DNA of 64,000 bases from an uncultured Acidobacteriota bacterium (GCA_963843575.1 CAWJKZ010000024.1:416001-480000), one strand, 5' to 3'; numbered from the stretch's first letter, positions 1 through 64,000 are shown. The notes: generated from the sequence alone by a model not told the origin. Program-made: numbers and translations.

Positions 1-1
1 T

Positions 2-613
2 CCTGACGGGAAGAATATCGCTTTCGATTCCACCAGATCGGGGAGTAACGACATCTATGTGGTGAGCGCAGAAGGAGGGCCGGTGCGCCGGATCACGCCA
101 GATCCCACGGAAGATGCGGTCCCACGCTGGTCACGGGATGGTCGTTGGATATATTTCGGCTCGAACAGGGGCGGAAGCTGGCGGATCTGGAAGGTGCCGT
201 CCGATGGAGGCAACGCGATTCAGATCACCAGGGACGGAGGCCTGGTGGCCCGCGAATCAGCCGACGGGCAGTTTGTGTACTACCGTGGTTATTATGATCT
301 TCAGAAAAGAGGTATCTGGCGAGTTCCCGTTGCGGGCGGCCCGGAGACGCTTGTACTGGACAGGCAGATTCCTCTCTGGACTTGGCATTTAACGGGCCGG
401 GGCATCTACTTTATCGATCACAATGCTAAGCCTGTGGCGATCATATGCTTTTACGATTTTGCGACCCAGCGTGTAAGAAATCTGGCTCCCGTCCATAGTG
501 ATCCGGCCTTTCGGATAGGAGGGGGCTTCAGCGTCTCGCCTGACGATAAGTGGCTTGTCTACGAGGGTGGGATCGTCGCTTCCGATATTAGGATGATCGA
601 CAACTTCCGCTGA
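2..613 (+). CDS. C-terminal part of a TolB-like/PD40 beta-propeller protein (starts before the window)
   Basis: Frame is open from base 2 (PDGKNIAFDSTRSGSNDIYVV). Repeated PD40 motifs: PRWSRDGRWIYFGSNRGG, ESADGQFVYY, SVSPDDKWLVY. Confidence 0.85.
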   Translation, partial: PDGKNIAFDSTRSGSNDIYVVSAEGGPVRRITPDPTEDAVPRWSRDGRWIYFGSNRGGSWRIWKVPSDGGNAIQITRDGGLVARESADGQFVYYRGYYDLQKRGIWRVPVAGGPETLVLDRQIPLWTWHLTGRGIYFIDHNAKPVAIICFYDFATQRVRNLAPVHSDPAFRIGGGFSVSPDDKWLVYEGGIVASDIRMIDNFR

Positions 614-933
614 CCGAATGGGTGGACTCGTCGCGATCCGTCAAACAGCATGCTGCGGAAGGAGGAACCATTGGTCTCTGCGCCCGAGGTTTCCGATCGA
701 CTCCCCGTCTCAGGTCGAGGAGATAAATGCCCGATCCCGCCGTCTCGTAGGCCTTGGCGTTGAACCCATGATCGGAGGCGGGGTTCCCGGTTCGCGTTGT
801 GGGCCTCATACTTGGTCTCAATGGCCCGGTGTACCCTGTCCAACCGGTTGGACCCCAGCACTGCGGTTCGTCGGCTGGCGGGAACCTCTGCTAAAATTAC
901 GCATTGCGATCACTTTTGCCAGGCGTCACTCCG

Positions 934-1012
934 ATGCGGCTCTGCCGTGCTCCCGCACCATTCGATGACCCCGCATGGATTTTTGTGCTGAAACACGACA
1001 GTCATCGAATTG
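934..1012 (+). pseudogene. ATP-dependent DNA ligase (LigD/LigC-type) N-terminal remnant
   Basis: PMRLCRAPAPFDDPAWIFVLKHDSHR resembles the PFDxxxWxFExKxDGxR motif I region. Similarity is lost immediately afterwards. Confidence 0.55.
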
Positions 1013-1150
1013 TTACCGCACTGACAGCAAGCGGGCATGGTCATGTGAATTTCTGGGGGTCACCCGCAACGCCGGACTACGCTTGTGCCTCTTCGGCTCG
1101 CTTTTGTTCTGTGAGCACATCCACTCATCCTGGCTCTAATCTCGTTCATA

Positions 1151-1260
1151 GTGGCAGGATTGACTGAACGCGACGACTCCGTAGTCCATGACTCTGCAAT
1201 ACTTGTCGGGCCCAGCGGGCAGATTCTAGCCAAGCATCGAAAGATCAATATCCTAAAATG
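1151..1260 (+). pseudogene. carbon-nitrogen hydrolase (nitrilase family) internal remnant
   Basis: AGLTERDDSVVHDSAILVGPSGQILAKHRKINIL matches the GxxERxxxxxYNSAxLIGPxGxxxxxxRK segment. No other part of the gene is present. Confidence 0.6.
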
Positions 1261-1407
1261 GCCGAAGCCACAGAACTCAGGTAACGTCTATTTACGTTGC
1301 CGGAAGGTAAACAGGCTGAATCGGGGGATCAGCTCCTTGAAGTTGGAGTACCATTCAATGCAAACCAGCCTGGAGCGTCGGTTCAGCGCAGGATTGATGT
1401 TGAAAAC

Positions 1408-1882
1408 GGTATGCGGACATTCCTGGAGAACCACGTAAAGCAGTTGGTGTCGGTGGACTTCTTCGTGGTGCCGACCGTGAGTTTGCGAATCCTGTATGTG
1501 TTCCTGGTTCTGGCTCAATGAACGCAGACGCGTTGTGCATTTCAACGTGACCGAGCATCCGACTGCAGAGTGGGCGGCGGCGAAGCTGATGCAGGCATTC
1601 CCTTGGGACACGCCGCCGCGTTACCTGCTTCGGGACCGTGATGGAGTCTATGGTGAGGCCTTCCGGACACTGGCGGCCGACATGGAGATCACAGCAGTGC
1701 TCACAGCTCCACGCTCTCCCTGGCAGAGCCCATATGTCGAAAGGCTGATCGGCTCCATTCGCCGCGAATGCCCGGATCACGTTTTCGTGTTGAATGAGTC
1801 CTCGCTGCGGCGGCAGATCGCCGGCTCTTCGGGCTTCCGCAATGACTCCGTTTGATCCGGATCGAGTTTTCAGTAACGACAG
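1408..1882 (+). mobile_element. degenerate rve/integrase-core transposase fragment with a probable right end
   Basis: RTFLENHVKQLVSVDFFVVPTVSLRILYVFLVLA, then a frameshift near 1518, then RRRVVHFNVTEHPTAEW...YLLRDRDGVYG...APRSPWQSPYVERLIGSIRRECPDH. Ends in GATCGAGTTTTCAGTAACGACAGG, which resembles the terminus of such elements. Confidence 0.85.
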
Positions 1883-1913
1883 GGCACAGAGCTCGGCTAC
1901 AACGGGCGTCATG

Positions 1914-4900
1914 CTACGGTATCACAGGCAAAGCGGCCATCCCGGCCGGACTCAGCCGCAGTGCCATGGCGCAAATCGGCTGCGAGGCTTCGATTACCAG
2001 GGTCCCCCGGAATTTTGCGAGGTTTACCGGCTTGCCTGCGAACAATTCTGCGGGAAAGCGCGCAATCTGGGCATAGCCCGCGAGGGTTGTTTCAGCCCTG
2101 GCGCCCACAATCGGCAACCCATTGGTGTCGGTCAGGGTCAGGGATATGCTGACGGTGTCTGCGCCCGGGTTGGAAAGCGCGATGCCAGCTTCCAGGTAGG
2201 CGGAACTGTCGATGTCCAGCGGAACCGCCTGACGCGCCGCAGGACGGCTTGCTGCCAGGCCCCCCAGGCCCAGGACCCCGGAAAAAAGGAGTGCGCTTCT
2301 GACCGGGATCTCCGACTTCATTTCGACGGAACCAACCGCCAGTGGACCGAGTCCGTCCGTAGCGAGCCAAAGTGCTGCGCCGGGTGCCAGGTTGAACGGA
2401 TAGTTTCCGTCGGTCCAGATGCCGTTGAACGTCACTCCGAGCGATTGTCCCTGGCTGCCGCGCAACTTCAGGATCCCCGCGCACGGTTGACTGAGGGAAG
2501 GATTCACCAGGATCAGAGTCGAGGCGAGTCCCTCTCCATTTACGAACTGAGAAAAGTAGACGGGTTCGGCGGCAACCTCTTTGGAAATGCGGCGGATCGT
2601 GTGGTTGTCCCTGTCGGCGACGAAAATCGTCCCGGACGGATCAACGGCGAGGCCGGACGGTATCGCAAACCGCGCGGCAGTTCCTGCTCCGTCGGCGTTT
2701 CCCGACAGCGACGTATTTGGCGTCGTGTTGATTTTCGAAGAGCCCGCCAGCGTTGTCACAAATCCGTCCCTGGTCACGTGGCGCACAACCCACCCGTCGG
2801 AAACGTACACGCCGTCGGATGAATCGATCGCGAGTCCCATGGGATAGCCAAACAGCGCGGTTTCCGGCGGCCCATTCATGCCGCCATGAAGGCCCGGAGT
2901 GCCCGCGAGGGTCGTGACGATTCCTTCAGGGGAGATCTTCCGAATTACACAGTTGTTGTAGTCGGCGACCAGCAGGTTGTTCCTGGAATCGAGCGCGATC
3001 CGCTGCTGGCCATCGAAACGGGCGTTCTCGCCGGTGCCGTCGGCATATCCCGGCACCCCGGCGAGCCCCGCGATGGTTGTGACACTGCCGCCGGGCGCGA
3101 TTTTGCGGATCGTGTGGTTGGATGTGTCGCTCACATAGATCGTCCCCGAGGCGTCGATCGCAATCCCTCGAGGATAGTTGAACCGCGCCGCCGCGGCGCT
3201 TCCATCCGCGCTGCCCTGTTCGCCAGCCGAGCCCGCAATCGTGGTAACCGTGCCATTGGCGGCGAGCTTGCGGATGGTATGGTTCCCGTAATCCGCGATG
3301 AATATGTTGCCTGCGCCGTCCGCGCACAGACTTCGGGGAGTGTTGAAACGGGCTGACCCGCCGATGCCATCCTGCGCGCCGCTGCTGCCCGCCAGGCCCG
3401 CGACGGTCGTGACGACACCCAGTGCGCTGATCTTGCGGATCGTGTGACTGGCCGTATCCGCCACGTAAAGGTTTCCGGCTCTATCGGCGGCAATGTCGTT
3501 GGGGGAAGCAAAGCGTGCCTCCCGCAGGGCCCCATCGGCGGAACCGCGGCTGCCGGCCTCCCCCGCATAGGTCGAGACGATCCCGACAGGCGTCGGTTTG
3601 CTGAGGCGATCGACGGGTCCCACCGGAAGCGTCGTGAACTGTCCAGACTCGGCCTGGAGCATGGCCACCCCGTTGAAGGGAAGGGAGGACGTGGCCAGAA
3701 GCGTCCCTCTCGCTTCGGTCAGATCGAAGGCTGGAAACATCTCGTCTGCATACTTCATGAACTGTCCGTGGGGAACGAGCCGCACCGATGTCTGCGCTCC
3801 CGGGACAGGTTCGCCATCCGTTGCGCGCAGTTGCATCGCGACTACGATCTCCTCGGAATTCGGATTGGAAAGTGCGATACCGCCACGAATGCCCGTGGAG
3901 CGGTCGGATGACACCGGAAGGACAAGGCTGGTCGTGGCGAGAGAGGAAGCTGAAAGGCCGGCGATACCACTCGTGCCCGCCAGCACGATTGATGCATCGA
4001 CGGGAGAGTCCGACCCGACCTCGATCGAGCCGGTTATCAGCTCGCCCTGACCGTCCGTGAAATACTGCGCGCTGCCTCCCGGAGGCAGCGCGAAATCGAA
4101 AAGGCCGTCACGGGGCACACCGTTTATGGCCAGGCGCAGCGGAGTGCCGCCTGTGGAGAAGAGGCTGACCGTACCCGACGCCTGCTGCGTGGCGGATGGG
4201 TTCACAAGCACAAGGGTGGACCGGATGCCGGCTCCATTCGCCAGGTGCGCGATAAATCGCGCATTGTTGTTGATCGTAACGGTAAAGCCCGTGTCGTAGG
4301 CCGATTCGACAGCGATGGAGACGCCATTTCCCGGGTCCTGAAAGAGCCTGCCCGGGACGAACATGGGTCCCTCGTCGCCCGTGAATTCGTTCATGTCCGG
4401 GTCCATGACGTGGGCCGGTCTCCATTCCGACCCCAGTCCCCACTGTCCCGAAGCAATACGGTCGGGGTCGACGTCGTAGAGGATCACGGCATCGCCATAT
4501 AGTCCGGTGTCGTAACCGACGCGCTGGCGGGCTTCCGCAGTGTAAAAATGTTCGTGAAGACCTGGCAGCGGGATTTGAGCCATTTTGAAAGCCCGGGTCA
4601 TCGGCAGGGCCAGTCTCTCCAACTGTATGGTCTTTTGCGTACCCGGCAACGCGGTATATTTCTCATCCGGGCGAATCCACCCCAGCAGGTCCTTGTGGTA
4701 GGCATTCGTGTGGATCGCCTGAAGGCCGAACTCTGGATCCGTGACCCTGGAGGCCCAGTGACTCATCACGTCCCAGTAGTTGTCATAGGTGCCGCCGTAA
4801 CCTGCCGACGAATGCGGCAAACCGAACGCGTGGCCAATCTCATGCGCGAACCCGTAGTGGCTGGAGTTGCGTTCATGCCCATAAACACCGTGAAACAGGT

Positions 4901-5687
4901 CGGCGGGATGCCAGGTGGCGCCCCAGGTGCGTTGCACGCCATCCAGGGGCAACCTCACAATCCCGCCGTAAGCGGCGTACTTTGCGCCGAAAAAATCGTT
5001 GAACACCATCGTAATGCCGGCGTAGGCGGGGAAGTAGACATCGCGGTCCGCCACCGCGGTGGCGTCCAGCAGTGTCCGTCCCTGATCCGGCCACACGGAG
5101 TCGCCATACACGTAGTAGGAACGCGGATGAGGCAAAACATACCAGCCCACGACGCGGGGAGCTCCGAGGTTGATAACATCGTATGAGACCTCGCGCCAGT
5201 AGTGATCTATCCCGGGGAACGTGGACGCAAACATCGCCTGGTAGAAACCTGGCGTCCGCGGCTCATCGGACACATCCGGAAATTTGCAGAGAATGATGAG
5301 CCAGGGCTGCGGTCCGGACTTGAGACTGGGCAAGGTGGCGGACTGGCGGACAAGTCCCGCCCGGAAAGGCGGCGAGATGAAACGAACAGAGGTGACTCTG
5401 AGGCCTGCACCGTCGATCCACTCGCCACTCACTTCGGCAAAGCGCGGCGAGAGGTCACCGGCGCTGGGGATCACTCCAGGTACATCGGGGGCGAGCGTGA
5501 GATTTGTAGCGTTCCCGGCTGCATCGATGAGGAAATGCCGGACTCCGGAGCGACCTTCCGGGTCGTCAAAACAGATGGTGTGAAACCATCCGATCAGCAC
5601 AATCCCGTCGTTGGGAGGGTGATGGCCCGGCGGCACAGCGCCTAACACTGCGGACAAGAGAACGAGCAGCGGCAATATCCCCGGCAT
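1914..5687 (-). CDS. secreted M6-like zinc metallopeptidase with two copies of an Acidobacteria-type beta-sandwich module flanking NHL repeats
   Basis: Signal peptide; LIILCKFPD...YWREVSY; AHEIGHAFGLPH zinc motif; WDVMS Met-turn; about six NHL repeats (ARFxxPxxIAxDxxGNLYVADxxNHTIRKI); duplicated module FxxxxNGxGxxSTLxLVNPS. Confidence 0.85.
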   Translation of the reverse strand: MPGILPLLVLLSAVLGAVPPGHHPPNDGIVLIGWFHTICFDDPEGRSGVRHFLIDAAGNATNLTLAPDVPGVIPSAGDLSPRFAEVSGEWIDGAGLRVTSVRFISPPFRAGLVRQSATLPSLKSGPQPWLIILCKFPDVSDEPRTPGFYQAMFASTFPGIDHYWREVSYDVINLGAPRVVGWYVLPHPRSYYVYGDSVWPDQGRTLLDATAVADRDVYFPAYAGITMVFNDFFGAKYAAYGGIVRLPLDGVQRTWGATWHPADLFHGVYGHERNSSHYGFAHEIGHAFGLPHSSAGYGGTYDNYWDVMSHWASRVTDPEFGLQAIHTNAYHKDLLGWIRPDEKYTALPGTQKTIQLERLALPMTRAFKMAQIPLPGLHEHFYTAEARQRVGYDTGLYGDAVILYDVDPDRIASGQWGLGSEWRPAHVMDPDMNEFTGDEGPMFVPGRLFQDPGNGVSIAVESAYDTGFTVTINNNARFIAHLANGAGIRSTLVLVNPSATQQASGTVSLFSTGGTPLRLAINGVPRDGLFDFALPPGGSAQYFTDGQGELITGSIEVGSDSPVDASIVLAGTSGIAGLSASSLATTSLVLPVSSDRSTGIRGGIALSNPNSEEIVVAMQLRATDGEPVPGAQTSVRLVPHGQFMKYADEMFPAFDLTEARGTLLATSSLPFNGVAMLQAESGQFTTLPVGPVDRLSKPTPVGIVSTYAGEAGSRGSADGALREARFASPNDIAADRAGNLYVADTASHTIRKISALGVVTTVAGLAGSSGAQDGIGGSARFNTPRSLCADGAGNIFIADYGNHTIRKLAANGTVTTIAGSAGEQGSADGSAAAARFNYPRGIAIDASGTIYVSDTSNHTIRKIAPGGSVTTIAGLAGVPGYADGTGENARFDGQQRIALDSRNNLLVADYNNCVIRKISPEGIVTTLAGTPGLHGGMNGPPETALFGYPMGLAIDSSDGVYVSDGWVVRHVTRDGFVTTLAGSSKINTTPNTSLSGNADGAGTAARFAIPSGLAVDPSGTIFVADRDNHTIRRISKEVAAEPVYFSQFVNGEGLASTLILVNPSLSQPCAGILKLRGSQGQSLGVTFNGIWTDGNYPFNLAPGAALWLATDGLGPLAVGSVEMKSEIPVRSALLFSGVLGLGGLAASRPAARQAVPLDIDSSAYLEAGIALSNPGADTVSISLTLTDTNGLPIVGARAETTLAGYAQIARFPAELFAGKPVNLAKFRGTLVIEASQPICAMALRLSPAGMAALPVIP

Positions 5688-6380
5688 GATGCCTCCTGCT
5701 AAGGTCCGACCGAATAAAAACCCATTATCGACCTAAAACGGGTCTCCGGATCAGAATCTTCCTCACGAGAGGAAGGACGAGACTCACCGAGAGCATTTCG
5801 AACATCCCCGACAACAGACAGGAGCGAGTGCATCAATCGATTCTCAGTGTGGCAGACATCTCGACGACGCAATGTTCAGAGCTGATACGCTGCGCTTGTG
5901 CTCCTGGCGACCCAACACCACAGCGGCGCACGGAGTCGGAGAGGATAGACATCTGACGTGGTCTGGAATCGCCAAGAGGCACGTATCCCGAAAGGCAGGG
6001 TAACTGCAAAGGCGGGTGAATCGACCTACGTTATTGACGGCAGGTGCAGCGGGAGTTTTATCAGACATCCATGAACCGATGATGCCTTTGGCTCGGATTA
6101 CCCAATGATCCAGCGAGGCCTCCTCCGCGGAATTCGAGTCGACGAGAACCATCGGGCACCGTGGAAGTGCTGACAGAAGAGCCCAGAGCACGGGCCTTGG
6201 GCTTGTGAATCCAGCACGGAACCGATAGGAACCGGGTAGGCCCAAACCCCGGTTGCAGCAGTCGGGTGATAGTGATACAAAATCCCTGCGGGGCCAGTTC
6301 CCCGGTAGGTCGACCTTCTTCTCGCAAACCATCTGTCTGATCCTGCGGGCGGCCGCATCGTGTGAAGCTGTCGAACAACA

Positions 6381-6902
6381 GTGATCGCATTCGGGATTCT
6401 GATTCTCCTTGAGAGAGGTGCTGCGGACTCGTTCGCGGCGTCGCAGGCGGTGCTCCTGCGCTCTCGAGAGCAGACCCTGCCGGACATCGCAGGCGTTGCT
6501 ACCTTTGCGGGGAAGGTGGGGGCGCAGCTGACGCCAATCCAGCCGGCGAAACGGGTTGTCGTCGCGGTCCTGTCCGAGACCCTCATTGAAGGCGACGCGG
6601 ACAAACTGCGCTCGGCCGTCCAGGCGATCTCCCAGCAGGTTCGATCGACGCACGAATTCTCGATTGCGCTGCTGCGTGCCGATTCCGTCGACATCTCGGG
6701 CCCCCTCAAGAGTCGGGCTCAGATCCAGGCTGCACTCAGGACTGCCGTCCGGCAGGCTGCTCCGGAGTCGGCTGCAGCCGGCCCTCTTTCCGCCTACACG
6801 ATGCTTCTGAGGAACCTCGGGCAGCTGGGAATGGACTGGTCCTCGCTTCTTGTCGTCGGGCGGCTGGCTCCGCCTGATTACCCCCGCGTGGTGTATGCCT
6901 GA
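6381..6902 (+). CDS. hypothetical protein, possibly a truncated VWA-like domain
   Basis: 173-aa ORF with protein-like alternating alpha/beta pattern; no clear RBS; ends abruptly. Confidence 0.4.
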   Translation: MIAFGILILLERGAADSFAASQAVLLRSREQTLPDIAGVATFAGKVGAQLTPIQPAKRVVVAVLSETLIEGDADKLRSAVQAISQQVRSTHEFSIALLRADSVDISGPLKSRAQIQAALRTAVRQAAPESAAAGPLSAYTMLLRNLGQLGMDWSSLLVVGRLAPPDYPRVVYA

Positions 6903-6996
6903 ACCCTCCGCGGGACAACAACCTGGACCTGATCGCAGGTGCCGGACAGCCACACTGTCAAGGCCGGGGCCCTCTATGGTGAGCGCACATCCCGGC

Positions 6997-8028
6997 CTAC
7001 CGTGACGGTTCGGCTTCCCGGATGAATCGGGTCTGCTCCTCGCGCAGACGAGCCAAATGCCAACGGCCCGGGTGGACGAACACCCGATAGCGCAAGAGAA
7101 GTTGCCGGCCCGCGCCCAGGGTGTAGGGCTCCAGCTGCAGCAGCGAGGCGTTCAGAAACCAGAAGGGCACCGACGGGTCGACGATGCCGTACCAGCGGGT
7201 CGGGGCCCGCGGATTGGGGGGGTGATCGAAAAACGCAACGCCTGCGGTATCGCCGTCTATTTCTCCGCTGAACTCGGCGGCCCAAGCAGCGAACCCGTAT
7301 CTGTTCTTGGCCAGCGCACCGGTATCGCCGGTCGCAGCGATGACCGGGTTGCTCAGTTCCCGCGCCAGGCGGATCGACAAGCCCGCGTAACCGCCCCGTG
7401 CAATCCCGTCCGGAGTCGTGTCCGGGGGCGTTCGGTCCAGTACCACGGCCTCGTTTCCGGCTGTGAAGTCCAGGCGCCAGTCCATGAAGTAGCTGCCGTC
7501 GGGGGCGGGTGATGAGATCCGGATGACCCGTTGCTCGGTGAGGATGTCCTGAACGGCTTTCTGCGGACGGTACTTCAGGTCCAGGGTAACGACGGCGGAG
7601 TAGTCCGGCTGCATATCGACCCTGACATTGGACCACTTCGTGGCCCCGTCCGGGTTCTCTTCCCAGTAATTGACTCCATTCAGGTACTTCCAGCAGAAGA
7701 ACAGGGCGAAGTGGTAGGGGTGGTCTTTCGGGCTCAGCCAGGTCAAGGCTGGCCCGCCGGGCAGGGCCACGGGATGAAAGTAGGCAATCGTTTGGCCGGG
7801 CGCATAGTTGAATTGCCAGATTGTCCTGTCCCCCTTCAGGAGCGCAGCGGTTCCCGCGTCCCGGCGCCAGCTGAAACTCGCCGTGTCCTGCCGCACGGCC
7901 CGGCTGTGCGGGGCGAGCGCCAGGGCCAGTGCCAGAACGACCGCGCCGCGGCGGCACGCACGCGCTCCAGGCGAGGCGAAAGAACTCGCCTCGAGGGCTC
8001 GACGACTCCAAGAATCTCGAAGAGGCAT
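6997..8028 (-). CDS. PmoA-like (DUF6807) secreted protein
   Basis: YFHPVALPGG...DHPYHFALFF, GGYAGLSIR, FDHPPNPRAPTRW motifs. Signal-like hydrophobic stretch. Start placed at the ATG just after the upstream stop; start is uncertain. Confidence 0.8.
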   Translation of the reverse strand: MPLRDSWSRRALEASSFASPGARACRRGAVVLALALALAPHSRAVRQDTASFSWRRDAGTAALLKGDRTIWQFNYAPGQTIAYFHPVALPGGPALTWLSPKDHPYHFALFFCWKYLNGVNYWEENPDGATKWSNVRVDMQPDYSAVVTLDLKYRPQKAVQDILTEQRVIRISSPAPDGSYFMDWRLDFTAGNEAVVLDRTPPDTTPDGIARGGYAGLSIRLARELSNPVIAATGDTGALAKNRYGFAAWAAEFSGEIDGDTAGVAFFDHPPNPRAPTRWYGIVDPSVPFWFLNASLLQLEPYTLGAGRQLLLRYRVFVHPGRWHLARLREEQTRFIREAEPSR

Positions 8029-8033
8029 ACTCG

Positions 8034-9374
8034 TCAGGTCGTCTTCAGGTAGTCCGTTCCGAAGGGAGCTCGCTGTTCTCTCCGGAGCATCGCGTTTGCC
8101 TGATCGCTGTTCTTGAACTTCTCCTGCTGGGCATCCCACTGAAGCACCCCCGGCACCTTCATGGCGATGTGGCTGATCAGGCAGAGAGTGCAGGCCCTGT
8201 GCCCCATCTCCACAGTGGAGATGGGTTGTTTCCGGCTCCTGATGCAGTCAAGCCAGTTGCCGTGGTGCTCGGTCGTCATATACAGGTGAATCTCGGTCTC
8301 CTTGATCTCCGAGGATAGTATCCGCGGATCGCCGGCATCGAGCTTCGGGGTGCCCGCATGAGTCACAAAAATCCAGCCCGTTTCCCCCTCGTACTTTATG
8401 CCGTACGGGTATCCCGTCCCTGCAAACAAGGTGATGCCGTTGCCGTAGACTGCTTTCAGCATGAAATCGCCATGGACGTTCCATATCCCCGAGCGAGGGA
8501 ACTGTGCAACGGCCTGTATCGAAGACGGTCCGGTGAGCTCGGTGTCCATGCCCCAGGCTGCATAGTCGAAGAAGTGCGATCCCCAGCCCGTGATCATTCC
8601 CGCCCCGAACTGTTCATTCCGCAGCCACCCGGGTCTTGAATAGTCGTTCTGGGGATGCACCCTGAGCTCGTTGTAGAAAACCTGGGGCGTCGATCCCAGC
8701 CAGGTATTGTAGTCCAGGGTTGCGGGAACCGGCTCTTCCCCGACTTCAGGCCCGGGAGGATCGCCCGGCATACCTATCTTGACCGTGTGCAGTTTTCCTA
8801 TCCTCCCGTTCCGCACCAGTTCCGCGGCCTTCCGATATTGCGGATCGGACGAACGGCACTGCGCTCCGACCTGCAGTATTACCCCCTTCCTGTTCACGAC
8901 GTCGCTGAGTAGCCTGCCCTCTCTGATGGTAAGGGTCAGGGGCTTCTGGATATAGATGCCCTTGCCGGCAAGGGCCGCCTCGATGGCCGGCTGCGCATGC
9001 CACTGGTCCGGGGTGCTGATGATGACGGCATCGATCGAGGGATCGCGAAGCATCTCCCGGTAGTCCGAGAACATCCTGACGTCGAGGTAGTGCGTCCTGC
9101 CGGTCTTCTTGTCGTAATAGTCCTCGATCATCCTCTTGCCGTCGGCCATGCGCCTGCGGTCGAGATCGCACACCGCGACCACCCTGGCCGTATCGTATTT
9201 AAGTATCTCCGGCAGGTTGTGGTCACGGGCGATCCGGCCGCAACCGATCTGGCCGATGTTTACCCTGTCGCCGGGAGGAATGATTCCTGTCGCATGAGAA
9301 CGGGCGATGGAAGGTGCGACGAAGGTCCCGGCGGCCCCCGCGATGGTGTTTTTTAAAAAGCGTCGTCTGTTCAT
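8034..9374 (-). CDS. Tat-exported Gfo/Idh/MocA oxidoreductase
   Basis: MNRRRFLK Tat motif; IGCGRIA; ISTPDQWH; YIQKP; ITGWGSH. Confidence 0.92.
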   Translation of the reverse strand: MNRRRFLKNTIAGAAGTFVAPSIARSHATGIIPPGDRVNIGQIGCGRIARDHNLPEILKYDTARVVAVCDLDRRRMADGKRMIEDYYDKKTGRTHYLDVRMFSDYREMLRDPSIDAVIISTPDQWHAQPAIEAALAGKGIYIQKPLTLTIREGRLLSDVVNRKGVILQVGAQCRSSDPQYRKAAELVRNGRIGKLHTVKIGMPGDPPGPEVGEEPVPATLDYNTWLGSTPQVFYNELRVHPQNDYSRPGWLRNEQFGAGMITGWGSHFFDYAAWGMDTELTGPSSIQAVAQFPRSGIWNVHGDFMLKAVYGNGITLFAGTGYPYGIKYEGETGWIFVTHAGTPKLDAGDPRILSSEIKETEIHLYMTTEHHGNWLDCIRSRKQPISTVEMGHRACTLCLISHIAMKVPGVLQWDAQQEKFKNSDQANAMLRREQRAPFGTDYLKTT

Positions 9375-10159
9375 GATCGCTCCACCCGGCTTCTAATTCC
9401 GGGAAGTCTGTGCGCTGCAAACCTGTCGAGAAAGAGAACCGCGTCGTCGTGCATCCTGAGGACCGAGGCAGGACAGGAGGTGCTGATCTCGTGAACCAAC
9501 GCCTTGTACACCGCCTCGGACTTTCGCTCGTCAGGCACCGTGCAACAAAGAAACCTGCAGTCCATGATCGCCGTCACGGTCAGGGTGACGGCGCTTGCGG
9601 GAACGTCGTTAAGCGAAGGGAACCATCCCTCACCGACCTGCTGTTTCCGGCAGGCCTCGTCCAGCTCCACCACTTTCAGGTATTCGGGGTCGTTGAAATC
9701 GGCCACACCGGGATCGTTGAACGCGATATGCCCGTTCTCGCCGATCCCTATGCAGGCAACGTCGACAGGGTCGGCTTTCAGCAGCTTTTCGTACCGTCTC
9801 ATCTCGGAGGCCATGTCGGGTGCGTCCCCCGCAAGATAGTGGATGCTGCGCGGACGGACTCGCTCAGCGATGCGCTCCCGCAGGAACCTCCGGAAACTCG
9901 CCGGGTGACTGTCGTGGATCCCGATGTATTCGTCCAGGTGAAACAGGTTGATCCTCGTCCAGTCGATGTTCAGTCCAAGGAGCGCGTCGTGCAGGGGATA
10001 CTGTGACGCGCCGGTTCCGAGTATCAGGCCGGCACACCCTCGTTGTTCAACAGCCCGCGCGAGCCTGGCGGCTACCGCGACGGCGGCCATCATTCCCATT
10101 TCCGACGCCGTCGGACTGACCTCGACCCTGAGCCTGTCCTTAACAAACTGGAACGTCAT
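9371..10159 (-). CDS. nagB: glucosamine-6-phosphate deaminase family protein
   Basis: GTGASQ, FHLDEYIGI...HPASFR, GIGENGHIAFNDP, CPASVLRMH. Overlaps the downstream gene by 4 bp. Confidence 0.85.
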   Translation of the reverse strand: MTFQFVKDRLRVEVSPTASEMGMMAAVAVAARLARAVEQRGCAGLILGTGASQYPLHDALLGLNIDWTRINLFHLDEYIGIHDSHPASFRRFLRERIAERVRPRSIHYLAGDAPDMASEMRRYEKLLKADPVDVACIGIGENGHIAFNDPGVADFNDPEYLKVVELDEACRKQQVGEGWFPSLNDVPASAVTLTVTAIMDCRFLCCTVPDERKSEAVYKALVHEISTSCPASVLRMHDDAVLFLDRFAAHRLPGIRSRVERS

Positions 10160-10348
10160 GTTCCTGGCTCCCGCAACCGGAACTCGTCAGCCTGCGTCGC
10201 AACTCCGCGACCTCCTCGAAAATCGCCGCAACCTGCGCGTCGGTGACGGCGCTGTCCATGTTGATGCGTGCCACCACCACGGGTGAAGCACGACCTCCAC
10301 CGGAACCGGCTCGCACTCGACAAACGGATTACCGTGACAGCTGTCCAT
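10141..10348 (-). pseudogene. internally deleted gene remnant (N-terminus joined out of frame to C-terminus)
   Basis: ATG at 10348 gives ...PVEVVLHPWWWH. A shifted frame then gives INMDSAVTDAQVAAIFEEVAELRRRL. These resemble the two ends of a UroD/MetE-like hypothetical family (recalled, not searched). Confidence 0.5.
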
Positions 10349-10368
10349 TGAAAGTTCGCGGTCGAAGG

Positions 10369-11805
10369 TCAAACGATGACCCTGGTGTTTCCCCCCCGTT
10401 CGAGGTTGATGTCCATGTTCTGTTTGTTCGTTTTCCACGCCCCGGCCGTGAAATCGGGTATGTCGATGGAGTTCGAGCGGTTCAGGACGGACCACTCGCT
10501 CAGCGGTACGATCGCGCTCCAGGCGGCCGCGTCATAGACATCCTGGTCGAGCGGCAGTCCATTGCGCAGGCAATCAATCAGCCGCCAGTCTTCCAGCAGG
10601 TCGGTGCCGCCGTGACCGGCCTTGGTCTGGAGAGCGAGTTCAGTCATCTGGCGGGTGAGCTTCGGCGTGTATTCATCCGTCAGTGCCTTGAATTCATCAG
10701 GGGGAATCCAGGCGTGATTCCCCACGGAAAGCCTCGGGGGCGGTGGATCGTAGAGCGCGGCCCCTTTGGTGCCATAGATGCCGTGGATGAGGTTGTGCGG
10801 CGACGGTGAAGTGGCATCGTGCTGGAGCATGATGGTGCGCCCCATGTTGGTCCGGATTGTGGTGACGCTCATGTTGCCACGATAAGTCTTTCCGGCAAAC
10901 GGCTTGAAGAACTCATCCGCGGCGGCAAGTTCCAGTGCTTTCGCGTTCATCATGAAGTCGCGGCTCTCGACGGATACCAGGAACTCGAACCTGTCGCCGC
11001 GGTTGATGTTCATCAACTGGCTGACCGGGCCAAGGCCATGGGTGGGGTAGATGTTTCCCCGCCTCGAGGCATATTGCCTGAGCCACCACATGTCCCAATA
11101 CATGTTCCGGGAAAAATTGTTCTCCATCTTGCTGGTGTTGTAGGCGCAGTCACCGTGCACCACCTCTCCGAAAAAACCCTGTCTGGCCATGTTCAGGGTC
11201 ATGATCTGGAAGGGCAGGTAGCAGTCGTTCTCCATCATCATGCAATGCTTCCGGGTCCGTTCGGCGGTTTCCACCAGCGACCAGCACTCGTCGATGGTCC
11301 CGGCGGCCGGCACCTCGGAAGCCACGTGTTTGCCGTGCTCCATCGCGTAGACCGCCATCGCCGCGTGCAGGTACCAGGGAGTGGTTATCATGATCAAGTC
11401 GATGTCGTGGCGCTCACACACCCGCTTCCACTCCTCCGGTCCGCACAGGACGTCCGGGTGGTGAGATGTTCCGCGCAGCCTTTCCTTGGCTGCATGCGCC
11501 TTTTCCGGCCGGATATCGCAGAGAGCCGCGATTTCGACCCCCTCGATCTGGCTCATGATCGCCATGTGGGCCGGACCGCGCTGGCCGAGGCCGATGATCG
11601 CGATACGCACCCTTTCCAGTGGAGGCGCTGCGTAACCGGACATGTTGAAGGGTTGGACGCGGGTCTTCGTCACCTGCCTCCTCACGTCCGCAGGGTCGTC
11701 CCGGCGACCTGCCTGGGGGGCTCTGCCATGCAGCAGGCCGCCGCCGGCGAGACCCAGCCCGGTGAGGCTTGTTGTTTTGATGAAGTTTCGTCGCTTGGTA
11801 TTCAT
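10369..11805 (-). CDS. GH109 NAD-dependent alpha-N-acetylgalactosaminidase-like protein, Tat-exported
   Basis: KRRNFIK Tat motif; IGLGQRG; ASEVPAA; MMMENDCY; YPTHGLGPV; GHGGTD; DVYDAAAWS. Confidence 0.88.
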   Translation of the reverse strand: MNTKRRNFIKTTSLTGLGLAGGGLLHGRAPQAGRRDDPADVRRQVTKTRVQPFNMSGYAAPPLERVRIAIIGLGQRGPAHMAIMSQIEGVEIAALCDIRPEKAHAAKERLRGTSHHPDVLCGPEEWKRVCERHDIDLIMITTPWYLHAAMAVYAMEHGKHVASEVPAAGTIDECWSLVETAERTRKHCMMMENDCYLPFQIMTLNMARQGFFGEVVHGDCAYNTSKMENNFSRNMYWDMWWLRQYASRRGNIYPTHGLGPVSQLMNINRGDRFEFLVSVESRDFMMNAKALELAAADEFFKPFAGKTYRGNMSVTTIRTNMGRTIMLQHDATSPSPHNLIHGIYGTKGAALYDPPPPRLSVGNHAWIPPDEFKALTDEYTPKLTRQMTELALQTKAGHGGTDLLEDWRLIDCLRNGLPLDQDVYDAAAWSAIVPLSEWSVLNRSNSIDIPDFTAGAWKTNKQNMDINLERGGNTRVIV

Positions 11806-11935
11806 ATCCGGCCGGTTTCTGGAGACGAATGGAGTCCCACCCCGCGGGTCGACGGGAGGGCCGCCAGCCGGGTGCTCACCGAATTCGTTGAGCGCTGGCT
11901 GGCGGCCTTCCCGGGTCCGCGGGCAAATTGCCTCC

Positions 11936-14900
11936 CTAGAAGGAGAGCCGGAGGCCGAAGCGGAACTTGCGCTCGTTGCCGTCGAACGCGCTCGTGATGG
12001 CCATGAAGTTGTTGACGTTGGTGATGGCTCCCGTGCTCTGATTCACCGTCATGTTGCTGACGTTGGCTGACGGATTGTTGAAGCGCGGGGTGTTGGTGAA
12101 ATTGAACGATTCCGCCCTGAACTGGAGCATGAAACGCTCCGTGATGCGGAAATCTTTGAACAGGACCAGGTCGGCTCTCTGGAAGCCGGGTCCGCGCAGT
12201 GAGTTGCGGCCCATGCTGCCGAAACGGTAGGTGCCCGCCGGGCGCTGGAAATTCGGGTCGCGGAAAGACTCCACCTTGAAGTACTGAGTGCCCGGGCCGA
12301 CGTCGCCGATCTTGACGATTTCTCCGATCTGGTCGGCGGTCTGGCTGGATCCCGGGGTATTGAGCGAGGCGGACGAGGCGGATACGGTGAAGGGCGTGCC
12401 CGAGTAAGCGGAGTAGATGCCGTTGATGCGCCAGCCACCGAAGACGTGGTTCGCGACGCCCCCGAGAGCAAAGCGTTTGCCGGCACCCCAGGGCATCTCG
12501 TAAACCCAGCTCACGACAAGCATGTGTGGACGGTCGTAGCCGGTTACGGAGCGGTTGCGGTAGAGGGCGTCGGGCATGTTGGTGAGCGGCAGGGCCTGCC
12601 AGCCGTCGTCGTCGGCCAGGCTGATAGCCTTGGACCAGGTGTAGGCGCCCTTTATGAAAAGGCCGTGCGACAGGTTCTTGTTGACCGCGACCTGCATCGA
12701 ATGATAGTTCGCGTTGCCCCAGCCATCCCACATGAGGGCTTCGATGAGGCGCTTCTGGGTGGCTACAAGCGGGCGGGAGGAGTTGCCGCCGCCGATGTAC
12801 GTTGCCGCGTTGATGTCGCGGTCCAGGAACTGGCGCACGGTCTGGTTTCCGACGTAGGCGACCGAAACGAGGAGGTCGGCGGGGAGTTGCCGTTCGATGG
12901 TGAAGTTCCAGCTCTGGATGTAACCTCGCTTGATCATGCCCGGCCACGGGCTGCGCGGGCCCATGTTGACGGTCGGGGGCAAGGTCACGGAGCCGCTGGA
13001 AATGTCAGGGGTGGCGACTTCGGGAATGCCGTTCTGGAGCAAGCCGTAATAGCCGTACGTGGTGGGGGCTACCCAGCTCGAAGCGATGGTGGCAGGATAG
13101 AGTCCGCGCAGCGGGCGGGAGATCACCATGGGATCGTAGGTGATCCCGTAGCCGGTCCGCAGGACGGTCTTGTTACCCAGCCTCCAGGCGACGCCGACGC
13201 GCGGGGCGAAGAGCTTCTTGGAGGTGCTGAGGCCGTTTTCACGCGGGACGCTGCCCACGCCGCCGATGGTGACGATGTTCGTGACGGGATCCCAGCGTTC
13301 GAGGCCGCGGCCGTCGGCGCGGCGTCATCAACGGATAGTATTCGTAGCGCAGGCCGAGGTTCAGCGTGAAATTGCGGCTGATCTGCCACCGGTCGCGGAA
13401 GTAAAGGCCGTTCTGCCATTCACGCGTGGTCATGTCGAAGTACTGCACCGACTTGTCGGCGCTGCCGAGGATCCCGAGCAGGCCGGCCGCGTACGTGTGA
13501 ACGGAGCGGGCGACCTGACCCTCGAAGCACGACAGCGTTGCCGCCGGGATTCAGGCAGCCGCGCGGGTTGGCGACTTCGGGCTGCCAGTGGTTCAGGGCG
13601 TGGTGGACGATGTCGACGCCCCAGCGGAATTCGTGCGCTCCCCGTCAGCTTGGTGAAGTTGGTGGTGAAGGTGTAGCTGCGGTCGGCGTAGAAGTTGGGA
13701 TTGGACGAGGCGGAGTTGCCCCACTGGGTGAAACCGTTGCTGATATAGGGCATGCCGGAGTAGCGGATGTCGTTGGCGAATGTCTTGCCGCCGTTCGTCC
13801 CCGGGATCTTCCAGACCTCCGATCCCCAGTTCTTTCCATAGTCAGGCCCGAGGGCTTCGTTCTTGAAGCGCGTGTGGCCGAAGACGCCGTCCACGAGGAA
13901 GGTGGGCGACTGCGTGAGGTTGAAGCCGAAGGTGGGAATCCTGATCTGTGACGTCGGCCACGCCGTTTTGCCCGAGCGCGGGGCCGACCAGTTCGCCGAG
14001 AGCGCCGGCGCCAAAGACGTTCGCCTCCATGTCAGAGTACTTGCCCCAGACCATCAGCTTGTTCGTGACGTTGTAGTTGACCTTGACGTCGTAGTTGTCG
14101 CGGGTCATCCCCGTGCTCGCCGATGCGGAGTAGTTGTTCGTGAGCCCATAGGAGTCCGCGGCCTTCTGATTCGGCAGGGGACAGAGCTTCTGAATCTCGG
14201 TCCAGATCGGCGAGATGACGCGACGCGGGGATCTTATTCCCTTCAAAGGGGGTGCGGTTGTTGCCTTCGGCGTCGCCGGTCAGCGGATCGTAGATGAGCC
14301 CCAGGCCGGTGTAGGCGGAAAAATCGCCCGCACGTACGTCGGCGGGCGGGACGCTGTAATTGCCGGACTGGCCGGTGCGCAGCCAGTTCCGCTCGAAGCT
14401 GAAAAAGTAAAACAACTTGTTCTTGATGATGGGGCCGCCGATAGTGGCGCCCGGGATGTTGGTGATCGACTTGGGGAGACGGGGCTTCACCACGCTCTGC
14501 TGATAGAAATAAGGCCGGGCATAGAGGTGCTGGTTGTCGTGGTACCAGTAGCCGGAGCCGTGGATGTCGTTGGTGCCGGACTTGGTGGACACGGTGACGG
14601 CGGCGCCGCCCGCCATGCCCTGTTCGGCGTCGAAGGAGGAGGTCGAGATGTTGACGTTGTCGATGGCCTCGACGGGCGGGTTGTAGAGCGTGTGGTGCGG
14701 CAGCCAGATGTAGACGTTGATGGCGCCATCGACCCGGGTGTTGTTGTTGTTGCGGTTGGTGCCGTTGACGTTGGTGGTGAGGGAGCGTTGCGGGGATGCG
14801 CCCATGGAGTTCTGTTCCGCGGCGGGAGTGGCCCCGGGCACGAGATTGATCAGGCTCTGGTAGTTGCGATAGTTGGCCAGCGGGAGTTCGACGACGGCGC

Positions 14901-15339
14901 GGGATGTGAGTTCGGCACGGGTATCGGAACGGTCGGTCTGCAACACGGCGGCCGATCCGGTAACCGTTACCTGCTCGCTGAGCTGACCAACCTCCAGGCG
15001 GAGGTTGACGCGGGTAACGCTGTTGATGGTGACCTCGACACCGGTCCGCGTCAGGGTGCGGAATCCGGGCGCGGTGACGGTGATGGTGTATGTGCCGGCG
15101 GGCATGTTGACCGCCGTGTAACGGCCTTGCGCATCCGCCGTAATCTCACGGGCCGTCCCGGTAGGCACGTGGGTGAGCGAAACGGTGGCGCCGGGAAGAA
15201 CAGCGCCCGAAGGATCCTCGACGTTGCCCACGATCGAGCCGTATAGCACTTGGGCAGATGCGGGCTGGCTGGCGATACACGCCACGAAAAGCAGGGGAAG
15301 AAAGGTTCTGAATGGGCTGATCCATCTTTGCATGACCAT
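11936..15339 (-). CDS. TonB-dependent receptor with carboxypeptidase-regulatory-like N-terminus (several frameshifts at ~13250-14250)
   Basis: Signal peptide + GSIVGNVEDPSGAVLPGATV; ELPLANYRNYQSLINLVPG; KSGTNDIHGS; GGPIIKNKLFYF; LNLGLRYEYY; FAPRVGVAW; C-terminal RKFRFGLRLSF. Pieces lie in different frames. Confidence 0.9.
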
Positions 15340-15726
15340 CGTTCAAAACCTCCAGCATGGAAAAGAACATTCGGTTGGCTCTTCTGCCGATCAGATTAAA
15401 AAGATCTTACTGCCGTTTCCGTCAGAGGATGTAGCAAAAACAGGTGCCAGGCAACGCGTCGGCCTGGTCCACTGCCAGGCGAAGCCGACGCCTGACCGAT
15501 TTCGGCTACTACGGAGTTGTTAGTTGAAGCATGTCTGCCCCAACATCCCTGTTTCTCTGTGTGGTCGGCCAGAGCAGGGCGGAGACACGGGTTGCCGGAC
15601 GCCTCCTGTCGCCAGGTCGATCCGTGTGGATCCGCGCGAATCGGCGTCCTGAAGAATAGGTTAGCGTATCTGTGAACATCAGTGCTAAGTTGCGGGACCG
15701 CCCCTCAGGCGGGTTGACGGGAGAGA

Positions 15727-17885
15727 TGTCGGGAAGTGATCCAGTGACAGGGTTACGGCGTGCCACCGTGGCTGGGGTGTTATCGCTCCTAGCGGTCGGA
15801 CTTTATGCAGTGTCGCTCCTCGCAGCGCAGGATGCGGCCCAGACCCGTCACGCCCACGTGGTGAAGATAACCGACCCCCCGGTTATAGACGGGCTCCTGG
15901 ATGACCCGGTGTGGCAACAAGCGGAAGTGCTGACCGACTTTGTCCAGAGGATTCCATACAGCGACGTGCCGGCCACCGCCGTTACAGAAATCCGCCTCCT
16001 GCGAGACGATCACAACATCTACGCCGCCGCCTACATGAAGCAGGACCCGGCCACCATCACCCACAACAAGCTGCGACACGAAGACAGCCCTTTCCTGGAC
16101 GACACAATCGAGCTGATCTTCGACACGTTTCACGACCACCTCCGGGCATCCGTCTTTCTCACCAATCCCAACGGCGCGAAGCTCGACACCCAGATTGACG
16201 GGTACAAGGGATTCAACGACAACTGGAATGAAGTGTGGGACGTGCGCACGACCATACAGCCCGACGGGTGGTGTGCCGAGTATCGCATCCCCGTCCGCGT
16301 CCTGCGCTTTCAGCCTGGGCGAGACGTTTGGGGACTGCAGGTGCAGAGGCGCATCCAGTACAACCAGGAGAACGATTACTGGGTGGCCGTGCCGAAGCAG
16401 TACGATCACTCCCACCTAGGCTATGCCGGCGACATCTCAGGATTTGCAGATCTGCGCCAGTCGCGGAACCTGCAGGTGATCCCGGCGCTCGTCCCCACGC
16501 GGCTCCAGTCCGCGGACCTGGCCGATCCCAAGTACGATGCGGAGCCCAGCCTCGACGTCAAATATGTCATGGGCTCGAACATGACGCTGGATCTGACCGC
16601 CAACACGGATTTCGCCCAGGTCGAGGCCGACGACACCCAGGTGAATCTGACTCGGTTCAGCCTGTTCTTCCCGGAGAAGCGGGAGTTCTTCCTGGAGTCG
16701 GCCAGCTTGTTCGACTTCGGGGTGGCAAAAGATACGCAGATTTTCTTCAGCCGGCGCATCGGGATCGCCCAGGGTCAGGAAGTGCCCATTTGGGGCGGCG
16801 CGCGCCTCACGGGCAAGATCGACAGGTTCGACGTCGGCCTAATGACGATGGAGACCAAGGATTCGCCGGTGCAGGAGGCCACCAACTACTCGGTGGTGCG
16901 GGTTCGCCGCAACCTGAGAGGCCGCTCCACGCTCGGCGCGATCTTCACGAATGCCACGCGTGCGGGATACGACAATCGCGTCTTCGGATTGGACACGAGC
17001 ATTTACCTGACGGCTAACCTGCGGCTGAAGGGATTCATCGCCGCCGCGGGCGGCTCCAGCATCAGGGGCAATCCCTTGGCACAAAACCTTGCTCTCGAGT
17101 ACCAAACGGATCCCTTGAGCCTGACGTTTGCCGGGAAAACCGTCGATGCGGATTTTGATCCCGGTGTCGGCTATGTCAAACGGGCCGGCATCCGGGATTT
17201 CACCGCTACGGCCCGCCGTCGCTGGCGCCCGAACAGGGAGTGGAGCCGGAACGTGGACTTGACCGGCAGTTTTTCCTATCTGACCGATACCGACAGCCGC
17301 TTGCTGACCCGCCTGGCGTCGCTCCAGGCGAGCAACGTGCTTCCTTCCGGCTCTCATCTGGACTTCACCCTCTCCCGCTCCTTTGAACAGCTCACGCAAG
17401 ACTTCAAGATCATGCCCTCGGTGGTGATTCCCCTGGCGGCGTACGGCTTTCAGACCCAGACGATAAGCTGGCAATCGGCAACCAGCCGGCGTGTGTCCTT
17501 CAAAAGCTCCTTTTCGCGGGGAAGTTTTTACGGGGGAAATCAGAAGGAAGTCATCCTTTCCAACACGATGCATTACTCCCGTCATCTCCGCACCACTGCC
17601 GAATACCAGTACGACCGGGTAAACCTCCCGGGAGGCAACTTCAGCACCACCGTGGCGCGTCTGCGCGTGAACTATGCCTTCAATCCCGAGGTCAGCATCA
17701 ACGGCCTGCTGCAGTGGAACAGCACCACGCAGGAGTTCTCGGCCAACCTCGTCCTGCGTATCTTGTACGCCCGCGATTCCAACATCTACTTCGTCTACAA
17801 CGAGCGCCGGATCGACAACTCCACCGGATGGATGCTTGGCCAGCGTGCCGAGATCTTCAAGATCACCTACAGGCTCTACCTCTGA
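15727..17885 (+). CDS. CBM9-like/DUF5916 outer-membrane protein
   Basis: PPVIDGLLDDPVW, LDLTANTDFAQVEAD, NLTRFSLFFPEKREFFLE, FFSRRIG, C-terminal KITYRLYL. Confidence 0.88.
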
Positions 17886-18051
17886 GGCTACGTTCCGGCA
17901 CTGTGCCGAAGCTACCCCGGAAGTTCTGCCCTTTCCCGGGATCGACTGGCGGGCGGCCGGTGGGGGTTGAGCCCGAAGGATCCGGTGATGCTGACAATCC
18001 GCTGGCCCGGGGACGATTGATGAAACCTGGAAACGGCGGGGATCGTCCAAC

Positions 18052-19626
18052 ATGATGATGATCCTGAGAGCTTTTTGCGCAATCCTGTTGTTAGGTGCGG
18101 CGCCGGCGGAGGAGGCTACCCTGGTCGTCACCGGGGCGCACGTCTGGACGGGCAACCCACGCCAGCCTTGGGCGGAGGCGGTGGCGGCACTCGGGGAACG
18201 GATCCTGGCGGTGGGTTCGGCGCAGGATGTCGGCAAGTTCGTGGCGAACTCGACGCGGGTCGTCGACGGGCATGGCCGCATGCTGGTTCCCGGGTTCATC
18301 GATTCCCACACCCACCTCCTCATGCCTGCGCCCGCTGTCACGCCTATTTCGATCCGTTTCGCCAGGACGAAGGAGAAGTTCACTGAGCGGGTCGGCGCGT
18401 ATGCCGCAAAAGCGCCCAAAGGCGCATGGATCCTGGGCGGGGACTGGGACCATCGGCTGTGGGGAGGGGCCCTGCCTTCGCGGGACTGGATCGACAAGGT
18501 GACGCCCGGGAATCCGGTCTGGCTGTATCACGTGGACCAGGAAATGGCGCTGGCCAATTCCGCCGCCCTGCGTGCCGCGGGCATCACGCGGGACACGAAG
18601 GAAGAGCCGCCCGGGGGGATTGTCAGAGACCCCTCGACGGGCGAGCCCACCGGGATCCTGCGGCTGGGCGCCATGTCGCTGGTCGACGCCGCGGCCGAGG
18701 CGGTCGACCGGGACAACCACGACCGGGTTCTCGACGACTACATGCGCCGGATGGCGGCCGAGGGCACCACCTCGGTGCACAACACGACGGCGTGGAACCA
18801 GCTGCTGGTCTTCCGGCGTGCCCGGGCGAACGGGCGGTTGCGCGCCAGGATTTACGCCGCGCTGGCCCCGATCGGCGCCTGGAGGCGCCTGGTCGAGTAC
18901 ATTTCGATCAACGGCAGCGGCGATTGTTGGCTGCGCTGGAAGGCCGTCAAAGGATATGCGCGGAACTGGCCCGAGCCTTCGCCGGGCGCTCGCCCCGCCC
19001 CTCCGGGGCCAGGAGCGGTGGAGTCCAGCCTTGAGGAATTTGGCTCCTGGGTTGCGTCGGCGTCCGCAGCCGGGCTGCAGGTCCTCGTACACGACGGCGG
19101 CGGGATTCACCAGCTGCTGGGTATTTTCGAACGCGTCAGGCGGGAGCAGAATCTCGTCGACCCCCGCTTCCGCATCGAGCACGTCTTCTTCCTGACCGAC
19201 TCGGACGCCGCCAGGTTCGCGGGCGCCGGCGTCGTCGGGAGCCTGCAACCCGCGCTCGCCTTCGCATTCGACGATCCGCTCGAGTTCCAGCATCACCTGC
19301 CCTATCGCCCGCTGCTCGACGCGGGGGCGAGGATCGCATTCGGCAGCGATCAGGTGATCGGCTCGCCGCTGGCGGGAATCGCTCTCGCGGCAACGCACCC
19401 CGTGTCTCAGGGGAGAAAGATGCAGGTCGAGGAGGCGCTGCGCGCCTATACCTCGGACGCGGCCTATGCCGCCTTCGACGAGGACGAAAAAGGCACCCTG
19501 GAGCCCGGCAAGCTCGCGGACTTTGTCCTGATCGATCGCGACATCACCCGGATTCCACCCCGGGAAATCCGGGAAGCAAAAGTGCAGATGACGGTGGTCG
19601 GGGGGAAGGTCGTCTACGAGCGCTGA
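18052..19626 (+). CDS. secreted amidohydrolase (YtcJ/Amidohydro_3 family)
   Basis: PGFIDSHTH, ANSAALRAAGI, GEPTGIL, RFRIEH, AFGSD, KGTLEPGKLADFV. Confidence 0.9.
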   Translation: MMMILRAFCAILLLGAAPAEEATLVVTGAHVWTGNPRQPWAEAVAALGERILAVGSAQDVGKFVANSTRVVDGHGRMLVPGFIDSHTHLLMPAPAVTPISIRFARTKEKFTERVGAYAAKAPKGAWILGGDWDHRLWGGALPSRDWIDKVTPGNPVWLYHVDQEMALANSAALRAAGITRDTKEEPPGGIVRDPSTGEPTGILRLGAMSLVDAAAEAVDRDNHDRVLDDYMRRMAAEGTTSVHNTTAWNQLLVFRRARANGRLRARIYAALAPIGAWRRLVEYISINGSGDCWLRWKAVKGYARNWPEPSPGARPAPPGPGAVESSLEEFGSWVASASAAGLQVLVHDGGGIHQLLGIFERVRREQNLVDPRFRIEHVFFLTDSDAARFAGAGVVGSLQPALAFAFDDPLEFQHHLPYRPLLDAGARIAFGSDQVIGSPLAGIALAATHPVSQGRKMQVEEALRAYTSDAAYAAFDEDEKGTLEPGKLADFVLIDRDITRIPPREIREAKVQMTVVGGKVVYER

Positions 19627-19890
19627 AATGGCCCGCGTTGCGCCGGTTCGCACGACGCCCTATTTTCTCCGGAGCACCTCCAAGGCTTGCGCAACCCCGG
19701 GGCCCCTTCCAGCCGCCACATCGTCGTCGGCGAATTCCGGCACGGCGATCTCGGGGGGAATGCCGATGCCATCGAACGTCGTCCCGGACGGAGTTCGAAA
19801 CGCGAGCTGCTGCGTCGTCTCCCGGGGCAAACCCGGAACTGGTCGGTGAGATCCGCGGCAGGGGTAGATCTCATCGGTTCCAGGGTGATT

Positions 19891-21081
19891 CTAAACTCGC
19901 CCGCCGAGAAGGCCCTCGTGCAGAAACACGGGCTTGTAGCCGTGTTCGGTAACCCACCGGATTGCCGCGTCCAGCCTCTGCGCGTGGTCGGGAACGTAGT
20001 TACGGTAGAACGGCCAGAAGTATTGTTCGTGGGTGAACAGGTCCATGATCTCCGCGGTGTCGGGGTTGGCGGCCAGGGGGTCCAGCGTGCCGGCGATACG
20101 GTCGACCGGCACGTTGTTACACACGATGTCGACACGCGAAAAGACAATCCCGCTGTCGAAATCCTTCCAGGCATCGTGCTGGGAGAGATACTCCGAATGC
20201 CGATCGTCCCAGCGGTAGTTGACGTCATACCCGCGATCGGTACGGGAAAAGTAACCGCTCAGCGCCCGCACGCCGCGGGTGAACAGTGGTTTGAGCGCAG
20301 ACTGCCGCGTCATGCCCCAGTGGATTACGGTGGGCGGCGCATAGACCTCCTCGCCGGCAATCCGGAGGATCTCGGCCGCCACGAGGTCCAGGTCGGCGAT
20401 CAGCTTCTCGGGCGGGGCATCCTCATAGGGCCTGTCCGGGTCGTTGGCGTAGGCATGGAAGGCCAGCTTCATCCAATCGGAGTTGTCGCGCCACTCGCCC
20501 TTGTAGCGGTCGGGAAACTGGGGCAGTTTGAAATCGTCCCCGGTCGTGTAGTAGATGTTCACGGAGAACTTCGCCCCGTACTTCCGGTGCAGGTCGCGCA
20601 GGATCTTCAGGTAGAAGCAGTCAAAAAGCGACGCGTAGCCCTTCTGCGCGATGTCGCGCAGAAAGAAACTGTTGTCGTCGATGGAGAAACGATACCGGGG
20701 TTCGCTGTAACGGTCCCAGACCACCCGGACGCTGTCCCTGTGCGGCCCGCCCCCTCCCTCGGCGAGTGCGACCAGTTCGGTCTCCGCCCCCCTCAAAACG
20801 ACGTCCGCACTGAAACGGTCTGCCTCGCGCCGGCACGGCGCACCGTTGACCGTCACCCGATCGCCCTGCGGGGCCGTGCCCGAAACGCGGATGGTCAGGC
20901 CGCCCGTGGCCGGCTTGCCGTGCCTGTGGTTCAGAACCGCGCCGTCGAATGGCTCGGCGATCTTCAGAGGTTGGCTTGTCGGTGCAGCGGACGTGTTCCC
21001 TCGCAGCGCCTGCCAACCGGTTGCGGCGCCGGCCGCGGCCGAGTTCAGGAAGCTGCGCCGGTTCATCCCGAAGCCTGTCAT
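19891..21081 (-). CDS. Tat-exported hypothetical protein with Ig-like N-domain and a polysaccharide-deacetylase-like barrel
   Basis: NRRSFL Tat motif; FSIDDN, LAFHA, VIHWG and FTHEQYF resemble NodB-type metal motifs. Confidence 0.65.
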   Translation of the reverse strand: MTGFGMNRRSFLNSAAAGAATGWQALRGNTSAAPTSQPLKIAEPFDGAVLNHRHGKPATGGLTIRVSGTAPQGDRVTVNGAPCRREADRFSADVVLRGAETELVALAEGGGGPHRDSVRVVWDRYSEPRYRFSIDDNSFFLRDIAQKGYASLFDCFYLKILRDLHRKYGAKFSVNIYYTTGDDFKLPQFPDRYKGEWRDNSDWMKLAFHAYANDPDRPYEDAPPEKLIADLDLVAAEILRIAGEEVYAPPTVIHWGMTRQSALKPLFTRGVRALSGYFSRTDRGYDVNYRWDDRHSEYLSQHDAWKDFDSGIVFSRVDIVCNNVPVDRIAGTLDPLAANPDTAEIMDLFTHEQYFWPFYRNYVPDHAQRLDAAIRWVTEHGYKPVFLHEGLLGGRV

Positions 21082-21120
21082 GGTCTGCTCCTTCGGCTGT
21101 GTGCCGGGATCGTGGGATGC

Positions 21121-22500
21121 TCACTTGAGAAACAGCTCGACGACCGGGATCTCAACTGCGGGTTTCACCACCGGGAGCCTGAGAATCAGGTCGCCGGACG
21201 CCCCCTCTTCCCGGATCCAGGTTGAGTCCTTCCTCGTGCTCATCCTCAGTTCGGAAGCGTCGTGCAGGAGCTGCGCATATTTGACCTTGTCGGCGTACCC
21301 CTCGAGTGCGAGCTGCCCCATGGGCCAGTCGAGCAGGTGGACGTAGAGCCTCCGGGTCCCTGGATTGTAGGTGAGCAGGGAGTTTTCCGGCGCTTTGAAT
21401 CCGTCGGGTGCCTGGGTGCAGCCGTAGATGGAAGGGCTGTTCACCTGCATCCAGCGGCCCATCGCGCGCAACCGGTCCTGTGCCCGGTCGTCGAAGGTGC
21501 CGCGCGCCGTCGGCCCGACGTTGAGCAGCAGGTTGCCCCCCTTGCTCACCGTTTCGATGAGCAGCACCAGCAGCTGCTTCGCGTCCTTCCAGGTGGGCTC
21601 GTCGCGGTAGTAGCCCCAGGAGCCGGAGAACGTCTGGCAGGTCTCCCAGGGGACGCGCACCCCGTTCATGGTCACCCACTGGCGCGGCTTGAACTGCTCG
21701 GGCGTGCGGAAGTCCCAGCCGCCGTCCACGTCCAGCAGGTCGAGGCGGTCGTTGACTATGATGCCGGGCTGCAGCTCCCGCACCATCTTCAGCAGGTTCT
21801 CCGAATCCCAGTCCGCCCTCCCCTTGCCGTTTTTGCCGGCGAAGGAGAAATCCAGCCAGATGATGTCGATCTTGCCGTAATTGGTGAGCAACTCGCGAAC
21901 CTGGTCTTTCAGGTACTGGCGGTAGACCGCCATGTCGCGCCCCTGATTCAGGCTCGCGTACTCCTCGTCGGTTTTTGCGCTCTGAGGGTGATTGCTGTCG
22001 ACGGTGTAGCTGGGGTGATGCCAGTCGAGCAGCGAATAGTAGAATCCGACCCTGAGCCCTTCCTGGCGGAAAGCGTCGACCCAGGGGCGGATCAGGTCGC
22101 GCCGCGCAGGGGTGTTGGTGGCCTTGTAGTCGGTGAATTTGGAATCGAAAAGGCAGAAGCCCTCGTGATGTTTGCTCGTGATCACGGCGTACTTCATGCC
22201 GGCCGCCTTGGCCATCCTGGCCCATTCGTGCGGGTCGTACAGGTCGGGGTTAAAGAGATCGAAGTACTTCTGGTAGTCCTCGTTCGTCATCCGCTCGTAC
22301 TTCTTCACCCACTCGTGGCGCGCCGCCTGCGCATACAGCCCCCAGTGGATGAACATGCCGAAACGCGCCTCGGTCCACCACCGCATGCGCGTTTCCTTTT
22401 GCTGCGCCGTCTCCCTCGGCAGCTGGGCAAGCCCGCTCATCGAGAGCAGAAGCAGGCAGGTTGCGGCCAGCGCGGCTTTCGACAGACCGTGTCTCTTCAT
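21121..22500 (-). CDS. alpha-L-fucosidase (GH29)
   Basis: ARFGMFIHWGLY, AGMKYAVITSKHHEGFCLF, GFYYSLLDWHHP, IIWLDF, GGNLLLNVGP. Start placed at MKRHGLSK (signal peptide). Confidence 0.93.
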   Translation of the reverse strand: MKRHGLSKAALAATCLLLLSMSGLAQLPRETAQQKETRMRWWTEARFGMFIHWGLYAQAARHEWVKKYERMTNEDYQKYFDLFNPDLYDPHEWARMAKAAGMKYAVITSKHHEGFCLFDSKFTDYKATNTPARRDLIRPWVDAFRQEGLRVGFYYSLLDWHHPSYTVDSNHPQSAKTDEEYASLNQGRDMAVYRQYLKDQVRELLTNYGKIDIIWLDFSFAGKNGKGRADWDSENLLKMVRELQPGIIVNDRLDLLDVDGGWDFRTPEQFKPRQWVTMNGVRVPWETCQTFSGSWGYYRDEPTWKDAKQLLVLLIETVSKGGNLLLNVGPTARGTFDDRAQDRLRAMGRWMQVNSPSIYGCTQAPDGFKAPENSLLTYNPGTRRLYVHLLDWPMGQLALEGYADKVKYAQLLHDASELRMSTRKDSTWIREEGASGDLILRLPVVKPAVEIPVVELFLK

Positions 22501-22626
22501 ATATTGTCCTCGCAAGACAATGGCCCCAGGTTGATATTGGATCGATCTCGTTCGCAAGGGCAATCCTAATGCCCGTCGAGCATCTACCGTCAGCTTTTTT
22601 TCGCTGGGTCGGCCGCTGGGTTCCCC

Positions 22627-23805
22627 TCAGGAGGGTTCGGCTCGGTTTGCGGATCCTGCCCGTTTCGTCACCATGAGCAGGTCGAGCGGGTCGGGGAGGC
22701 TGGGAAACAGGGACCGGTACTTCAGCGACACCCTGTTGTATGCGCAGATGAAATCCGGTACCCGGTGCGGGTCCGAGTTTGCCGGGTCGCAGGCAATCGA
22801 TGCGGGGCACACCGAGCAGGCGCGACTGTAGCTGCACTCGGCGCACCTGCCGTAGGAGGAGTACCGCTCCTCGAGGTCACGGAACAAGGCCGTATCTGCT
22901 ATCGTCTTCAGGTAGTCGGAATGACGTTGCCGTAGCCGGGAATCACGAAAATCCCCCAGCTTGAGCGGTGCGAGTGCCTGGTTGAGCAGGTCGGAAGAAA
23001 ATTCCCGGTAGGATTCGGCGAACAGCACGCAACCGTACGCCTGGCCGTCCACGTCGATGACGAGGTTGCTCCCGGCGACAGCGCTGCACGGTTCGCGGGT
23101 CTCCCTGCCCCCGGCGTGCTTGCGGAAAAGTGCGACCGGCACCGTGCCCGTTTCTCGCAGGCAGCGCAGGCTGTCCGCATATACCCCGGCGAACTGGTCG
23201 TCGAGGGCCGCGACATCCCCGACTTTCCACTCGGGCCACGGGCGCATCGCCGGGAACAGGATGAGGTGGCAGACTCCTTTCTCCATGAAGTACCGGACGG
23301 ATTCTGAAAGGTACCGCACCGTGGCGGGGGTCTGGATCGCACTGATGCGCAGTCTCCGGCTGAAGAGATCCGGGGTATTACGCCGCAACCGGTCCAGGAG
23401 AGAGTCCAGCGCATCGAACGACGCCTGTTGCCGGTAATCCTGCGCTGAGGCGACGCCGTCGAAGCTCAGTTGAACCTGGAATCGATGGTCGTCGAGAAAA
23501 CGGGCGATTTCATCGGTGATCAGCAGCCCATTTGTACTGATTTCGTAATCGACCTTCCGGTCTGGGGGCAATCGGGAAGCCGCGTACCCGACTGATTCGA
23601 GGATCGAGTCCCACTGCAGCAGCGGTTCGCCGCCTGTGAAGTGGATCCTGATGTTCTCGGTGCCCCGGGCGATGGCGAAATCCACCGCCGCCCTGAGCGT
23701 GTCCGATGCCGTGTCGATGTGCTTCCGGGCAGTCTGGTAGCAGTACCTGCAGCTCAGGTTGCACTCGGTCGTGAGGATGAGGGTAAAGGAACTGAAACCG
23801 ACCAC
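22627..23805 (-). CDS. radical SAM enzyme with C-terminal SPASM domain (peptide-maturase-like)
   Basis: CNLSCRYC (CxxxCxxC), FTGGEPLL, STNGLL, LSFDG. SPASM Cys pattern: C...DGQAYGC...CAECSYSRACSVC...C. Confidence 0.92.
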   Translation of the reverse strand: MVGFSSFTLILTTECNLSCRYCYQTARKHIDTASDTLRAAVDFAIARGTENIRIHFTGGEPLLQWDSILESVGYAASRLPPDRKVDYEISTNGLLITDEIARFLDDHRFQVQLSFDGVASAQDYRQQASFDALDSLLDRLRRNTPDLFSRRLRISAIQTPATVRYLSESVRYFMEKGVCHLILFPAMRPWPEWKVGDVAALDDQFAGVYADSLRCLRETGTVPVALFRKHAGGRETREPCSAVAGSNLVIDVDGQAYGCVLFAESYREFSSDLLNQALAPLKLGDFRDSRLRQRHSDYLKTIADTALFRDLEERYSSYGRCAECSYSRACSVCPASIACDPANSDPHRVPDFICAYNRVSLKYRSLFPSLPDPLDLLMVTKRAGSANRAEPS

Positions 23806-23818
23806 AACAGCCCTGTAA

Positions 23819-24052
23819 TCAGCGGCAGGGTCCCACAGGTGGAATCCGATTCTTCATCAAGTAAGTTTCCGAAACAAAGCCGATGACCTGCTCGTCCGGC
23901 TGGGTCAGGGTCAGCGAATTCCTGAACTCGCGTATGACGCCGCGGGTGTAGCAGAGCTGGTCGAGGTTCTGATCATAAAGCGCATTTTCTATGTTTTCCA
24001 GCATCTGTCGCAGGTGACCGATTGTAACGTCCTGTCCTTCGGTGACTGACAT
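23819..24052 (-). CDS. 77-aa peptide, candidate radical SAM substrate (precursor)
   Basis: Strong RBS AAAGGAG 7 nt before the ATG. Lies 13 nt from the kinase stop and 13 nt from the rSAM start. Helical N-terminal part and C-terminal tail PPVGPCR. Confidence 0.8.
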   Translation of the reverse strand: MSVTEGQDVTIGHLRQMLENIENALYDQNLDQLCYTRGVIREFRNSLTLTQPDEQVIGFVSETYLMKNRIPPVGPCR

Positions 24053-24065
24053 GGTTGTTCTCCTT

Positions 24066-26888
24066 TCAGAACACGCCCTTAGTCGCCTTCAACATCCAAA
24101 TCTGTCCGGCCGTTTCCTCGTTCGAAAACACGAGCCACTTTCCATCCCTGGATAAATCGAATAGCCCGCTGGATTGGGCTCCTCCAAACTCGATCTCCGG
24201 CGCGAACGGGGCCGCAACGCCGGAGGCCGAGACCGTGCGCAAGGTAACTCGTTTCTCGCCCCACGAACCGCTGACCAGGAGATCGCCCGTGAGCGCGTCC
24301 CAGCGGACGAACTTTGCGTTCGCCCCCCGGGTGCACTGTTGGATCGCCCCGCCTCCGTCGGCCGAAACGAGCGCCACGTCGGTGCCGCCGGTGTTCCCGT
24401 CGACGAAAGCGAGCCGCTTGCCGTCCGGTGACCACACCGGGCCATAGGCCATCGCGGATCCGGCCGCGACGCGCTGCCGGGCCCCTAATTGCCCCGGATC
24501 GCCCCTCTCGACGGCTTCTCTGACCCGCACCGTGACTATTTCAGAACCGGTGCCCGTCAGTGACACGAAGGCGAGCATGGAGCCGTCCGGCGACCAGGAG
24601 GGCGTGTGGCTTTGGGGTGGGCAGACCGGCAGCACGCGCCCGCTCGAGGAGGAAACCACCAGGACCTCGCGCTTGTTGCCTGTCAGCCGATAGCAGGCGA
24701 TCCACTGTCCGTCGGGTGACAGTGCCGGGTGTTGCAGGTTTCCCTGCCGCTCCGTGATGGGAGTGGGGTCCCCGTGGGGGATTCCGTCCTTCAGCGGTTC
24801 CGCCCAGAGGTCGCCTTCCGTGCCCGAGAGCTTCGGGGTGAACACAACGGACGAGCCGTCCGCGGCAATCGCGGGGAGCGACAGCGCCCACTGATTGACC
24901 GGCAGTGACGCCATCGCACGCGAGAGCCTGTTGAGGAGCAGGAGTTTCGCCCGGGAGTTGATGGTTGCGTACACGAGCCGCTTGCCATCCTTGGACAGGC
25001 TGGGGTGACGCTCCTCGGGCACGCCGTCGGTGACACGGAAGGGCGCTCCCCCGTTTGCCGCGACGCACCATATCGCACACCTGCCGCCCATCAGGCCGCA
25101 GTAGTAGATCCGTTCCCCGTCCGAGGACCAGGCCGGATCATACTTGTGGGTCCCGTCGCTGGTGATGCGCACCCGTCTGGCGCCGCCGGCCCATTCCGAC
25201 GTCCAGAGGTCCTGGTTTTCCACGTAGCAGACCCTTCGGCCGTCGGGCGACCATGCCGGCCGGCCCGTGTCTGTCATGAGCCCGCTCAGGGCTGTGGCCG
25301 ACGACGGGTTTCCGAGGGGTGCCACCGCGACGCGGTAGCCGTTCGGCAGGATCTGGGTGTAGGCGATGTGCAGATTGTCCGGCGATATGGCCGGCTCGAC
25401 CGCGTCTGATATCAGGAGGGTCGAGCCGCCGCCGAGCAGCCTGATTTTGCGGATCTCCGGCCTCCCCTCGGTCCGGGATGAATAGGCGATATTGGATCCG
25501 TCCGGGAACCAGGCAGGATCCGTGTCCTCCGCAGGACTTTCCGTGATGTTCCGGCGGGTGGTGCCGTCCAAGTCGGTCACGTAGATCTCGGAATTCCCTG
25601 AGGCGTTTGATGAAAACGCGATCCAGTTGCCGTCGGGTGCAATATCCGGCTGGCCTTCGACGGCAGTGCTGGCGGTTACGGGCGCGACTTCAAAACTCGG
25701 GACAGGCGGCACCGTGCGGCGTGACCATTGCCAGAGCACCCCGGCGGTAATCAGCAGGCAGGCGAGGATCGCGACCCCCGCGAATCCGGGCTTGATCAGG
25801 CCGGCAAACGAGAGGCTTTTCCATTTCGGCCCAAGGGCAATGAGGCGTTGCTCGCGTATCTCCTCGAGTTCGACCTTCACGTCCGCCATCGTCTGGAAGC
25901 GGCGCGCCGGATCCTTGCGCAGGCAGCGATCGACCACTCCGCGCAACGGGTCGGGCACGCCCCTCTGGAGCGGAGCCGGCTCCTCCTTGATGATTGCCGC
26001 CAGGGTCGAAATGAAGTGCTCTCCTTTGAACGGGCGCCGGCCGGACAGCATCTCGTAGAGCATCGACCCGAAGCTGAAGATGTCCGACCGGCAGTCGAGC
26101 GGCTGGCCCTGCGCCTGCTCCGGCGACATGTACGCCGCCGTGCCGAATACCTTTCCTTCCAGCGTCGAAGATTCCTCGTGCCCTGTCCTCGCGGTCGCGG
26201 CGGCCCCGGACGGAACCCGCGCGAGGCCGAAGTCGAGCACCTTGACGAAGCCGGCAGCGGTGATCATGACGTTGGAGGGTTTCAAGTCCCGGTGAACGAT
26301 CCCTTTTGCGTGGGCGTGAGTGAGCGCGTCCGCAACCTGGACCGCGTACTTCAGCGCGTCGTCGAGCGGCAGGCCGTTCGGGCCGATCACCCGGTCCAAC
26401 CGCTTTCCGTCGACCCACTCCATCGCGATAAAGTCGAAGTTCTCCGATCTGTCCACGTCGTAAACGGTGAGGATATTGGGGTGGCTGATCTGGGCGAGCG
26501 CGCGCGCTTCCTTCAGGAAACGCCGCCGGCCGTCGTCGCTGCCAAGCGTCCCGGGCGCGAGGATTTTGATCGCAACCTCGCGCTGGAGCTTTTCATCGCG
26601 GGCGCGGTAGACGACACCCATGCCACCCCGTCCCTCCAGGGCCTCGATCATGTACGACGAAAACCTCGACCCTGGCGCAAGACCACCGCGGTGCCCGGCA
26701 GAGCCCGCCGCCCTCTCCGTCGTCCCGGCCATCGCGGAAGCGTCCTGTAAGAGGTGCGATTTGACTTCCCGCCGCAGCTCGGCGTCGCCGGCACAGGCTT
26801 CGTCCACGAAGGCGTCGACCTTGCCGGTAGGGAGGGTGCGTGCTTTGTCGACGATGCCCGAAATCCGGTTGTAGCGTTCAGGGTCCAT
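24066..26888 (-). CDS. membrane Ser/Thr protein kinase with extracytoplasmic PD40/TolB-like propellers
   Basis: GRGGMG, VAIK, HRDLKPSN, DFG, YMSPEQ, SDIFSFG. One TM helix (FAGVAILACLLITAGVLW). About 12 PD40-like repeats. Confidence 0.95.
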   Translation of the reverse strand: MDPERYNRISGIVDKARTLPTGKVDAFVDEACAGDAELRREVKSHLLQDASAMAGTTERAAGSAGHRGGLAPGSRFSSYMIEALEGRGGMGVVYRARDEKLQREVAIKILAPGTLGSDDGRRRFLKEARALAQISHPNILTVYDVDRSENFDFIAMEWVDGKRLDRVIGPNGLPLDDALKYAVQVADALTHAHAKGIVHRDLKPSNVMITAAGFVKVLDFGLARVPSGAAATARTGHEESSTLEGKVFGTAAYMSPEQAQGQPLDCRSDIFSFGSMLYEMLSGRRPFKGEHFISTLAAIIKEEPAPLQRGVPDPLRGVVDRCLRKDPARRFQTMADVKVELEEIREQRLIALGPKWKSLSFAGLIKPGFAGVAILACLLITAGVLWQWSRRTVPPVPSFEVAPVTASTAVEGQPDIAPDGNWIAFSSNASGNSEIYVTDLDGTTRRNITESPAEDTDPAWFPDGSNIAYSSRTEGRPEIRKIRLLGGGSTLLISDAVEPAISPDNLHIAYTQILPNGYRVAVAPLGNPSSATALSGLMTDTGRPAWSPDGRRVCYVENQDLWTSEWAGGARRVRITSDGTHKYDPAWSSDGERIYYCGLMGGRCAIWCVAANGGAPFRVTDGVPEERHPSLSKDGKRLVYATINSRAKLLLLNRLSRAMASLPVNQWALSLPAIAADGSSVVFTPKLSGTEGDLWAEPLKDGIPHGDPTPITERQGNLQHPALSPDGQWIACYRLTGNKREVLVVSSSSGRVLPVCPPQSHTPSWSPDGSMLAFVSLTGTGSEIVTVRVREAVERGDPGQLGARQRVAAGSAMAYGPVWSPDGKRLAFVDGNTGGTDVALVSADGGGAIQQCTRGANAKFVRWDALTGDLLVSGSWGEKRVTLRTVSASGVAAPFAPEIEFGGAQSSGLFDLSRDGKWLVFSNEETAGQIWMLKATKGVF

Positions 26889-27185
26889 TGGTGGACCCCC
26901 GGTAAGGTGCGACAGTGGGTTTTCAGGGGTCCGCGTTTAAGCCAAGGAGCGACGCGGAATTGCCCTAATATAGCACCAGGACGCGTGCCGGGCTACAACG
27001 AAGTCCACGCAGATCCGTTGGCTGAGCGTGCGGCCGCTTCCCTGCGTGGCCGGCCTCGGGCGCCGTGAAACGGCGCCCCGCACGGTGTCCTCCGCGACCC
27101 TTCGCTTTCCAGGAGCCTCAGAGGTGAGTTCAACCCGGCGGTGATCGGTGTTCACCCGCGTCTGTACCGGTCAATGATGGGAAGA

Positions 27186-27242
27186 GCAAAAGCAGAACGC
27201 GGATGTCTGCGGATTTGACGGGTTCCCGCGGCCTGTCACCAA
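27186..27242 (+). repeat. dispersed intergenic repeat, copy A
   Basis: gcaaaagcagaacgcggat...ggattt...cgcggcctgtcaccaa matches the reverse complement of 41991-42046. Confidence 0.7.
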
Positions 27243-27389
27243 TGCCTTTGTCTTTCATCCTGAGCCTTCAGCGTCGGTTCGCCCATGGTATGTTCCTTTC
27301 GTGGCCATCCCGTCCAAAATACAGCCTGCGCCGGCCGGCGGCGTGGCCGGGGCCGTGGTATGCTTGCACGCATCACCTTGGGCGCGCGT

Positions 27390-28307
27390 ATGCCGGAATT
27401 GCCCGATATAACCGTCTATATCGAGTCACTGCAGTGCCGGATTGACGGTGATCGCCTGGAAGGATTTCGCCTGTCGAGCCCTTTCCTGGTGCGGACATTC
27501 GATCCCCCGATGGCATCGCTCGTCGGGCGCCGCACGGTAGGGATCCGGAGGATCGGCAAGCGGATCGTTTTCTGCTTCGAAGGCTCCCACTTTGTTGTGC
27601 TTCACCTGATGATCGCCGGCCGGCTCCACTGGAAAAAGTGCGGCGCCCGCCTGCCGGGGAGAGTCGGCCTGTGCGCATTCGACTTTTCCAGGGGCACCCT
27701 GATTCTCACTGAATCCGGCACGAAGAGGAGGGCATCCCTGCATCTCGTCCGAGGGGAATCCGATCTCGAGGCATTCGATCCGGGCGGCCTGGAGGTGCTC
27801 GATTCTGATTTCCTTTCCTTTGAAAAAGTCTTGAAGAGCAGCACGCACACGCTCAAACGCGCCCTGACGGATCCGCACCTGTTCAGCGGGATCGGCAATG
27901 CCTATTCCGATGAGATCCTGCACGCGGCGCGGCTTTCGCCGTTGCGGCTGACCACCCGGTTGTCGCTGGAAGAGGCGCAGCGCCTGCACGCGGCGACGCG
28001 CGAGGTTCTCGTCTCCTGGACCGAACGACTGCGGTCGGAATTGGGCGGGGATTTCCCGGAAAAAGTGACAGCCTTCCGCGAAGGGATGGCAGTGCACGGC
28101 AGGTACCGGCAGCCCTGCATGCTGTGCAACACGAAGATCCAGAGGATCGCCTACGCCGATAACGAAACCGACTACTGCCCCAGTTGTCAGACCGGCGGGA
28201 CGCTCCTGGCAGACCGGGGCATTTCCCGTTTGCTTCGCTCAGACTGGCCCCGCAGCCTCGAGGAGCTGGAAATGCACATGGATCGCCGTAGGGTGAAGGA
28301 GAAGTAA
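27390..28307 (+). CDS. Fpg/Nei family DNA glycosylase/AP lyase
   Basis: N-terminal MPELPD, RRIGKR, LHLMIAGRL, SGIGNAYSDEIL, zinc finger CMLC...YCPSCQ. Confidence 0.93.
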   Translation: MPELPDITVYIESLQCRIDGDRLEGFRLSSPFLVRTFDPPMASLVGRRTVGIRRIGKRIVFCFEGSHFVVLHLMIAGRLHWKKCGARLPGRVGLCAFDFSRGTLILTESGTKRRASLHLVRGESDLEAFDPGGLEVLDSDFLSFEKVLKSSTHTLKRALTDPHLFSGIGNAYSDEILHAARLSPLRLTTRLSLEEAQRLHAATREVLVSWTERLRSELGGDFPEKVTAFREGMAVHGRYRQPCMLCNTKIQRIAYADNETDYCPSCQTGGTLLADRGISRLLRSDWPRSLEELEMHMDRRRVKEK

Positions 28308-28328
28308 GCGAATTAGGGGAGCCAATGA

Positions 28329-28838
28329 ATGACTGAGCTCAAAACGGTCATGGACCTGTTCAGACACATGGAATGGGCGGATGCCGTCGTCTGGAGTGCC
28401 GCGCTTGCCTCCGGCGATTCCCGGTCCGATGAGAAATTACGGGCGAAGCTTCACCATCTTCATCTCGTGCAGCACGCGTTCCTGCGCGTCTGGCGCAACG
28501 AGCCGCTCGAAACGCCCTTCCCTGAGTTCAAGGATCTGACCTCTTTAGTCCTCTGGGTGCGCCACTACTACGCGGAGTTGTTCCCGTATATCGAGAGCCT
28601 GAGCGTCGAAAGGTTGTCCGCGCCGATGCCGATGCCCTGGGCGGGGCGGGTGGTGAAACGCCTCGGCCGTTCCCCGGGGATCACAACGGTTGGGGAAACC
28701 ATCCTACAGGTGGCCCTCCACAGCCAATATCACCGTGGGCAGGTCAACGCCCAGATCCGCACGATCGGCGCCGAACCTCCGCTGGTGGATTACATCGCCT
28801 GGATATGGTTGGGGCGTCCGGCAGCTTCCTGGCCGTAG
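28329..28838 (+). CDS. DinB family protein
   Basis: HMEWAD, LHHLHLVQ, HSQYHRGQV, PPLVDYI. Confidence 0.88.
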   Translation: MTELKTVMDLFRHMEWADAVVWSAALASGDSRSDEKLRAKLHHLHLVQHAFLRVWRNEPLETPFPEFKDLTSLVLWVRHYYAELFPYIESLSVERLSAPMPMPWAGRVVKRLGRSPGITTVGETILQVALHSQYHRGQVNAQIRTIGAEPPLVDYIAWIWLGRPAASWP

Positions 28839-28945
28839 GATCGGGCAACAGACTGTCCCGCTCGTGCTATCTGATTGCGCCGGAACCGGCGCCGTCTCGG
28901 GCCGGCGCGACTGCGAGCATGCCGACCCGGAAGCGTCTATCTTAA

Positions 28946-31054
28946 TCAACGGCGAACCCCGGCACGGTTACCGGTCTCGGGGTCGAAGACGGCGTTGCGC
29001 AGGAAATCCTCGCTGGACCACGGGGGGCCGCCACCACCGAGGTACTGCTGGAACCACTCGAGGTGGGCTGTGTAGTAGAGCGCCATTTCGTACCAGTTCG
29101 GCCAGTGGCCGGCGTTGGCATAGATGATCAGTCTAGAGGGGACGTTCATCTTCTGCAGTGCCGTGAAGAACTGGAGCGACTGGGTGTAGGGGATGCGGTA
29201 ATCCCGTTCGCCGGAGATTACGAGGCAGGGGGTCTTGAAGTTCTTGACGTAATTGTCGGGCGACCACTTTTCGTACAGCCCGGAATTCCAGGGCTGGCCT
29301 TTGAGGTCCCACTCGGGGAACCAGAGTTCCTCGGTTGCCCCGAAGAACGCCTTCAAGTTAAACAGGCCCATCATCGAGGCGAGCGCCTTGAAGCGGGTCG
29401 TGTGCCCCTCGAACCAGTTCATCATGTACCCGCCGTAGGACCAGCCCATCGCGCCCATCCTGTCGCGGTCGACATACGGGAGCTTCTCGAGGGCGTCGGT
29501 CACCTTCATCAGGTCCTCGAACACGCGGCCGCCCCAGTCGCCCGAGATCTGCGCGGTGAACTCCTGGCCGTAGCCGGTGGAGCCGTGCGGGTTTGGGAAA
29601 GCGACGACATATCCGGCGCCCGGGTAGATCTGCCAGTCGCCCCGAAAACCGTCCGTCCACTGCATCTGCGGGCCGCCGTGGACATTCAGGATCAGAGGGT
29701 ATTTTCGGCCCGCCTCGAACCCGTGCGGCTTGACGATGAACACCTGGATCCTGGTGCCGCCGGAGCCTTCAACCCACACCGACTCGGCCGGGCGCACGTC
29801 GACCTCGGCCGAGAGGGCGTCGTTAAAGCCGGTCAGGCGCGCCGGCGCCGAGGCTTTTCCTCCGGCCATCTCTGCCATGTAGAGTTCGACGGGCTCACCG
29901 GTGGAATGCCGGACATAGAGGATCCGGTCGATCCCGGCGGGCGCGAATTGGACTATGGTCTTGTCCCGAAGCACCTCCGAGATGCTCCCGGACGAGACGT
30001 CCAGTCGGTTGACCGTGGTCTGGCCCTCAAGCGGGCCGGAGAAGTAGACGCTCTTCGAATCCGCGGCCCACTCAAACTCCTCAACCCAGTTCTGGAAAGA
30101 CCCGGTGACGACGGAGGAAGATCCCTTCGCCACGTCGTAGAGCGCAAGGCGGAAGAGGTCGGACTCGTAGCCGGGGCTTGTCTGCATGCGGTAGGCGATG
30201 TACCTGCCGTCCGGTGAGTACTTCGGGCTTCCGTCGTAGGCCGGGTTCGACGCGGTTATGTTGCGCGGCAGCGCCGTCGGGTTTCCCAGCGGGATGAGCC
30301 AGAGATCGCCGTTCGTCGACGAAGCGGGATTCTTGTCGTGGTTCGAGACGAACACGAGCGTCGAACCGTCCGGAGAGAAGTCGTACTGGAGTGGCCCCCC
30401 AAGCTGGAACGGGGGCGAGTCGAAATCGCCGGGGGTGAGGTCCCGCACCGCGCCCGTGTCGACGTCGGCCACCAGAATGTGGGTGCGGGTGCCGTCCTTC
30501 CATTCAGTCCAGTGTCGGTAAAGCAGGCTGTTCGCCGTGTGCGCCTTGATCGCCCCTTTGTCCCGGCGCTCGGCGATCTTCTTGTTGCAGCCGTCGTCGG
30601 CGCCGCATTCGGGGTAGACGTCCGAAGAGAACACGATCGATTTCCCGTCCGGCGACCAGATCGGTTCGGAAACACCCGTCGAGACGTGGGTGAGCTGCTT
30701 CGCCTCCCCACCGGCGGCGCGGAGCAGGTAGAGATTCGCGTCGCCATCCCGCGCACTGATGAAGGATATCCACCCGCCGTCGGGCGAGTAGAGCGGGGCG
30801 CTTTCGCCTTTGCCATAGGTCAACTGGCGCGTGGTGCGGCTGCCGAGGTCCATGTGCCAGACGTGGCCGGCGCGCCTGGCGCGCCCCAGGTCGGATATCG
30901 TGACCGTAAAAAGCGCCGACCTTGCGTCGGGCGAGACCGCGACTTCCGAGATCCCCTTAACGCGGTAAAGGTCCTCGATCGTGAATGCCCGTTTCTCCGC
31001 ACAGACCGAACTCACCTGCACCAGCACCCAAATCGCCACCAAACACACTCTCAT
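28946..31054 (-). CDS. S9 family (dipeptidyl/acylaminoacyl) peptidase with PD40 propeller
   Basis: Signal peptide MRVCLVAIW; VHGGPQ; GWSYGG nucleophile; GERDYR; AGHW. Confidence 0.93.
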   Translation of the reverse strand: MRVCLVAIWVLVQVSSVCAEKRAFTIEDLYRVKGISEVAVSPDARSALFTVTISDLGRARRAGHVWHMDLGSRTTRQLTYGKGESAPLYSPDGGWISFISARDGDANLYLLRAAGGEAKQLTHVSTGVSEPIWSPDGKSIVFSSDVYPECGADDGCNKKIAERRDKGAIKAHTANSLLYRHWTEWKDGTRTHILVADVDTGAVRDLTPGDFDSPPFQLGGPLQYDFSPDGSTLVFVSNHDKNPASSTNGDLWLIPLGNPTALPRNITASNPAYDGSPKYSPDGRYIAYRMQTSPGYESDLFRLALYDVAKGSSSVVTGSFQNWVEEFEWAADSKSVYFSGPLEGQTTVNRLDVSSGSISEVLRDKTIVQFAPAGIDRILYVRHSTGEPVELYMAEMAGGKASAPARLTGFNDALSAEVDVRPAESVWVEGSGGTRIQVFIVKPHGFEAGRKYPLILNVHGGPQMQWTDGFRGDWQIYPGAGYVVAFPNPHGSTGYGQEFTAQISGDWGGRVFEDLMKVTDALEKLPYVDRDRMGAMGWSYGGYMMNWFEGHTTRFKALASMMGLFNLKAFFGATEELWFPEWDLKGQPWNSGLYEKWSPDNYVKNFKTPCLVISGERDYRIPYTQSLQFFTALQKMNVPSRLIIYANAGHWPNWYEMALYYTAHLEWFQQYLGGGGPPWSSEDFLRNAVFDPETGNRAGVRR

Positions 31055-31065
31055 AACCACCTCGG

Positions 31066-31300
31066 ATGGGGACGGACCAGAGCTACTCTTTTGATTATAT
31101 AGGGTTATGGGATTTCTTTGCCCAAAAAGGGCCGCCATTTGAGATTTTTTGGGCCGTTTTCTTCAAATAAGGTATTTTCATTATTCGGCATCCACCTATT
31201 TGCAGGTAAAGGGGCCGAAAATCGCAAATATGGGGCTCAATTGGAGCAAAATGCGCCGGAAATGCATGATCCCAAATACTTTACTGAGGTCCGTCCCCAT
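31066..31300. mobile_element. AT-rich MITE/REPIN-like palindromic element, copy 1
   Basis: Perfect 13-bp terminal inverted repeat ATGGGGACGGACC / GGTCCGTCCCCAT. Internal inverted arms atttgagatttt / aaaatcgcaaat. Colinear with 33533-33760. Confidence 0.75.
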
Positions 31301-33526
31301 GAGGAAGATGTCGCTCTGTCTAATAGGTGTGCTGACTATAACGCTCGCGGCGGCTCGCACAGAGGAGTGCACGACGGCCGTGATTACCGGGGCGGCAACT
31401 GCCGATGGCCGGCCCATGCTCTGGAAAAACCGCGACACCGATCAACTCTCGAACAAAGTGATCTTGGTGGACGAGAAGCCTTTCAGGTACCTCGCCGTGG
31501 TGAACGCGGAGGACACTTCGGGCCGGATTGCCTGGGGCGGGCTCAACGCGGCTGGCTTCGCCGTCATCAACTCCGTCGCCTATAACCTGCCGCAGAAACC
31601 GGGCGAGGCCGCCGATCTCGAGGGAATCGTCATGGCCGACGCGTTGCGCAGCTGCGCCACCGCGGACGATTTCGAGAATTTCCTAAGAGGCAATCTCGGT
31701 CCGGCTTTCGGTTGTCGCACCAATTTCTGTGTGATCGACGCCCACGGGGGTGCGGCCATTTTCGAAGTCCACAACAGCGGCTACAAACGGCTCGACGCCT
31801 CTCGAGCGTCCGAGGGCTACCTCGTCAACACCAATTTTTCCCGCAGCGGAACGGCGGATCAGGGTGCAGGTTACATTCGTTTCGATCGGGCGAGCGAGTT
31901 GTTCCGTTCGGCTCCCGCCGGCAAACTCACGCCCGAGTTCGTTCTCCAGACAGCGGCGCGCGACCTCGGGCACCCGCTCCTCAATCACCCGCCGCGGGAG
32001 GCTTGGGCTCGGTTGCCCGAGGACAGGCCCGCGTGGATTCACGCCAACTACACGATCGATCGCGGCATCACCGCTTCGACCATATTGGTTCAAGGCGTGA
32101 GCAAGGGGGAAAGCCCCGACAAAGCCGTCCTCTGGGCGATACTGGGAGAGCCCGTCTGCTCCATCGCGGTGCCGTTCTGGGTCGCGGCGGGAGAGACCCC
32201 TGACGAGGTACGAGCCGGTAGAAACGCGCCCGTCTATGAGCAGGCTTCCCGCCTTCAGGATTTGCTCAGACCGCTCAGGGGACGGGACAGGAAAGAGTAC
32301 GTGGACCTGTCGCGCCTCGACAACAGGGCCGGAACTGGGTGGCTTCCGAAGAACCTCGAGTTGGAGCGCCAGATCCTGTCCGGGGCCCGGACGCTGTTGA
32401 GCAGCACGCCCACACCGGACCAGTTGCGGGAGTACGAGAGGAGCAGCGCCGAGCGCGTGTTTGCTGCCCTGAATCAGGCGGGTTCCGGAGCGCCCGATGG
32501 CGGCGCCTCGATCTCGTGGACGGACGCCCGCACTCTGAGCCTCGAAGGCAAAGGGTGGGGCGAGACGAAGGCCTTCTATGACCGGCTGCCGGCCAAGGCC
32601 GAAGGGCAGGTCCGCGATGCCGTCTGGCAACTCAGCCGGGACTCCGCTGGAATGTGCGTCCGGTTCTCCGCCGATGCTCCGGCAATCCACGTCCGCTGGA
32701 GCCTGCTCGACGAACAGCTTGCCCTCCCACACATGCCCGCAACCGGAGTCAGCGGGGTCGATCTCTACGTCAAGACAGAAACCGGGCAATGGCGTTGGCT
32801 GGGGACGGGTCGTCCGACGGCGAAAACGAACACGGCAACACTCGCCGACAACATGCCGCAAGCCGCCCGGGAGTACATGCTGTACTTGCCTCTCTACAAC
32901 GGCGTCACCTCGGTCGAGATCGGTGTGCCGAAAGGGAGTCGCATCACGGGGGCCCCTCCGCGTCCAGCCGAACGGACGAGACCCGTCGTTTTTTACGGCA
33001 CCTCCATCACCCAGGGCGGGTGCGCTTCCCGCCCCGGCATGGCGTATACCGCGATCCTCGGCCGCCGCCTGGACCGGCCCGTGGTCAACCTGGGCTTCTC
33101 GGGAAGCGCGAAGATGGAACCGGAAGTGGCCGCGCTGGTCGCGGAGCTTGATCCCGCCCTCTTCGTCCTCGACAGCGTCCCCAACATGACCGCTGGCGAG
33201 ATCGCCGAGCGGACTGCGTCCTTTGTCCAAGCTCTCCGCGGCAGGCATCCGGGGACGCCGATCCTCATCGTGGAAGGGCGCACCTATCAGACGTCCTTTC
33301 TGAATGCGAACGTTCGCCGCGATTATTCGGAACGGACCGCAGCTCTCCGGGGAGTGTACGACCGAATGACGGCCGGAGGAGCCGGAAGGCTGTATTTCTG
33401 CCCGGAGAAACCCAGTTGGGCGACGACGGCGAAGCCACCGTGGACGGCAGCCACCCGACCGATCTGGGCTTCATGCGGCAGGCCGACGTCCTGCAAAAAT
33501 GCATCGAGCCTCTAATCAAGCGGTAG
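31299..33526 (+). CDS. C45-like Ntn hydrolase fused to an SGNH/GDSL hydrolase with GxDLY N-domain (frameshift near 33400)
   Basis: Signal peptide, then catalytic CTTAVITG...WKNRD. After a GSGAPDGG linker: GVSGVDLY, FYGTSITQG, NLGFSG. The terminal DGSHPTDLGF lies in a shifted frame ending at TAG 33526. Confidence 0.85.
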
Positions 33527-33532
33527 AAACGG

Positions 33533-33760
33533 GGGGACTGACCTCAGCGACTCTTTTTTTATATGGAGTTATACGGTATTCGCCCCTGAAAAGGGGCCAT
33601 ATTTGAGATTTTCGAGGCTGTTTCTTCGAAATATGACTTCCGTTGCTCGCACATGGATCTTATTCACAAAAAGGGAGCAAAAAAGCGCAAATAAAGGGCT
33701 TTTGGAGCAGAAATATGCAGGAAACCACTGATTCTAAGGATTTTGCTCAGGTCCGTCCCC
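33533..33760. mobile_element. AT-rich MITE/REPIN-like palindromic element, copy 2
   Basis: TIRs ggggactgacctcagc / gctcaggtccgtcccc (14/16 match). Shares blocks with copy 1 in the same order. Confidence 0.75.
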
Positions 33761-35466
33761 TGATTCTGCTGCTGTTGCTGGCGCTGCCTGTGGCGGCGCA
33801 AGGGGACCGTATGGAATGGTTCCGGCATGACAAGTTCGGCATGTTCATCCATTTCGGACCCTATTCGATGCTCGCAGGCGAGTGGAAAGGGCAGCGGGTC
33901 CCGGTCGGGGACGAGGCCGAGTGGATCATGCAGCGCTTCAACATCCCGGCTCGGGAATATCGCGAAATGGCCCGCGGCTTCAACCCCGTTCACTTCGACG
34001 CAAACGCCATCGTTCGCCTCGCGAAGCTCGCAGGGATGAAGTACCTCGTGGTCACGGCCAAGCACCACGACGGCTTCTCCATGTACCACTCGAAGGTCTC
34101 GCCCTACAACATCGTGGACTGGACAAAGTTCGGACGGGATCCGGTGAAGGAACTGGCCGAATCCTGCGCCAGGGAAGGGCTCCGGTTCTGCGTCTACTAC
34201 TCCCACCGCGAGGACTGGGACCACCGCGACGGCTACGGAAACCACTGGGACTACGACGTGTCGAAGAAAGACTTCGCGCGCTACCTCCGCGAAAAGTCGC
34301 TGCCGCAAATGCGCGAGCTGCTCACGGGATATGGACCGCTCGGACTGGTCTGGTTCGACCGGGGCATCGACACGCCGCAGCAGGCCATGGAGTTCGTCAA
34401 CCTGGTGCGGGAGCTGCAGCCGCGCTGCCTGATCAACGGCCGCGTCGGCAACTACGGTCGAGACCTGATGGGCGACTACCAGAACATGAACGACAACGGG
34501 ATGCCCACCGGCGGGCTCGAAGAGTATTGGGAAACGCCGCAGACGCTGAACCGGACTTGGGGCTACAGCCGGTTCGACCAGGAATGGAAAACCCCCGCCG
34601 GCGTCGTCCAGCGCCTCGTCGAGGTCGTCGGCAAAGGGGGCAACTACCTGCTGAATATCGGCCCCATGGGCGACGGCAGAATCCCGCCGCCAAGCGTGGC
34701 GGTCCTGGAACAGGTGGGCGCATGGGTCCGGAGAAACGGGGAGAGCATTTATGGGACGTCCGCCTGCCCGCTGCAGGACTTCCCCTGGGGCCGCTGCACC
34801 GTGCGCGGCGCAAAGGTCTACCTGCACGCGCTGACCAGGCCGGCGGACGGCACCCTCCGGGTGAGCGGGTTAATAACGGCGGTGAAGAGCGCGTACCTTC
34901 TGGCCGAGCCGGCGCGCAGGCTGGAGGTGTCGAATAAAGACGACGTGATATCGGTGGTGGTGGGGCAGGGGAACTGGGACGAGTTCGACACGGTCGTCGT
35001 CCTGGAACTCTCTGGTCCGCCAACGGTCGACCCGCCGCTTGTCACCCAGGGAAGCGATGTGCCGTTTCAACTCGACTGCCAGAACGCCGTGACCGCCGGC
35101 CGGGCCGTCAAGCGGTTCAATCGGGACGGCGGTTTTCACATCTCGAAGTGGACTGGGCCGGAAGATGCGTGCGCATGGCGTCTGCTCGTGAGCCAGCCCG
35201 GACGCTACCGGGTCATGATCCGCTATGCCGCGACGCCGACATCCACGCTTCGCGCGTACACCGTGCGGATCGGGGAACAGGTTCTCGAAGCGCAGGTTGT
35301 GAGCACCGGGGAAGGTTACCGCTACACGGAAGTCGAGCTGGGTACGGTGGAGTTGAAGCGGGCGGGCCCGCTGACCGTGCGGGTAGCACCCAAGGACGCG
35401 GGGGAGAATCTCATGTATCTCCAGCGTCTCTCCCTGAGGCAGGTGGGCCGGGTGGCCGTCGAGTGA
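33715..35466 (+). CDS. alpha-L-fucosidase (GH29) with C-terminal CBM-like domain
   Basis: KFGMFIHFG, AGMKYLVVTAKHHDGF, LVWFD, WETPQT, GGNYLLNIGP. Signal LILLLLLALPVAA. Start uncertain because it lies inside the repeat element. Confidence 0.92.
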   Translation: MQETTDSKDFAQVRPLILLLLLALPVAAQGDRMEWFRHDKFGMFIHFGPYSMLAGEWKGQRVPVGDEAEWIMQRFNIPAREYREMARGFNPVHFDANAIVRLAKLAGMKYLVVTAKHHDGFSMYHSKVSPYNIVDWTKFGRDPVKELAESCAREGLRFCVYYSHREDWDHRDGYGNHWDYDVSKKDFARYLREKSLPQMRELLTGYGPLGLVWFDRGIDTPQQAMEFVNLVRELQPRCLINGRVGNYGRDLMGDYQNMNDNGMPTGGLEEYWETPQTLNRTWGYSRFDQEWKTPAGVVQRLVEVVGKGGNYLLNIGPMGDGRIPPPSVAVLEQVGAWVRRNGESIYGTSACPLQDFPWGRCTVRGAKVYLHALTRPADGTLRVSGLITAVKSAYLLAEPARRLEVSNKDDVISVVVGQGNWDEFDTVVVLELSGPPTVDPPLVTQGSDVPFQLDCQNAVTAGRAVKRFNRDGGFHISKWTGPEDACAWRLLVSQPGRYRVMIRYAATPTSTLRAYTVRIGEQVLEAQVVSTGEGYRYTEVELGTVELKRAGPLTVRVAPKDAGENLMYLQRLSLRQVGRVAVE

Positions 35467-35589
35467 CGAAGGGAACCGTGCTCGAGTGAGTCCGCGCTTC
35501 AGCAAGGACACGGTCCGGGAACCACGTGTGCACGATAACCATAGGATGAGCACGCCGGCCGGCTTGAGGCTCATCCAATGCGAGGAACC

Positions 35590-35868
35590 ATGTCTGACAG
35601 AATCCCAGCGATCTTCTTCGGGCATGGCAACCCGATGAATGCCTTGGTGAACAATAGCTACACGGATGGGTGGCGCCGGATCGGGAAACACATTCCCAGG
35701 CCAAAGGCAATCCTGGCGATCTCTGCCCACTGGTTCGTGCCGGAGACAGCCGTCACCGTCAGCGCCGCGCCAAGGACCATTCACGATTTCGGGGGGTTCC
35801 CGCCGGAACTGTACCGCGTGCAGTATCCTGCACCGGGCGATCCGGGTCTCGCACGCCGCGTGAGGGAC
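35590..35868 (+). pseudogene. ygiD: 4,5-DOPA extradiol dioxygenase, N-terminal third only
   Basis: RBS GAGG; PAIFFGHGNPMNAL, ISAHW, TIHDFGGFPPELYRVQYPAPGDP. Similarity stops and the frame runs into the antisense of the convergent gene. Confidence 0.85.
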
Positions 35869-35892
35869 CGCGTCGAGCCGACGCGGCCCGCT

Positions 35893-36507
35893 TCAGCACG
35901 CGAGGAAGACGGCGAGAGTGAGAATCCCGAGAGCGAGCGAGAGGGCGCCGCTGCGCCGCTGCCGCGCCCGCCGGTACCAGACGTAGATTCCGCTCAGCAC
36001 CATGAACACAAGGCCGACGGAGAGCGCGTCCATCGAGCACCTCCACAGCCCGGTTGCCCACCAGTTCTGGTGCAGGGACGGATCCGTCCTTCTCACGCCG
36101 GTAAAGGAATGGAGCATGTTCAGCACTCCCCACCCGTTAACGTGTATCCGGTTGACGGCCGCAACTCCGCTGTCGAAGTCGGCCTTGACCTCGTAGATGT
36201 CCCCCGGCCTGACGACCCGGAATCCCAAGGTTCCCGCTGCGTCCCGCGTGATCGTCCCGGAAATCTCCCCGCGGATGCGTAATTGCGTCATCAGGTCTTT
36301 CGCCACCTCTGAGTCAGTGTCCGCGGCATGGCGCGCTATCCGGATCTCGGCGGAGGTCTGCCTCCGCTCGTTCCAGAATCCGGCTATGCGCCATCCGGGG
36401 TGGTTCAGGACGACGCCGGAGAGGCAGAAAAGCCACGTGAAGAACAGGAAATACAGCCCGATGTAGATGTGCAGCCTGCGACTCCAGTTCTCAACTGCAG
36501 ATGGCAT
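35893..36507 (-). CDS. PepSY-associated TM helix protein
   Basis: RRLHIYIGLY...SGVVLNH, LNMLH, LSGIYVW. Confidence 0.85.
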   Translation of the reverse strand: MPSAVENWSRRLHIYIGLYFLFFTWLFCLSGVVLNHPGWRIAGFWNERRQTSAEIRIARHAADTDSEVAKDLMTQLRIRGEISGTITRDAAGTLGFRVVRPGDIYEVKADFDSGVAAVNRIHVNGWGVLNMLHSFTGVRRTDPSLHQNWWATGLWRCSMDALSVGLVFMVLSGIYVWYRRARQRRSGALSLALGILTLAVFLAC

Positions 36508-37141
36508 ACAAGGCCCCGAATAGAGAGAGTGCCCCGGCGACGATGAGCACCAGGCCGACCGGTCGCTCCGACCGCAAAACCGCCCACAGATATATCCCGC
36601 TTACCGAGAGGAAGAGCAGCAACCAGGCCGTCCCGTCGGCCATCCAACGCCAGACCCGCACCATTCCCCAGTTGCCGCGGATGGTGGCGAGATGGGGTCC
36701 CGGCATCTTGTGCAGGAAGATGAGGGCATCCCCAAAACCGGTCCTGCGCTCCTGTACCGAGGCCAGGCCGGTGCTCAGGCCTATGTCGACGGTGGCTTCG
36801 TACCCGGGTTTGGAGACGGGGATCGTGAGGGTCTTGTTTCCGGAGGAATAGCGTATGAACCCGATTTCGCCCGAGATGCCGACCTGCCGGAGGATGTGCC
36901 GGACTTGCCGGATCCGTTCCGTCCCCTCGAGCTTGTCGAGCCCGGGCGGCAGATCGACCTGCCGGGTTCCGGCCTCGCTTTCGGCAGGCGCTCCCAGGGG
37001 GATTCCCGGGTGGTTCAGCAGAACCACGCTTACCGCGAACACAAGGACAAAAGGGCTCAGGAAGAGGCCCACGTACAAATGCAGGTCCCGGGTGAGGGAG
37101 TATGCTTCCCAAACTCGAGATCGAGGCTGTTGATGCGGCAT
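36491..37141 (-). CDS. PepSY-associated TM helix protein (paralog)
   Basis: RDLHLYVGLFLSPF...VLLNH, LIFLHK, VSGIYLW. Start placed at MPHQQ. Confidence 0.85.
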   Translation of the reverse strand: MPHQQPRSRVWEAYSLTRDLHLYVGLFLSPFVLVFAVSVVLLNHPGIPLGAPAESEAGTRQVDLPPGLDKLEGTERIRQVRHILRQVGISGEIGFIRYSSGNKTLTIPVSKPGYEATVDIGLSTGLASVQERRTGFGDALIFLHKMPGPHLATIRGNWGMVRVWRWMADGTAWLLLFLSVSGIYLWAVLRSERPVGLVLIVAGALSLFGALYAICS

Positions 37142-37156
37142 GTCGTCCACGCAATC

Positions 37157-37318
37157 TGGATAGCGGTGGCTCGACGCCGCGCTTCGCCGCCGGAGGCGCG
37201 GCATTGTGACACAATAAACCTCTCCACGAATCCTCGGCAGAGGCGACCTGGAGGGAATGTCGGGCAGCGGCGGCGCCCAGGCGCAGCCCCCAAAGCGGCG
37301 TCGAGCCGCCGCGCTCCA
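37157..37318. repeat. inverted pair of GGAG(T/C)GC-type REP-like units
   Basis: tggatagcggtggctcgacgccgcgctt (37157-37184) versus the reverse complement of aaagcggcgtcgagccgccgcgctcca (37292-37318). A related unit lies at 63257-63283. Confidence 0.65.
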
Positions 37319-37405
37319 CAATGGGTCGCCTCGGTGTACATCGAATCACTCCGGGAATAAAATGGCATCCGAACGGGAATCTTCAAAGCCTTTTCGGAGT
37401 GCGCC

Positions 37406-38392
37406 GTGCACCGGATTCTGGCAACCCTCCTGGTGTTGAGCCTCGTGCCGCCCTTTGCGGGCGTGGCGTCGGGGAAGAAAGCGTTCCAGGTAGTCGGTCG
37501 GATCCTCCAGGCCGACGGGACGCCGGTCCCCGCTGCGGCGGCGGTCGTGTTCCTGCATGGCGTCGTTACCCCTTTCAGCAGCCGGACGGTGGCGGGACGC
37601 GATGGCAGGTTCAGGTTTAAGAAAATCCCCGCAGGGACCTATGTGCTGGTGGCGGCGGTTCCCCGTGTCGGCGAGCTGCGGAAGACGATCGAAGTGGGGC
37701 CCAGCTTTGCCGACGCGGAACACACGGTCAGCGCCACCCTCACCTATGATCAAGCCGCCCCGATTAACCGGCGGGGCACGATTTCCAGGTCCGAGCTCTC
37801 GGTTGCCGAGGATGCGGCCCAGGAGTACAAGACAGCCCACGAACTGCTCTCCCGGCACGACGTCAACGGGGCTGTCGAGCGCCTCAGGAAGGCCGTGGTC
37901 ATTTCCCCTCAATTCGCGGCCGCGTGGAATCAGCTTGGGACCATCTCCTATCAGGCCGGCCAGTACAGGCAGGCCGAGGAGTATTTCCGCGAGGCCTTGA
38001 AACAGGACCCCGATGCCTACTCGCCCCTGGTGAACCTGGGAGGTGCCCTGCTGGCGCTGAACCGATTCGAGGAGTCCCTGGAGATCAACCGTGCGGCGGT
38101 CAAGGCGATGCCCGGCGATCCACTGGCGCACTCCCAGCTGGGCAAGAGCTATTTTTACCTCGGCCGACTCGATGACGCCCTGACCCACCTCAAGCGGGCC
38201 AAGGCGTTGGACCCCTCGCACTTCTCCTATCCGCACCTCTTCTTAATCGAGATCTATGCCCGCATGAATCAGCTGCCGGCCGCGATTGCGGAGATGGAGG
38301 AGTTTCTCAAGCTCCATCCCGACTCGGACTGGGCGCCGAAGATCCGGGAGCTGTTGAGCCGGACCCGGGCGCGCGACAAACAGTCGCCTTGA
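37406..38392 (+). CDS. secreted carboxypeptidase-regulatory-like domain + TPR protein
   Basis: Signal peptide; GRDGRFRFKKIPAGTYVL; several TPR helices (AWNQLG, PLVNLG, AHSQLG). Confidence 0.88.
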   Translation: MHRILATLLVLSLVPPFAGVASGKKAFQVVGRILQADGTPVPAAAAVVFLHGVVTPFSSRTVAGRDGRFRFKKIPAGTYVLVAAVPRVGELRKTIEVGPSFADAEHTVSATLTYDQAAPINRRGTISRSELSVAEDAAQEYKTAHELLSRHDVNGAVERLRKAVVISPQFAAAWNQLGTISYQAGQYRQAEEYFREALKQDPDAYSPLVNLGGALLALNRFEESLEINRAAVKAMPGDPLAHSQLGKSYFYLGRLDDALTHLKRAKALDPSHFSYPHLFLIEIYARMNQLPAAIAEMEEFLKLHPDSDWAPKIRELLSRTRARDKQSP

Positions 38393-38429
38393 CCGTGTGG
38401 ACCGGTGGAAGCGGCTGTGCGGGTGTTCG

Positions 38430-39332
38430 TTATTTTCCCCGATGACGAATCTCGTATTTCTCTTCGAGCCGGAGCGGCCGGTACGAGAGCTTTGTCTTGC
38501 GCAGCCCGGGAATGCCAAGATCCTCTTCGAGATTGACGTACGCACAACCGGCGAAGAGGCGCCGGCAGGCATTCATCAGGAGAGCCTGGTAGATGCCGCC
38601 GATGTCGGCGTTGGCGTACTGAAAATGCACAACGGCGGTTTCCGCAAAACCGGTGCTGGCGATAATGAATCCCTGAAGCTCCCCGCGGACGATCATGGCC
38701 CCGCCCACCAATCCGAGGTGTTCGTAGGCCTGGAAAGCCCGTTCCAGCGCGCGGCGCTGATCATCGACGCTGAGGGAGGGGTGGGAAACTGTCGGCGCCC
38801 TTTCCCGCCCCTCCGCCCACGATGCGAACAACCTCATCGCGCTGCCGAAGCGGGAGCGGTCAAGGGGGCGAAACTCGTAGTCCGGGCTGCTGCTGACGAA
38901 CTTCCGGACCTGGTTGCGTTTCCCATCGAACTTCTTCCCCTTCAGCTCGGCCAGCACTTGTGTCAGGTAGGTGTAGTCGAAGTAATCACGCAGGGGCCGC
39001 ACGTCGAACTCGTCGGGGGGGAGGGCGTCGACCAGCGCCCTGCGCGCCCGTGAAATCCGGCCGATCCGGGTGACGCAACAGCGCGCGGCATCCGCCAGCC
39101 GGTGGCCGCCGATCGGTTCCAGAAAATAGGCCGGTTCCGACTGCGGCTCGATGAGGAGGCACAGGCTGCCCCACACCCTGGTGACCGACGGCCGCTCGCG
39201 GTCGCGCCAGATGAACAGGGTGGCGGGGATCAGGTCGCATATCACCGGTGTTGTGCCGCCCAGGTGCTCCACGAGCATCGCGTGGTCGTCCAGCTCCAGC
39301 GGCCTCAGGTCCGGGAACTCAGGAACCATCAC
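38430..39332 (-). CDS. DUF2156 / phosphatidylglycerol lysyltransferase C-domain-like protein
   Basis: DYTY...LAELKGKKFDGKRNQVRKF, YVNLEEDLGIPGLRKTKLSYRP. Confidence 0.88.
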   Translation of the reverse strand: MMVPEFPDLRPLELDDHAMLVEHLGGTTPVICDLIPATLFIWRDRERPSVTRVWGSLCLLIEPQSEPAYFLEPIGGHRLADAARCCVTRIGRISRARRALVDALPPDEFDVRPLRDYFDYTYLTQVLAELKGKKFDGKRNQVRKFVSSSPDYEFRPLDRSRFGSAMRLFASWAEGRERAPTVSHPSLSVDDQRRALERAFQAYEHLGLVGGAMIVRGELQGFIIASTGFAETAVVHFQYANADIGGIYQALLMNACRRLFAGCAYVNLEEDLGIPGLRKTKLSYRPLRLEEKYEIRHRGK

Positions 39333-39780
39333 GAGGCCTCACCAGGCAGACGCACAGGTCAGGGCGGCACGCCGCACAGCCGTATACCGAGCGCGGCAAG
39401 AGATCGGGGGGCTGGGTCAGCGCTTCCCGGAATCCTGCCTTCCTGAAGAATCCCGGGACAAGGGTGAAGAGATAGACCGGGGAGGACGCCTCGCGGGACA
39501 CCCGCTCTACCAGGGCCCGCCCGATGCCCCGGCCCTGGAGCTCCTCGCGGACACCGACACAGCTGAGCAGCGAGCAGGTGGCGAGCCGCTTCAGCTCGGC
39601 CGTGCCCACGAGCACGCCACCCGACTCGGCCACCCAGAAACAGGACAGGTCCATTGCCGGGTAAGCCAGATCCAGAGACTCAACCAGCGCGAGTATCCCG
39701 GCGTGATCTCCGGGGCGGGCCCTGCGGATGTGGAGACAACCCGGAGGGCCGGACTGTCCTGGCGAAAGTGGCGTTGTCAT
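39319..39780 (-). CDS. GNAT N-acetyltransferase
   Basis: VGVREELQGRGIGRALV (motif A), YLFT...FFRKAGF, C-terminal CAAC...C. Overlaps the DUF2156 gene. Confidence 0.88.
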   Translation of the reverse strand: MTTPLSPGQSGPPGCLHIRRARPGDHAGILALVESLDLAYPAMDLSCFWVAESGGVLVGTAELKRLATCSLLSCVGVREELQGRGIGRALVERVSREASSPVYLFTLVPGFFRKAGFREALTQPPDLLPRSVYGCAACRPDLCVCLVRPRDGS

Positions 39781-40241
39781 CAGGGGGGAAAGTCTAACAC
39801 GATCGCGGCAGGATTCGACACCGCTGCTCGAGGGGACCCCGGAGCTCCGCGTTATCTTCCCTCCCGGTTTGGCTAACCCCGGCACCGATAGGGCCCTAGA
39901 CGCTCGCGGCCGTGCGCCGGCTCGAGGCGCTGCGGGTCCCCGCGACGATCCCACCCGAATAACGCCGCCCGCAACGAAGCAGTCGAAGACGGATTTGTGC
40001 TGAATATCGCCGCGAATGGGAATATTTTGGATGTTCCCACAGGAGGATTCGACATGATCCGCCCTAAGCTGCCGCCGTCCGCTCGCGACCGCCGCGACGG
40101 TCTCGTGCGGAAACAGCAGGGAGCATCGACTGTGCCGTTTCCAGATTCTTCGAGTCTCCGGGCCTTGGAGGCGGGCAGTGGAGCTCGCCTCCCGGGACTC
40201 GGCAGCTTCCGACAAACGCTGTCAGATCGAGGACCAACGTC

Positions 40242-41825
40242 ATGACCAAGGATCCCACTCGTCCGTCGCGGCCTTGTTGTTCCTGCGCTTCGCATGCTCC
40301 CGTGGGACTCTCGGCCTCGCCGCTGAACCGCCGGGAATTCATGTTCGGCCTGAGCGCGCTCACCGTCGGGGGGATGGTTCCGGGCTCGCCTGTGCTTGGC
40401 AGGAACCGCGCATCCGTTCCGCCGGGCCGAGGCGCATTGCCCACGACGCCGCTCCGGGTGCAACCCGTGCTGACCTACCGGTTGCCGCAACGCCGCGAGG
40501 CGACAAGCTGGCGGGAGTGGGGCGGCCTGCAGACCCAGGCCGACGTCGACCAGGAGCGGGAACGCATCGGCACGGAGCTCGCCGGGATCCAGTCCAGGGC
40601 AGAATTCCCCCTGGAGATACTCCCCCTGAGGGCCGTGCAGAGTCCCGAGCAGGGGGCCGCCGCCGCCCAGGGAACACACGACGCGCTCCTGATGTACGCG
40701 GCCGGCGGCGGCGTCAATCTCCTCGAGTCACTCACGGTGCGGGACCGGTGGAACCTGATGTTTCTGCGCCACCAGCCGGGGCCGACCTACCTGTGGTACG
40801 AGATCGTGCACCCTCGTTTCCTGCGCAAGACCGTCGACGAGTACGGCCAGCCGGGCATGGACGTTCACGACGTGGTGGTCGACCGCTACGACGACCTCGT
40901 CTGGCGCTTGCGTGCGCTGCACGGATTGAAGAACACGCTGAACAAGAAGATCGTGGCCGTCGGCGGGCCCGGGGGTTGGGGCGCCGGCGGCAGGAAGGCC
41001 CCGGAGACCAGCCGCACCCTCTGGAAGCTGGACATCCAGGATTACCCTTATGCTGAACTTGGGCCGCGGCTGAAGAGGGCGCGCCAGGACGGATCCCTGG
41101 TGCAGCGGTGCCGGGCGGATTCCGAGCGCTACCTGGCAGGCGGGAGCGTCGAGTTGCAGACGACGAGGGATTTTGTCGCCAACGCTTTCGTCTTGACGGA
41201 AGTCCTGAAGGACGTACTCGCGGAATCCGGGACGGACGCCATTACCATCAATTCCTGCATGGGGACGATCATGCCCATGTCGGAGACCACCGCCTGCCTC
41301 CCCTTGAGCCTCCTGAACGACGAAGGGTACCTGGCGTTCTGCGAATCGGATTTCGTGGTGATACCCTCGGGAATCCTCCTGCACTACATCTCCGGCACCC
41401 CCGTGTTCCTGAACGACCCGACCTTTCCGCACGACAACGTGGTCACGCTGGCGCACTGCACCGCGCCACGCCGGATGGACGGCAAAAACGCCGAACCCGC
41501 CAGGATCCTGACCCACTTCGAATCGGACTACGGCGCCGCGCCCAAGGTCGAAATGAGCATCGGCCGGGAGTGCACGAACCTGATCCCCGATTTCGCCTGC
41601 CGCAAGTGGGTCGGCTTCCACGGCACCATCGTCGCCAATCCGTTCCTCGACATCTGCCGTTCGCAGGTGGACGTCCGCATCGACGGGGACGGCGCCGCAC
41701 TACTGGAGGAGATGAAGGGCTTCCACTGGATGATGTCCTACGGGGATTACCTGCGGGAGACGGGTTACGCCCTGAGAAAGCTGGGAATCGAATTCCACGA
41801 CGTGAGCTCGCGGCGCAGCTCGTGA
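40242..41825 (+). CDS. Tat-exported L-fucose/L-arabinose-isomerase-like protein
   Basis: NRREFM Tat motif; AITINSCM, ACLPLSLLND, FCESD, LAHCTAP, HFESDYG, CRSQ, GFHWMMSYGDY. Confidence 0.8.
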   Translation: MTKDPTRPSRPCCSCASHAPVGLSASPLNRREFMFGLSALTVGGMVPGSPVLGRNRASVPPGRGALPTTPLRVQPVLTYRLPQRREATSWREWGGLQTQADVDQERERIGTELAGIQSRAEFPLEILPLRAVQSPEQGAAAAQGTHDALLMYAAGGGVNLLESLTVRDRWNLMFLRHQPGPTYLWYEIVHPRFLRKTVDEYGQPGMDVHDVVVDRYDDLVWRLRALHGLKNTLNKKIVAVGGPGGWGAGGRKAPETSRTLWKLDIQDYPYAELGPRLKRARQDGSLVQRCRADSERYLAGGSVELQTTRDFVANAFVLTEVLKDVLAESGTDAITINSCMGTIMPMSETTACLPLSLLNDEGYLAFCESDFVVIPSGILLHYISGTPVFLNDPTFPHDNVVTLAHCTAPRRMDGKNAEPARILTHFESDYGAAPKVEMSIGRECTNLIPDFACRKWVGFHGTIVANPFLDICRSQVDVRIDGDGAALLEEMKGFHWMMSYGDYLRETGYALRKLGIEFHDVSSRRSS

Positions 41826-41990
41826 TGCCGGCGGTCGTTTCCCTTTTCGAGACATCCCGCGCGCGATGCGGTTCAGACACCGATGGCCCTGCGAACTTTC
41901 TGGGCCCCGGCGGTGTAGCTAATACTAACGTTCATAAATACGCTAACGATTCCAGGACGCGGATTAGCGCTGATACACGCGGATGTTGAC

Positions 41991-42046
41991 TTGGTGACAG
42001 GCCGCGTTAATTCGCGAAATCCGTGAAAATCCGCGTTCTGCTGTGC
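41991..42046 (-). repeat. dispersed intergenic repeat, copy B (within a cluster of ACGCGGAT/ATCCGCG units at 41956-42110)
   Basis: Reverse complement gcacagcagaacgcggattttcacggatttcgcgaattaacgcggcctgtcaccaa matches 27186-27242. Confidence 0.7.
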
Positions 42047-42177
42047 TAACCGATGGCCAGCTCCATCGTGCGCTTGCCGACTGCCGGGTTCCATGATTTC
42101 CGTGTCCCTCCTGGCTGGCTTTTTGAAGCTGGCTTGTGAGGGAATGTCGAAGCGCCGCACTCCGGATTCGCACGCCG

Positions 42178-44168
42178 TCAGGATTGGACGATGCGCAGCG
42201 TCCAGTCGCCGCGGAGGCCCGCATTGGCGGCGGTCAGCAGGGTTCGATAGATGCGGTCGCCCCAGGAACTTCTGAGCCGGCCGTCCGCGATCTTGATCTC
42301 CTCGGTTGACGGCGTGAACACGGCCGGGTCGAACAGGATTCTCACTTTTCCCGACGGGAGCGGCTCGGTTTCGAGCGTCAGTTCGCCCGGTCCGGTCTGC
42401 ACCGCGCGGTCGGCGGTCATGAGGGTCTGAGCGACGAGCCCGGCCGTGCCGGTCCGCACGTAGGAGTCCTGCACCTCGACCATGTTGCGCACGCGGTCCA
42501 GGCGCAACCGGCGGTGCCACGACTCGAGTCGGGCCGAGGTGGGGAAGGCGCCGGAAATGTCGAGGCTGAACTCGGCGGCGCCGTCGTCTGCCCGGTAGCT
42601 CACGTCGCGCGCGGCAAACGTCCGGCCGGCGGCCTGCATCACGCCGTCGATCGTCGGCAGGTTGTGGTAGCCCGACTGCATGGTCCAGATGTCGTAGCGT
42701 TGGGGGCTGAAGGTCTTGGCGGTGTAGGTTTCCACGCCCGACGTCGATGATGGCAGGGCGGCCGTCGGCATAGACGATGAAGTTGCCGACGTCGTTGTGG
42801 TTGTGGCTCTCGGCGTTGTGGCCTCCCTGCGCGGCCAGGTAGAGCCCCTCGGCCGAGCCGTCCTTCGTCGCGCGGCCATGACCTGGATTCCCGGGAACCA
42901 GGCGTCGCGCAGCAGCGGCTGGCGGCGCGGCGCGGCCTGCAGCGCGGCAGGTTGAAGAGGGCCGCGAGCTGGCGTCCCATGCTGTCGCCCGCCGCCGGGG
43001 ATCCAGCCCGCCCCGTTCGGCCGCGAATGCGCCGTGCGCCTGCATCCTGGCGTCGCCGATGCGCTCGGCCGTAGCGGAAGACGAGGTCGCCCGTCCATCC
43101 TCACCTTGGCCGAGGCGTCGGCGAAGTTCACGAAGATAGTCGTCGTCGATGTGGGCGCGGCAGATATAGAGCCCGATCTCGCGGACCAGCGGGACGCTGT
43201 AGAAATCGATCGCCCCGCCGCTTGCCGAGTGGAGCAGTTCGAGGCAGTCGAACAGCGAGCCGCCGGCGCGGAACCAGTAGCTTGGCCCTTCGTCGCAGCC
43301 GCCGTCCTCGTGGTAGGAGGCGAGGAAGCGGTCGAGGCTGCGCAGGCTCTTGTGCACGGCCGCGCGTCGCCGCGGTCTCGGCCGCGATCAGGAGCGCCGA
43401 CGCAAGCCAGTTCGAAACGATCCACGGGCGTCCAGTTGTTCAGCTCGCTGCGTCCCTTCGGGTCGAGCCCCATCCACCAGAAATCGTCCCGGCTCCAGGC
43501 AGGGGGCGAGCATCCGCCGCTCGACTTCGGCGCGGAGGCGCGGCCGCAGCAGCGGCGACACCGGGTCGAGCCGTGCGCCGAGCAGGTAGTCCGTCCACGC
43601 CAGCAGGCTCGACGTCTCGGCCGCGAACAGGTCCACGACGGGCTCGGCGACGTCGGGAAGCCCGGTGCCGGCCTTCTGCATGCCCAGGTGGGCGGGCACG
43701 CCCCAGAACGTCTCCTCGCAGGTCGTCCAGATGCCGTCGGCGATGTCGTCCAGGAATCGCGCCGTCTCCCTCGGCGCACTCCGCCAGCACCAGGGCGGCA
43801 AGCCGCTCGCGCCGGCCCCCGCGAATCCGCTCGTAGTCAGAGCGGTTGCCGACCCGCTGGTACTCCAGGAACAGCGTGGCGGGCAGCGGCGGCCAGCCGG
43901 CGCCCCGACGCCCCTCCCCTCCCGCGATGAGGGCCCGGCGCGCGTCGGCCGGCAAGGCTTCCCAGGCCGCGCGGTCCGCGGCGGCAGGGAAGGGCCGCCA
44001 CGACCCCGTCGGGAGCAGGACGGCGGCGAGCTTCTCGGGAGAAAAGCTCCGGCTGAGCAGGTCGCCCCAGGCCGATTCCATCCCTCCGCGCAACTCCGGA
44101 TGCGACACCGCCGGTGCGGCGAGCAGTGCTCCCCCACAGACCACGAACTGGCGCCGGCTGATCTCCAT
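42178..44168 (-). CDS. heparinase II/III-like protein, Tat-exported (multiple frameshifts)
   Basis: SRRQFV Tat motif; CEETFWGVPAH, VDLFAAET, NNWTP, DGGCDEGPSYW, VNFADA, GGHNAESHNHNDVG, WTMQSGYHNLP, spread over three frames. Confidence 0.88.
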
Positions 44169-44202
44169 AATCCCTCCACTGCGCTTCGAGATTCCCGGCT
44201 AC

Positions 44203-45075
44203 CTATTCGAAGAGCTGGTCGAGATGCGGGATCATGATCGCCGCCGCTGCGCCGGGATTCGAAGCGCCGGTCGTCTGCTTCATCAGGTGGCCGTCCTGCG
44301 GCGAAACGAGTGCGATCTGCGGGTTATCGGGGTAATCCACGACTACGACGAAGGCTTTGCCGACAGGCCTGCCGAAATCCGCTAGAGCGAAGTTGACGGC
44401 GCTCCGACCTTCCTCCGGCTTGCGGTCGGAGCCTCCCATGGACTCCCGCGTGCGAAACGTCCACTTGGACGATCCCGTGGCGGAAAGACAGATCAGTTCG
44501 CCTTCGGGTGCATCGTCCCTCGTCCCGGTGACGGAAAGCACGACCTCCGTCTCCCCGTCGTAATCCACGTCCTGCATGAAGACCTTCCCCGGCCCCGCGT
44601 GATCGCCTTGACCCGACTCCGTCGAGAAGTTGCCGAAATCCTTCTGCCACAACTCGCGCCCCTCCTGACCGAGTACGACGAGGGAGTTCCGGTCGAGGAG
44701 ATACCGTGCCGGTTGCGGGCCCCCCCTGATACGGTATAGCGCGACCCCTGCGCCGAACAGAATCAACACGAGGCAGAGCGCGACGAGAGTGGCGCCCCTC
44801 GGGCACCAGCGGCCCAGGGCTGCCGAAGGGGGCGGCGTCGAGCCGGAGGTTGAGCTCTCCGGTGCGTCCGCGTCCGTCGCGGACGAGGTTACCTGGCGCT
44901 TCCAGGCGTCGATCTCGCCGGCCTGCGCGAAAATCCTGCCGTGCTTGCCGAGGCGGCGTTGCACCGGCAAGCCGCGATCACGCTCCCAGTTCTGGGCCGT
45001 GCGGATCGTGACCCCGAGATATCCCGCAATCTCCTTCCAAGACTCCAGTTCCGTGCAGTTCGTTTGATTGTCCAT
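44203..45075 (-). CDS. membrane-anchored putative DNA-binding protein (N-terminal HTH, TM helix, extracytoplasmic FG-GAP-like part)
   Basis: LESWKEIAGYLGVTIRTAQNWERDRGLPVQR HTH; TM LVALCLVLILFGAGVALY; DVDYDGETEVV. Confidence 0.8.
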   Translation of the reverse strand: MDNQTNCTELESWKEIAGYLGVTIRTAQNWERDRGLPVQRRLGKHGRIFAQAGEIDAWKRQVTSSATDADAPESSTSGSTPPPSAALGRWCPRGATLVALCLVLILFGAGVALYRIRGGPQPARYLLDRNSLVVLGQEGRELWQKDFGNFSTESGQGDHAGPGKVFMQDVDYDGETEVVLSVTGTRDDAPEGELICLSATGSSKWTFRTRESMGGSDRKPEEGRSAVNFALADFGRPVGKAFVVVVDYPDNPQIALVSPQDGHLMKQTTGASNPGAAAAIMIPHLDQLFE

Positions 45076-45254
45076 GCCGATGTAGAATAACCTCGTCAAA
45101 CCAGACTGTTCGCGGCTCGAATGTAGCACGGCGCGGGATAGGCGTAACCAAAATTGGTGCCTCCTCCCGCTCGCCCGAGCGTGCCCGCAACGAGAGGGGT
45201 ACCCGGGGTCCTAGGCGCGCCGGACCGGAACAGGAATCTTCGAGGGAGGTTATC

Positions 45255-46394
45255 GTGTCCTGTGCCCGCATACTGCTCCTGTTGGCCCTTGCCGGCCTCC
45301 AGGGCCCCACGCTGCCGCAGTTTCGCGAACAGGTGGTCAGTGGGGACCTGAAACTCGGGTACCAATTGGCCGTCGCGGACCTCAACACCGACGGCAGGAA
45401 GGACCTGATCGCCATCGATGAGCGCTCGGACGAAGTGGCGTGGTTCGAGAATCCGGGGTGGGAGCGACACGTGCTCGCGACCGGCGTCGCGAGGCCCATC
45501 AACGCGGACTGCTGGGACGCCGACGGCGACGGCATCCCTGAGGTCGCGCTCGTTTGCGGGTTCGAAACGAACCCCGAGAAGAGCACCGGGAACCTCGTCA
45601 TCCTGAAGAGCGGACCCGATGTGCGGGCGCCGTGGACGGCACGCGAGATCGATCGGGTGCCGACGGCGCACCGCGTGCGCTGGATCGATTTCGAAGGGCG
45701 CGGTGCGAAGGTGCTTCTGCTGGCACCCCTCGTCGGGGTCAAGGCCCGGGCGCCTCTCTACGAGGACACCACGCCGGTGTTCGCCTACCGGCCCGGGGCG
45801 TGGACACGCGAGGCCCTGCCGGCGTCGCGGCGCGGGATCCTGCACGCGATCACGCCTGTCCACTGGCAGGGTCGGCCCGGCGAGCAGCTCCTGACGGCGA
45901 GTTTCGAAGGACTGCACAGGCTCGAGTACCGCAACCACAAGTGGATCTCCACCCTGATCGCGCGCGGCGACCCGCGGGCGTGCCCCGAATGCGGCAGCAG
46001 CGAGGTGCGGCTCGGGCGGCTGGGCAATAAACAGTTCCTGGCCGCCATCGAGCCCTGGCACGGCAATCAAGTCGTCGTGTACCTCCCCCGCAACTCCACC
46101 TGGACCCGGTTGGTGCTCGAAGACGGCATGGTGAACGGCCATGCCCTCGCAACGGGCGACCTCGACGGGGATGGGCGCGACGAGATCGTCGGCGGCTTCC
46201 GCGGGAAAGGGTTCGAGGTTTCGGTCTATCAGGCCGAGGACGCTTCCGGGGAGCGCTGGCGGAAAACCGTGCTGGACCGCGGGGGCGTCGCCGCCGCAGA
46301 CTGCAGGATCGAGGACTTCACCGGGGACGGCAAGCCGGACATCGCCTGCATCGGAGCCTCGACCGGGAACATCAAGCTCTACCAAAACCGCTGA
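45255..46394 (+). CDS. secreted FG-GAP/VCBS beta-propeller protein (aldos-2-ulose dehydratase N-domain-like)
   Basis: ADLNTDGRKDLI, DADGDGIPEV, PTAHRVRW, IEPWHGNQVVVY, GHALATGDLDGDGRDEI. Confidence 0.82.
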   Translation: MSCARILLLLALAGLQGPTLPQFREQVVSGDLKLGYQLAVADLNTDGRKDLIAIDERSDEVAWFENPGWERHVLATGVARPINADCWDADGDGIPEVALVCGFETNPEKSTGNLVILKSGPDVRAPWTAREIDRVPTAHRVRWIDFEGRGAKVLLLAPLVGVKARAPLYEDTTPVFAYRPGAWTREALPASRRGILHAITPVHWQGRPGEQLLTASFEGLHRLEYRNHKWISTLIARGDPRACPECGSSEVRLGRLGNKQFLAAIEPWHGNQVVVYLPRNSTWTRLVLEDGMVNGHALATGDLDGDGRDEIVGGFRGKGFEVSVYQAEDASGERWRKTVLDRGGVAAADCRIEDFTGDGKPDIACIGASTGNIKLYQNR

Positions 46395-46465
46395 GAAACG
46401 AGTGGGCCGCGGCGGCCCGACGCGGCCCGGCTCGAAAAACACGGGACGGGCGCCCCCACTGAACC

Positions 46466-46712
46466 TCACCGGGGGGACAGGTCGTAACTGGACAGGGTCG
46501 ACTGATTGCGGATGTACAGGTGCGCGCCGCAGACGACCGGATGCGCCCAGCTCGAGTATCCTTCGTCCTTGATCCGGAAGCGCCCCTTTTCCACGTAACC
46601 CGCGGGGCTGGCCTCGGCGAGCCCAATGGCGTTCCCCTCCGAGAGGAGGAAGACGTTGCCGTCCGCGAAGGTCAGGGACCCCTTCCCCAGGATTTCCCGC
46701 CAATAAAACGCG
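46466..46712 (-). pseudogene. C-terminal remnant of a PQQ-like (BamB-type) beta-propeller gene
   Basis: GKGSLTFADGNVFLLSE...EASPAGYVEKGRF...SWAHPVVCGAHLYIRNQSTLSSYDL. No N-terminal part is present. Confidence 0.75.
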
Positions 46713-46722
46713 CTGCGGCACA

Positions 46723-47193
46723 TCAGGGCCGCTGCGGGCCGCCGGGGCTCGCCGGAGGGGCCGGCAACATGTTTCGGATCGCGGTGATGCGCCAGCCGTC
46801 GGGGCCGCGTGTCACGATCAGAGTGCTCCACATCCGGCGGCTCGAGCCGTCGCGAAGCCCGGTGAGCTCGTACCTTCCGTCGACGAGTGCCACCCCGGGG
46901 GCGACGAATCGGACGGACTCCACCGCGATGGTGCGCCTTCCGCCAGAACTCCGGGAACTCGCCAGCGTGCCCGCGACAACCTCGCTCCGGCCCCTGCGCC
47001 ACTCGCCGGAAGAGACGAGCTGATCGGCGTCCGCGGAGAAGAGTGCCTCCACTTCAGCCGCGTCCTGGTGGTCGCGCGCGTCCATGTATCGTTGAACGAC
47101 GGCGCGGACGGCGTCGCCGTCGCTCGTCCCGCCGGTCCCCTGGGCGGCAAGAATCAGCAGAGACGCGGCAAACACTCCCGAGATGATGTGCAT
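46723..47193 (-). CDS. secreted NTF2-like SgcJ/EcaC (DUF4440) protein
   Basis: RBS GGAGG; signal peptide; LFSADADQLVSSGEWRRGR, VRFVAPGVALVDG, WRITAIR. Confidence 0.85.
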   Translation of the reverse strand: MHIISGVFAASLLILAAQGTGGTSDGDAVRAVVQRYMDARDHQDAAEVEALFSADADQLVSSGEWRRGRSEVVAGTLASSRSSGGRRTIAVESVRFVAPGVALVDGRYELTGLRDGSSRRMWSTLIVTRGPDGWRITAIRNMLPAPPASPGGPQRP

Positions 47194-47338
47194 GAGGTAC
47201 CCTCCGCCGGGCCGAAGCCCCTGGTTGTGCCCCGGGCGGTCCGAAGTCCGCCACCACTTGATTCTACACGGCGCACCCTGCCAGGCACGCTTTTCTTCCG
47301 GCGTCCAGCCCCCCGATTCGGGCGCCGGATCAACCTAA

Positions 47339-47578
47339 GGGTTCGCGCAAGGATAAGTTCACATTTTGGCGCGAGCGCCGGGCGGGCAGATGCCAGGCGC
47401 CGTGACGCAGGCGATGTGGTGACATCGTCGAGGAGCGGCAACGCCGCAGATGCCCGCCCGCCGCCGCGCCCCGGGGGGCTGACGGCTCCGTCAATAGCGA
47501 TCTCCCATCTTTGGTTGCCTCATGATCTGTTGGCTCGGGAGCCGTCAGCAAAATGTGAAATTATTCTTGCGCGAGCCC
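47339..47578. mobile_element. IS5-family-like MITE (240 bp, no transposase)
   Basis: 30-bp TIRs: gggttcgcgcaaggataagttcacattttg versus the reverse complement of caaaatgtgaaattattcttgcgcgagccc (27/30 match). Flanks are C-TAA and TGA-G. Confidence 0.8.
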
Positions 47579-47807
47579 TGAGCCTCCGGTCGCCCTCTTC
47601 CCGGGGTATCGGCTCGGAGTCGTGCGCCGTCTCCGGCCCGGCAAAAACCTCGCGGCACAGCCGGACGGTATACACAGAGCAGTCACCGCACCAATAGTAG
47701 GAGTGGGTGCACTCGTCCCCCATGATCCTGCCGGAAATGCAGACCATGCACTCCTCTCTCGCAAAGGGCCGTCCACAGCGGCTGCAGCGGACATCACTTT
47801 CCGGCAT
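47520..47807 (-). pseudogene. small Cys-rich zinc-ribbon protein, C-terminus replaced by MITE sequence
   Basis: RBS GGAG; CSRC...YWCGDC motifs. After EGDRRL the frame reads into the TIR (RARARIISHF). Confidence 0.7.
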
Positions 47808-47839
47808 GGGGCACTCTCCCCGGGTTGCCGCGCCACGAC

Positions 47840-48520
47840 TCAAGGCCGGCGCTGCCCGGTCGCGCGCGCGGGCCGCACGGAGAACCACACCTGGCAGTCG
47901 AAGGGCACCCTGTCGTTCGGGCGCGCCCCGGCCTCCCGCAGACTGCCGGCAAACGGCAGCTGGCCCGCCTGCAGCACCAGGACCTTCTCCACGCTGCTCA
48001 ATTCGATCTCGAGACCCGCGTCTCGGAACAACGGCCGCAACTCTTCGAAAATCGATGCGTCATTCGCCAGCCGCCGCACCCAGCCGTTGATGTCCCCGCC
48101 GCGGGGGACGCCCCGGGTCCTGTCCCATTCCTTCGAGCGGACCGCCGCCGCCGCAAGCCGCAGCGCCATGGTGGCATCGCGGGCCCCGTCCGGATACAGC
48201 CGTCCCCAGCTGAGCGTCCGAAATGCCCCGGCCTCCATAACCTTGCGCAGCACCTTTCCGATCCGCGGGGCCTGTTCCGCCAGGGGGAGCCCGCAATCCG
48301 AACGGTGGCGAATCACCCCACGATTGGTTTCGGACCCGAAGACGGTCCAGGAGATCCTGCAATCGTCGGACGCGATCGTGTAAATCACGTCCGCAGACTC
48401 AGGGTCGCGCTCCACCAGGACATCCTCATCGTGGGACACACCCTGATTTTCGGGCCGAAGCCCTCCCGGGCGAGCCAGCATCAGCCCGCACGCCAGCAGC
48501 AGCGACCTTCTCCTGAACAT
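47840..48520 (-). CDS. secreted hypothetical protein
   Basis: RBS GGAG; RRR + hydrophobic signal; coding-like composition. Confidence 0.7.
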   Translation of the reverse strand: MFRRRSLLLACGLMLARPGGLRPENQGVSHDEDVLVERDPESADVIYTIASDDCRISWTVFGSETNRGVIRHRSDCGLPLAEQAPRIGKVLRKVMEAGAFRTLSWGRLYPDGARDATMALRLAAAAVRSKEWDRTRGVPRGGDINGWVRRLANDASIFEELRPLFRDAGLEIELSSVEKVLVLQAGQLPFAGSLREAGARPNDRVPFDCQVWFSVRPARATGQRRP

Positions 48521-48615
48521 CGGGATCGGTCTCCAGGTCAGACCGGCAGGCCCAACTCGCGCGCCGACAATATATTGGGACTGTACGCGTCTCCATGCGG
48601 CGATGGTTAGGCCGG

Positions 48616-49704
48616 TCAGCCTCGGGCGAACTCGTCGTTGGCGCGCTCGATCAGGGCGCGCATGTAGGCGACGCTGTAGGCCGTGCCGGCGCGGGGGCCG
48701 CCGAGGAGCGCAGGGACGTGGTCCGCGATCACGGCCCCGTCAAATCCGACTTCCCTCAGTGCGCGCATGATCGGGTACATCTTCGCGTAGCCTTCGTCCA
48801 TGAACGTCTCGACGAAATGGGGCAAGGGGGCGTTGACGTTCCGGAAATGCACCTTGAAGATCTTGCCCTTCGCTCCGAAGTAGCGGATCGTCTCGACTAC
48901 GTCCTTCCCCATGCTGGCGCCCCCCTCGAGCCAGCACCCCACGCACAGACATATGCCGACGTTGGGGCTGGCGGCGATCTCGAGCGCCCGCCGGTAGCCT
49001 TCGAAGCTGCTGAATATGCACCGCGGCACGCCCCCCAGCTCCGGCACGGGCGGGTCGTCGGGGTGAATCCCGATCCGGATCCCCAGGCGCTCGGCGACCG
49101 GGACGACCTGCCGGACGAAATGCGTGTAGTTGTCCCAGATCTCCTTTTCGCCGTACCTGCGCCCGTGCGTCAGCGGGCCCGTGAACACCTTGCCGGCCCA
49201 GTTCCCCTTGTCGGCAGTGGCCAGGTCGAAGGCGCGTGCCGAGGCGCCGCCGCGCGCAGCCTCGCGCCCCGTGCTCCAGATGCCGTTGCCCATGTGCGCG
49301 TAGGTCGTGTAGCGGACCCCCGCTTTGCCGAGGTTCTCGAGATACTCCTTGTACTCTTCGACCTTGCGGTCGCGCCCCGGCAGGTTCAGCGTGACCTCTT
49401 CCATGTTGTGGACGTTGCTGTTTCCTATGTTCCAAACCTTCAACGACGCCGCCTCGACCTTTTCCTTGAGCCGGACGAAGTTCTCGAGCGTGGCGTCTTT
49501 CCCGCCGGTGTTCAGGTTGACGTACTCCACCCCGAGCTGTTTGACGAACTGGAGGTCTTCGTCCGACGGATTGCCGCCGACCTGAACCGAAATCCTGATT
49601 CCCGCGTCGCGCCGCGCCGCCGACTGGAAAGGCGCGGCGGCGCCGATGCCCGAAATCGCCGCCGCAGCGGTGATCCTGGTGAATTCCCTTCGGCCGAGTG
49701 TCAT
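48616..49704 (-). CDS. uxuA: mannonate dehydratase-like protein with Tat signal
   Basis: GRREFT Tat motif; IGIHPDDPP, LCVGC, KVHFRNV, ETFMDEG, ADHVP, YSVAYMRAL. Confidence 0.8.
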   Translation of the reverse strand: MTLGRREFTRITAAAAISGIGAAAPFQSAARRDAGIRISVQVGGNPSDEDLQFVKQLGVEYVNLNTGGKDATLENFVRLKEKVEAASLKVWNIGNSNVHNMEEVTLNLPGRDRKVEEYKEYLENLGKAGVRYTTYAHMGNGIWSTGREAARGGASARAFDLATADKGNWAGKVFTGPLTHGRRYGEKEIWDNYTHFVRQVVPVAERLGIRIGIHPDDPPVPELGGVPRCIFSSFEGYRRALEIAASPNVGICLCVGCWLEGGASMGKDVVETIRYFGAKGKIFKVHFRNVNAPLPHFVETFMDEGYAKMYPIMRALREVGFDGAVIADHVPALLGGPRAGTAYSVAYMRALIERANDEFARG

Positions 49705-49963
49705 GGAACGCCTCCGTTGGTGGAGGGGCCATCATAACCCAGGAGGCGTGCTTCCGGGGCGCCTGTTGAAGAGTGCGGGCCCTTCCCACCGATCTGCGTG
49801 GTGCTGACCCTGGAGGACTGCGGGGAAGGGCCGCGGCCTCCTGCAGTTTTGGCGTGCGCGCACAGGGTTGTCGGGAGCATACTCGCCGGGAGCAGGCGTT
49901 GAGCGCGCGTCGGCTTGGGAGTGCTGAAGCCGCGCCGACACCCTTCAGCCCGGGAGTTGTCCA

Positions 49964-50407
49964 ATGAGCAAGCGCATACTGGTCGCAGTCAAGAGCGTGG
50001 AAGAAGCTGAGATGTTGACGCGTCTGGCCGCCTCTCTGGCGCCCGAGGGCGGTGTGGCAATACTGGTGCACGTGATCGAGTTGCCGGACCCGACTCCCCT
50101 GGATGCGGACATTCCGGACCTCGAAGGCGCGGGCCACGAGGCCTTGGAAGCGGCGGAGCGTGTCGCCCGGCTTCACGGGTTCGACGTCGTCGTGCGCCTG
50201 CTGCGGGCCCGCGACGCGGGCGACGCCCTGATCGACGAGATGGAGTCGGCCCCGGCGGACATGGCGGTGATCGGCTATCACCACGACCGTACGTTCAGGG
50301 ACTTCATGCTGGGCACCACGTCGCAATACCTGATGAAGCACACCCCTTGCCCACTCGTTTGCCTGGTCCCTGCACGAGGCGAACGGCAGACCCCGACGGT
50401 GGGGTAG
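49964..50407 (+). CDS. universal stress protein
   Basis: KRILVAV, LVHVIE, ADMAVIG, LGTTSQYLMKHTPCPLV. Confidence 0.9.
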   Translation: MSKRILVAVKSVEEAEMLTRLAASLAPEGGVAILVHVIELPDPTPLDADIPDLEGAGHEALEAAERVARLHGFDVVVRLLRARDAGDALIDEMESAPADMAVIGYHHDRTFRDFMLGTTSQYLMKHTPCPLVCLVPARGERQTPTVG

Positions 50408-50447
50408 TAGCAGCAACGCGAATTCACCGCAGGGAATCCGAGGTGTT

Positions 50448-50867
50448 ATGGTTTACCTACGATCGCTCCTGGCGCTCTTGCTTCTCTCCGTGTCCTCGTT
50501 CGCGGAAGTCGCATGGGTGAAGACCTACGACGAGGCGCTGAAACAGGCCGGTGCGCAGAAGAAATTCGTCGTCCTGGACATGTCGGCGAGCTGGTGCGGC
50601 TTCTGCCGCAGGATGGCCCGCGAAGTCTATCCCAGCCCGGAGTTCGTCGAGTTTTCGCGCACCCAGGTCTTTGTGCGGCTCTTCGCTGACACCGATGCCG
50701 AGGGGACGAAGCTGGCCGAGAGCTTCAATGTCGAGGGTTTTCCCACGATAATCGTGCTGAACTCCCAGGGCCGCGAAGTGGGCCGCCTCGTGGGTGCCCG
50801 CGACAGCCGGCGCCTGATCCGGGAACTCCAGGAGATCACACAACGCGCAACGGGGGCGAGCCGATAG
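50448..50867 (+). CDS. secreted thioredoxin-family protein
   Basis: Signal peptide; WCGFC; VEGFPTIIVL. Confidence 0.9.
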   Translation: MVYLRSLLALLLLSVSSFAEVAWVKTYDEALKQAGAQKKFVVLDMSASWCGFCRRMAREVYPSPEFVEFSRTQVFVRLFADTDAEGTKLAESFNVEGFPTIIVLNSQGREVGRLVGARDSRRLIRELQEITQRATGASR

Positions 50868-50884
50868 GCGGCCTCACCTCGGCT

Positions 50885-51040
50885 GTGCCCCACGTCGATC
50901 CCGTTGGCCGGCTCGGCCGAGACGCAAAGGAGGCCGTCGGGACCAAACTGCGCGCAGTGGGGACGCACGTGCCGCCCGAGGTCGATCGCGCCGATCAAGC
51001 GGCGGGCGCCAAGGTCGATCACGTCGACCGTGCGGCTCAG
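50885..51040 (-). pseudogene. YncE/YVTN beta-propeller remnant
   Basis: RTVDVIDLGARRLIGAIDLGRHVRPHCAQFGPDGLLCVSAEPANGIDV, with no proper start or end. Confidence 0.6.
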
Positions 51041-51060
51041 CCGGCTCCGAGTCCGTCGCC

Positions 51061-53819
51061 TCAGGGCCGCGGAGGCGTCGGAGGTCCGGCCGTGAGGGTG
51101 ACAGGGCCCATGAGACCCGCGGGGATCGGGCCTCACCCGGTCCATGTCCTGCGGCTCGAACCTGACGCCGTAGCGCAGGTTGAGCAGCCGGTAGTCGGGC
51201 GGCGCGTGGCCAGCCATGTGGTTTACCGCCAGATTTGCGACCACGATCCGGAGACGGTTTTCACCGCGCCTGAGCAAGCCCGTGACTTCGACGGCGTAGG
51301 GCGGGCACCAGACCGATCCCGCACGTTTCCCGTTGACCTCCACCACCGCGGCTTCCCGGACCGGCGCCTGCAGCAGCGCCTGCAGGCGCCGGTCGCCGGC
51401 CCCGGGCGGGCTCCTCCGCCAGCGGGATAGCGGCGCCGAGGCTCAGGTGCGGCCTGGCTTCTGCGCTCAGGTACGGCTCCTGGACCTCGAAAGTCTTCTC
51501 GTAGGCGGCCAGGCCTGAGAAGTACCGCGTGGCTTCGTCCTCCGTCCAGGAGCGGAGACGGTCCATGCGAACGGCCGCACCGTCGCCAAAACGCACCTGC
51601 CACCCGCGGCTGAGGTCGATCGGCGCCGGGGAGGATCTCGTGAGGGCGGCGGCCGGCGGCGTTTGCCCCGGCGCGAACACGATCGCGCGCGAGCCGTAGG
51701 GCTCGAGGTCGAGGACCACGGACACGGAGCCCGGGGAGCGTTTCAGGACTTCGATCGGCAGCACGCCGCCCGTGACAGGGTCCCAGCATTCCGGCTGCAA
51801 TCCCTCGACGCGGAAGGCGGCTTCCACCCGGTGGCGCACGTTGTCCGTGTTTGCCAGGAAGTACACCTCCGCCGTGGGGAGACTCCGGTGGACGAACCCT
51901 ATTCCCGGAACCGGGGGCACAAACGACACGTCCGGCTGCAGCAGCGGCGCGAGCGCCCCGCCCAGGGCGGATTCCGCGGCGACGAAGTGGCCCGGGTGGG
52001 ACGGTGCTTCGAAGAGCCGGCGCACTGTCTCACGCAGCTCCGCGGTATCGGCTAGCGTCGCCGAGAAGCCGGGGACCCGCGCCGGCAGCCGGCGCGTCGC
52101 CACGACGACGCCCCCCGCACGGGCCAATTCCTCGAGCATCCGCACCGTCGCCAACGGCATCGTCTCCACCCCGGGGAGCACGATCGCCCGGTAGCGGTTG
52201 CCGCCGAGCTGGAGGCTCGCCCGGTCGATGCGCCCGAGCTGTTCCAGTGCGCGATCGTCCACGAAATCGACGCCGTAGCCTGATGACAGGAGCGATTCGA
52301 CAACAGCGGGGCCGATCCGCTCGCCCAGCGATTCCAGCAGATTCACGCGGCCGAGTGCAAAGTGCGCCCAGGCGTCGCTGTTGGGCAGATAGAGTGCGAC
52401 GTCGTTCACCGCCTTCCCCTGGCGCAGAAGAAAACTCAGGCGCTGCAGGTACCGGGAAAGGTCGGGCATCACTATCCACCAGGGATTACTGTCGTTGAAA
52501 ACCCCCGCGGCATAAAAGCGTCCGCCGGGATAGGGAGTGCCTTCGGGGGTATAGGGCCATCCGTGACCGATCAGCTGGTTGACACCCTGAAGGAAGTGGC
52601 GGTCGGCTTCCACCTTCAGGTCCAGCGGCGTGGCCCGGAACGCGGGCGAGTGCAGCCAGGTCCACGTTTCGGAGGATGTGACTGCGCGGCCGTAGAGATG
52701 GTTCGCCGAGGACGCCCAGCGGGAGGCAGTGAGCCTCTTCCACTGGTGGCCCTCCCCTTCGGCCAGATCCGCAAACGCATTGCTCGACAGGGCCGCAGGC
52801 GGGACACCGTAGCCCTGGATGCGGAGAAGCGTGCCGTGGGCTTTCGCCCACTGCTGCAAGGGGGCGAGGAACCGTTCCTCCAGGAGTTCCGTCAGTGTCT
52901 TCCCCCAGTCGTGCCGGAGGCCCGCGGATTCGGCGGAGTTCGCGGCCAGGGCCGGGAGCCTGGGTTTCAAATCGTACCCGCGCCGGCTTCGGAACTGCTC
53001 CAGGAAATCGCCGGACCAGTCGGAGCCGTACACCTCGAGGCTGTCGCAGAATATGGCGTAAGGGGGGTTCGGGGCCGCCGCGCGCAGGAGCGGTTCCGCG
53101 ACGTTAGCCAGAAAGCGTTCGAGTGCAGGGCGGCTGTAATGGTCAACCACATAGCCTTCGGCGCCCACTGCGGCGCGCTTCACCTGCTGCCCCGTGCGAC
53201 CTGAAATGAAGAACCACACTTCGACCGGCGACGCGCCGTCGGGAAGCCGCAGGATGCCGCCGGTAACATCCGTCAACTCCCGGCCGGTACCGGCGTCGAA
53301 GGCGGCGAGCAGTTGTTCTCCGGGACCCGGGTCGGGAACGGGAACGCGACGTGCGCCGGGGACCACCTTCACGCGCTCCCACCGCAGCCGCGGGGCGGCG
53401 TCGCTGATCGAGACCCCGGGGCCGCCGTAGGGCCAGCCGCTGCCGAGCGTCAGGTCGAACCGCAGGCCGAGTTCGCGCGCCTTCCCGGCCGCGAAGCCGA
53501 GCGCCTCCAGGAACCCAGACGAAAGGTACGGCAGATTCCTGAACCCTGCCTTGTCGTCATCGGGCGCGAGCGGGTAGACCGGCTCGACCTCGAATCCGCC
53601 GATCCCTCCTTCCTTCATGAGACGCATCTCGCGCTCGAGCCCCACCTTGGTCACGGCCGGCCCGAACCACCACCAGCGCATCATCGGCCGGCAGTCGTCG
53701 GGGGGGGCGAGGAACGCCCGGCGCAAGTCCCGGATATCCTCGAGGGCCCGGGCCCCGGCGAAGGGCACAACGAAAAGGCTGGAGAGAAGCACGGTGAGCA
53801 GGACGCATCGACGCTTCAC
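51061..53819 (-). CDS. GH106 alpha-L-rhamnosidase-like glycosyl hydrolase (frameshifts near the 3' end)
   Basis: PMMRWWWFG, GIGGFEV, LTLGSGWPYGGP, FCDSLE, SSETWTW, GVNQLIGHG. C-terminal VEVNGKRAGSVWCPPY and AGLMGPV lie in shifted frames. GTG start follows GGAGG. Confidence 0.88.
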
Positions 53820-54001
53820 GGAGGACCTCCATGCCGCAAAAAACCTCATCTTAATTCAACCGCTTTGGCGGAAACCAGTGATTCATGCTATGGTGCCGGG
53901 GCATGAGACTGCCGGTTTGCACCGTGGCCGCGTGCGACGTCCCGCCGGCGGCACATCCTCCTTCACCCGCGTCGCACTCGATATCAAGAGGGGACTCCCA
54001 G

Positions 54002-55225
54002 ATGAATCCCGGAGCGTACTGTCGGCTGCTGTTTCTCCTCGTCGTGCTCCTGGCGCCAACAATCCTGACACCCGCAGCAGACGCGGGCGTCGTCCCCGGG
54101 CTGGAGGTCCTCCTGACGGAGCAGGTATCCCTGGTTCAGGGCAAGCGCGTGGGACTGATCACCAACCAGTGCGGCGTCGACCGCCGCATGCGGCACGTCG
54201 TCGACCTGCTGCCCAAGGTGCCCGGTGTGAAGGTGACCGCGCTCTTCGCGCTCGAGCACGGCGTCCGGGGCATGGTGCAGGCGGGAGGGAGTGTGGTCGA
54301 CACGACCGACCCGAGGAGCGGCATACCCGTTTTCAGCCTCTACGGTCAGACACGGCGGCCGACCCCCGAGATGTTGAAGAACGTCGACGTCCTGGTTTAC
54401 GACATCCAGGACGTCGGGGCGCGCTTCTACACCTTCATCTCTTCGCTCGGCGAGTGCATGGAGGCTGCGGCAGACCACGGCATCCCGTTCGTCGTGCTCG
54501 ACCGGCCCAATCCGCTCGCAGACCTCCTGATCGAGGGGCCCATCCTGGACGTCGCCCGGTTCAGGTCGTTCGTGGGCGCCTACGCGATCCCGATCCGGTA
54601 CGGCTGGACCCCCGGCGAACTGGCGGGTTTCGTCAGGGACGGGATCAAGAAAGACCTGAAGCTCACCGTCGTGAAAATGAAGAACTACAAGCGCAGCCTC
54701 TGGTACGACGAGACCGGGCTGCAGTGGATTGCCCCGTCGCCCAACATACCTTCACCCGCCTCCGCTATCGTCTACCCGGGCATGTGCTTGTTCGAGGGAA
54801 CGAACCTCTCGGAGGGAAGAGGCACGACCCAGCCGTTTGAACTGATCGGGGCTCCCTGGCTGGACAGCTACCAGGTCGTGGACGACTTGACGGCGCTGCA
54901 ACTGCCTGGCGTGCTTTTCCGCCCCGCCTCCTTCACCCCGACATTCTCCAAGTACCAGGGTGAGGGGTGCCAGGGCATACAGGTGCACGTGTCCGACCGA
55001 CGCCGCTTCGAACCCGTACGTGCGGCCCTGCACATGCTGGCAGCGATCAAGAAGAGCCACCCGTCCCAGTTCCAGTGGCGCGACTCGATCGACCGACTCT
55101 CGGGTACCGATGCCGTGCGGAAGGCGATCGATGCCGGAACGCCCGTCGACCGGATCCTGGCTTCCTGGCGGCCTGAGCTGGATAAGTTTAACGCGACGCG
55201 CAAGCGATACTTGCTCTACCCGTAA
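54002..55225 (+). CDS. namZ: exo-beta-N-acetylmuramidase (DUF1343, GH171)
   Basis: RVGLITNQ, LFALEHG, SLYG, YDIQDVGARFYTF, VLDRPNP, PSPNIP, SEGRGTTQPFE. Confidence 0.9.
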   Translation: MNPGAYCRLLFLLVVLLAPTILTPAADAGVVPGLEVLLTEQVSLVQGKRVGLITNQCGVDRRMRHVVDLLPKVPGVKVTALFALEHGVRGMVQAGGSVVDTTDPRSGIPVFSLYGQTRRPTPEMLKNVDVLVYDIQDVGARFYTFISSLGECMEAAADHGIPFVVLDRPNPLADLLIEGPILDVARFRSFVGAYAIPIRYGWTPGELAGFVRDGIKKDLKLTVVKMKNYKRSLWYDETGLQWIAPSPNIPSPASAIVYPGMCLFEGTNLSEGRGTTQPFELIGAPWLDSYQVVDDLTALQLPGVLFRPASFTPTFSKYQGEGCQGIQVHVSDRRRFEPVRAALHMLAAIKKSHPSQFQWRDSIDRLSGTDAVRKAIDAGTPVDRILASWRPELDKFNATRKRYLLYP

Positions 55226-55359
55226 AGAGCCCGGCTGCCTCACAAGCCGCCATGGGCGGGATTTTTCCAATATGCTCGAACATCCCGCCTGGTACGCAGT
55301 AATACGCAAAAGCAAGCCACCCGATAAGATAGGCGCTGGCCTCAACAATCAACACAAAG

Positions 55360-58300
55360 GTGTCTTTCATGTCAGCCTGCCCGAGGTTCGAGACGATCTA
55401 CGACATTATCGCAACCCGTGCGGCCCAGGATGCCGCCGCCGCTGCGTTTCGGGCCCCGGGCCGGTCGCCGATGAGCTTCGGGTCGCTGAAGGAGCAGGCG
55501 GACGACGTGGCGGCGGTGCTGAACGGTTCGAGCGTCGGAAGGGGAGATCGGGTAGCCATCGTGCTGCCGAACGGCCCCGAGATGGCCTCCGCATTTGCGT
55601 GCATCGGCGCATCTACCGTGACGGCCCCGCTCAATCCCGCGTATCGGGCGCAAGAATTCGAGTTCTATCTCTCGGACCTCGAGGCGAAGGCGCTGGTCGT
55701 GTCCGAGGGGGACGACTCACCCGCCGTCGACGTGGCACGCCGGCGGGGAATCGGGATATTCCGGCTAAAGAAGGAGGATGCATGGGACGCCGGGAGGTTC
55801 ACACTCCTGGTGGAACCGCCCGCCGCTCCTGCGAACCAGCCGGGTCACGCCGGCCCGGACGACACGGTCCTCATCCTGCACACTTCCGGTACGACCTCCA
55901 GGCCAAAGATGGTGCCCCTGACCCAAGCGAATGTGTGCGCATCGGCCTGCAACGTCCGGGAGTCGCTGGGCCTATTGCCTTCCGACCTTTGCCTGAACGT
56001 GATGCCCCTGTTTCACATCCACGGCCTGGTCGCCGCTGTCCTCGCGTCGCTTGTGGCAGGCGGATCGGTCGTCTGCACCCCCGGTTTTTTTGCGACCGAC
56101 TTCTTTGGATGGGTCGAATCGCACGAACCTACCTGGTACACGGCCGTCCCCACCATGCACCAGGCCATACTGTCCCGAAGCCGCCTCCACACCGAGGTGC
56201 TCGGACGGCACCGCCTGCGCTTCGTCCGATCCTCTTCCTCCGCTCTTCCCCCGCGGGTCCTGGAGGAACTCGAAGGGACATTCCGCGTTCCCGTCGTCGA
56301 GGCCTATGGCATGACGGAGGCGGCCCACCAGGTGGCCAGCAACCCGCTCCCTCCGCGCCCGCGCAAGTTGAGGTCGGTCGGACTCGCGGCCGGACCGGAA
56401 GTCGCGATCATGGATGAAGGCGGCAGGCTGGTTGCTCCAGGCGTGACGGGTGAGATTGTGATCAGGGGGAGCAACGTGACGCACGGGTACCTGAACAGCC
56501 CGGCCGCAGGCGCGCAGGCGTTTACCGCGGGATGGTTCCGAACCGGGGACCAGGGGTGCCTGGACGAGGACGGGTACCTGTTCATCACCGGCCGCATAAA
56601 GGAAATCATCAATCGCGGCGGAGAGAAGATTTCTCCGCGGGAAATAGACGAAGCCCTGCTCGAGCACCCGGCCGTAGCCCAGGCGGTGGCGTTTGCCGTC
56701 CCGCACGACACGCTTGGAGAGGACGTCGCAGCCGCCGTCGTACCGCGTGACAACGCCGTGGTCTCGAAACAAGAGCTGAAAGCATTCGTGGCCGAGCGAC
56801 TCTCCCTGTTCAAGGTCCCGCAGTCCATCGTGTTCCTCGAGGCGATCCCCAAGGGACCGACAGGGAAGCTCCAGCGCATAGGCCTCGCCGAGACGCTCGG
56901 GCTGACCGGGAAGCGCGCCGGAGAGCCGGCTGCCCATGTGGCTCCCCGGACGCCCACAGAGGCGGACCTCGAGCGCATATGGTCTCGCGTACTCCGGGTC
57001 GACCGGGTGAGCGCAACCGGGCGATTCCTCGACCTCGGGGGTGATTCGATGCTGATCACCCGCCTGGCAGCGGGTATCCGGGAGAAGTTCGGCCTCGAGA
57101 TCTCCCTGATGGACCTGTTCAACGCTCAGACCATCTCGTCACAAGCCGCGCTGGTCGAGGCGCTGCTCGCGCAGCGGTCCCGGCAGGATCGGGGATCGGA
57201 ATCCTCGATGGGTCTCGACACGCCGCGGATCCCGCGAGCGGGCGGTGAGCTCGCCTCGGCTCCCGCATCCGGGCCATTGTCGCTGGTGCAGCGTCGCCTC
57301 TGGGCCCTCCACCACCTCGCGGCCGACCCCAGCGCTTTTAACCGCACCGATGCGCTGCGTCTCGCCGGGCCGCTGGACCGGGCGTCGCTGGGAAAGGCCC
57401 TGCAGGAGATCGTCAACCGGCACGATTCTCTGCGTTCGTATTATGTGGATCGGGACGGGGAACCGGAGCAGATCGTCGCCAAAGAAGCCAAGTTGACCCT
57501 GACCTTTGAAGATCATACCGGGAAGGGTGAGGAGGAAATCACGGGCCGGATGATCGAGGAGAGGCGCCGGGTGTTCGACCTCGCGCAGGCGCCACTCCTG
57601 AGAGCCCTTCTGATGGCGACCGGCCCCGACCGGTACCTGATGTGCCTGACGATGCACCATCTTGTCGGCGACGGGTATTCGATGGGCGTCTTCTACAGGG
57701 AGCTGTCGTCCCTCTACGCCGCTTTTCTCGATGGGCGGCCGGCTCCCCTGGAGAAATTGCCCGCGCAGTACCTCGATTTTGCGCGCTGGCAGAGGCAGCA
57801 TATGGCGGGGCCCGCCCTTCAACCCCACCTGGCCTACTGGAAGACAAAGCTCGAAAACCTCCCCGTCCTGGAACTTCCGGCCGACTACCCGCGGCCGGCG
57901 GTTCAAAGCCAGCGAGGCGCCTGGACCGCTTTCGAAATACCGAGGGACCTGGCGGACCGGCTGCAGGCATTCTCCCGCGACGAGGGCGTCACGCTGTTCA
58001 TGACGTTGCTGGGCGCCTTCAAAGTGCTGCTCGGCCGTTATTCGGGTCAGGACGACATTGCGGTGGGTATACCGGTGGCGGGCCGCACGCGGACTGAGTT
58101 TGAGAAGCTGATCGGCCCGTTCGCCACAACCCCCGTCCTGCGCACGGATCTCGGGGGCGAAGCGACCTTCAGGGAAGTGCTGCGGCGCGTAAGGAAGACC
58201 GCGCTGGAGGCTTTCGACCATCAGGAGGTCCCCTACGAGAAAATCGTCGAAGAACTGAAGCCCGAAATGGATCCAAGTCACACGCCGTTCTTTCAGACGC

Positions 58301-60369
58301 TTTTCAACCTGCGCAACTACGATGTGTCGCTCCCGGCTTTTCCCCGCGTCGCCGTGGAAAGCGCCTCCGTACCCGCCGCCCACGCCCTGACCGACCTGTA
58401 CTTCAACCTGCACGTCCGGGACGGGGCGCTCCAGGGGGAAGCCATCTATTGTGCAGATCTGTTCGAACGGGAGACCGTGGTCAGGTTGACAGGGCATTAT
58501 CTGAACCTGCTCCGGGCCATCCTGGCGGCGCCGGACCGTCCCGTCGCCTCTCTCCCCATGATCTCGGAATCCGAGCGAAAGACCCTGGTGAGCGACTGGA
58601 ATGACACGGGGAAGGCTCTCCCGGAAGATCGATTGGTGCACGAACTCTTCGAGGAACAGGTCCGAAGGTCGCCGGATGCGCCGGCCCTCGTATTCGGGAA
58701 CGAGCGGTTGAGCTACGCCGAGCTGAACAGCCGGTCGAACAGGCTGGCCCGTCGTCTTCGCGCAGCCGGCGTCGGCCCCGAGGTCGTCGTCGGAGTGATG
58801 ATGGAAGTCTCGACCGATCTCGTCGTCTCCCTCCTGGCCATACTGAAGGCTGGTGGCGCCTACCTGCCGCTGGATCCGCACTATCCCGCCGCGCACAACG
58901 CCTTCATGTTGGAAGATGCATGCGCACCTTTCCTCTTGACGCGCAAGGGAGGGGCTGAATCCCTCCCGCCGTATGCCGGGCACGTGCTGCTCTTCGAGGA
59001 GCTCGCGGAGTGGCTCGCGGGATCACCGGAGAACCTCGAGCGAATCACGCAGGTCCGTAATCGCGCCTATGTCATCTACACCTCGGGTTCCACGGGGAAG
59101 CCCAAGGGCGTCGAGATCGAACACCGAAGCGTCGTCAACTTCGTGGTGGGCTACCGCGAGGTGCCCGGCGTCACGGCGAAGGACGCCGTTCTTGCGGTTG
59201 CCAGCTTCTCGTTCGACATGGCGGTATGCGAGTTGTTCGTGCCGCTCTCGGCCGGTGCGAGCGTGATCGCCGTTGACCGGGAGACGGTGCGGGACAGCAT
59301 GAGGCTCAGCCGCGCCATGGAATCCGCCACCCTGGTCATGACCACGCCTTCGATGTGGCGGCTGCTGGTCGACCAGGGGTGGCGCGGGAAAAAGGGATTG
59401 CGAGTAGTGTGTGCAGGAGAAGTGCTGCCGCGGGGCCTCGCCAGCGAGTTGCTCCAACGCGCGGACGAAGTCTGGAACAGCTACGGGCCCACGGAAACGA
59501 CGGTAATTTCCTCTTCCTGGAGGGTGCCGGAAGGAGACGGGCCGATATCGATCGGGAGGCCGGCAGCCAACACGAGGTGTTACGTGCTGGATGGCCATGG
59601 GAATCTCCAGCCGGCCGGCATTCCCGGCGAGCTCTATATCGGTGGGGCAGCCGTCGGCAGGGGCTACCTGCGCAGACCGGATCTGACCTCGGAACGGTTT
59701 CTCGCCGATCCCTTCTCCCCGACACCCGGCGGCCGCATGTACCGGTCGGGTGATCGCGTCCGCTGGACGAGGAGCGGTGCACTGGAATGCCTGGGGCGCA
59801 TCGATCGCCAGGTCAAACTCCGCGGCTTTCGCATCGAGCCCGGCGAGATCGAGTCCGTGCTCGAATTGCACGACGGCGTGCGCACCGCTCACGTCGAAAG
59901 CCTGCGGGGCCCCGATGGTCCGGAACTGGTCGCCTACTACATCGCGTTCGATCCAGTCCGGCCGGGGGAAGATGAGCTGAGAGCGTTTGTCGGTCAAAAG
60001 CTGCCGTGGTACATGGTGCCTTCGGCCTATGTCCGGCTGACCGCTCTGCCGATGACGCCCAACGGGAAAGTGGACAGCAAGAGGCTGCCCGCCCCCGACC
60101 TGTCCAGGCAGCACGACCAGACCGATTTCGTCGCGCCTCGCTCCCCTACCGAGAGCGTGCTGGTCGACATCTGGAGGGATGTCTTCGGCATCGAACGGGT
60201 GGGCTCAAACGATTCGTTTCTTGGGCTGGGCGGCCATTCCCTGACCGCTATGCGTGTAGTCTCCCGCATCCGGACCCAGCTGGGAGTCGACGTGCCCTTC
60301 CAGACGATATTCGAGCACTTGACGATCGCCGAGTTGGCCAATCGCATCGACGCGCAGCTGGCCGGATGA
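55360..60369 (+). CDS. stand-alone NRPS: acyl-CoA-ligase-like domain - PCP - C - A - PCP, no TE
   Basis: Domain 1: LHTSGTTSRPK, MPLFHIHGL, YTAVPTMH, EAYGMTEAAHQ. PCP: LGGDSML. C domain: HHLVGDG. A domain: YTSGSTGKPKG, YGPTE, GELYIGG, YRSGD, PNGKVD. PCP: LGGHSL. Confidence 0.93.
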   Translation: MSFMSACPRFETIYDIIATRAAQDAAAAAFRAPGRSPMSFGSLKEQADDVAAVLNGSSVGRGDRVAIVLPNGPEMASAFACIGASTVTAPLNPAYRAQEFEFYLSDLEAKALVVSEGDDSPAVDVARRRGIGIFRLKKEDAWDAGRFTLLVEPPAAPANQPGHAGPDDTVLILHTSGTTSRPKMVPLTQANVCASACNVRESLGLLPSDLCLNVMPLFHIHGLVAAVLASLVAGGSVVCTPGFFATDFFGWVESHEPTWYTAVPTMHQAILSRSRLHTEVLGRHRLRFVRSSSSALPPRVLEELEGTFRVPVVEAYGMTEAAHQVASNPLPPRPRKLRSVGLAAGPEVAIMDEGGRLVAPGVTGEIVIRGSNVTHGYLNSPAAGAQAFTAGWFRTGDQGCLDEDGYLFITGRIKEIINRGGEKISPREIDEALLEHPAVAQAVAFAVPHDTLGEDVAAAVVPRDNAVVSKQELKAFVAERLSLFKVPQSIVFLEAIPKGPTGKLQRIGLAETLGLTGKRAGEPAAHVAPRTPTEADLERIWSRVLRVDRVSATGRFLDLGGDSMLITRLAAGIREKFGLEISLMDLFNAQTISSQAALVEALLAQRSRQDRGSESSMGLDTPRIPRAGGELASAPASGPLSLVQRRLWALHHLAADPSAFNRTDALRLAGPLDRASLGKALQEIVNRHDSLRSYYVDRDGEPEQIVAKEAKLTLTFEDHTGKGEEEITGRMIEERRRVFDLAQAPLLRALLMATGPDRYLMCLTMHHLVGDGYSMGVFYRELSSLYAAFLDGRPAPLEKLPAQYLDFARWQRQHMAGPALQPHLAYWKTKLENLPVLELPADYPRPAVQSQRGAWTAFEIPRDLADRLQAFSRDEGVTLFMTLLGAFKVLLGRYSGQDDIAVGIPVAGRTRTEFEKLIGPFATTPVLRTDLGGEATFREVLRRVRKTALEAFDHQEVPYEKIVEELKPEMDPSHTPFFQTLFNLRNYDVSLPAFPRVAVESASVPAAHALTDLYFNLHVRDGALQGEAIYCADLFERETVVRLTGHYLNLLRAILAAPDRPVASLPMISESERKTLVSDWNDTGKALPEDRLVHELFEEQVRRSPDAPALVFGNERLSYAELNSRSNRLARRLRAAGVGPEVVVGVMMEVSTDLVVSLLAILKAGGAYLPLDPHYPAAHNAFMLEDACAPFLLTRKGGAESLPPYAGHVLLFEELAEWLAGSPENLERITQVRNRAYVIYTSGSTGKPKGVEIEHRSVVNFVVGYREVPGVTAKDAVLAVASFSFDMAVCELFVPLSAGASVIAVDRETVRDSMRLSRAMESATLVMTTPSMWRLLVDQGWRGKKGLRVVCAGEVLPRGLASELLQRADEVWNSYGPTETTVISSSWRVPEGDGPISIGRPAANTRCYVLDGHGNLQPAGIPGELYIGGAAVGRGYLRRPDLTSERFLADPFSPTPGGRMYRSGDRVRWTRSGALECLGRIDRQVKLRGFRIEPGEIESVLELHDGVRTAHVESLRGPDGPELVAYYIAFDPVRPGEDELRAFVGQKLPWYMVPSAYVRLTALPMTPNGKVDSKRLPAPDLSRQHDQTDFVAPRSPTESVLVDIWRDVFGIERVGSNDSFLGLGGHSLTAMRVVSRIRTQLGVDVPFQTIFEHLTIAELANRIDAQLAG

Positions 60370-60412
60370 TCAAGTGGGTCCGGATCTCGAAGACCCGGAA
60401 GTCCAGCTGGAA

Positions 60413-63213
60413 TCAACGCTTCAGGATGAAGACCAGGGTGGGATCCAGGGGATAGCGGCCGAAGCGCTCGCCGTAGAGGGCCAGCCCCCCCGGCAGCGCC
60501 GAGTCCACTTCGAACCGGATGACAATTTCTTTGGCCTCGGCCGCGGCCCGCAGCGCCGCGGCCGGAACGCCGGCGCTGATCAAGTACCCGTAGGAGCCCG
60601 CCTCGCGCAGCTTCTTGTCCCGTTTCTGCGAGTGCCAGGAGAGAATGCCGCGGTGATCCGCAGGATCGTCGGGCAGGTCGAACTGGCCGATGGAGGTACC
60701 GGCGACGCGCACGCGGACGGCGCTGGGGAACCTCGCGGCATCGGTCATGGGGTAGGCATTCGGATTGAGGCTCGGGTCGTGCGTGCCCTTGCCGAGCATG
60801 AAATCGCCTTCCTGGCGTTGTACCCCCCGCTTGTCCTTGCCGAAAAGCTGTTTGGCGGAGGCTTCGAAGCTGAGGGAGGCGCCGGCGACGGCGCTCACGT
60901 CGAGATCCTCGGGCCAGGGAAGGCGGAACTCGAAATAGCCGGAACCGGCGCCGTCGGCCTTGAGGCCGTCCAGGACGTTCCACTGTCCAAGCGACCACTC
61001 GGCGGCCCGGAAAGCACCCGGCGCAAATCGCACTACGCGGGCTGGCGCGCCGTCGAGTTCGGTCCGCTCGTCGCGTCGCGCCGTGCCGTCGGCAACGAGA
61101 AAAGTGGTGAAGTTGCGGTGCAGCACCCTGCCGGACGCGTCTTCCAGGACCAGGCTCAGCAGTGCCAGCGCGGGCTGGTCGGGCATGCGGACGCTCAGCG
61201 GCTCCAGTTCCTGCGAGAGCCAGGGCCGGAACGTTACGTCCCGGTCCGCCTGCGAGTACCGTTGGGGCCGGCCCAGAGTGTCCCAGCCGGTGAGCGCGAC
61301 GCGCAGTCGCAGCCGCGCATCCGGAGTCCCCTCCGTGAGGAACGACGCCCAGAGGGGGACCGACACAACCTCCCCGGGCTTGACCTCGCGGCAGAGATCA
61401 CTCCCGGTGGAGAGGTAATACGGGCCGTGCAGGTCGCGCAGGGTCATGCCCTGCACGAGCCCGCCCAGGCCGGTGAACTTTTCGGTGCGATCGAAACGGT
61501 AGTAGCCGTTCCACTCGTTGACGACGTCGTGGTGCTCCGTATACAACCAGCCGCCGATCCTGGGGTGGCGCCGGAATTCGTTCATGGCGACGTGGTAATC
61601 CCAGCTCCAGTCGCAATCGCCGGTGCTCCCCTCATAGCCCCAGACGTTGCCGAACTCGCTGTTGAGGAGGGGCTGGCTGGCCTGCTTGCGCCCGCCGATG
61701 AAGTTCCACGCGGAGCCTGGGAACGTGTCGCGCGTGACCTGGTCGAGGTGCTCCCGCCAGGCGAAGCCCGGCAGATAAGAGTGCCAGGAGTTGATGTCGG
61801 TCTCGACGTGGTCGTGGTTGCAGGGGGAGTTGTCCTCCACGAGCCGCGTGGGGTCGAGTGTCTTGGCCAGGCGATAGACGGAGGCGACCCACGCCTGAGT
61901 CTCCGGCAGGTATTTGCGGTCTTTCCCCTTTCCGCTGAACAGCCCCCACGTTTCGTTGAAAGGCACCCAGGCGAAGATGGCCGGATGATTGAAGTCGCGC
62001 CCTATCATGCCGCGCAGGGCGTGTTCGATCTCCTGGCGCATGGCGGCGTCCGGCTCGCCCCAGCTGTTGGGGACGTCGGCCATGATCAGGAGGCCGAGGC
62101 GGTCGGCCCAGTAGAGCTTGCGGGGAACGTCCACTTTGACGTGGAGCCGGTTGGCGTTCAGGCCGATGCGACGCGAGCGCAGGATCTCGTCGCGCATGAA
62201 GGCGTCGGTGGGGAAGGTGTAGAAGCCCTCGGGGTGATACGACTGATCCAGCGCCATCTGGAGGTACAACGGTCTGTTGTTCAGCGCAACGTAGGGGAAA
62301 CCGAGCCCCGGCAGGTTCACGACGCTGATCTTCCGCATCCCGAAATAGCTGGCGACGCGATCCTCGGCGTTGCCGGAGCGCAGCGTGGCGTCGACTTCGT
62401 AGAGGAAGGGGTCTTCCAGGGACCACAGACCGGGCTCCGGGAACCCGGACCTCGAGCCGGATCTCTCTGGCGCCGGGCGCAACCGCCGCCACCGCGTCCG
62501 GCAAGCCGCCGGTCTTGAAGTGCAGCCTGAATTCGGCGCCGGCGCGGACGGCGGCGTTCAGCCCTGCCGCGACCGTCACTTTGCCCGCATCGATATCCGG
62601 CGTGAAACGCACGCTCTCCAGGAAAGTTTCCGGGCGGGCCTCCAGATATGCCGTCTGCCAGATGCCGCGCGCATTTCCATACCCCTGTTTCCCCTCCAGC
62701 TTGAACGGCCGCGGGCTGTCGTCGACGCGCAGCACGAGCCTGTGCTCCCGGCCGGGCTTGAGATGAGGCGTCAACTCGAACTCGAAGGGGGTGTAGCCGC
62801 CCCGGTGCGTGCCCAGACGGCTGCCCGTCGAGCCACGCCTGCGTCTCCCAGTCGCAGGCGCCGACGACCAGGTAGACGCGCTCTCCCTGCCACGCCTCGG
62901 GCGCGCGCACCGGGCGGGCATACCACGCGACGGTGGCCTTGTCGGCGACCCCCGAAAGCGCGGAGCCCCACGGGAACGGCACCAGAATGGTGTCCGGGAA
63001 CCGGGTGCCCGTCGCAAACCATTGCTCCTTGAGACCGGCGTCTGTCGGATCGAATCGGAACTGCCACGGGCCATTCAGATTGGCCCAGGCCGCGCGTTCG
63101 AAATCAGGGCGCGGGTGCTCGGGAAGGGGAATGGCGGCATCGACCGCGGGAGTGGGTTGGCTCCCCGGAAGGAGGGACCAGAAAGCAAGCAGCAGCAGTT
63201 CGCGCGTTTTCAT
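60413..63213 (-). CDS. GH2 glycoside hydrolase (frameshifts near 62820 and 62450)
   Basis: Signal peptide; PEHPRPDFER...NLNGPWQF, HRGGYTPF, GKQGY...GIWQT, ALDQSYHP, NRLHVK, NHPAIFAWVPFNETWG, LNSEFG. Confidence 0.9.
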
Positions 63214-63256
63214 GGGCGACGATGTTATCAAAAGACGCCCCGCAATTAAAAACATC

Positions 63257-63283
63257 TGGAGTGCGCCGCCTCGGCGCTGCTTT
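63257..63283 (+). repeat. single GGAGTGC-type REP-like unit
   Basis: tggagtgcgccgcctcggcgctgcttt resembles the units at 37157-37318. Confidence 0.45.
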
Positions 63284-63396
63284 CACTCGCGTCCTGCGGC
63301 CAGGAATGCCCCGGCGCCTCGGCGCCCCCCCGAATTGTCGGAATGGCGAGCCGCCAACGTCAATATTGTCCGCTGCAATCGGCCCGCTTCGGCCCG

Positions 63397-64000
63397 TTAT
63401 TCTGTCGCCTGCTCAATCAGTGTGGAAAAACGCCGGTTGATGGCGAGTGCCGGATCGAGAGGGACGGCCACGGGTTTGCAGTCCGGGGGTATGTGGATGA
63501 CGGGAACCGGGCGAATGTCGCGGCCTTCGAATTGCGGGAGCCATCTGCGCTGGGCGCGCAGCATTTCACCGCACATCTCCCGGATCTCGTGCAGGGTGCA
63601 GACGGCCGCGGTCAACGGGTCCATCGCGGCGGCGTGCACAATCGCTTCGGGATCGCCTTCGAGCGCGGCCTGAGCCGCCAGCGTCTGCACGTTGACGTTG
63701 GTGATGCAGGCGGCCGCGCACTGTGCCGGCAGGTCGCCCACCCGTGAGGGGTGGATCCCGGCGGAGTCGGCGAATGCGGGGACCTCGACGCAGCAGCCGT
63801 CGGGAAGGTTCGGTATGAACCCGTCGTTGCGGACGTTGCCCATGAAGCGGAACGGCCGTCCCGTCACGATGGCTTCCATGATGTAGGAGCAGTACTCGAC
63901 GCTCCGGCTCTCGATCTGGGCGACTCGTATTCCAGCGGATCGTGCGCGGCGTACTTCGCTGACAGCGCCTTCGAGTACTTGTAGTAGGCTCCGCTCTCTC
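63397..64000 (-). CDS. GH4 NAD-dependent alpha-galactosidase-like protein, C-terminal part
   Basis: SVEYCSYIMEA, GNVRNDGFIPNLPDGCCVEVP, AAMDPLTAAV, WLPQF. Runs off the window; probable indel near 63920. Confidence 0.85.
   Translation of the reverse strand, partial: RERSLLQVLEGAVSEVRRARSAGIRVAQIESRSVEYCSYIMEAIVTGRPFRFMGNVRNDGFIPNLPDGCCVEVPAFADSAGIHPSRVGDLPAQCAAACITNVNVQTLAAQAALEGDPEAIVHAAAMDPLTAAVCTLHEIREMCGEMLRAQRRWLPQFEGRDIRPVPVIHIPPDCKPVAVPLDPALAINRRFSTLIEQATE

Follow-up and report, generated by a model that had tools for sequence, protein, structure and literature searches.

The radical SAM/SPASM enzymes PapB, CteB, QhpD and CcpM, which are the nearest characterised relatives of the enzyme considered here, all form thioethers. 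PapB and CteB combine a radical SAM core with a full SPASM domain, and their genes adjoin a small ORF that bears Cys. In the QhpD-QhpC system, QhpD forms Cys cross-links in a small protein, which remains in a cellular complex and does not become a secreted peptide. Enzymes of the anSME type carry a SPASM domain but no RRE, are of similar length to the enzyme described below and act on Cys or Ser in proteins. A kinase is tied genetically to Cys-based modification of ribosomal peptides in the class III/IV lanthipeptide synthetases and in the TOMM kinase/cyclase fusion. In Methanococcus voltae, the SPASM radical SAM enzyme CrpC installs thioether (ranthionine) cross-links on CrpA, a substrate that is a neighbouring Cys-containing protein and not a short peptide (PMC13692751).

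The locus analysed here lies within a window (the whole stretch of DNA under analysis, 64,000 nucleotides from an uncultured Acidobacteriota bacterium) and comprises three genes on the minus strand, encoding a Ser/Thr kinase of 940 aa (24066-26888), a small protein of 77 aa that belongs to no known family (23819-24052) and a radical SAM/SPASM enzyme of 392 aa with a GTG start (22627-23805). It is one copy of a three-gene unit that is conserved in soil bacteria and apparently undescribed, and no description of a kinase-small protein-radical SAM unit was found in the literature. As originally predicted, the genes are co-directional and separated by 13 nt at each junction, and the Shine-Dalgarno sequence of the small ORF (AAAGGAG, 24066-24060, read directly in the sequence) begins on the final base of the kinase stop codon (TGA, 24068-24066) and stands 7 nt before the ATG at 24052; the translation of the 77-aa ORF is also identical to the one predicted. 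Because of the short gaps and the overlap between stop codon and Shine-Dalgarno sequence, the three genes are most likely co-transcribed.

Despite the likeness to PapB and CteB, the enzyme of the window scores 119.7 bits on the PapB model NF047865, against an equivalog cut-off of 340, and its family profile, A1, aligns only from CteB residue 90; it has no N-terminal extension, in keeping with the predicted lack of an N-terminal RRE. In further contrast to both, none of the cassette's small ORFs matches SCIFF or any other precursor model, a receptor kinase is always part of the cassette, and the window holds neither protease nor exporter. The QhpD model TIGR03906 ranks second in 14/14 family members (best E 8e-32), but the window's enzyme reaches only 82 bits against a cut-off of 453, no dehydrogenase subunits were found in an ORF scan of the window, and the partner is instead a kinase. 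Whereas anSMEs modify sulfatases, the conserved neighbours of the enzyme here are the kinase and the small ORF, and no sulfatase domain was detected among the 40 large window ORFs scanned, as had been predicted. CrpC differs in having a predicted RRE, a Cys-rich substrate and an archaeal host, and the abstract describing it mentions no kinase (PMC13692751). Unlike the kinases of the lanthipeptide synthetases and the TOMM fusion, that of the window is a Hanks-type kinase that spans the membrane as a receptor and carries a PD40 propeller, and no lyase or cyclase domain was found in the three genes by a Pfam scan. Its matches to the corresponding NCBIfam models cover the generic kinase domain only (LanL, 92.6 bits against a cut-off of 650; TOMM_kin_cyc TIGR03903, 136.6 against 705.75).

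The locus was also compared with a classical RiPP cluster. The 77-aa ORF, 13 nt upstream of the enzyme, would serve as the precursor gene. However, no RRE or PqqD-like element, fused or stand-alone, is present in the three genes, none of 45 small ORFs from the family contains PqqD, and no RRE, leader-cleavage motif, protease or exporter was found in the window. HprK-like kinase, PqqD and signal-peptidase-like domains are likewise absent from the three genes and their immediate neighbours in the Pfam scan, which identified these neighbours as a fucosidase and an Fpg-like glycosylase and thus bears out the predicted lack of an adjacent protease or transporter. A classical secreted RiPP is therefore unsupported, and the version of the original prediction that invoked a modified-peptide ligand with its receptor loses ground, as neither exporter nor signal peptide was found.

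The enzyme carries the predicted CxxxCxxC motif (C15-x3-C19-x2-C22), invariant in 14 sequences, and a full set of SPASM Cys (C240, C259, C321, C324, C330, C333 and C354), invariant in 14 homologs and spaced as C240-x13-G254-x4-C259, C321-x2-C324-x5-C330-x2-C333 and C354. A C-terminal seven-Cys SPASM motif of this kind serves two auxiliary clusters. A score of 51.5 bits on Radical_SAM PF04055 (cut-off 29.5) places the enzyme in the radical SAM superfamily; the Pfam SPASM model reaches only 16.9 bits, below its 21.5 cut-off, although the seven-Cys set is complete. PapB is the top NCBIfam model in 14/14 aligned enzymes (best E 1.2e-40), followed across them by QhpD and then CcpM, with all scores below cut-off. 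The nearest PDB structures are CteB (5wgg, 103.8 bits) and then anSME (4k37, 71.4 bits). Several databases name homologs of the enzyme 'sulfatase maturation enzyme AslB'. Judged by these model scores and by the phylogeny given below, the enzyme is a member of an uncurated, always kinase-linked clade outside every curated family.

The kinase has an N-terminal stretch of ~70 aa followed by the kinase domain (~79-347), a single transmembrane segment (368-386) and a PD40/TolB-like beta-propeller (~400-940), and so conforms to the predicted PD40-propeller Ser/Thr kinase. Pfam scores are 163.2 bits for Pkinase PF00069 (cut-off 31.7) and 179.5 bits for PD40, and the former, together with the catalytic Lys, HRD and DFG motifs, identifies a Hanks-type kinase (GRGGMG at 86, VAIK at 105, HRDLKPSN at 199 and DFG at 219). 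These motifs show at least 90% conservation in a set of 31 cassette kinases. Since the only hydrophobic window, at 368-386, comes after the kinase domain, we infer that the propeller is extracytoplasmic. Cassette kinases of other genomes score 450-902 bits against that of the window, compared with at most 381 bits for any of the ~29 kinases of its own genome. In the alignment of cassette kinases, only two columns hold Cys in at least 50% of the sequences, position 322 with 58% and position 554 of the propeller with 87%, and no conserved cytoplasmic Cys was found.

The 77-aa protein contains Cys at positions 34 and 76, ends in IPPVGPCR and has no Pfam or NCBIfam match, no signal peptide and no hydrophobic segment. 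An AlphaFold2 model of low confidence (mean pLDDT 61) places helices at 11-27, 31-46 and 53-66, followed by a floppy C-terminal tail. A search covering 1.84 billion representatives yielded a single detectable homolog, P0122 (73 aa, 41% identity, E 1.4e-5), which shares DVT, NIE-ALY, NLD and a C-terminal PPVGxC. The original prediction had singled out both Cys and three Tyr as features of the peptide; the Cys of PPVGxC is kept in P0122, but the position of the 'LCY' Cys differs, and the Tyr count found no support. GC content by codon position (0.58/0.35/0.67; GC3>GC1>GC2) is typical of coding sequence and, with the strong Shine-Dalgarno sequence and the one homolog, makes the ORF look coding. 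The protein is a candidate substrate of the radical SAM enzyme.

A kinase on the same strand lies directly upstream of the radical SAM homolog in 12/12 loci (a paralog in the same genome and 11 related genomes). In a species-level genome collection the same holds for 31 of 32 evaluable family loci, a count based on a set of 35 from which three were excluded as their upstream DNA is missing and which includes L061 after inspection (the initial figure was 30). The exception, L038, has the kinase in divergent orientation. Weaker SPASM matches are accompanied by a kinase in only 2/44 cases, both of which resemble family members. In a tree of radical SAM enzymes the linked ones form a single 45-row clade (SH-aLRT 99) of 41 rows with the kinase upstream, one with the kinase in divergent orientation, three that are non-evaluable and none that is unlinked. 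Because the order recurs in 12/12 and in 31/32 evaluable loci, the kinase-small ORF-radical SAM arrangement is far beyond chance. The flanking genes are unrelated between loci, and the downstream neighbour lies on the opposite strand in 23/35. Two outcomes that would have spoken against the original prediction of a candidate undescribed RiPP or peptide-signalling system did not arise: close and distant homologs of the enzyme retain a neighbouring kinase with a small ORF in between, and the enzyme falls outside characterised families. The prediction is supported.

The gap between kinase and enzyme is filled by an ORF of 61-146 aa in all 41 loci examined, 40 of these ORFs starting with ATG. A 5-mer Shine-Dalgarno core precedes the chosen start in 36/41 loci, compared with 6% of all ATGs there, although starts were picked partly by this feature and such selection alone is estimated to yield about 31%. 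At least one Cys is present in 45/45 small ORFs (exactly one in 18), and many terminate at Cys or right beside it. The ORFs are nevertheless hypervariable between loci: BLASTP clusters only 15/46, and none of 45 matches Pfam or NCBIfam at E up to 0.01, a search that included the SCIFF, Nif11/NHLP, PqqA and MftA precursor models and agrees with the prediction that the peptide falls outside known precursor classes. When the window's peptide was left out in building a helix HMM, it ranked 136th of 86,994 genome fragments (E 260), and on an HMM of the 15-member cluster its score falls among those of reversed-sequence decoys. By these comparisons the small ORFs are positional counterparts and not demonstrable sequence homologs. 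The predicted conservation of gene order thus holds for the kinase and for an intervening ORF, but not for the peptide itself, as that of the window can be linked only to P0122. A Pro-x-Cys motif was judged not to exceed shuffles, whether counted by sequence (32 compared with a shuffle mean of 30.9) or by Cys (57 compared with 49.2, sd 4.7). The motif '[IVMF]-T-x-x-[DEQ]-[LIF]' occurs in 18/45 small ORFs compared with 1.1 in shuffles, though it was defined after viewing the same sequences, whose rows are related; several small ORFs have K, R or M in place of its Thr.

The interpretation towards which we lean is of a module in which the kinase is a dedicated partner and the radical SAM enzyme modifies Cys of the small protein, the probable product being a thioether. 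This conserved and self-contained module joins a membrane receptor kinase, whose PD40 propeller is expected to face outwards, to a small protein that is hypervariable and bears Cys and to a radical SAM/SPASM enzyme that lacks an RRE. The small protein, encoded immediately before the enzyme, would be its cytoplasmic substrate, the target being a Cys in a flexible, Pro-rich segment (in the window, Cys76 of the C-terminal PPVGPC). A Cys thioether cross-link is favoured as the product because the nearest characterised relatives form thioethers. The kinase, inherited together with the enzyme, probably couples an extracytoplasmic signal to the modification; it could phosphorylate the small protein or the enzyme, or itself come under the control of the modified protein. 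Gene order and its conservation, the structure of the clade, the intact catalytic motifs, Cys in every small ORF and the lack of a curated family are observed, whereas the identity of the substrate, the chemistry, the phosphorylation and the direction of information flow are inferred.

Other readings of the same cassette have been weighed against this one. After modification, export and perhaps trimming, the small protein might present its Pro-rich segment with the modified Cys to the propeller of the same kinase, which would bind it in an autocrine loop. The outward orientation expected of the propeller, the joint inheritance of kinase and enzyme, the scores of PD40 propellers on models of peptide-handling proteins (TolB, the DPP-IV N-terminal domain and Atxe2) and a Peptidase_M64-like gene downstream of the enzyme and co-directional with it in 4 of the 35 loci for which a downstream gene was called (L037, L047, L048 and L063) all agree with such a loop. 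However, neither a signal peptide nor a hydrophobic segment is present in the window's peptide, the window lacks both a conserved cleavage motif and a protease, the flanks show no recurrent transporter (MFS genes occur in two upstream flanks only) and ORFs of 61-146 aa are long for a diffusible signal, which makes the loop unlikely. It is also improbable, somewhat more so, that the enzyme modifies a different protein, for example the kinase, with the small protein serving as an adaptor or chaperone in place of the missing RRE or as a kinase regulator. The absence of an RRE, the mostly helical (low-confidence) model of the small protein and the action of QhpD- and anSME-type enzymes on whole proteins would fit this role, but hypervariable ORFs that match neither PqqD nor any other family are unlike a conserved chaperone, every one of them keeps a Cys, and the kinase offers no conserved cytoplasmic Cys.

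The architecture shared with anSMEs (a full SPASM domain and no RRE), the position of anSME as the second-best solved structure and the AslB database names for homologs would suit an oxidation in which Cys, either of the small protein or of a distant sulfatase, becomes formylglycine or a different oxidised form. Yet the enzyme scores only 67.3 bits on the anSME model TIGR03942 (cut-off 349.45), thioether-forming models score higher in 14/14 members, the scanned window ORFs include no sulfatase, and the many small ORFs that end at or beside Cys lack the C-x-P-x-R context of the sulfatase modification motif, leaving this chemistry quite improbable. We give the least credence, and very little, to a conflict or anti-phage module in which kinase and enzyme act on a diversifying small protein. 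Hypervariability, a patchy distribution (15/300 other genomes of the phylum and 11/60 relatives), integrase or transposase genes adjoining two loci and matches of the kinase domain to PADLOC PD-T4-6 models (up to 291 bits) point in that direction. However, the PADLOC matches cover the generic kinase domain only, matches to pVip models (55 and 40 bits) are limited to the first ~120 residues of the enzyme, and the flanks show no further recurring defence genes.

A bolder reading of the cassette is put forward tentatively, and we regard it as doubtful. Kinase and enzyme may write two marks, a phosphate and a radical-installed Cys cross-link, on one fast-evolving cytoplasmic small protein, a candidate phosphate site being the Thr that is often conserved where the main helix begins. 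If true, this would represent a new mode of bacterial signalling, whose output would be a doubly marked protein and not a secreted peptide.

On the minus strand of the window, a 940-aa Ser/Thr kinase with Pkinase and PD40 domains (24066-26888), a 77-aa small ORF without a Pfam match (23819-24052) and a 392-aa radical SAM/SPASM enzyme with a GTG start and a Radical_SAM domain (22627-23805) form a module of 4.3 kb, separated by two intergenic gaps of 13 nt each. The AAAGGAG motif ahead of the small ORF overlaps the TGA stop codon of the kinase gene and lies 7 nt from the ATG. The ORFs read at these coordinates bear out the original prediction of three closely spaced co-directional genes with a stop/RBS overlap, to which the strand, absent from that account, is added here. 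The GC content of the small ORF by codon position (0.58/0.35/0.67, in a window of 64% GC) is a coding-like pattern, and its product has no hydrophobic segment. A divergent Fpg-like gene lies upstream of the kinase gene and an alpha-L-fucosidase gene 63 nt downstream of the enzyme gene, confirming that neither a protease nor a transporter is adjacent. A scan for promoters and terminators gave nothing exceeding the shuffle level, and none between the enzyme and fucosidase genes. A search of sequencing runs returned five DNA runs with small word shares and no RNA run.

Glycan-degrading genes are abundant around the cassette, among them two alpha-L-fucosidases (21121-22563 and 33643-35466), a GH106 rhamnosidase (51261-53849), a NamZ gene (53885-55225) and a GH109-like gene (10369-11805). 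The window also carries an NRPS ORF of 1669 aa that is unrelated to the cassette (55360-60369, plus strand; two AMP-binding, one condensation and two carrier domains) and a TonB-receptor-like barrel (CarboxypepD_reg and OMP_b-brl_4; 11936-15339, minus strand). The barrel is seemingly split into three minus-strand ORFs, of which 14032-15339 covers profile positions 1-118, 13430-14014 has no profile match and 11936-13258 covers positions 427-830, and may reflect gene disruption or misassembly.

The window's enzyme scores 51.5 bits against the Pfam Radical_SAM model and 16.9 bits against SPASM, the latter under the Pfam cut-off of 21.5. In an alignment with 13 homologs, the three cysteines of the CxxxCxxC motif (C15, C19 and C22) are invariant, as are seven C-terminal cysteines (C240, C259 with G254, C321, C324, C330, C333 and C354), which together make up the complete SPASM set. 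The radical SAM motif and full SPASM set of the first reading are retained across the 14 sequences. The nearest solved structure to the family profile is CteB (PDB 5wgg, 103.8 bits), followed by anSME (4k37, 71.4 bits). As the profile aligns only from CteB residue 90, the enzyme lacks an N-terminal recognition domain, as expected from the earlier reading that no RRE is present. None of the curated NCBIfam models reaches its cut-off with the window's enzyme, the scores being 119.7 bits for PapB (cut-off 340), 95.5 for HxsB (370), 82.2 for QhpD (453) and 67.3 for anSME (349). PapB is the model matched with the best E-value by all 14 aligned members, followed by QhpD and CcpM. The NCBIfam and structure scores together place the enzyme in the Cys-modifying branch of SPASM enzymes and outside every named family, in agreement with the view that it is not part of a characterised one. 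The characterised enzymes nearest to it all form Cys thioethers. A large protein search gave at least 399 proteins at E <=1e-20 among 7,422 candidates; the 120 matches listed (one of them the window's own protein) are 39-66% identical to the window's enzyme, and the names given to them, for example 'sulfatase maturation enzyme AslB' or 'radical SAM protein', are all generic.

The kinase matches Pkinase with 163 bits and PD40 repeats with 179 bits in Pfam and contains the motifs GRGGMG, VAIK, HRDLKPSN and DFG, which substantiates its description as a PD40-propeller Ser/Thr kinase. Its only hydrophobic segment spans residues 368-386 and, by ordinary topology reasoning, the propeller (approximately residues 400-940) faces outward. 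Among 31 full-length cassette kinases, conservation of the catalytic residues is 90% or higher. Of the roughly 29 Hanks-type kinase domains in the genome, the closest paralog reaches 381 bits to the window's kinase, whereas the cassette kinases of other genomes reach 450-902 bits, so that cassette kinases are each other's closest relatives and accompany the enzyme. A further kinase-propeller gene, a paralog with 381 bits and 35% identity to the kinase of the cassette, lies on the same contig at 413779-416196, reaching into positions 1-196 of the window, with no radical SAM homolog found there.

Conservation of the gene order, the main test named in the original prediction, was assessed in related genomes and in a species-level collection. 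Homologs of the enzyme (E <=1e-30; 28-50% identity) were found in 11 of 60 related genomes, and a 41% identical paralog lies at the end of contig C22 of the window's own genome. In all 12 loci comprising this paralog and those of the relatives, tblastn with the window's kinase detects a kinase homolog immediately upstream in the same orientation. In two of them (L031 and L032), with more distant enzymes (28-30% identity), a long helical-repeat region replaces the PD40 repeats of the kinase and the gap measures some 2 kb, with small ORFs preceding the enzyme. The own-genome paralog belongs to a second, diverged cassette (L010, C22:44000-53355) made up of a kinase-propeller ORF (1061 aa), a distinct PD40 ORF (228 aa), a small ORF (91 aa) and the enzyme, the C-terminal part of which is matched in another frame while the ORF runs off the contig.

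A pattern scan of the collection (one genome per species) returned 79 loci, 35 of which reach 150 bits or more against the window's enzyme and were counted as family loci. In 30 of the 35, a co-directional kinase-propeller gene ends 287-851 nt upstream. Another three, with less than 700 nt of upstream DNA, were not counted as evaluable, and the remaining two were examined one by one. The first (L061) has a full 864-aa kinase-propeller ORF with a 126-aa ORF within the gap; in the second (L038) the kinase is divergent and about 1.4 kb away, the small ORF still lying ahead of the enzyme. The order is therefore kept in 31 of 32 evaluable family loci. Among the 44 weaker SPASM matches (Clostridia, Treponema, Synergistota and others), a kinase is present in only two, L066 (130 bits) and the truncated L072, both of which look like family members. 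Two pairs of loci, L024/L034 and L029/L050, each represent one contig encountered twice. Scans of metagenome contigs, with the peptide alignment and with P0002 (an enzyme 66% identical to the window's) as queries, gave no confirmed locus.

In a quick maximum-likelihood tree of 88 enzymes, from which two fragments shorter than 250 aa and two duplicates were dropped, the window's enzyme falls in a clade of 45 rows (SH-aLRT 99) with 41 kinase-upstream, one kinase-divergent, three non-evaluable and no unlinked members. The L031 and L032 enzymes are placed outside this clade, beside two unlinked Bacillota enzymes. By record title, the members of the clade include several classes of Acidobacteriota, Candidatus Eisenbacteria, Candidatus Krumholzibacteriota and MAGs with the label Fibrobacteraceae. 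The tree branches without regard to these labels and the two enzyme copies of the window's genome fall in different subclades, making transfer or old duplication likely. The enzyme is patchily distributed: in an even sample of 300 other genomes of the phylum, 15 have a profile match. Flanking genes vary between loci (MFS transporters, a TonB-type receptor, peptidases, an arginine repressor, EF-P), so the unit of the cassette is three genes. By crude ORF calls, the downstream neighbour is on the opposite strand in 23 of 35 loci, and integrase or transposase genes lie beside L037 and L030. The sole recurrent extra gene, which is Peptidase_M64-like and co-directional with the enzyme gene that it immediately follows in L037, L047, L048 and L063 (at about 5100-8100 in each), may be an optional fourth component.

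Small ORFs were tabulated for 41 loci (the window, nine from relatives and 31 from the collection), leaving out L031, L032, L038, L061, duplicates and the three truncated loci. All 41 gaps contain an ORF of 61-146 aa on the correct strand. It starts with ATG in 40 cases and is preceded by an SD-like motif in 39 and by a 5-mer SD core in 36, a core found ahead of 6% of all ATGs in the same loci; as each locus offers a median of six possible starts, choosing starts by SD alone was estimated to yield about 31%. Four loci (L039, L041, L049 and L063) have two small ORFs each, and that of L040 repeats a PPxxPxx[IV]C-type segment three times. Each of the 45 small ORFs contains at least one Cys and 18 exactly one, with Cys and Pro making up 2.2% and 9.3% of residues. 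Cys is the final residue in seven and lies within two residues of the end in two more, including the window's. Tails very rich in Lys/Arg, at the N or C terminus, occur in the small ORFs of L051, L046, L059, L047 and L040 and are absent from the window's peptide.

At the sequence level the small ORFs are hypervariable. No Pfam or NCBIfam model matches any of the 45 at E <=0.01, consistent with the proposal that the peptide fits no known precursor class. BLASTP of 46 sequences gave one 15-member cluster, sharing a helix that usually has a Trp and including a member with a C-terminal ...GCPPP motif, along with six pairs and singletons. The window's peptide is linked only to P0122, a 73-aa homolog detected when 1.84 billion representatives were searched in full with HMMER (E 1.4e-5, 41% identity). 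The second significant match, P0123, is a repeat protein and was taken as spurious. Searches with the peptide gave no match at E <=0.1 in 60 related genomes, only itself in a word-indexed search of 5.8 billion proteins, nothing by tblastn in the 12 related loci and no usable match in the ESM Atlas. The two peptides share DVT, NIE-ALY, NLD, TR-V and a C-terminal PPVG-x-C. Of the two cysteines first singled out in the peptide, the one in this C-terminal segment is therefore kept, but Cys34 (in LCY) has no Cys aligned with it in P0122. The idea of a single small-protein family defined by the helix was only partly upheld: an HMM of the 15-member cluster placed three more ORFs (L043, L028 and L058) above the first reversed decoy and the window's peptide below it, and a helix HMM built without that peptide ranked it 136th among the 86,994 six-frame fragments from its genome (E 260). 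A Pro-x-Cys core motif was rejected, being present in 32 sequences against 30.9 in shuffles, such that composition alone explains Pro beside Cys. The motif [IVMF]-T-x-x-[DEQ]-[LIF], located where the main helix begins, is present in 18 of the 45, compared with 1.1 in shuffles (maximum 6); it was defined post hoc and counted over related rows. In a low-confidence AlphaFold2 model of the peptide (pLDDT 61), three helices are accompanied by a disordered tail in which PPVGPC lies. An uncontrolled prediction of the enzyme-peptide complex, with a score of 0.02 against a mark of 0.32, speaks neither for nor against their pairing.

A strict and old linkage thus joins a receptor kinase that is apparently active, a small ORF with Cys and a complete SPASM enzyme. 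From this linkage, the thioether-forming relatives and the absence of a recognition domain, protease or exporter, we infer that the enzyme would modify the small protein in the cytoplasm, in the window most likely at Cys76 and most likely to a thioether, and that the kinase would be a functional partner coupling this modification to an outside signal. Taken jointly, this reading is judged slightly better than an even bet. Within it, the small protein is rather probably the substrate of the enzyme, and the thioether, suggested by analogy, is held more tentatively, at somewhat under even chances.

The alternative given most weight is that the small protein is an exported ligand sensed by the kinase propeller; the propeller's probable outward orientation would suit such a role, and the missing protease and exporter point to the cytoplasm instead. 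Next comes the possibility that the enzyme acts on another protein and that the small protein is an adaptor, against which stands the retention of at least one Cys in the small ORFs of every tabulated locus. Oxidation of the anSME kind is less probable again; anSME is the second structural match of the family, but the window has no sulfatase among the 40 large ORFs scanned for domains, as had been noted. The least weight goes to a conflict system. SPASM enzymes with FxSxx peptides occur in other such systems (PMC7159879). PADLOC models matched only the generic kinase and radical SAM core of the cassette.

Given its proposed function, the module is best classed with systems of a radical SAM enzyme and a small substrate, from which its obligatory receptor kinase and missing RRE set it apart. 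Published work describes the protein thioethers of CrpC/CrpA (PMC13692751) and phosphorylated linear peptides (PMC13381572). The module is real, conserved and apparently uncurated, with neither enzyme nor small protein under a curated model. No paper describing the triad of radical SAM/SPASM enzyme, transmembrane Hanks-type receptor kinase and small protein came up in searches of the accessible full-text literature, in line with the proposal of a candidate undescribed system; large surveys of radical-SAM RiPPs may list the clade.

Radical SAM/SPASM enzymes beside small ORFs have been a productive source of new peptide chemistry, and PD40-propeller kinases form a large, unexplained expansion in Acidobacteriota and neighbouring phyla. 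The compact size of the cassette and its many variants, which at some loci include a second small ORF or a repeated Cys motif, make comparative experiments practical. If the proposed reading is true, the cassette would represent a clade of uncharacterised enzymes for which each genome supplies a defined candidate substrate, possibly the first case of Ser/Thr-kinase signalling being tied to radical post-translational modification, and would give a function to part of the PD40-propeller kinase expansion.
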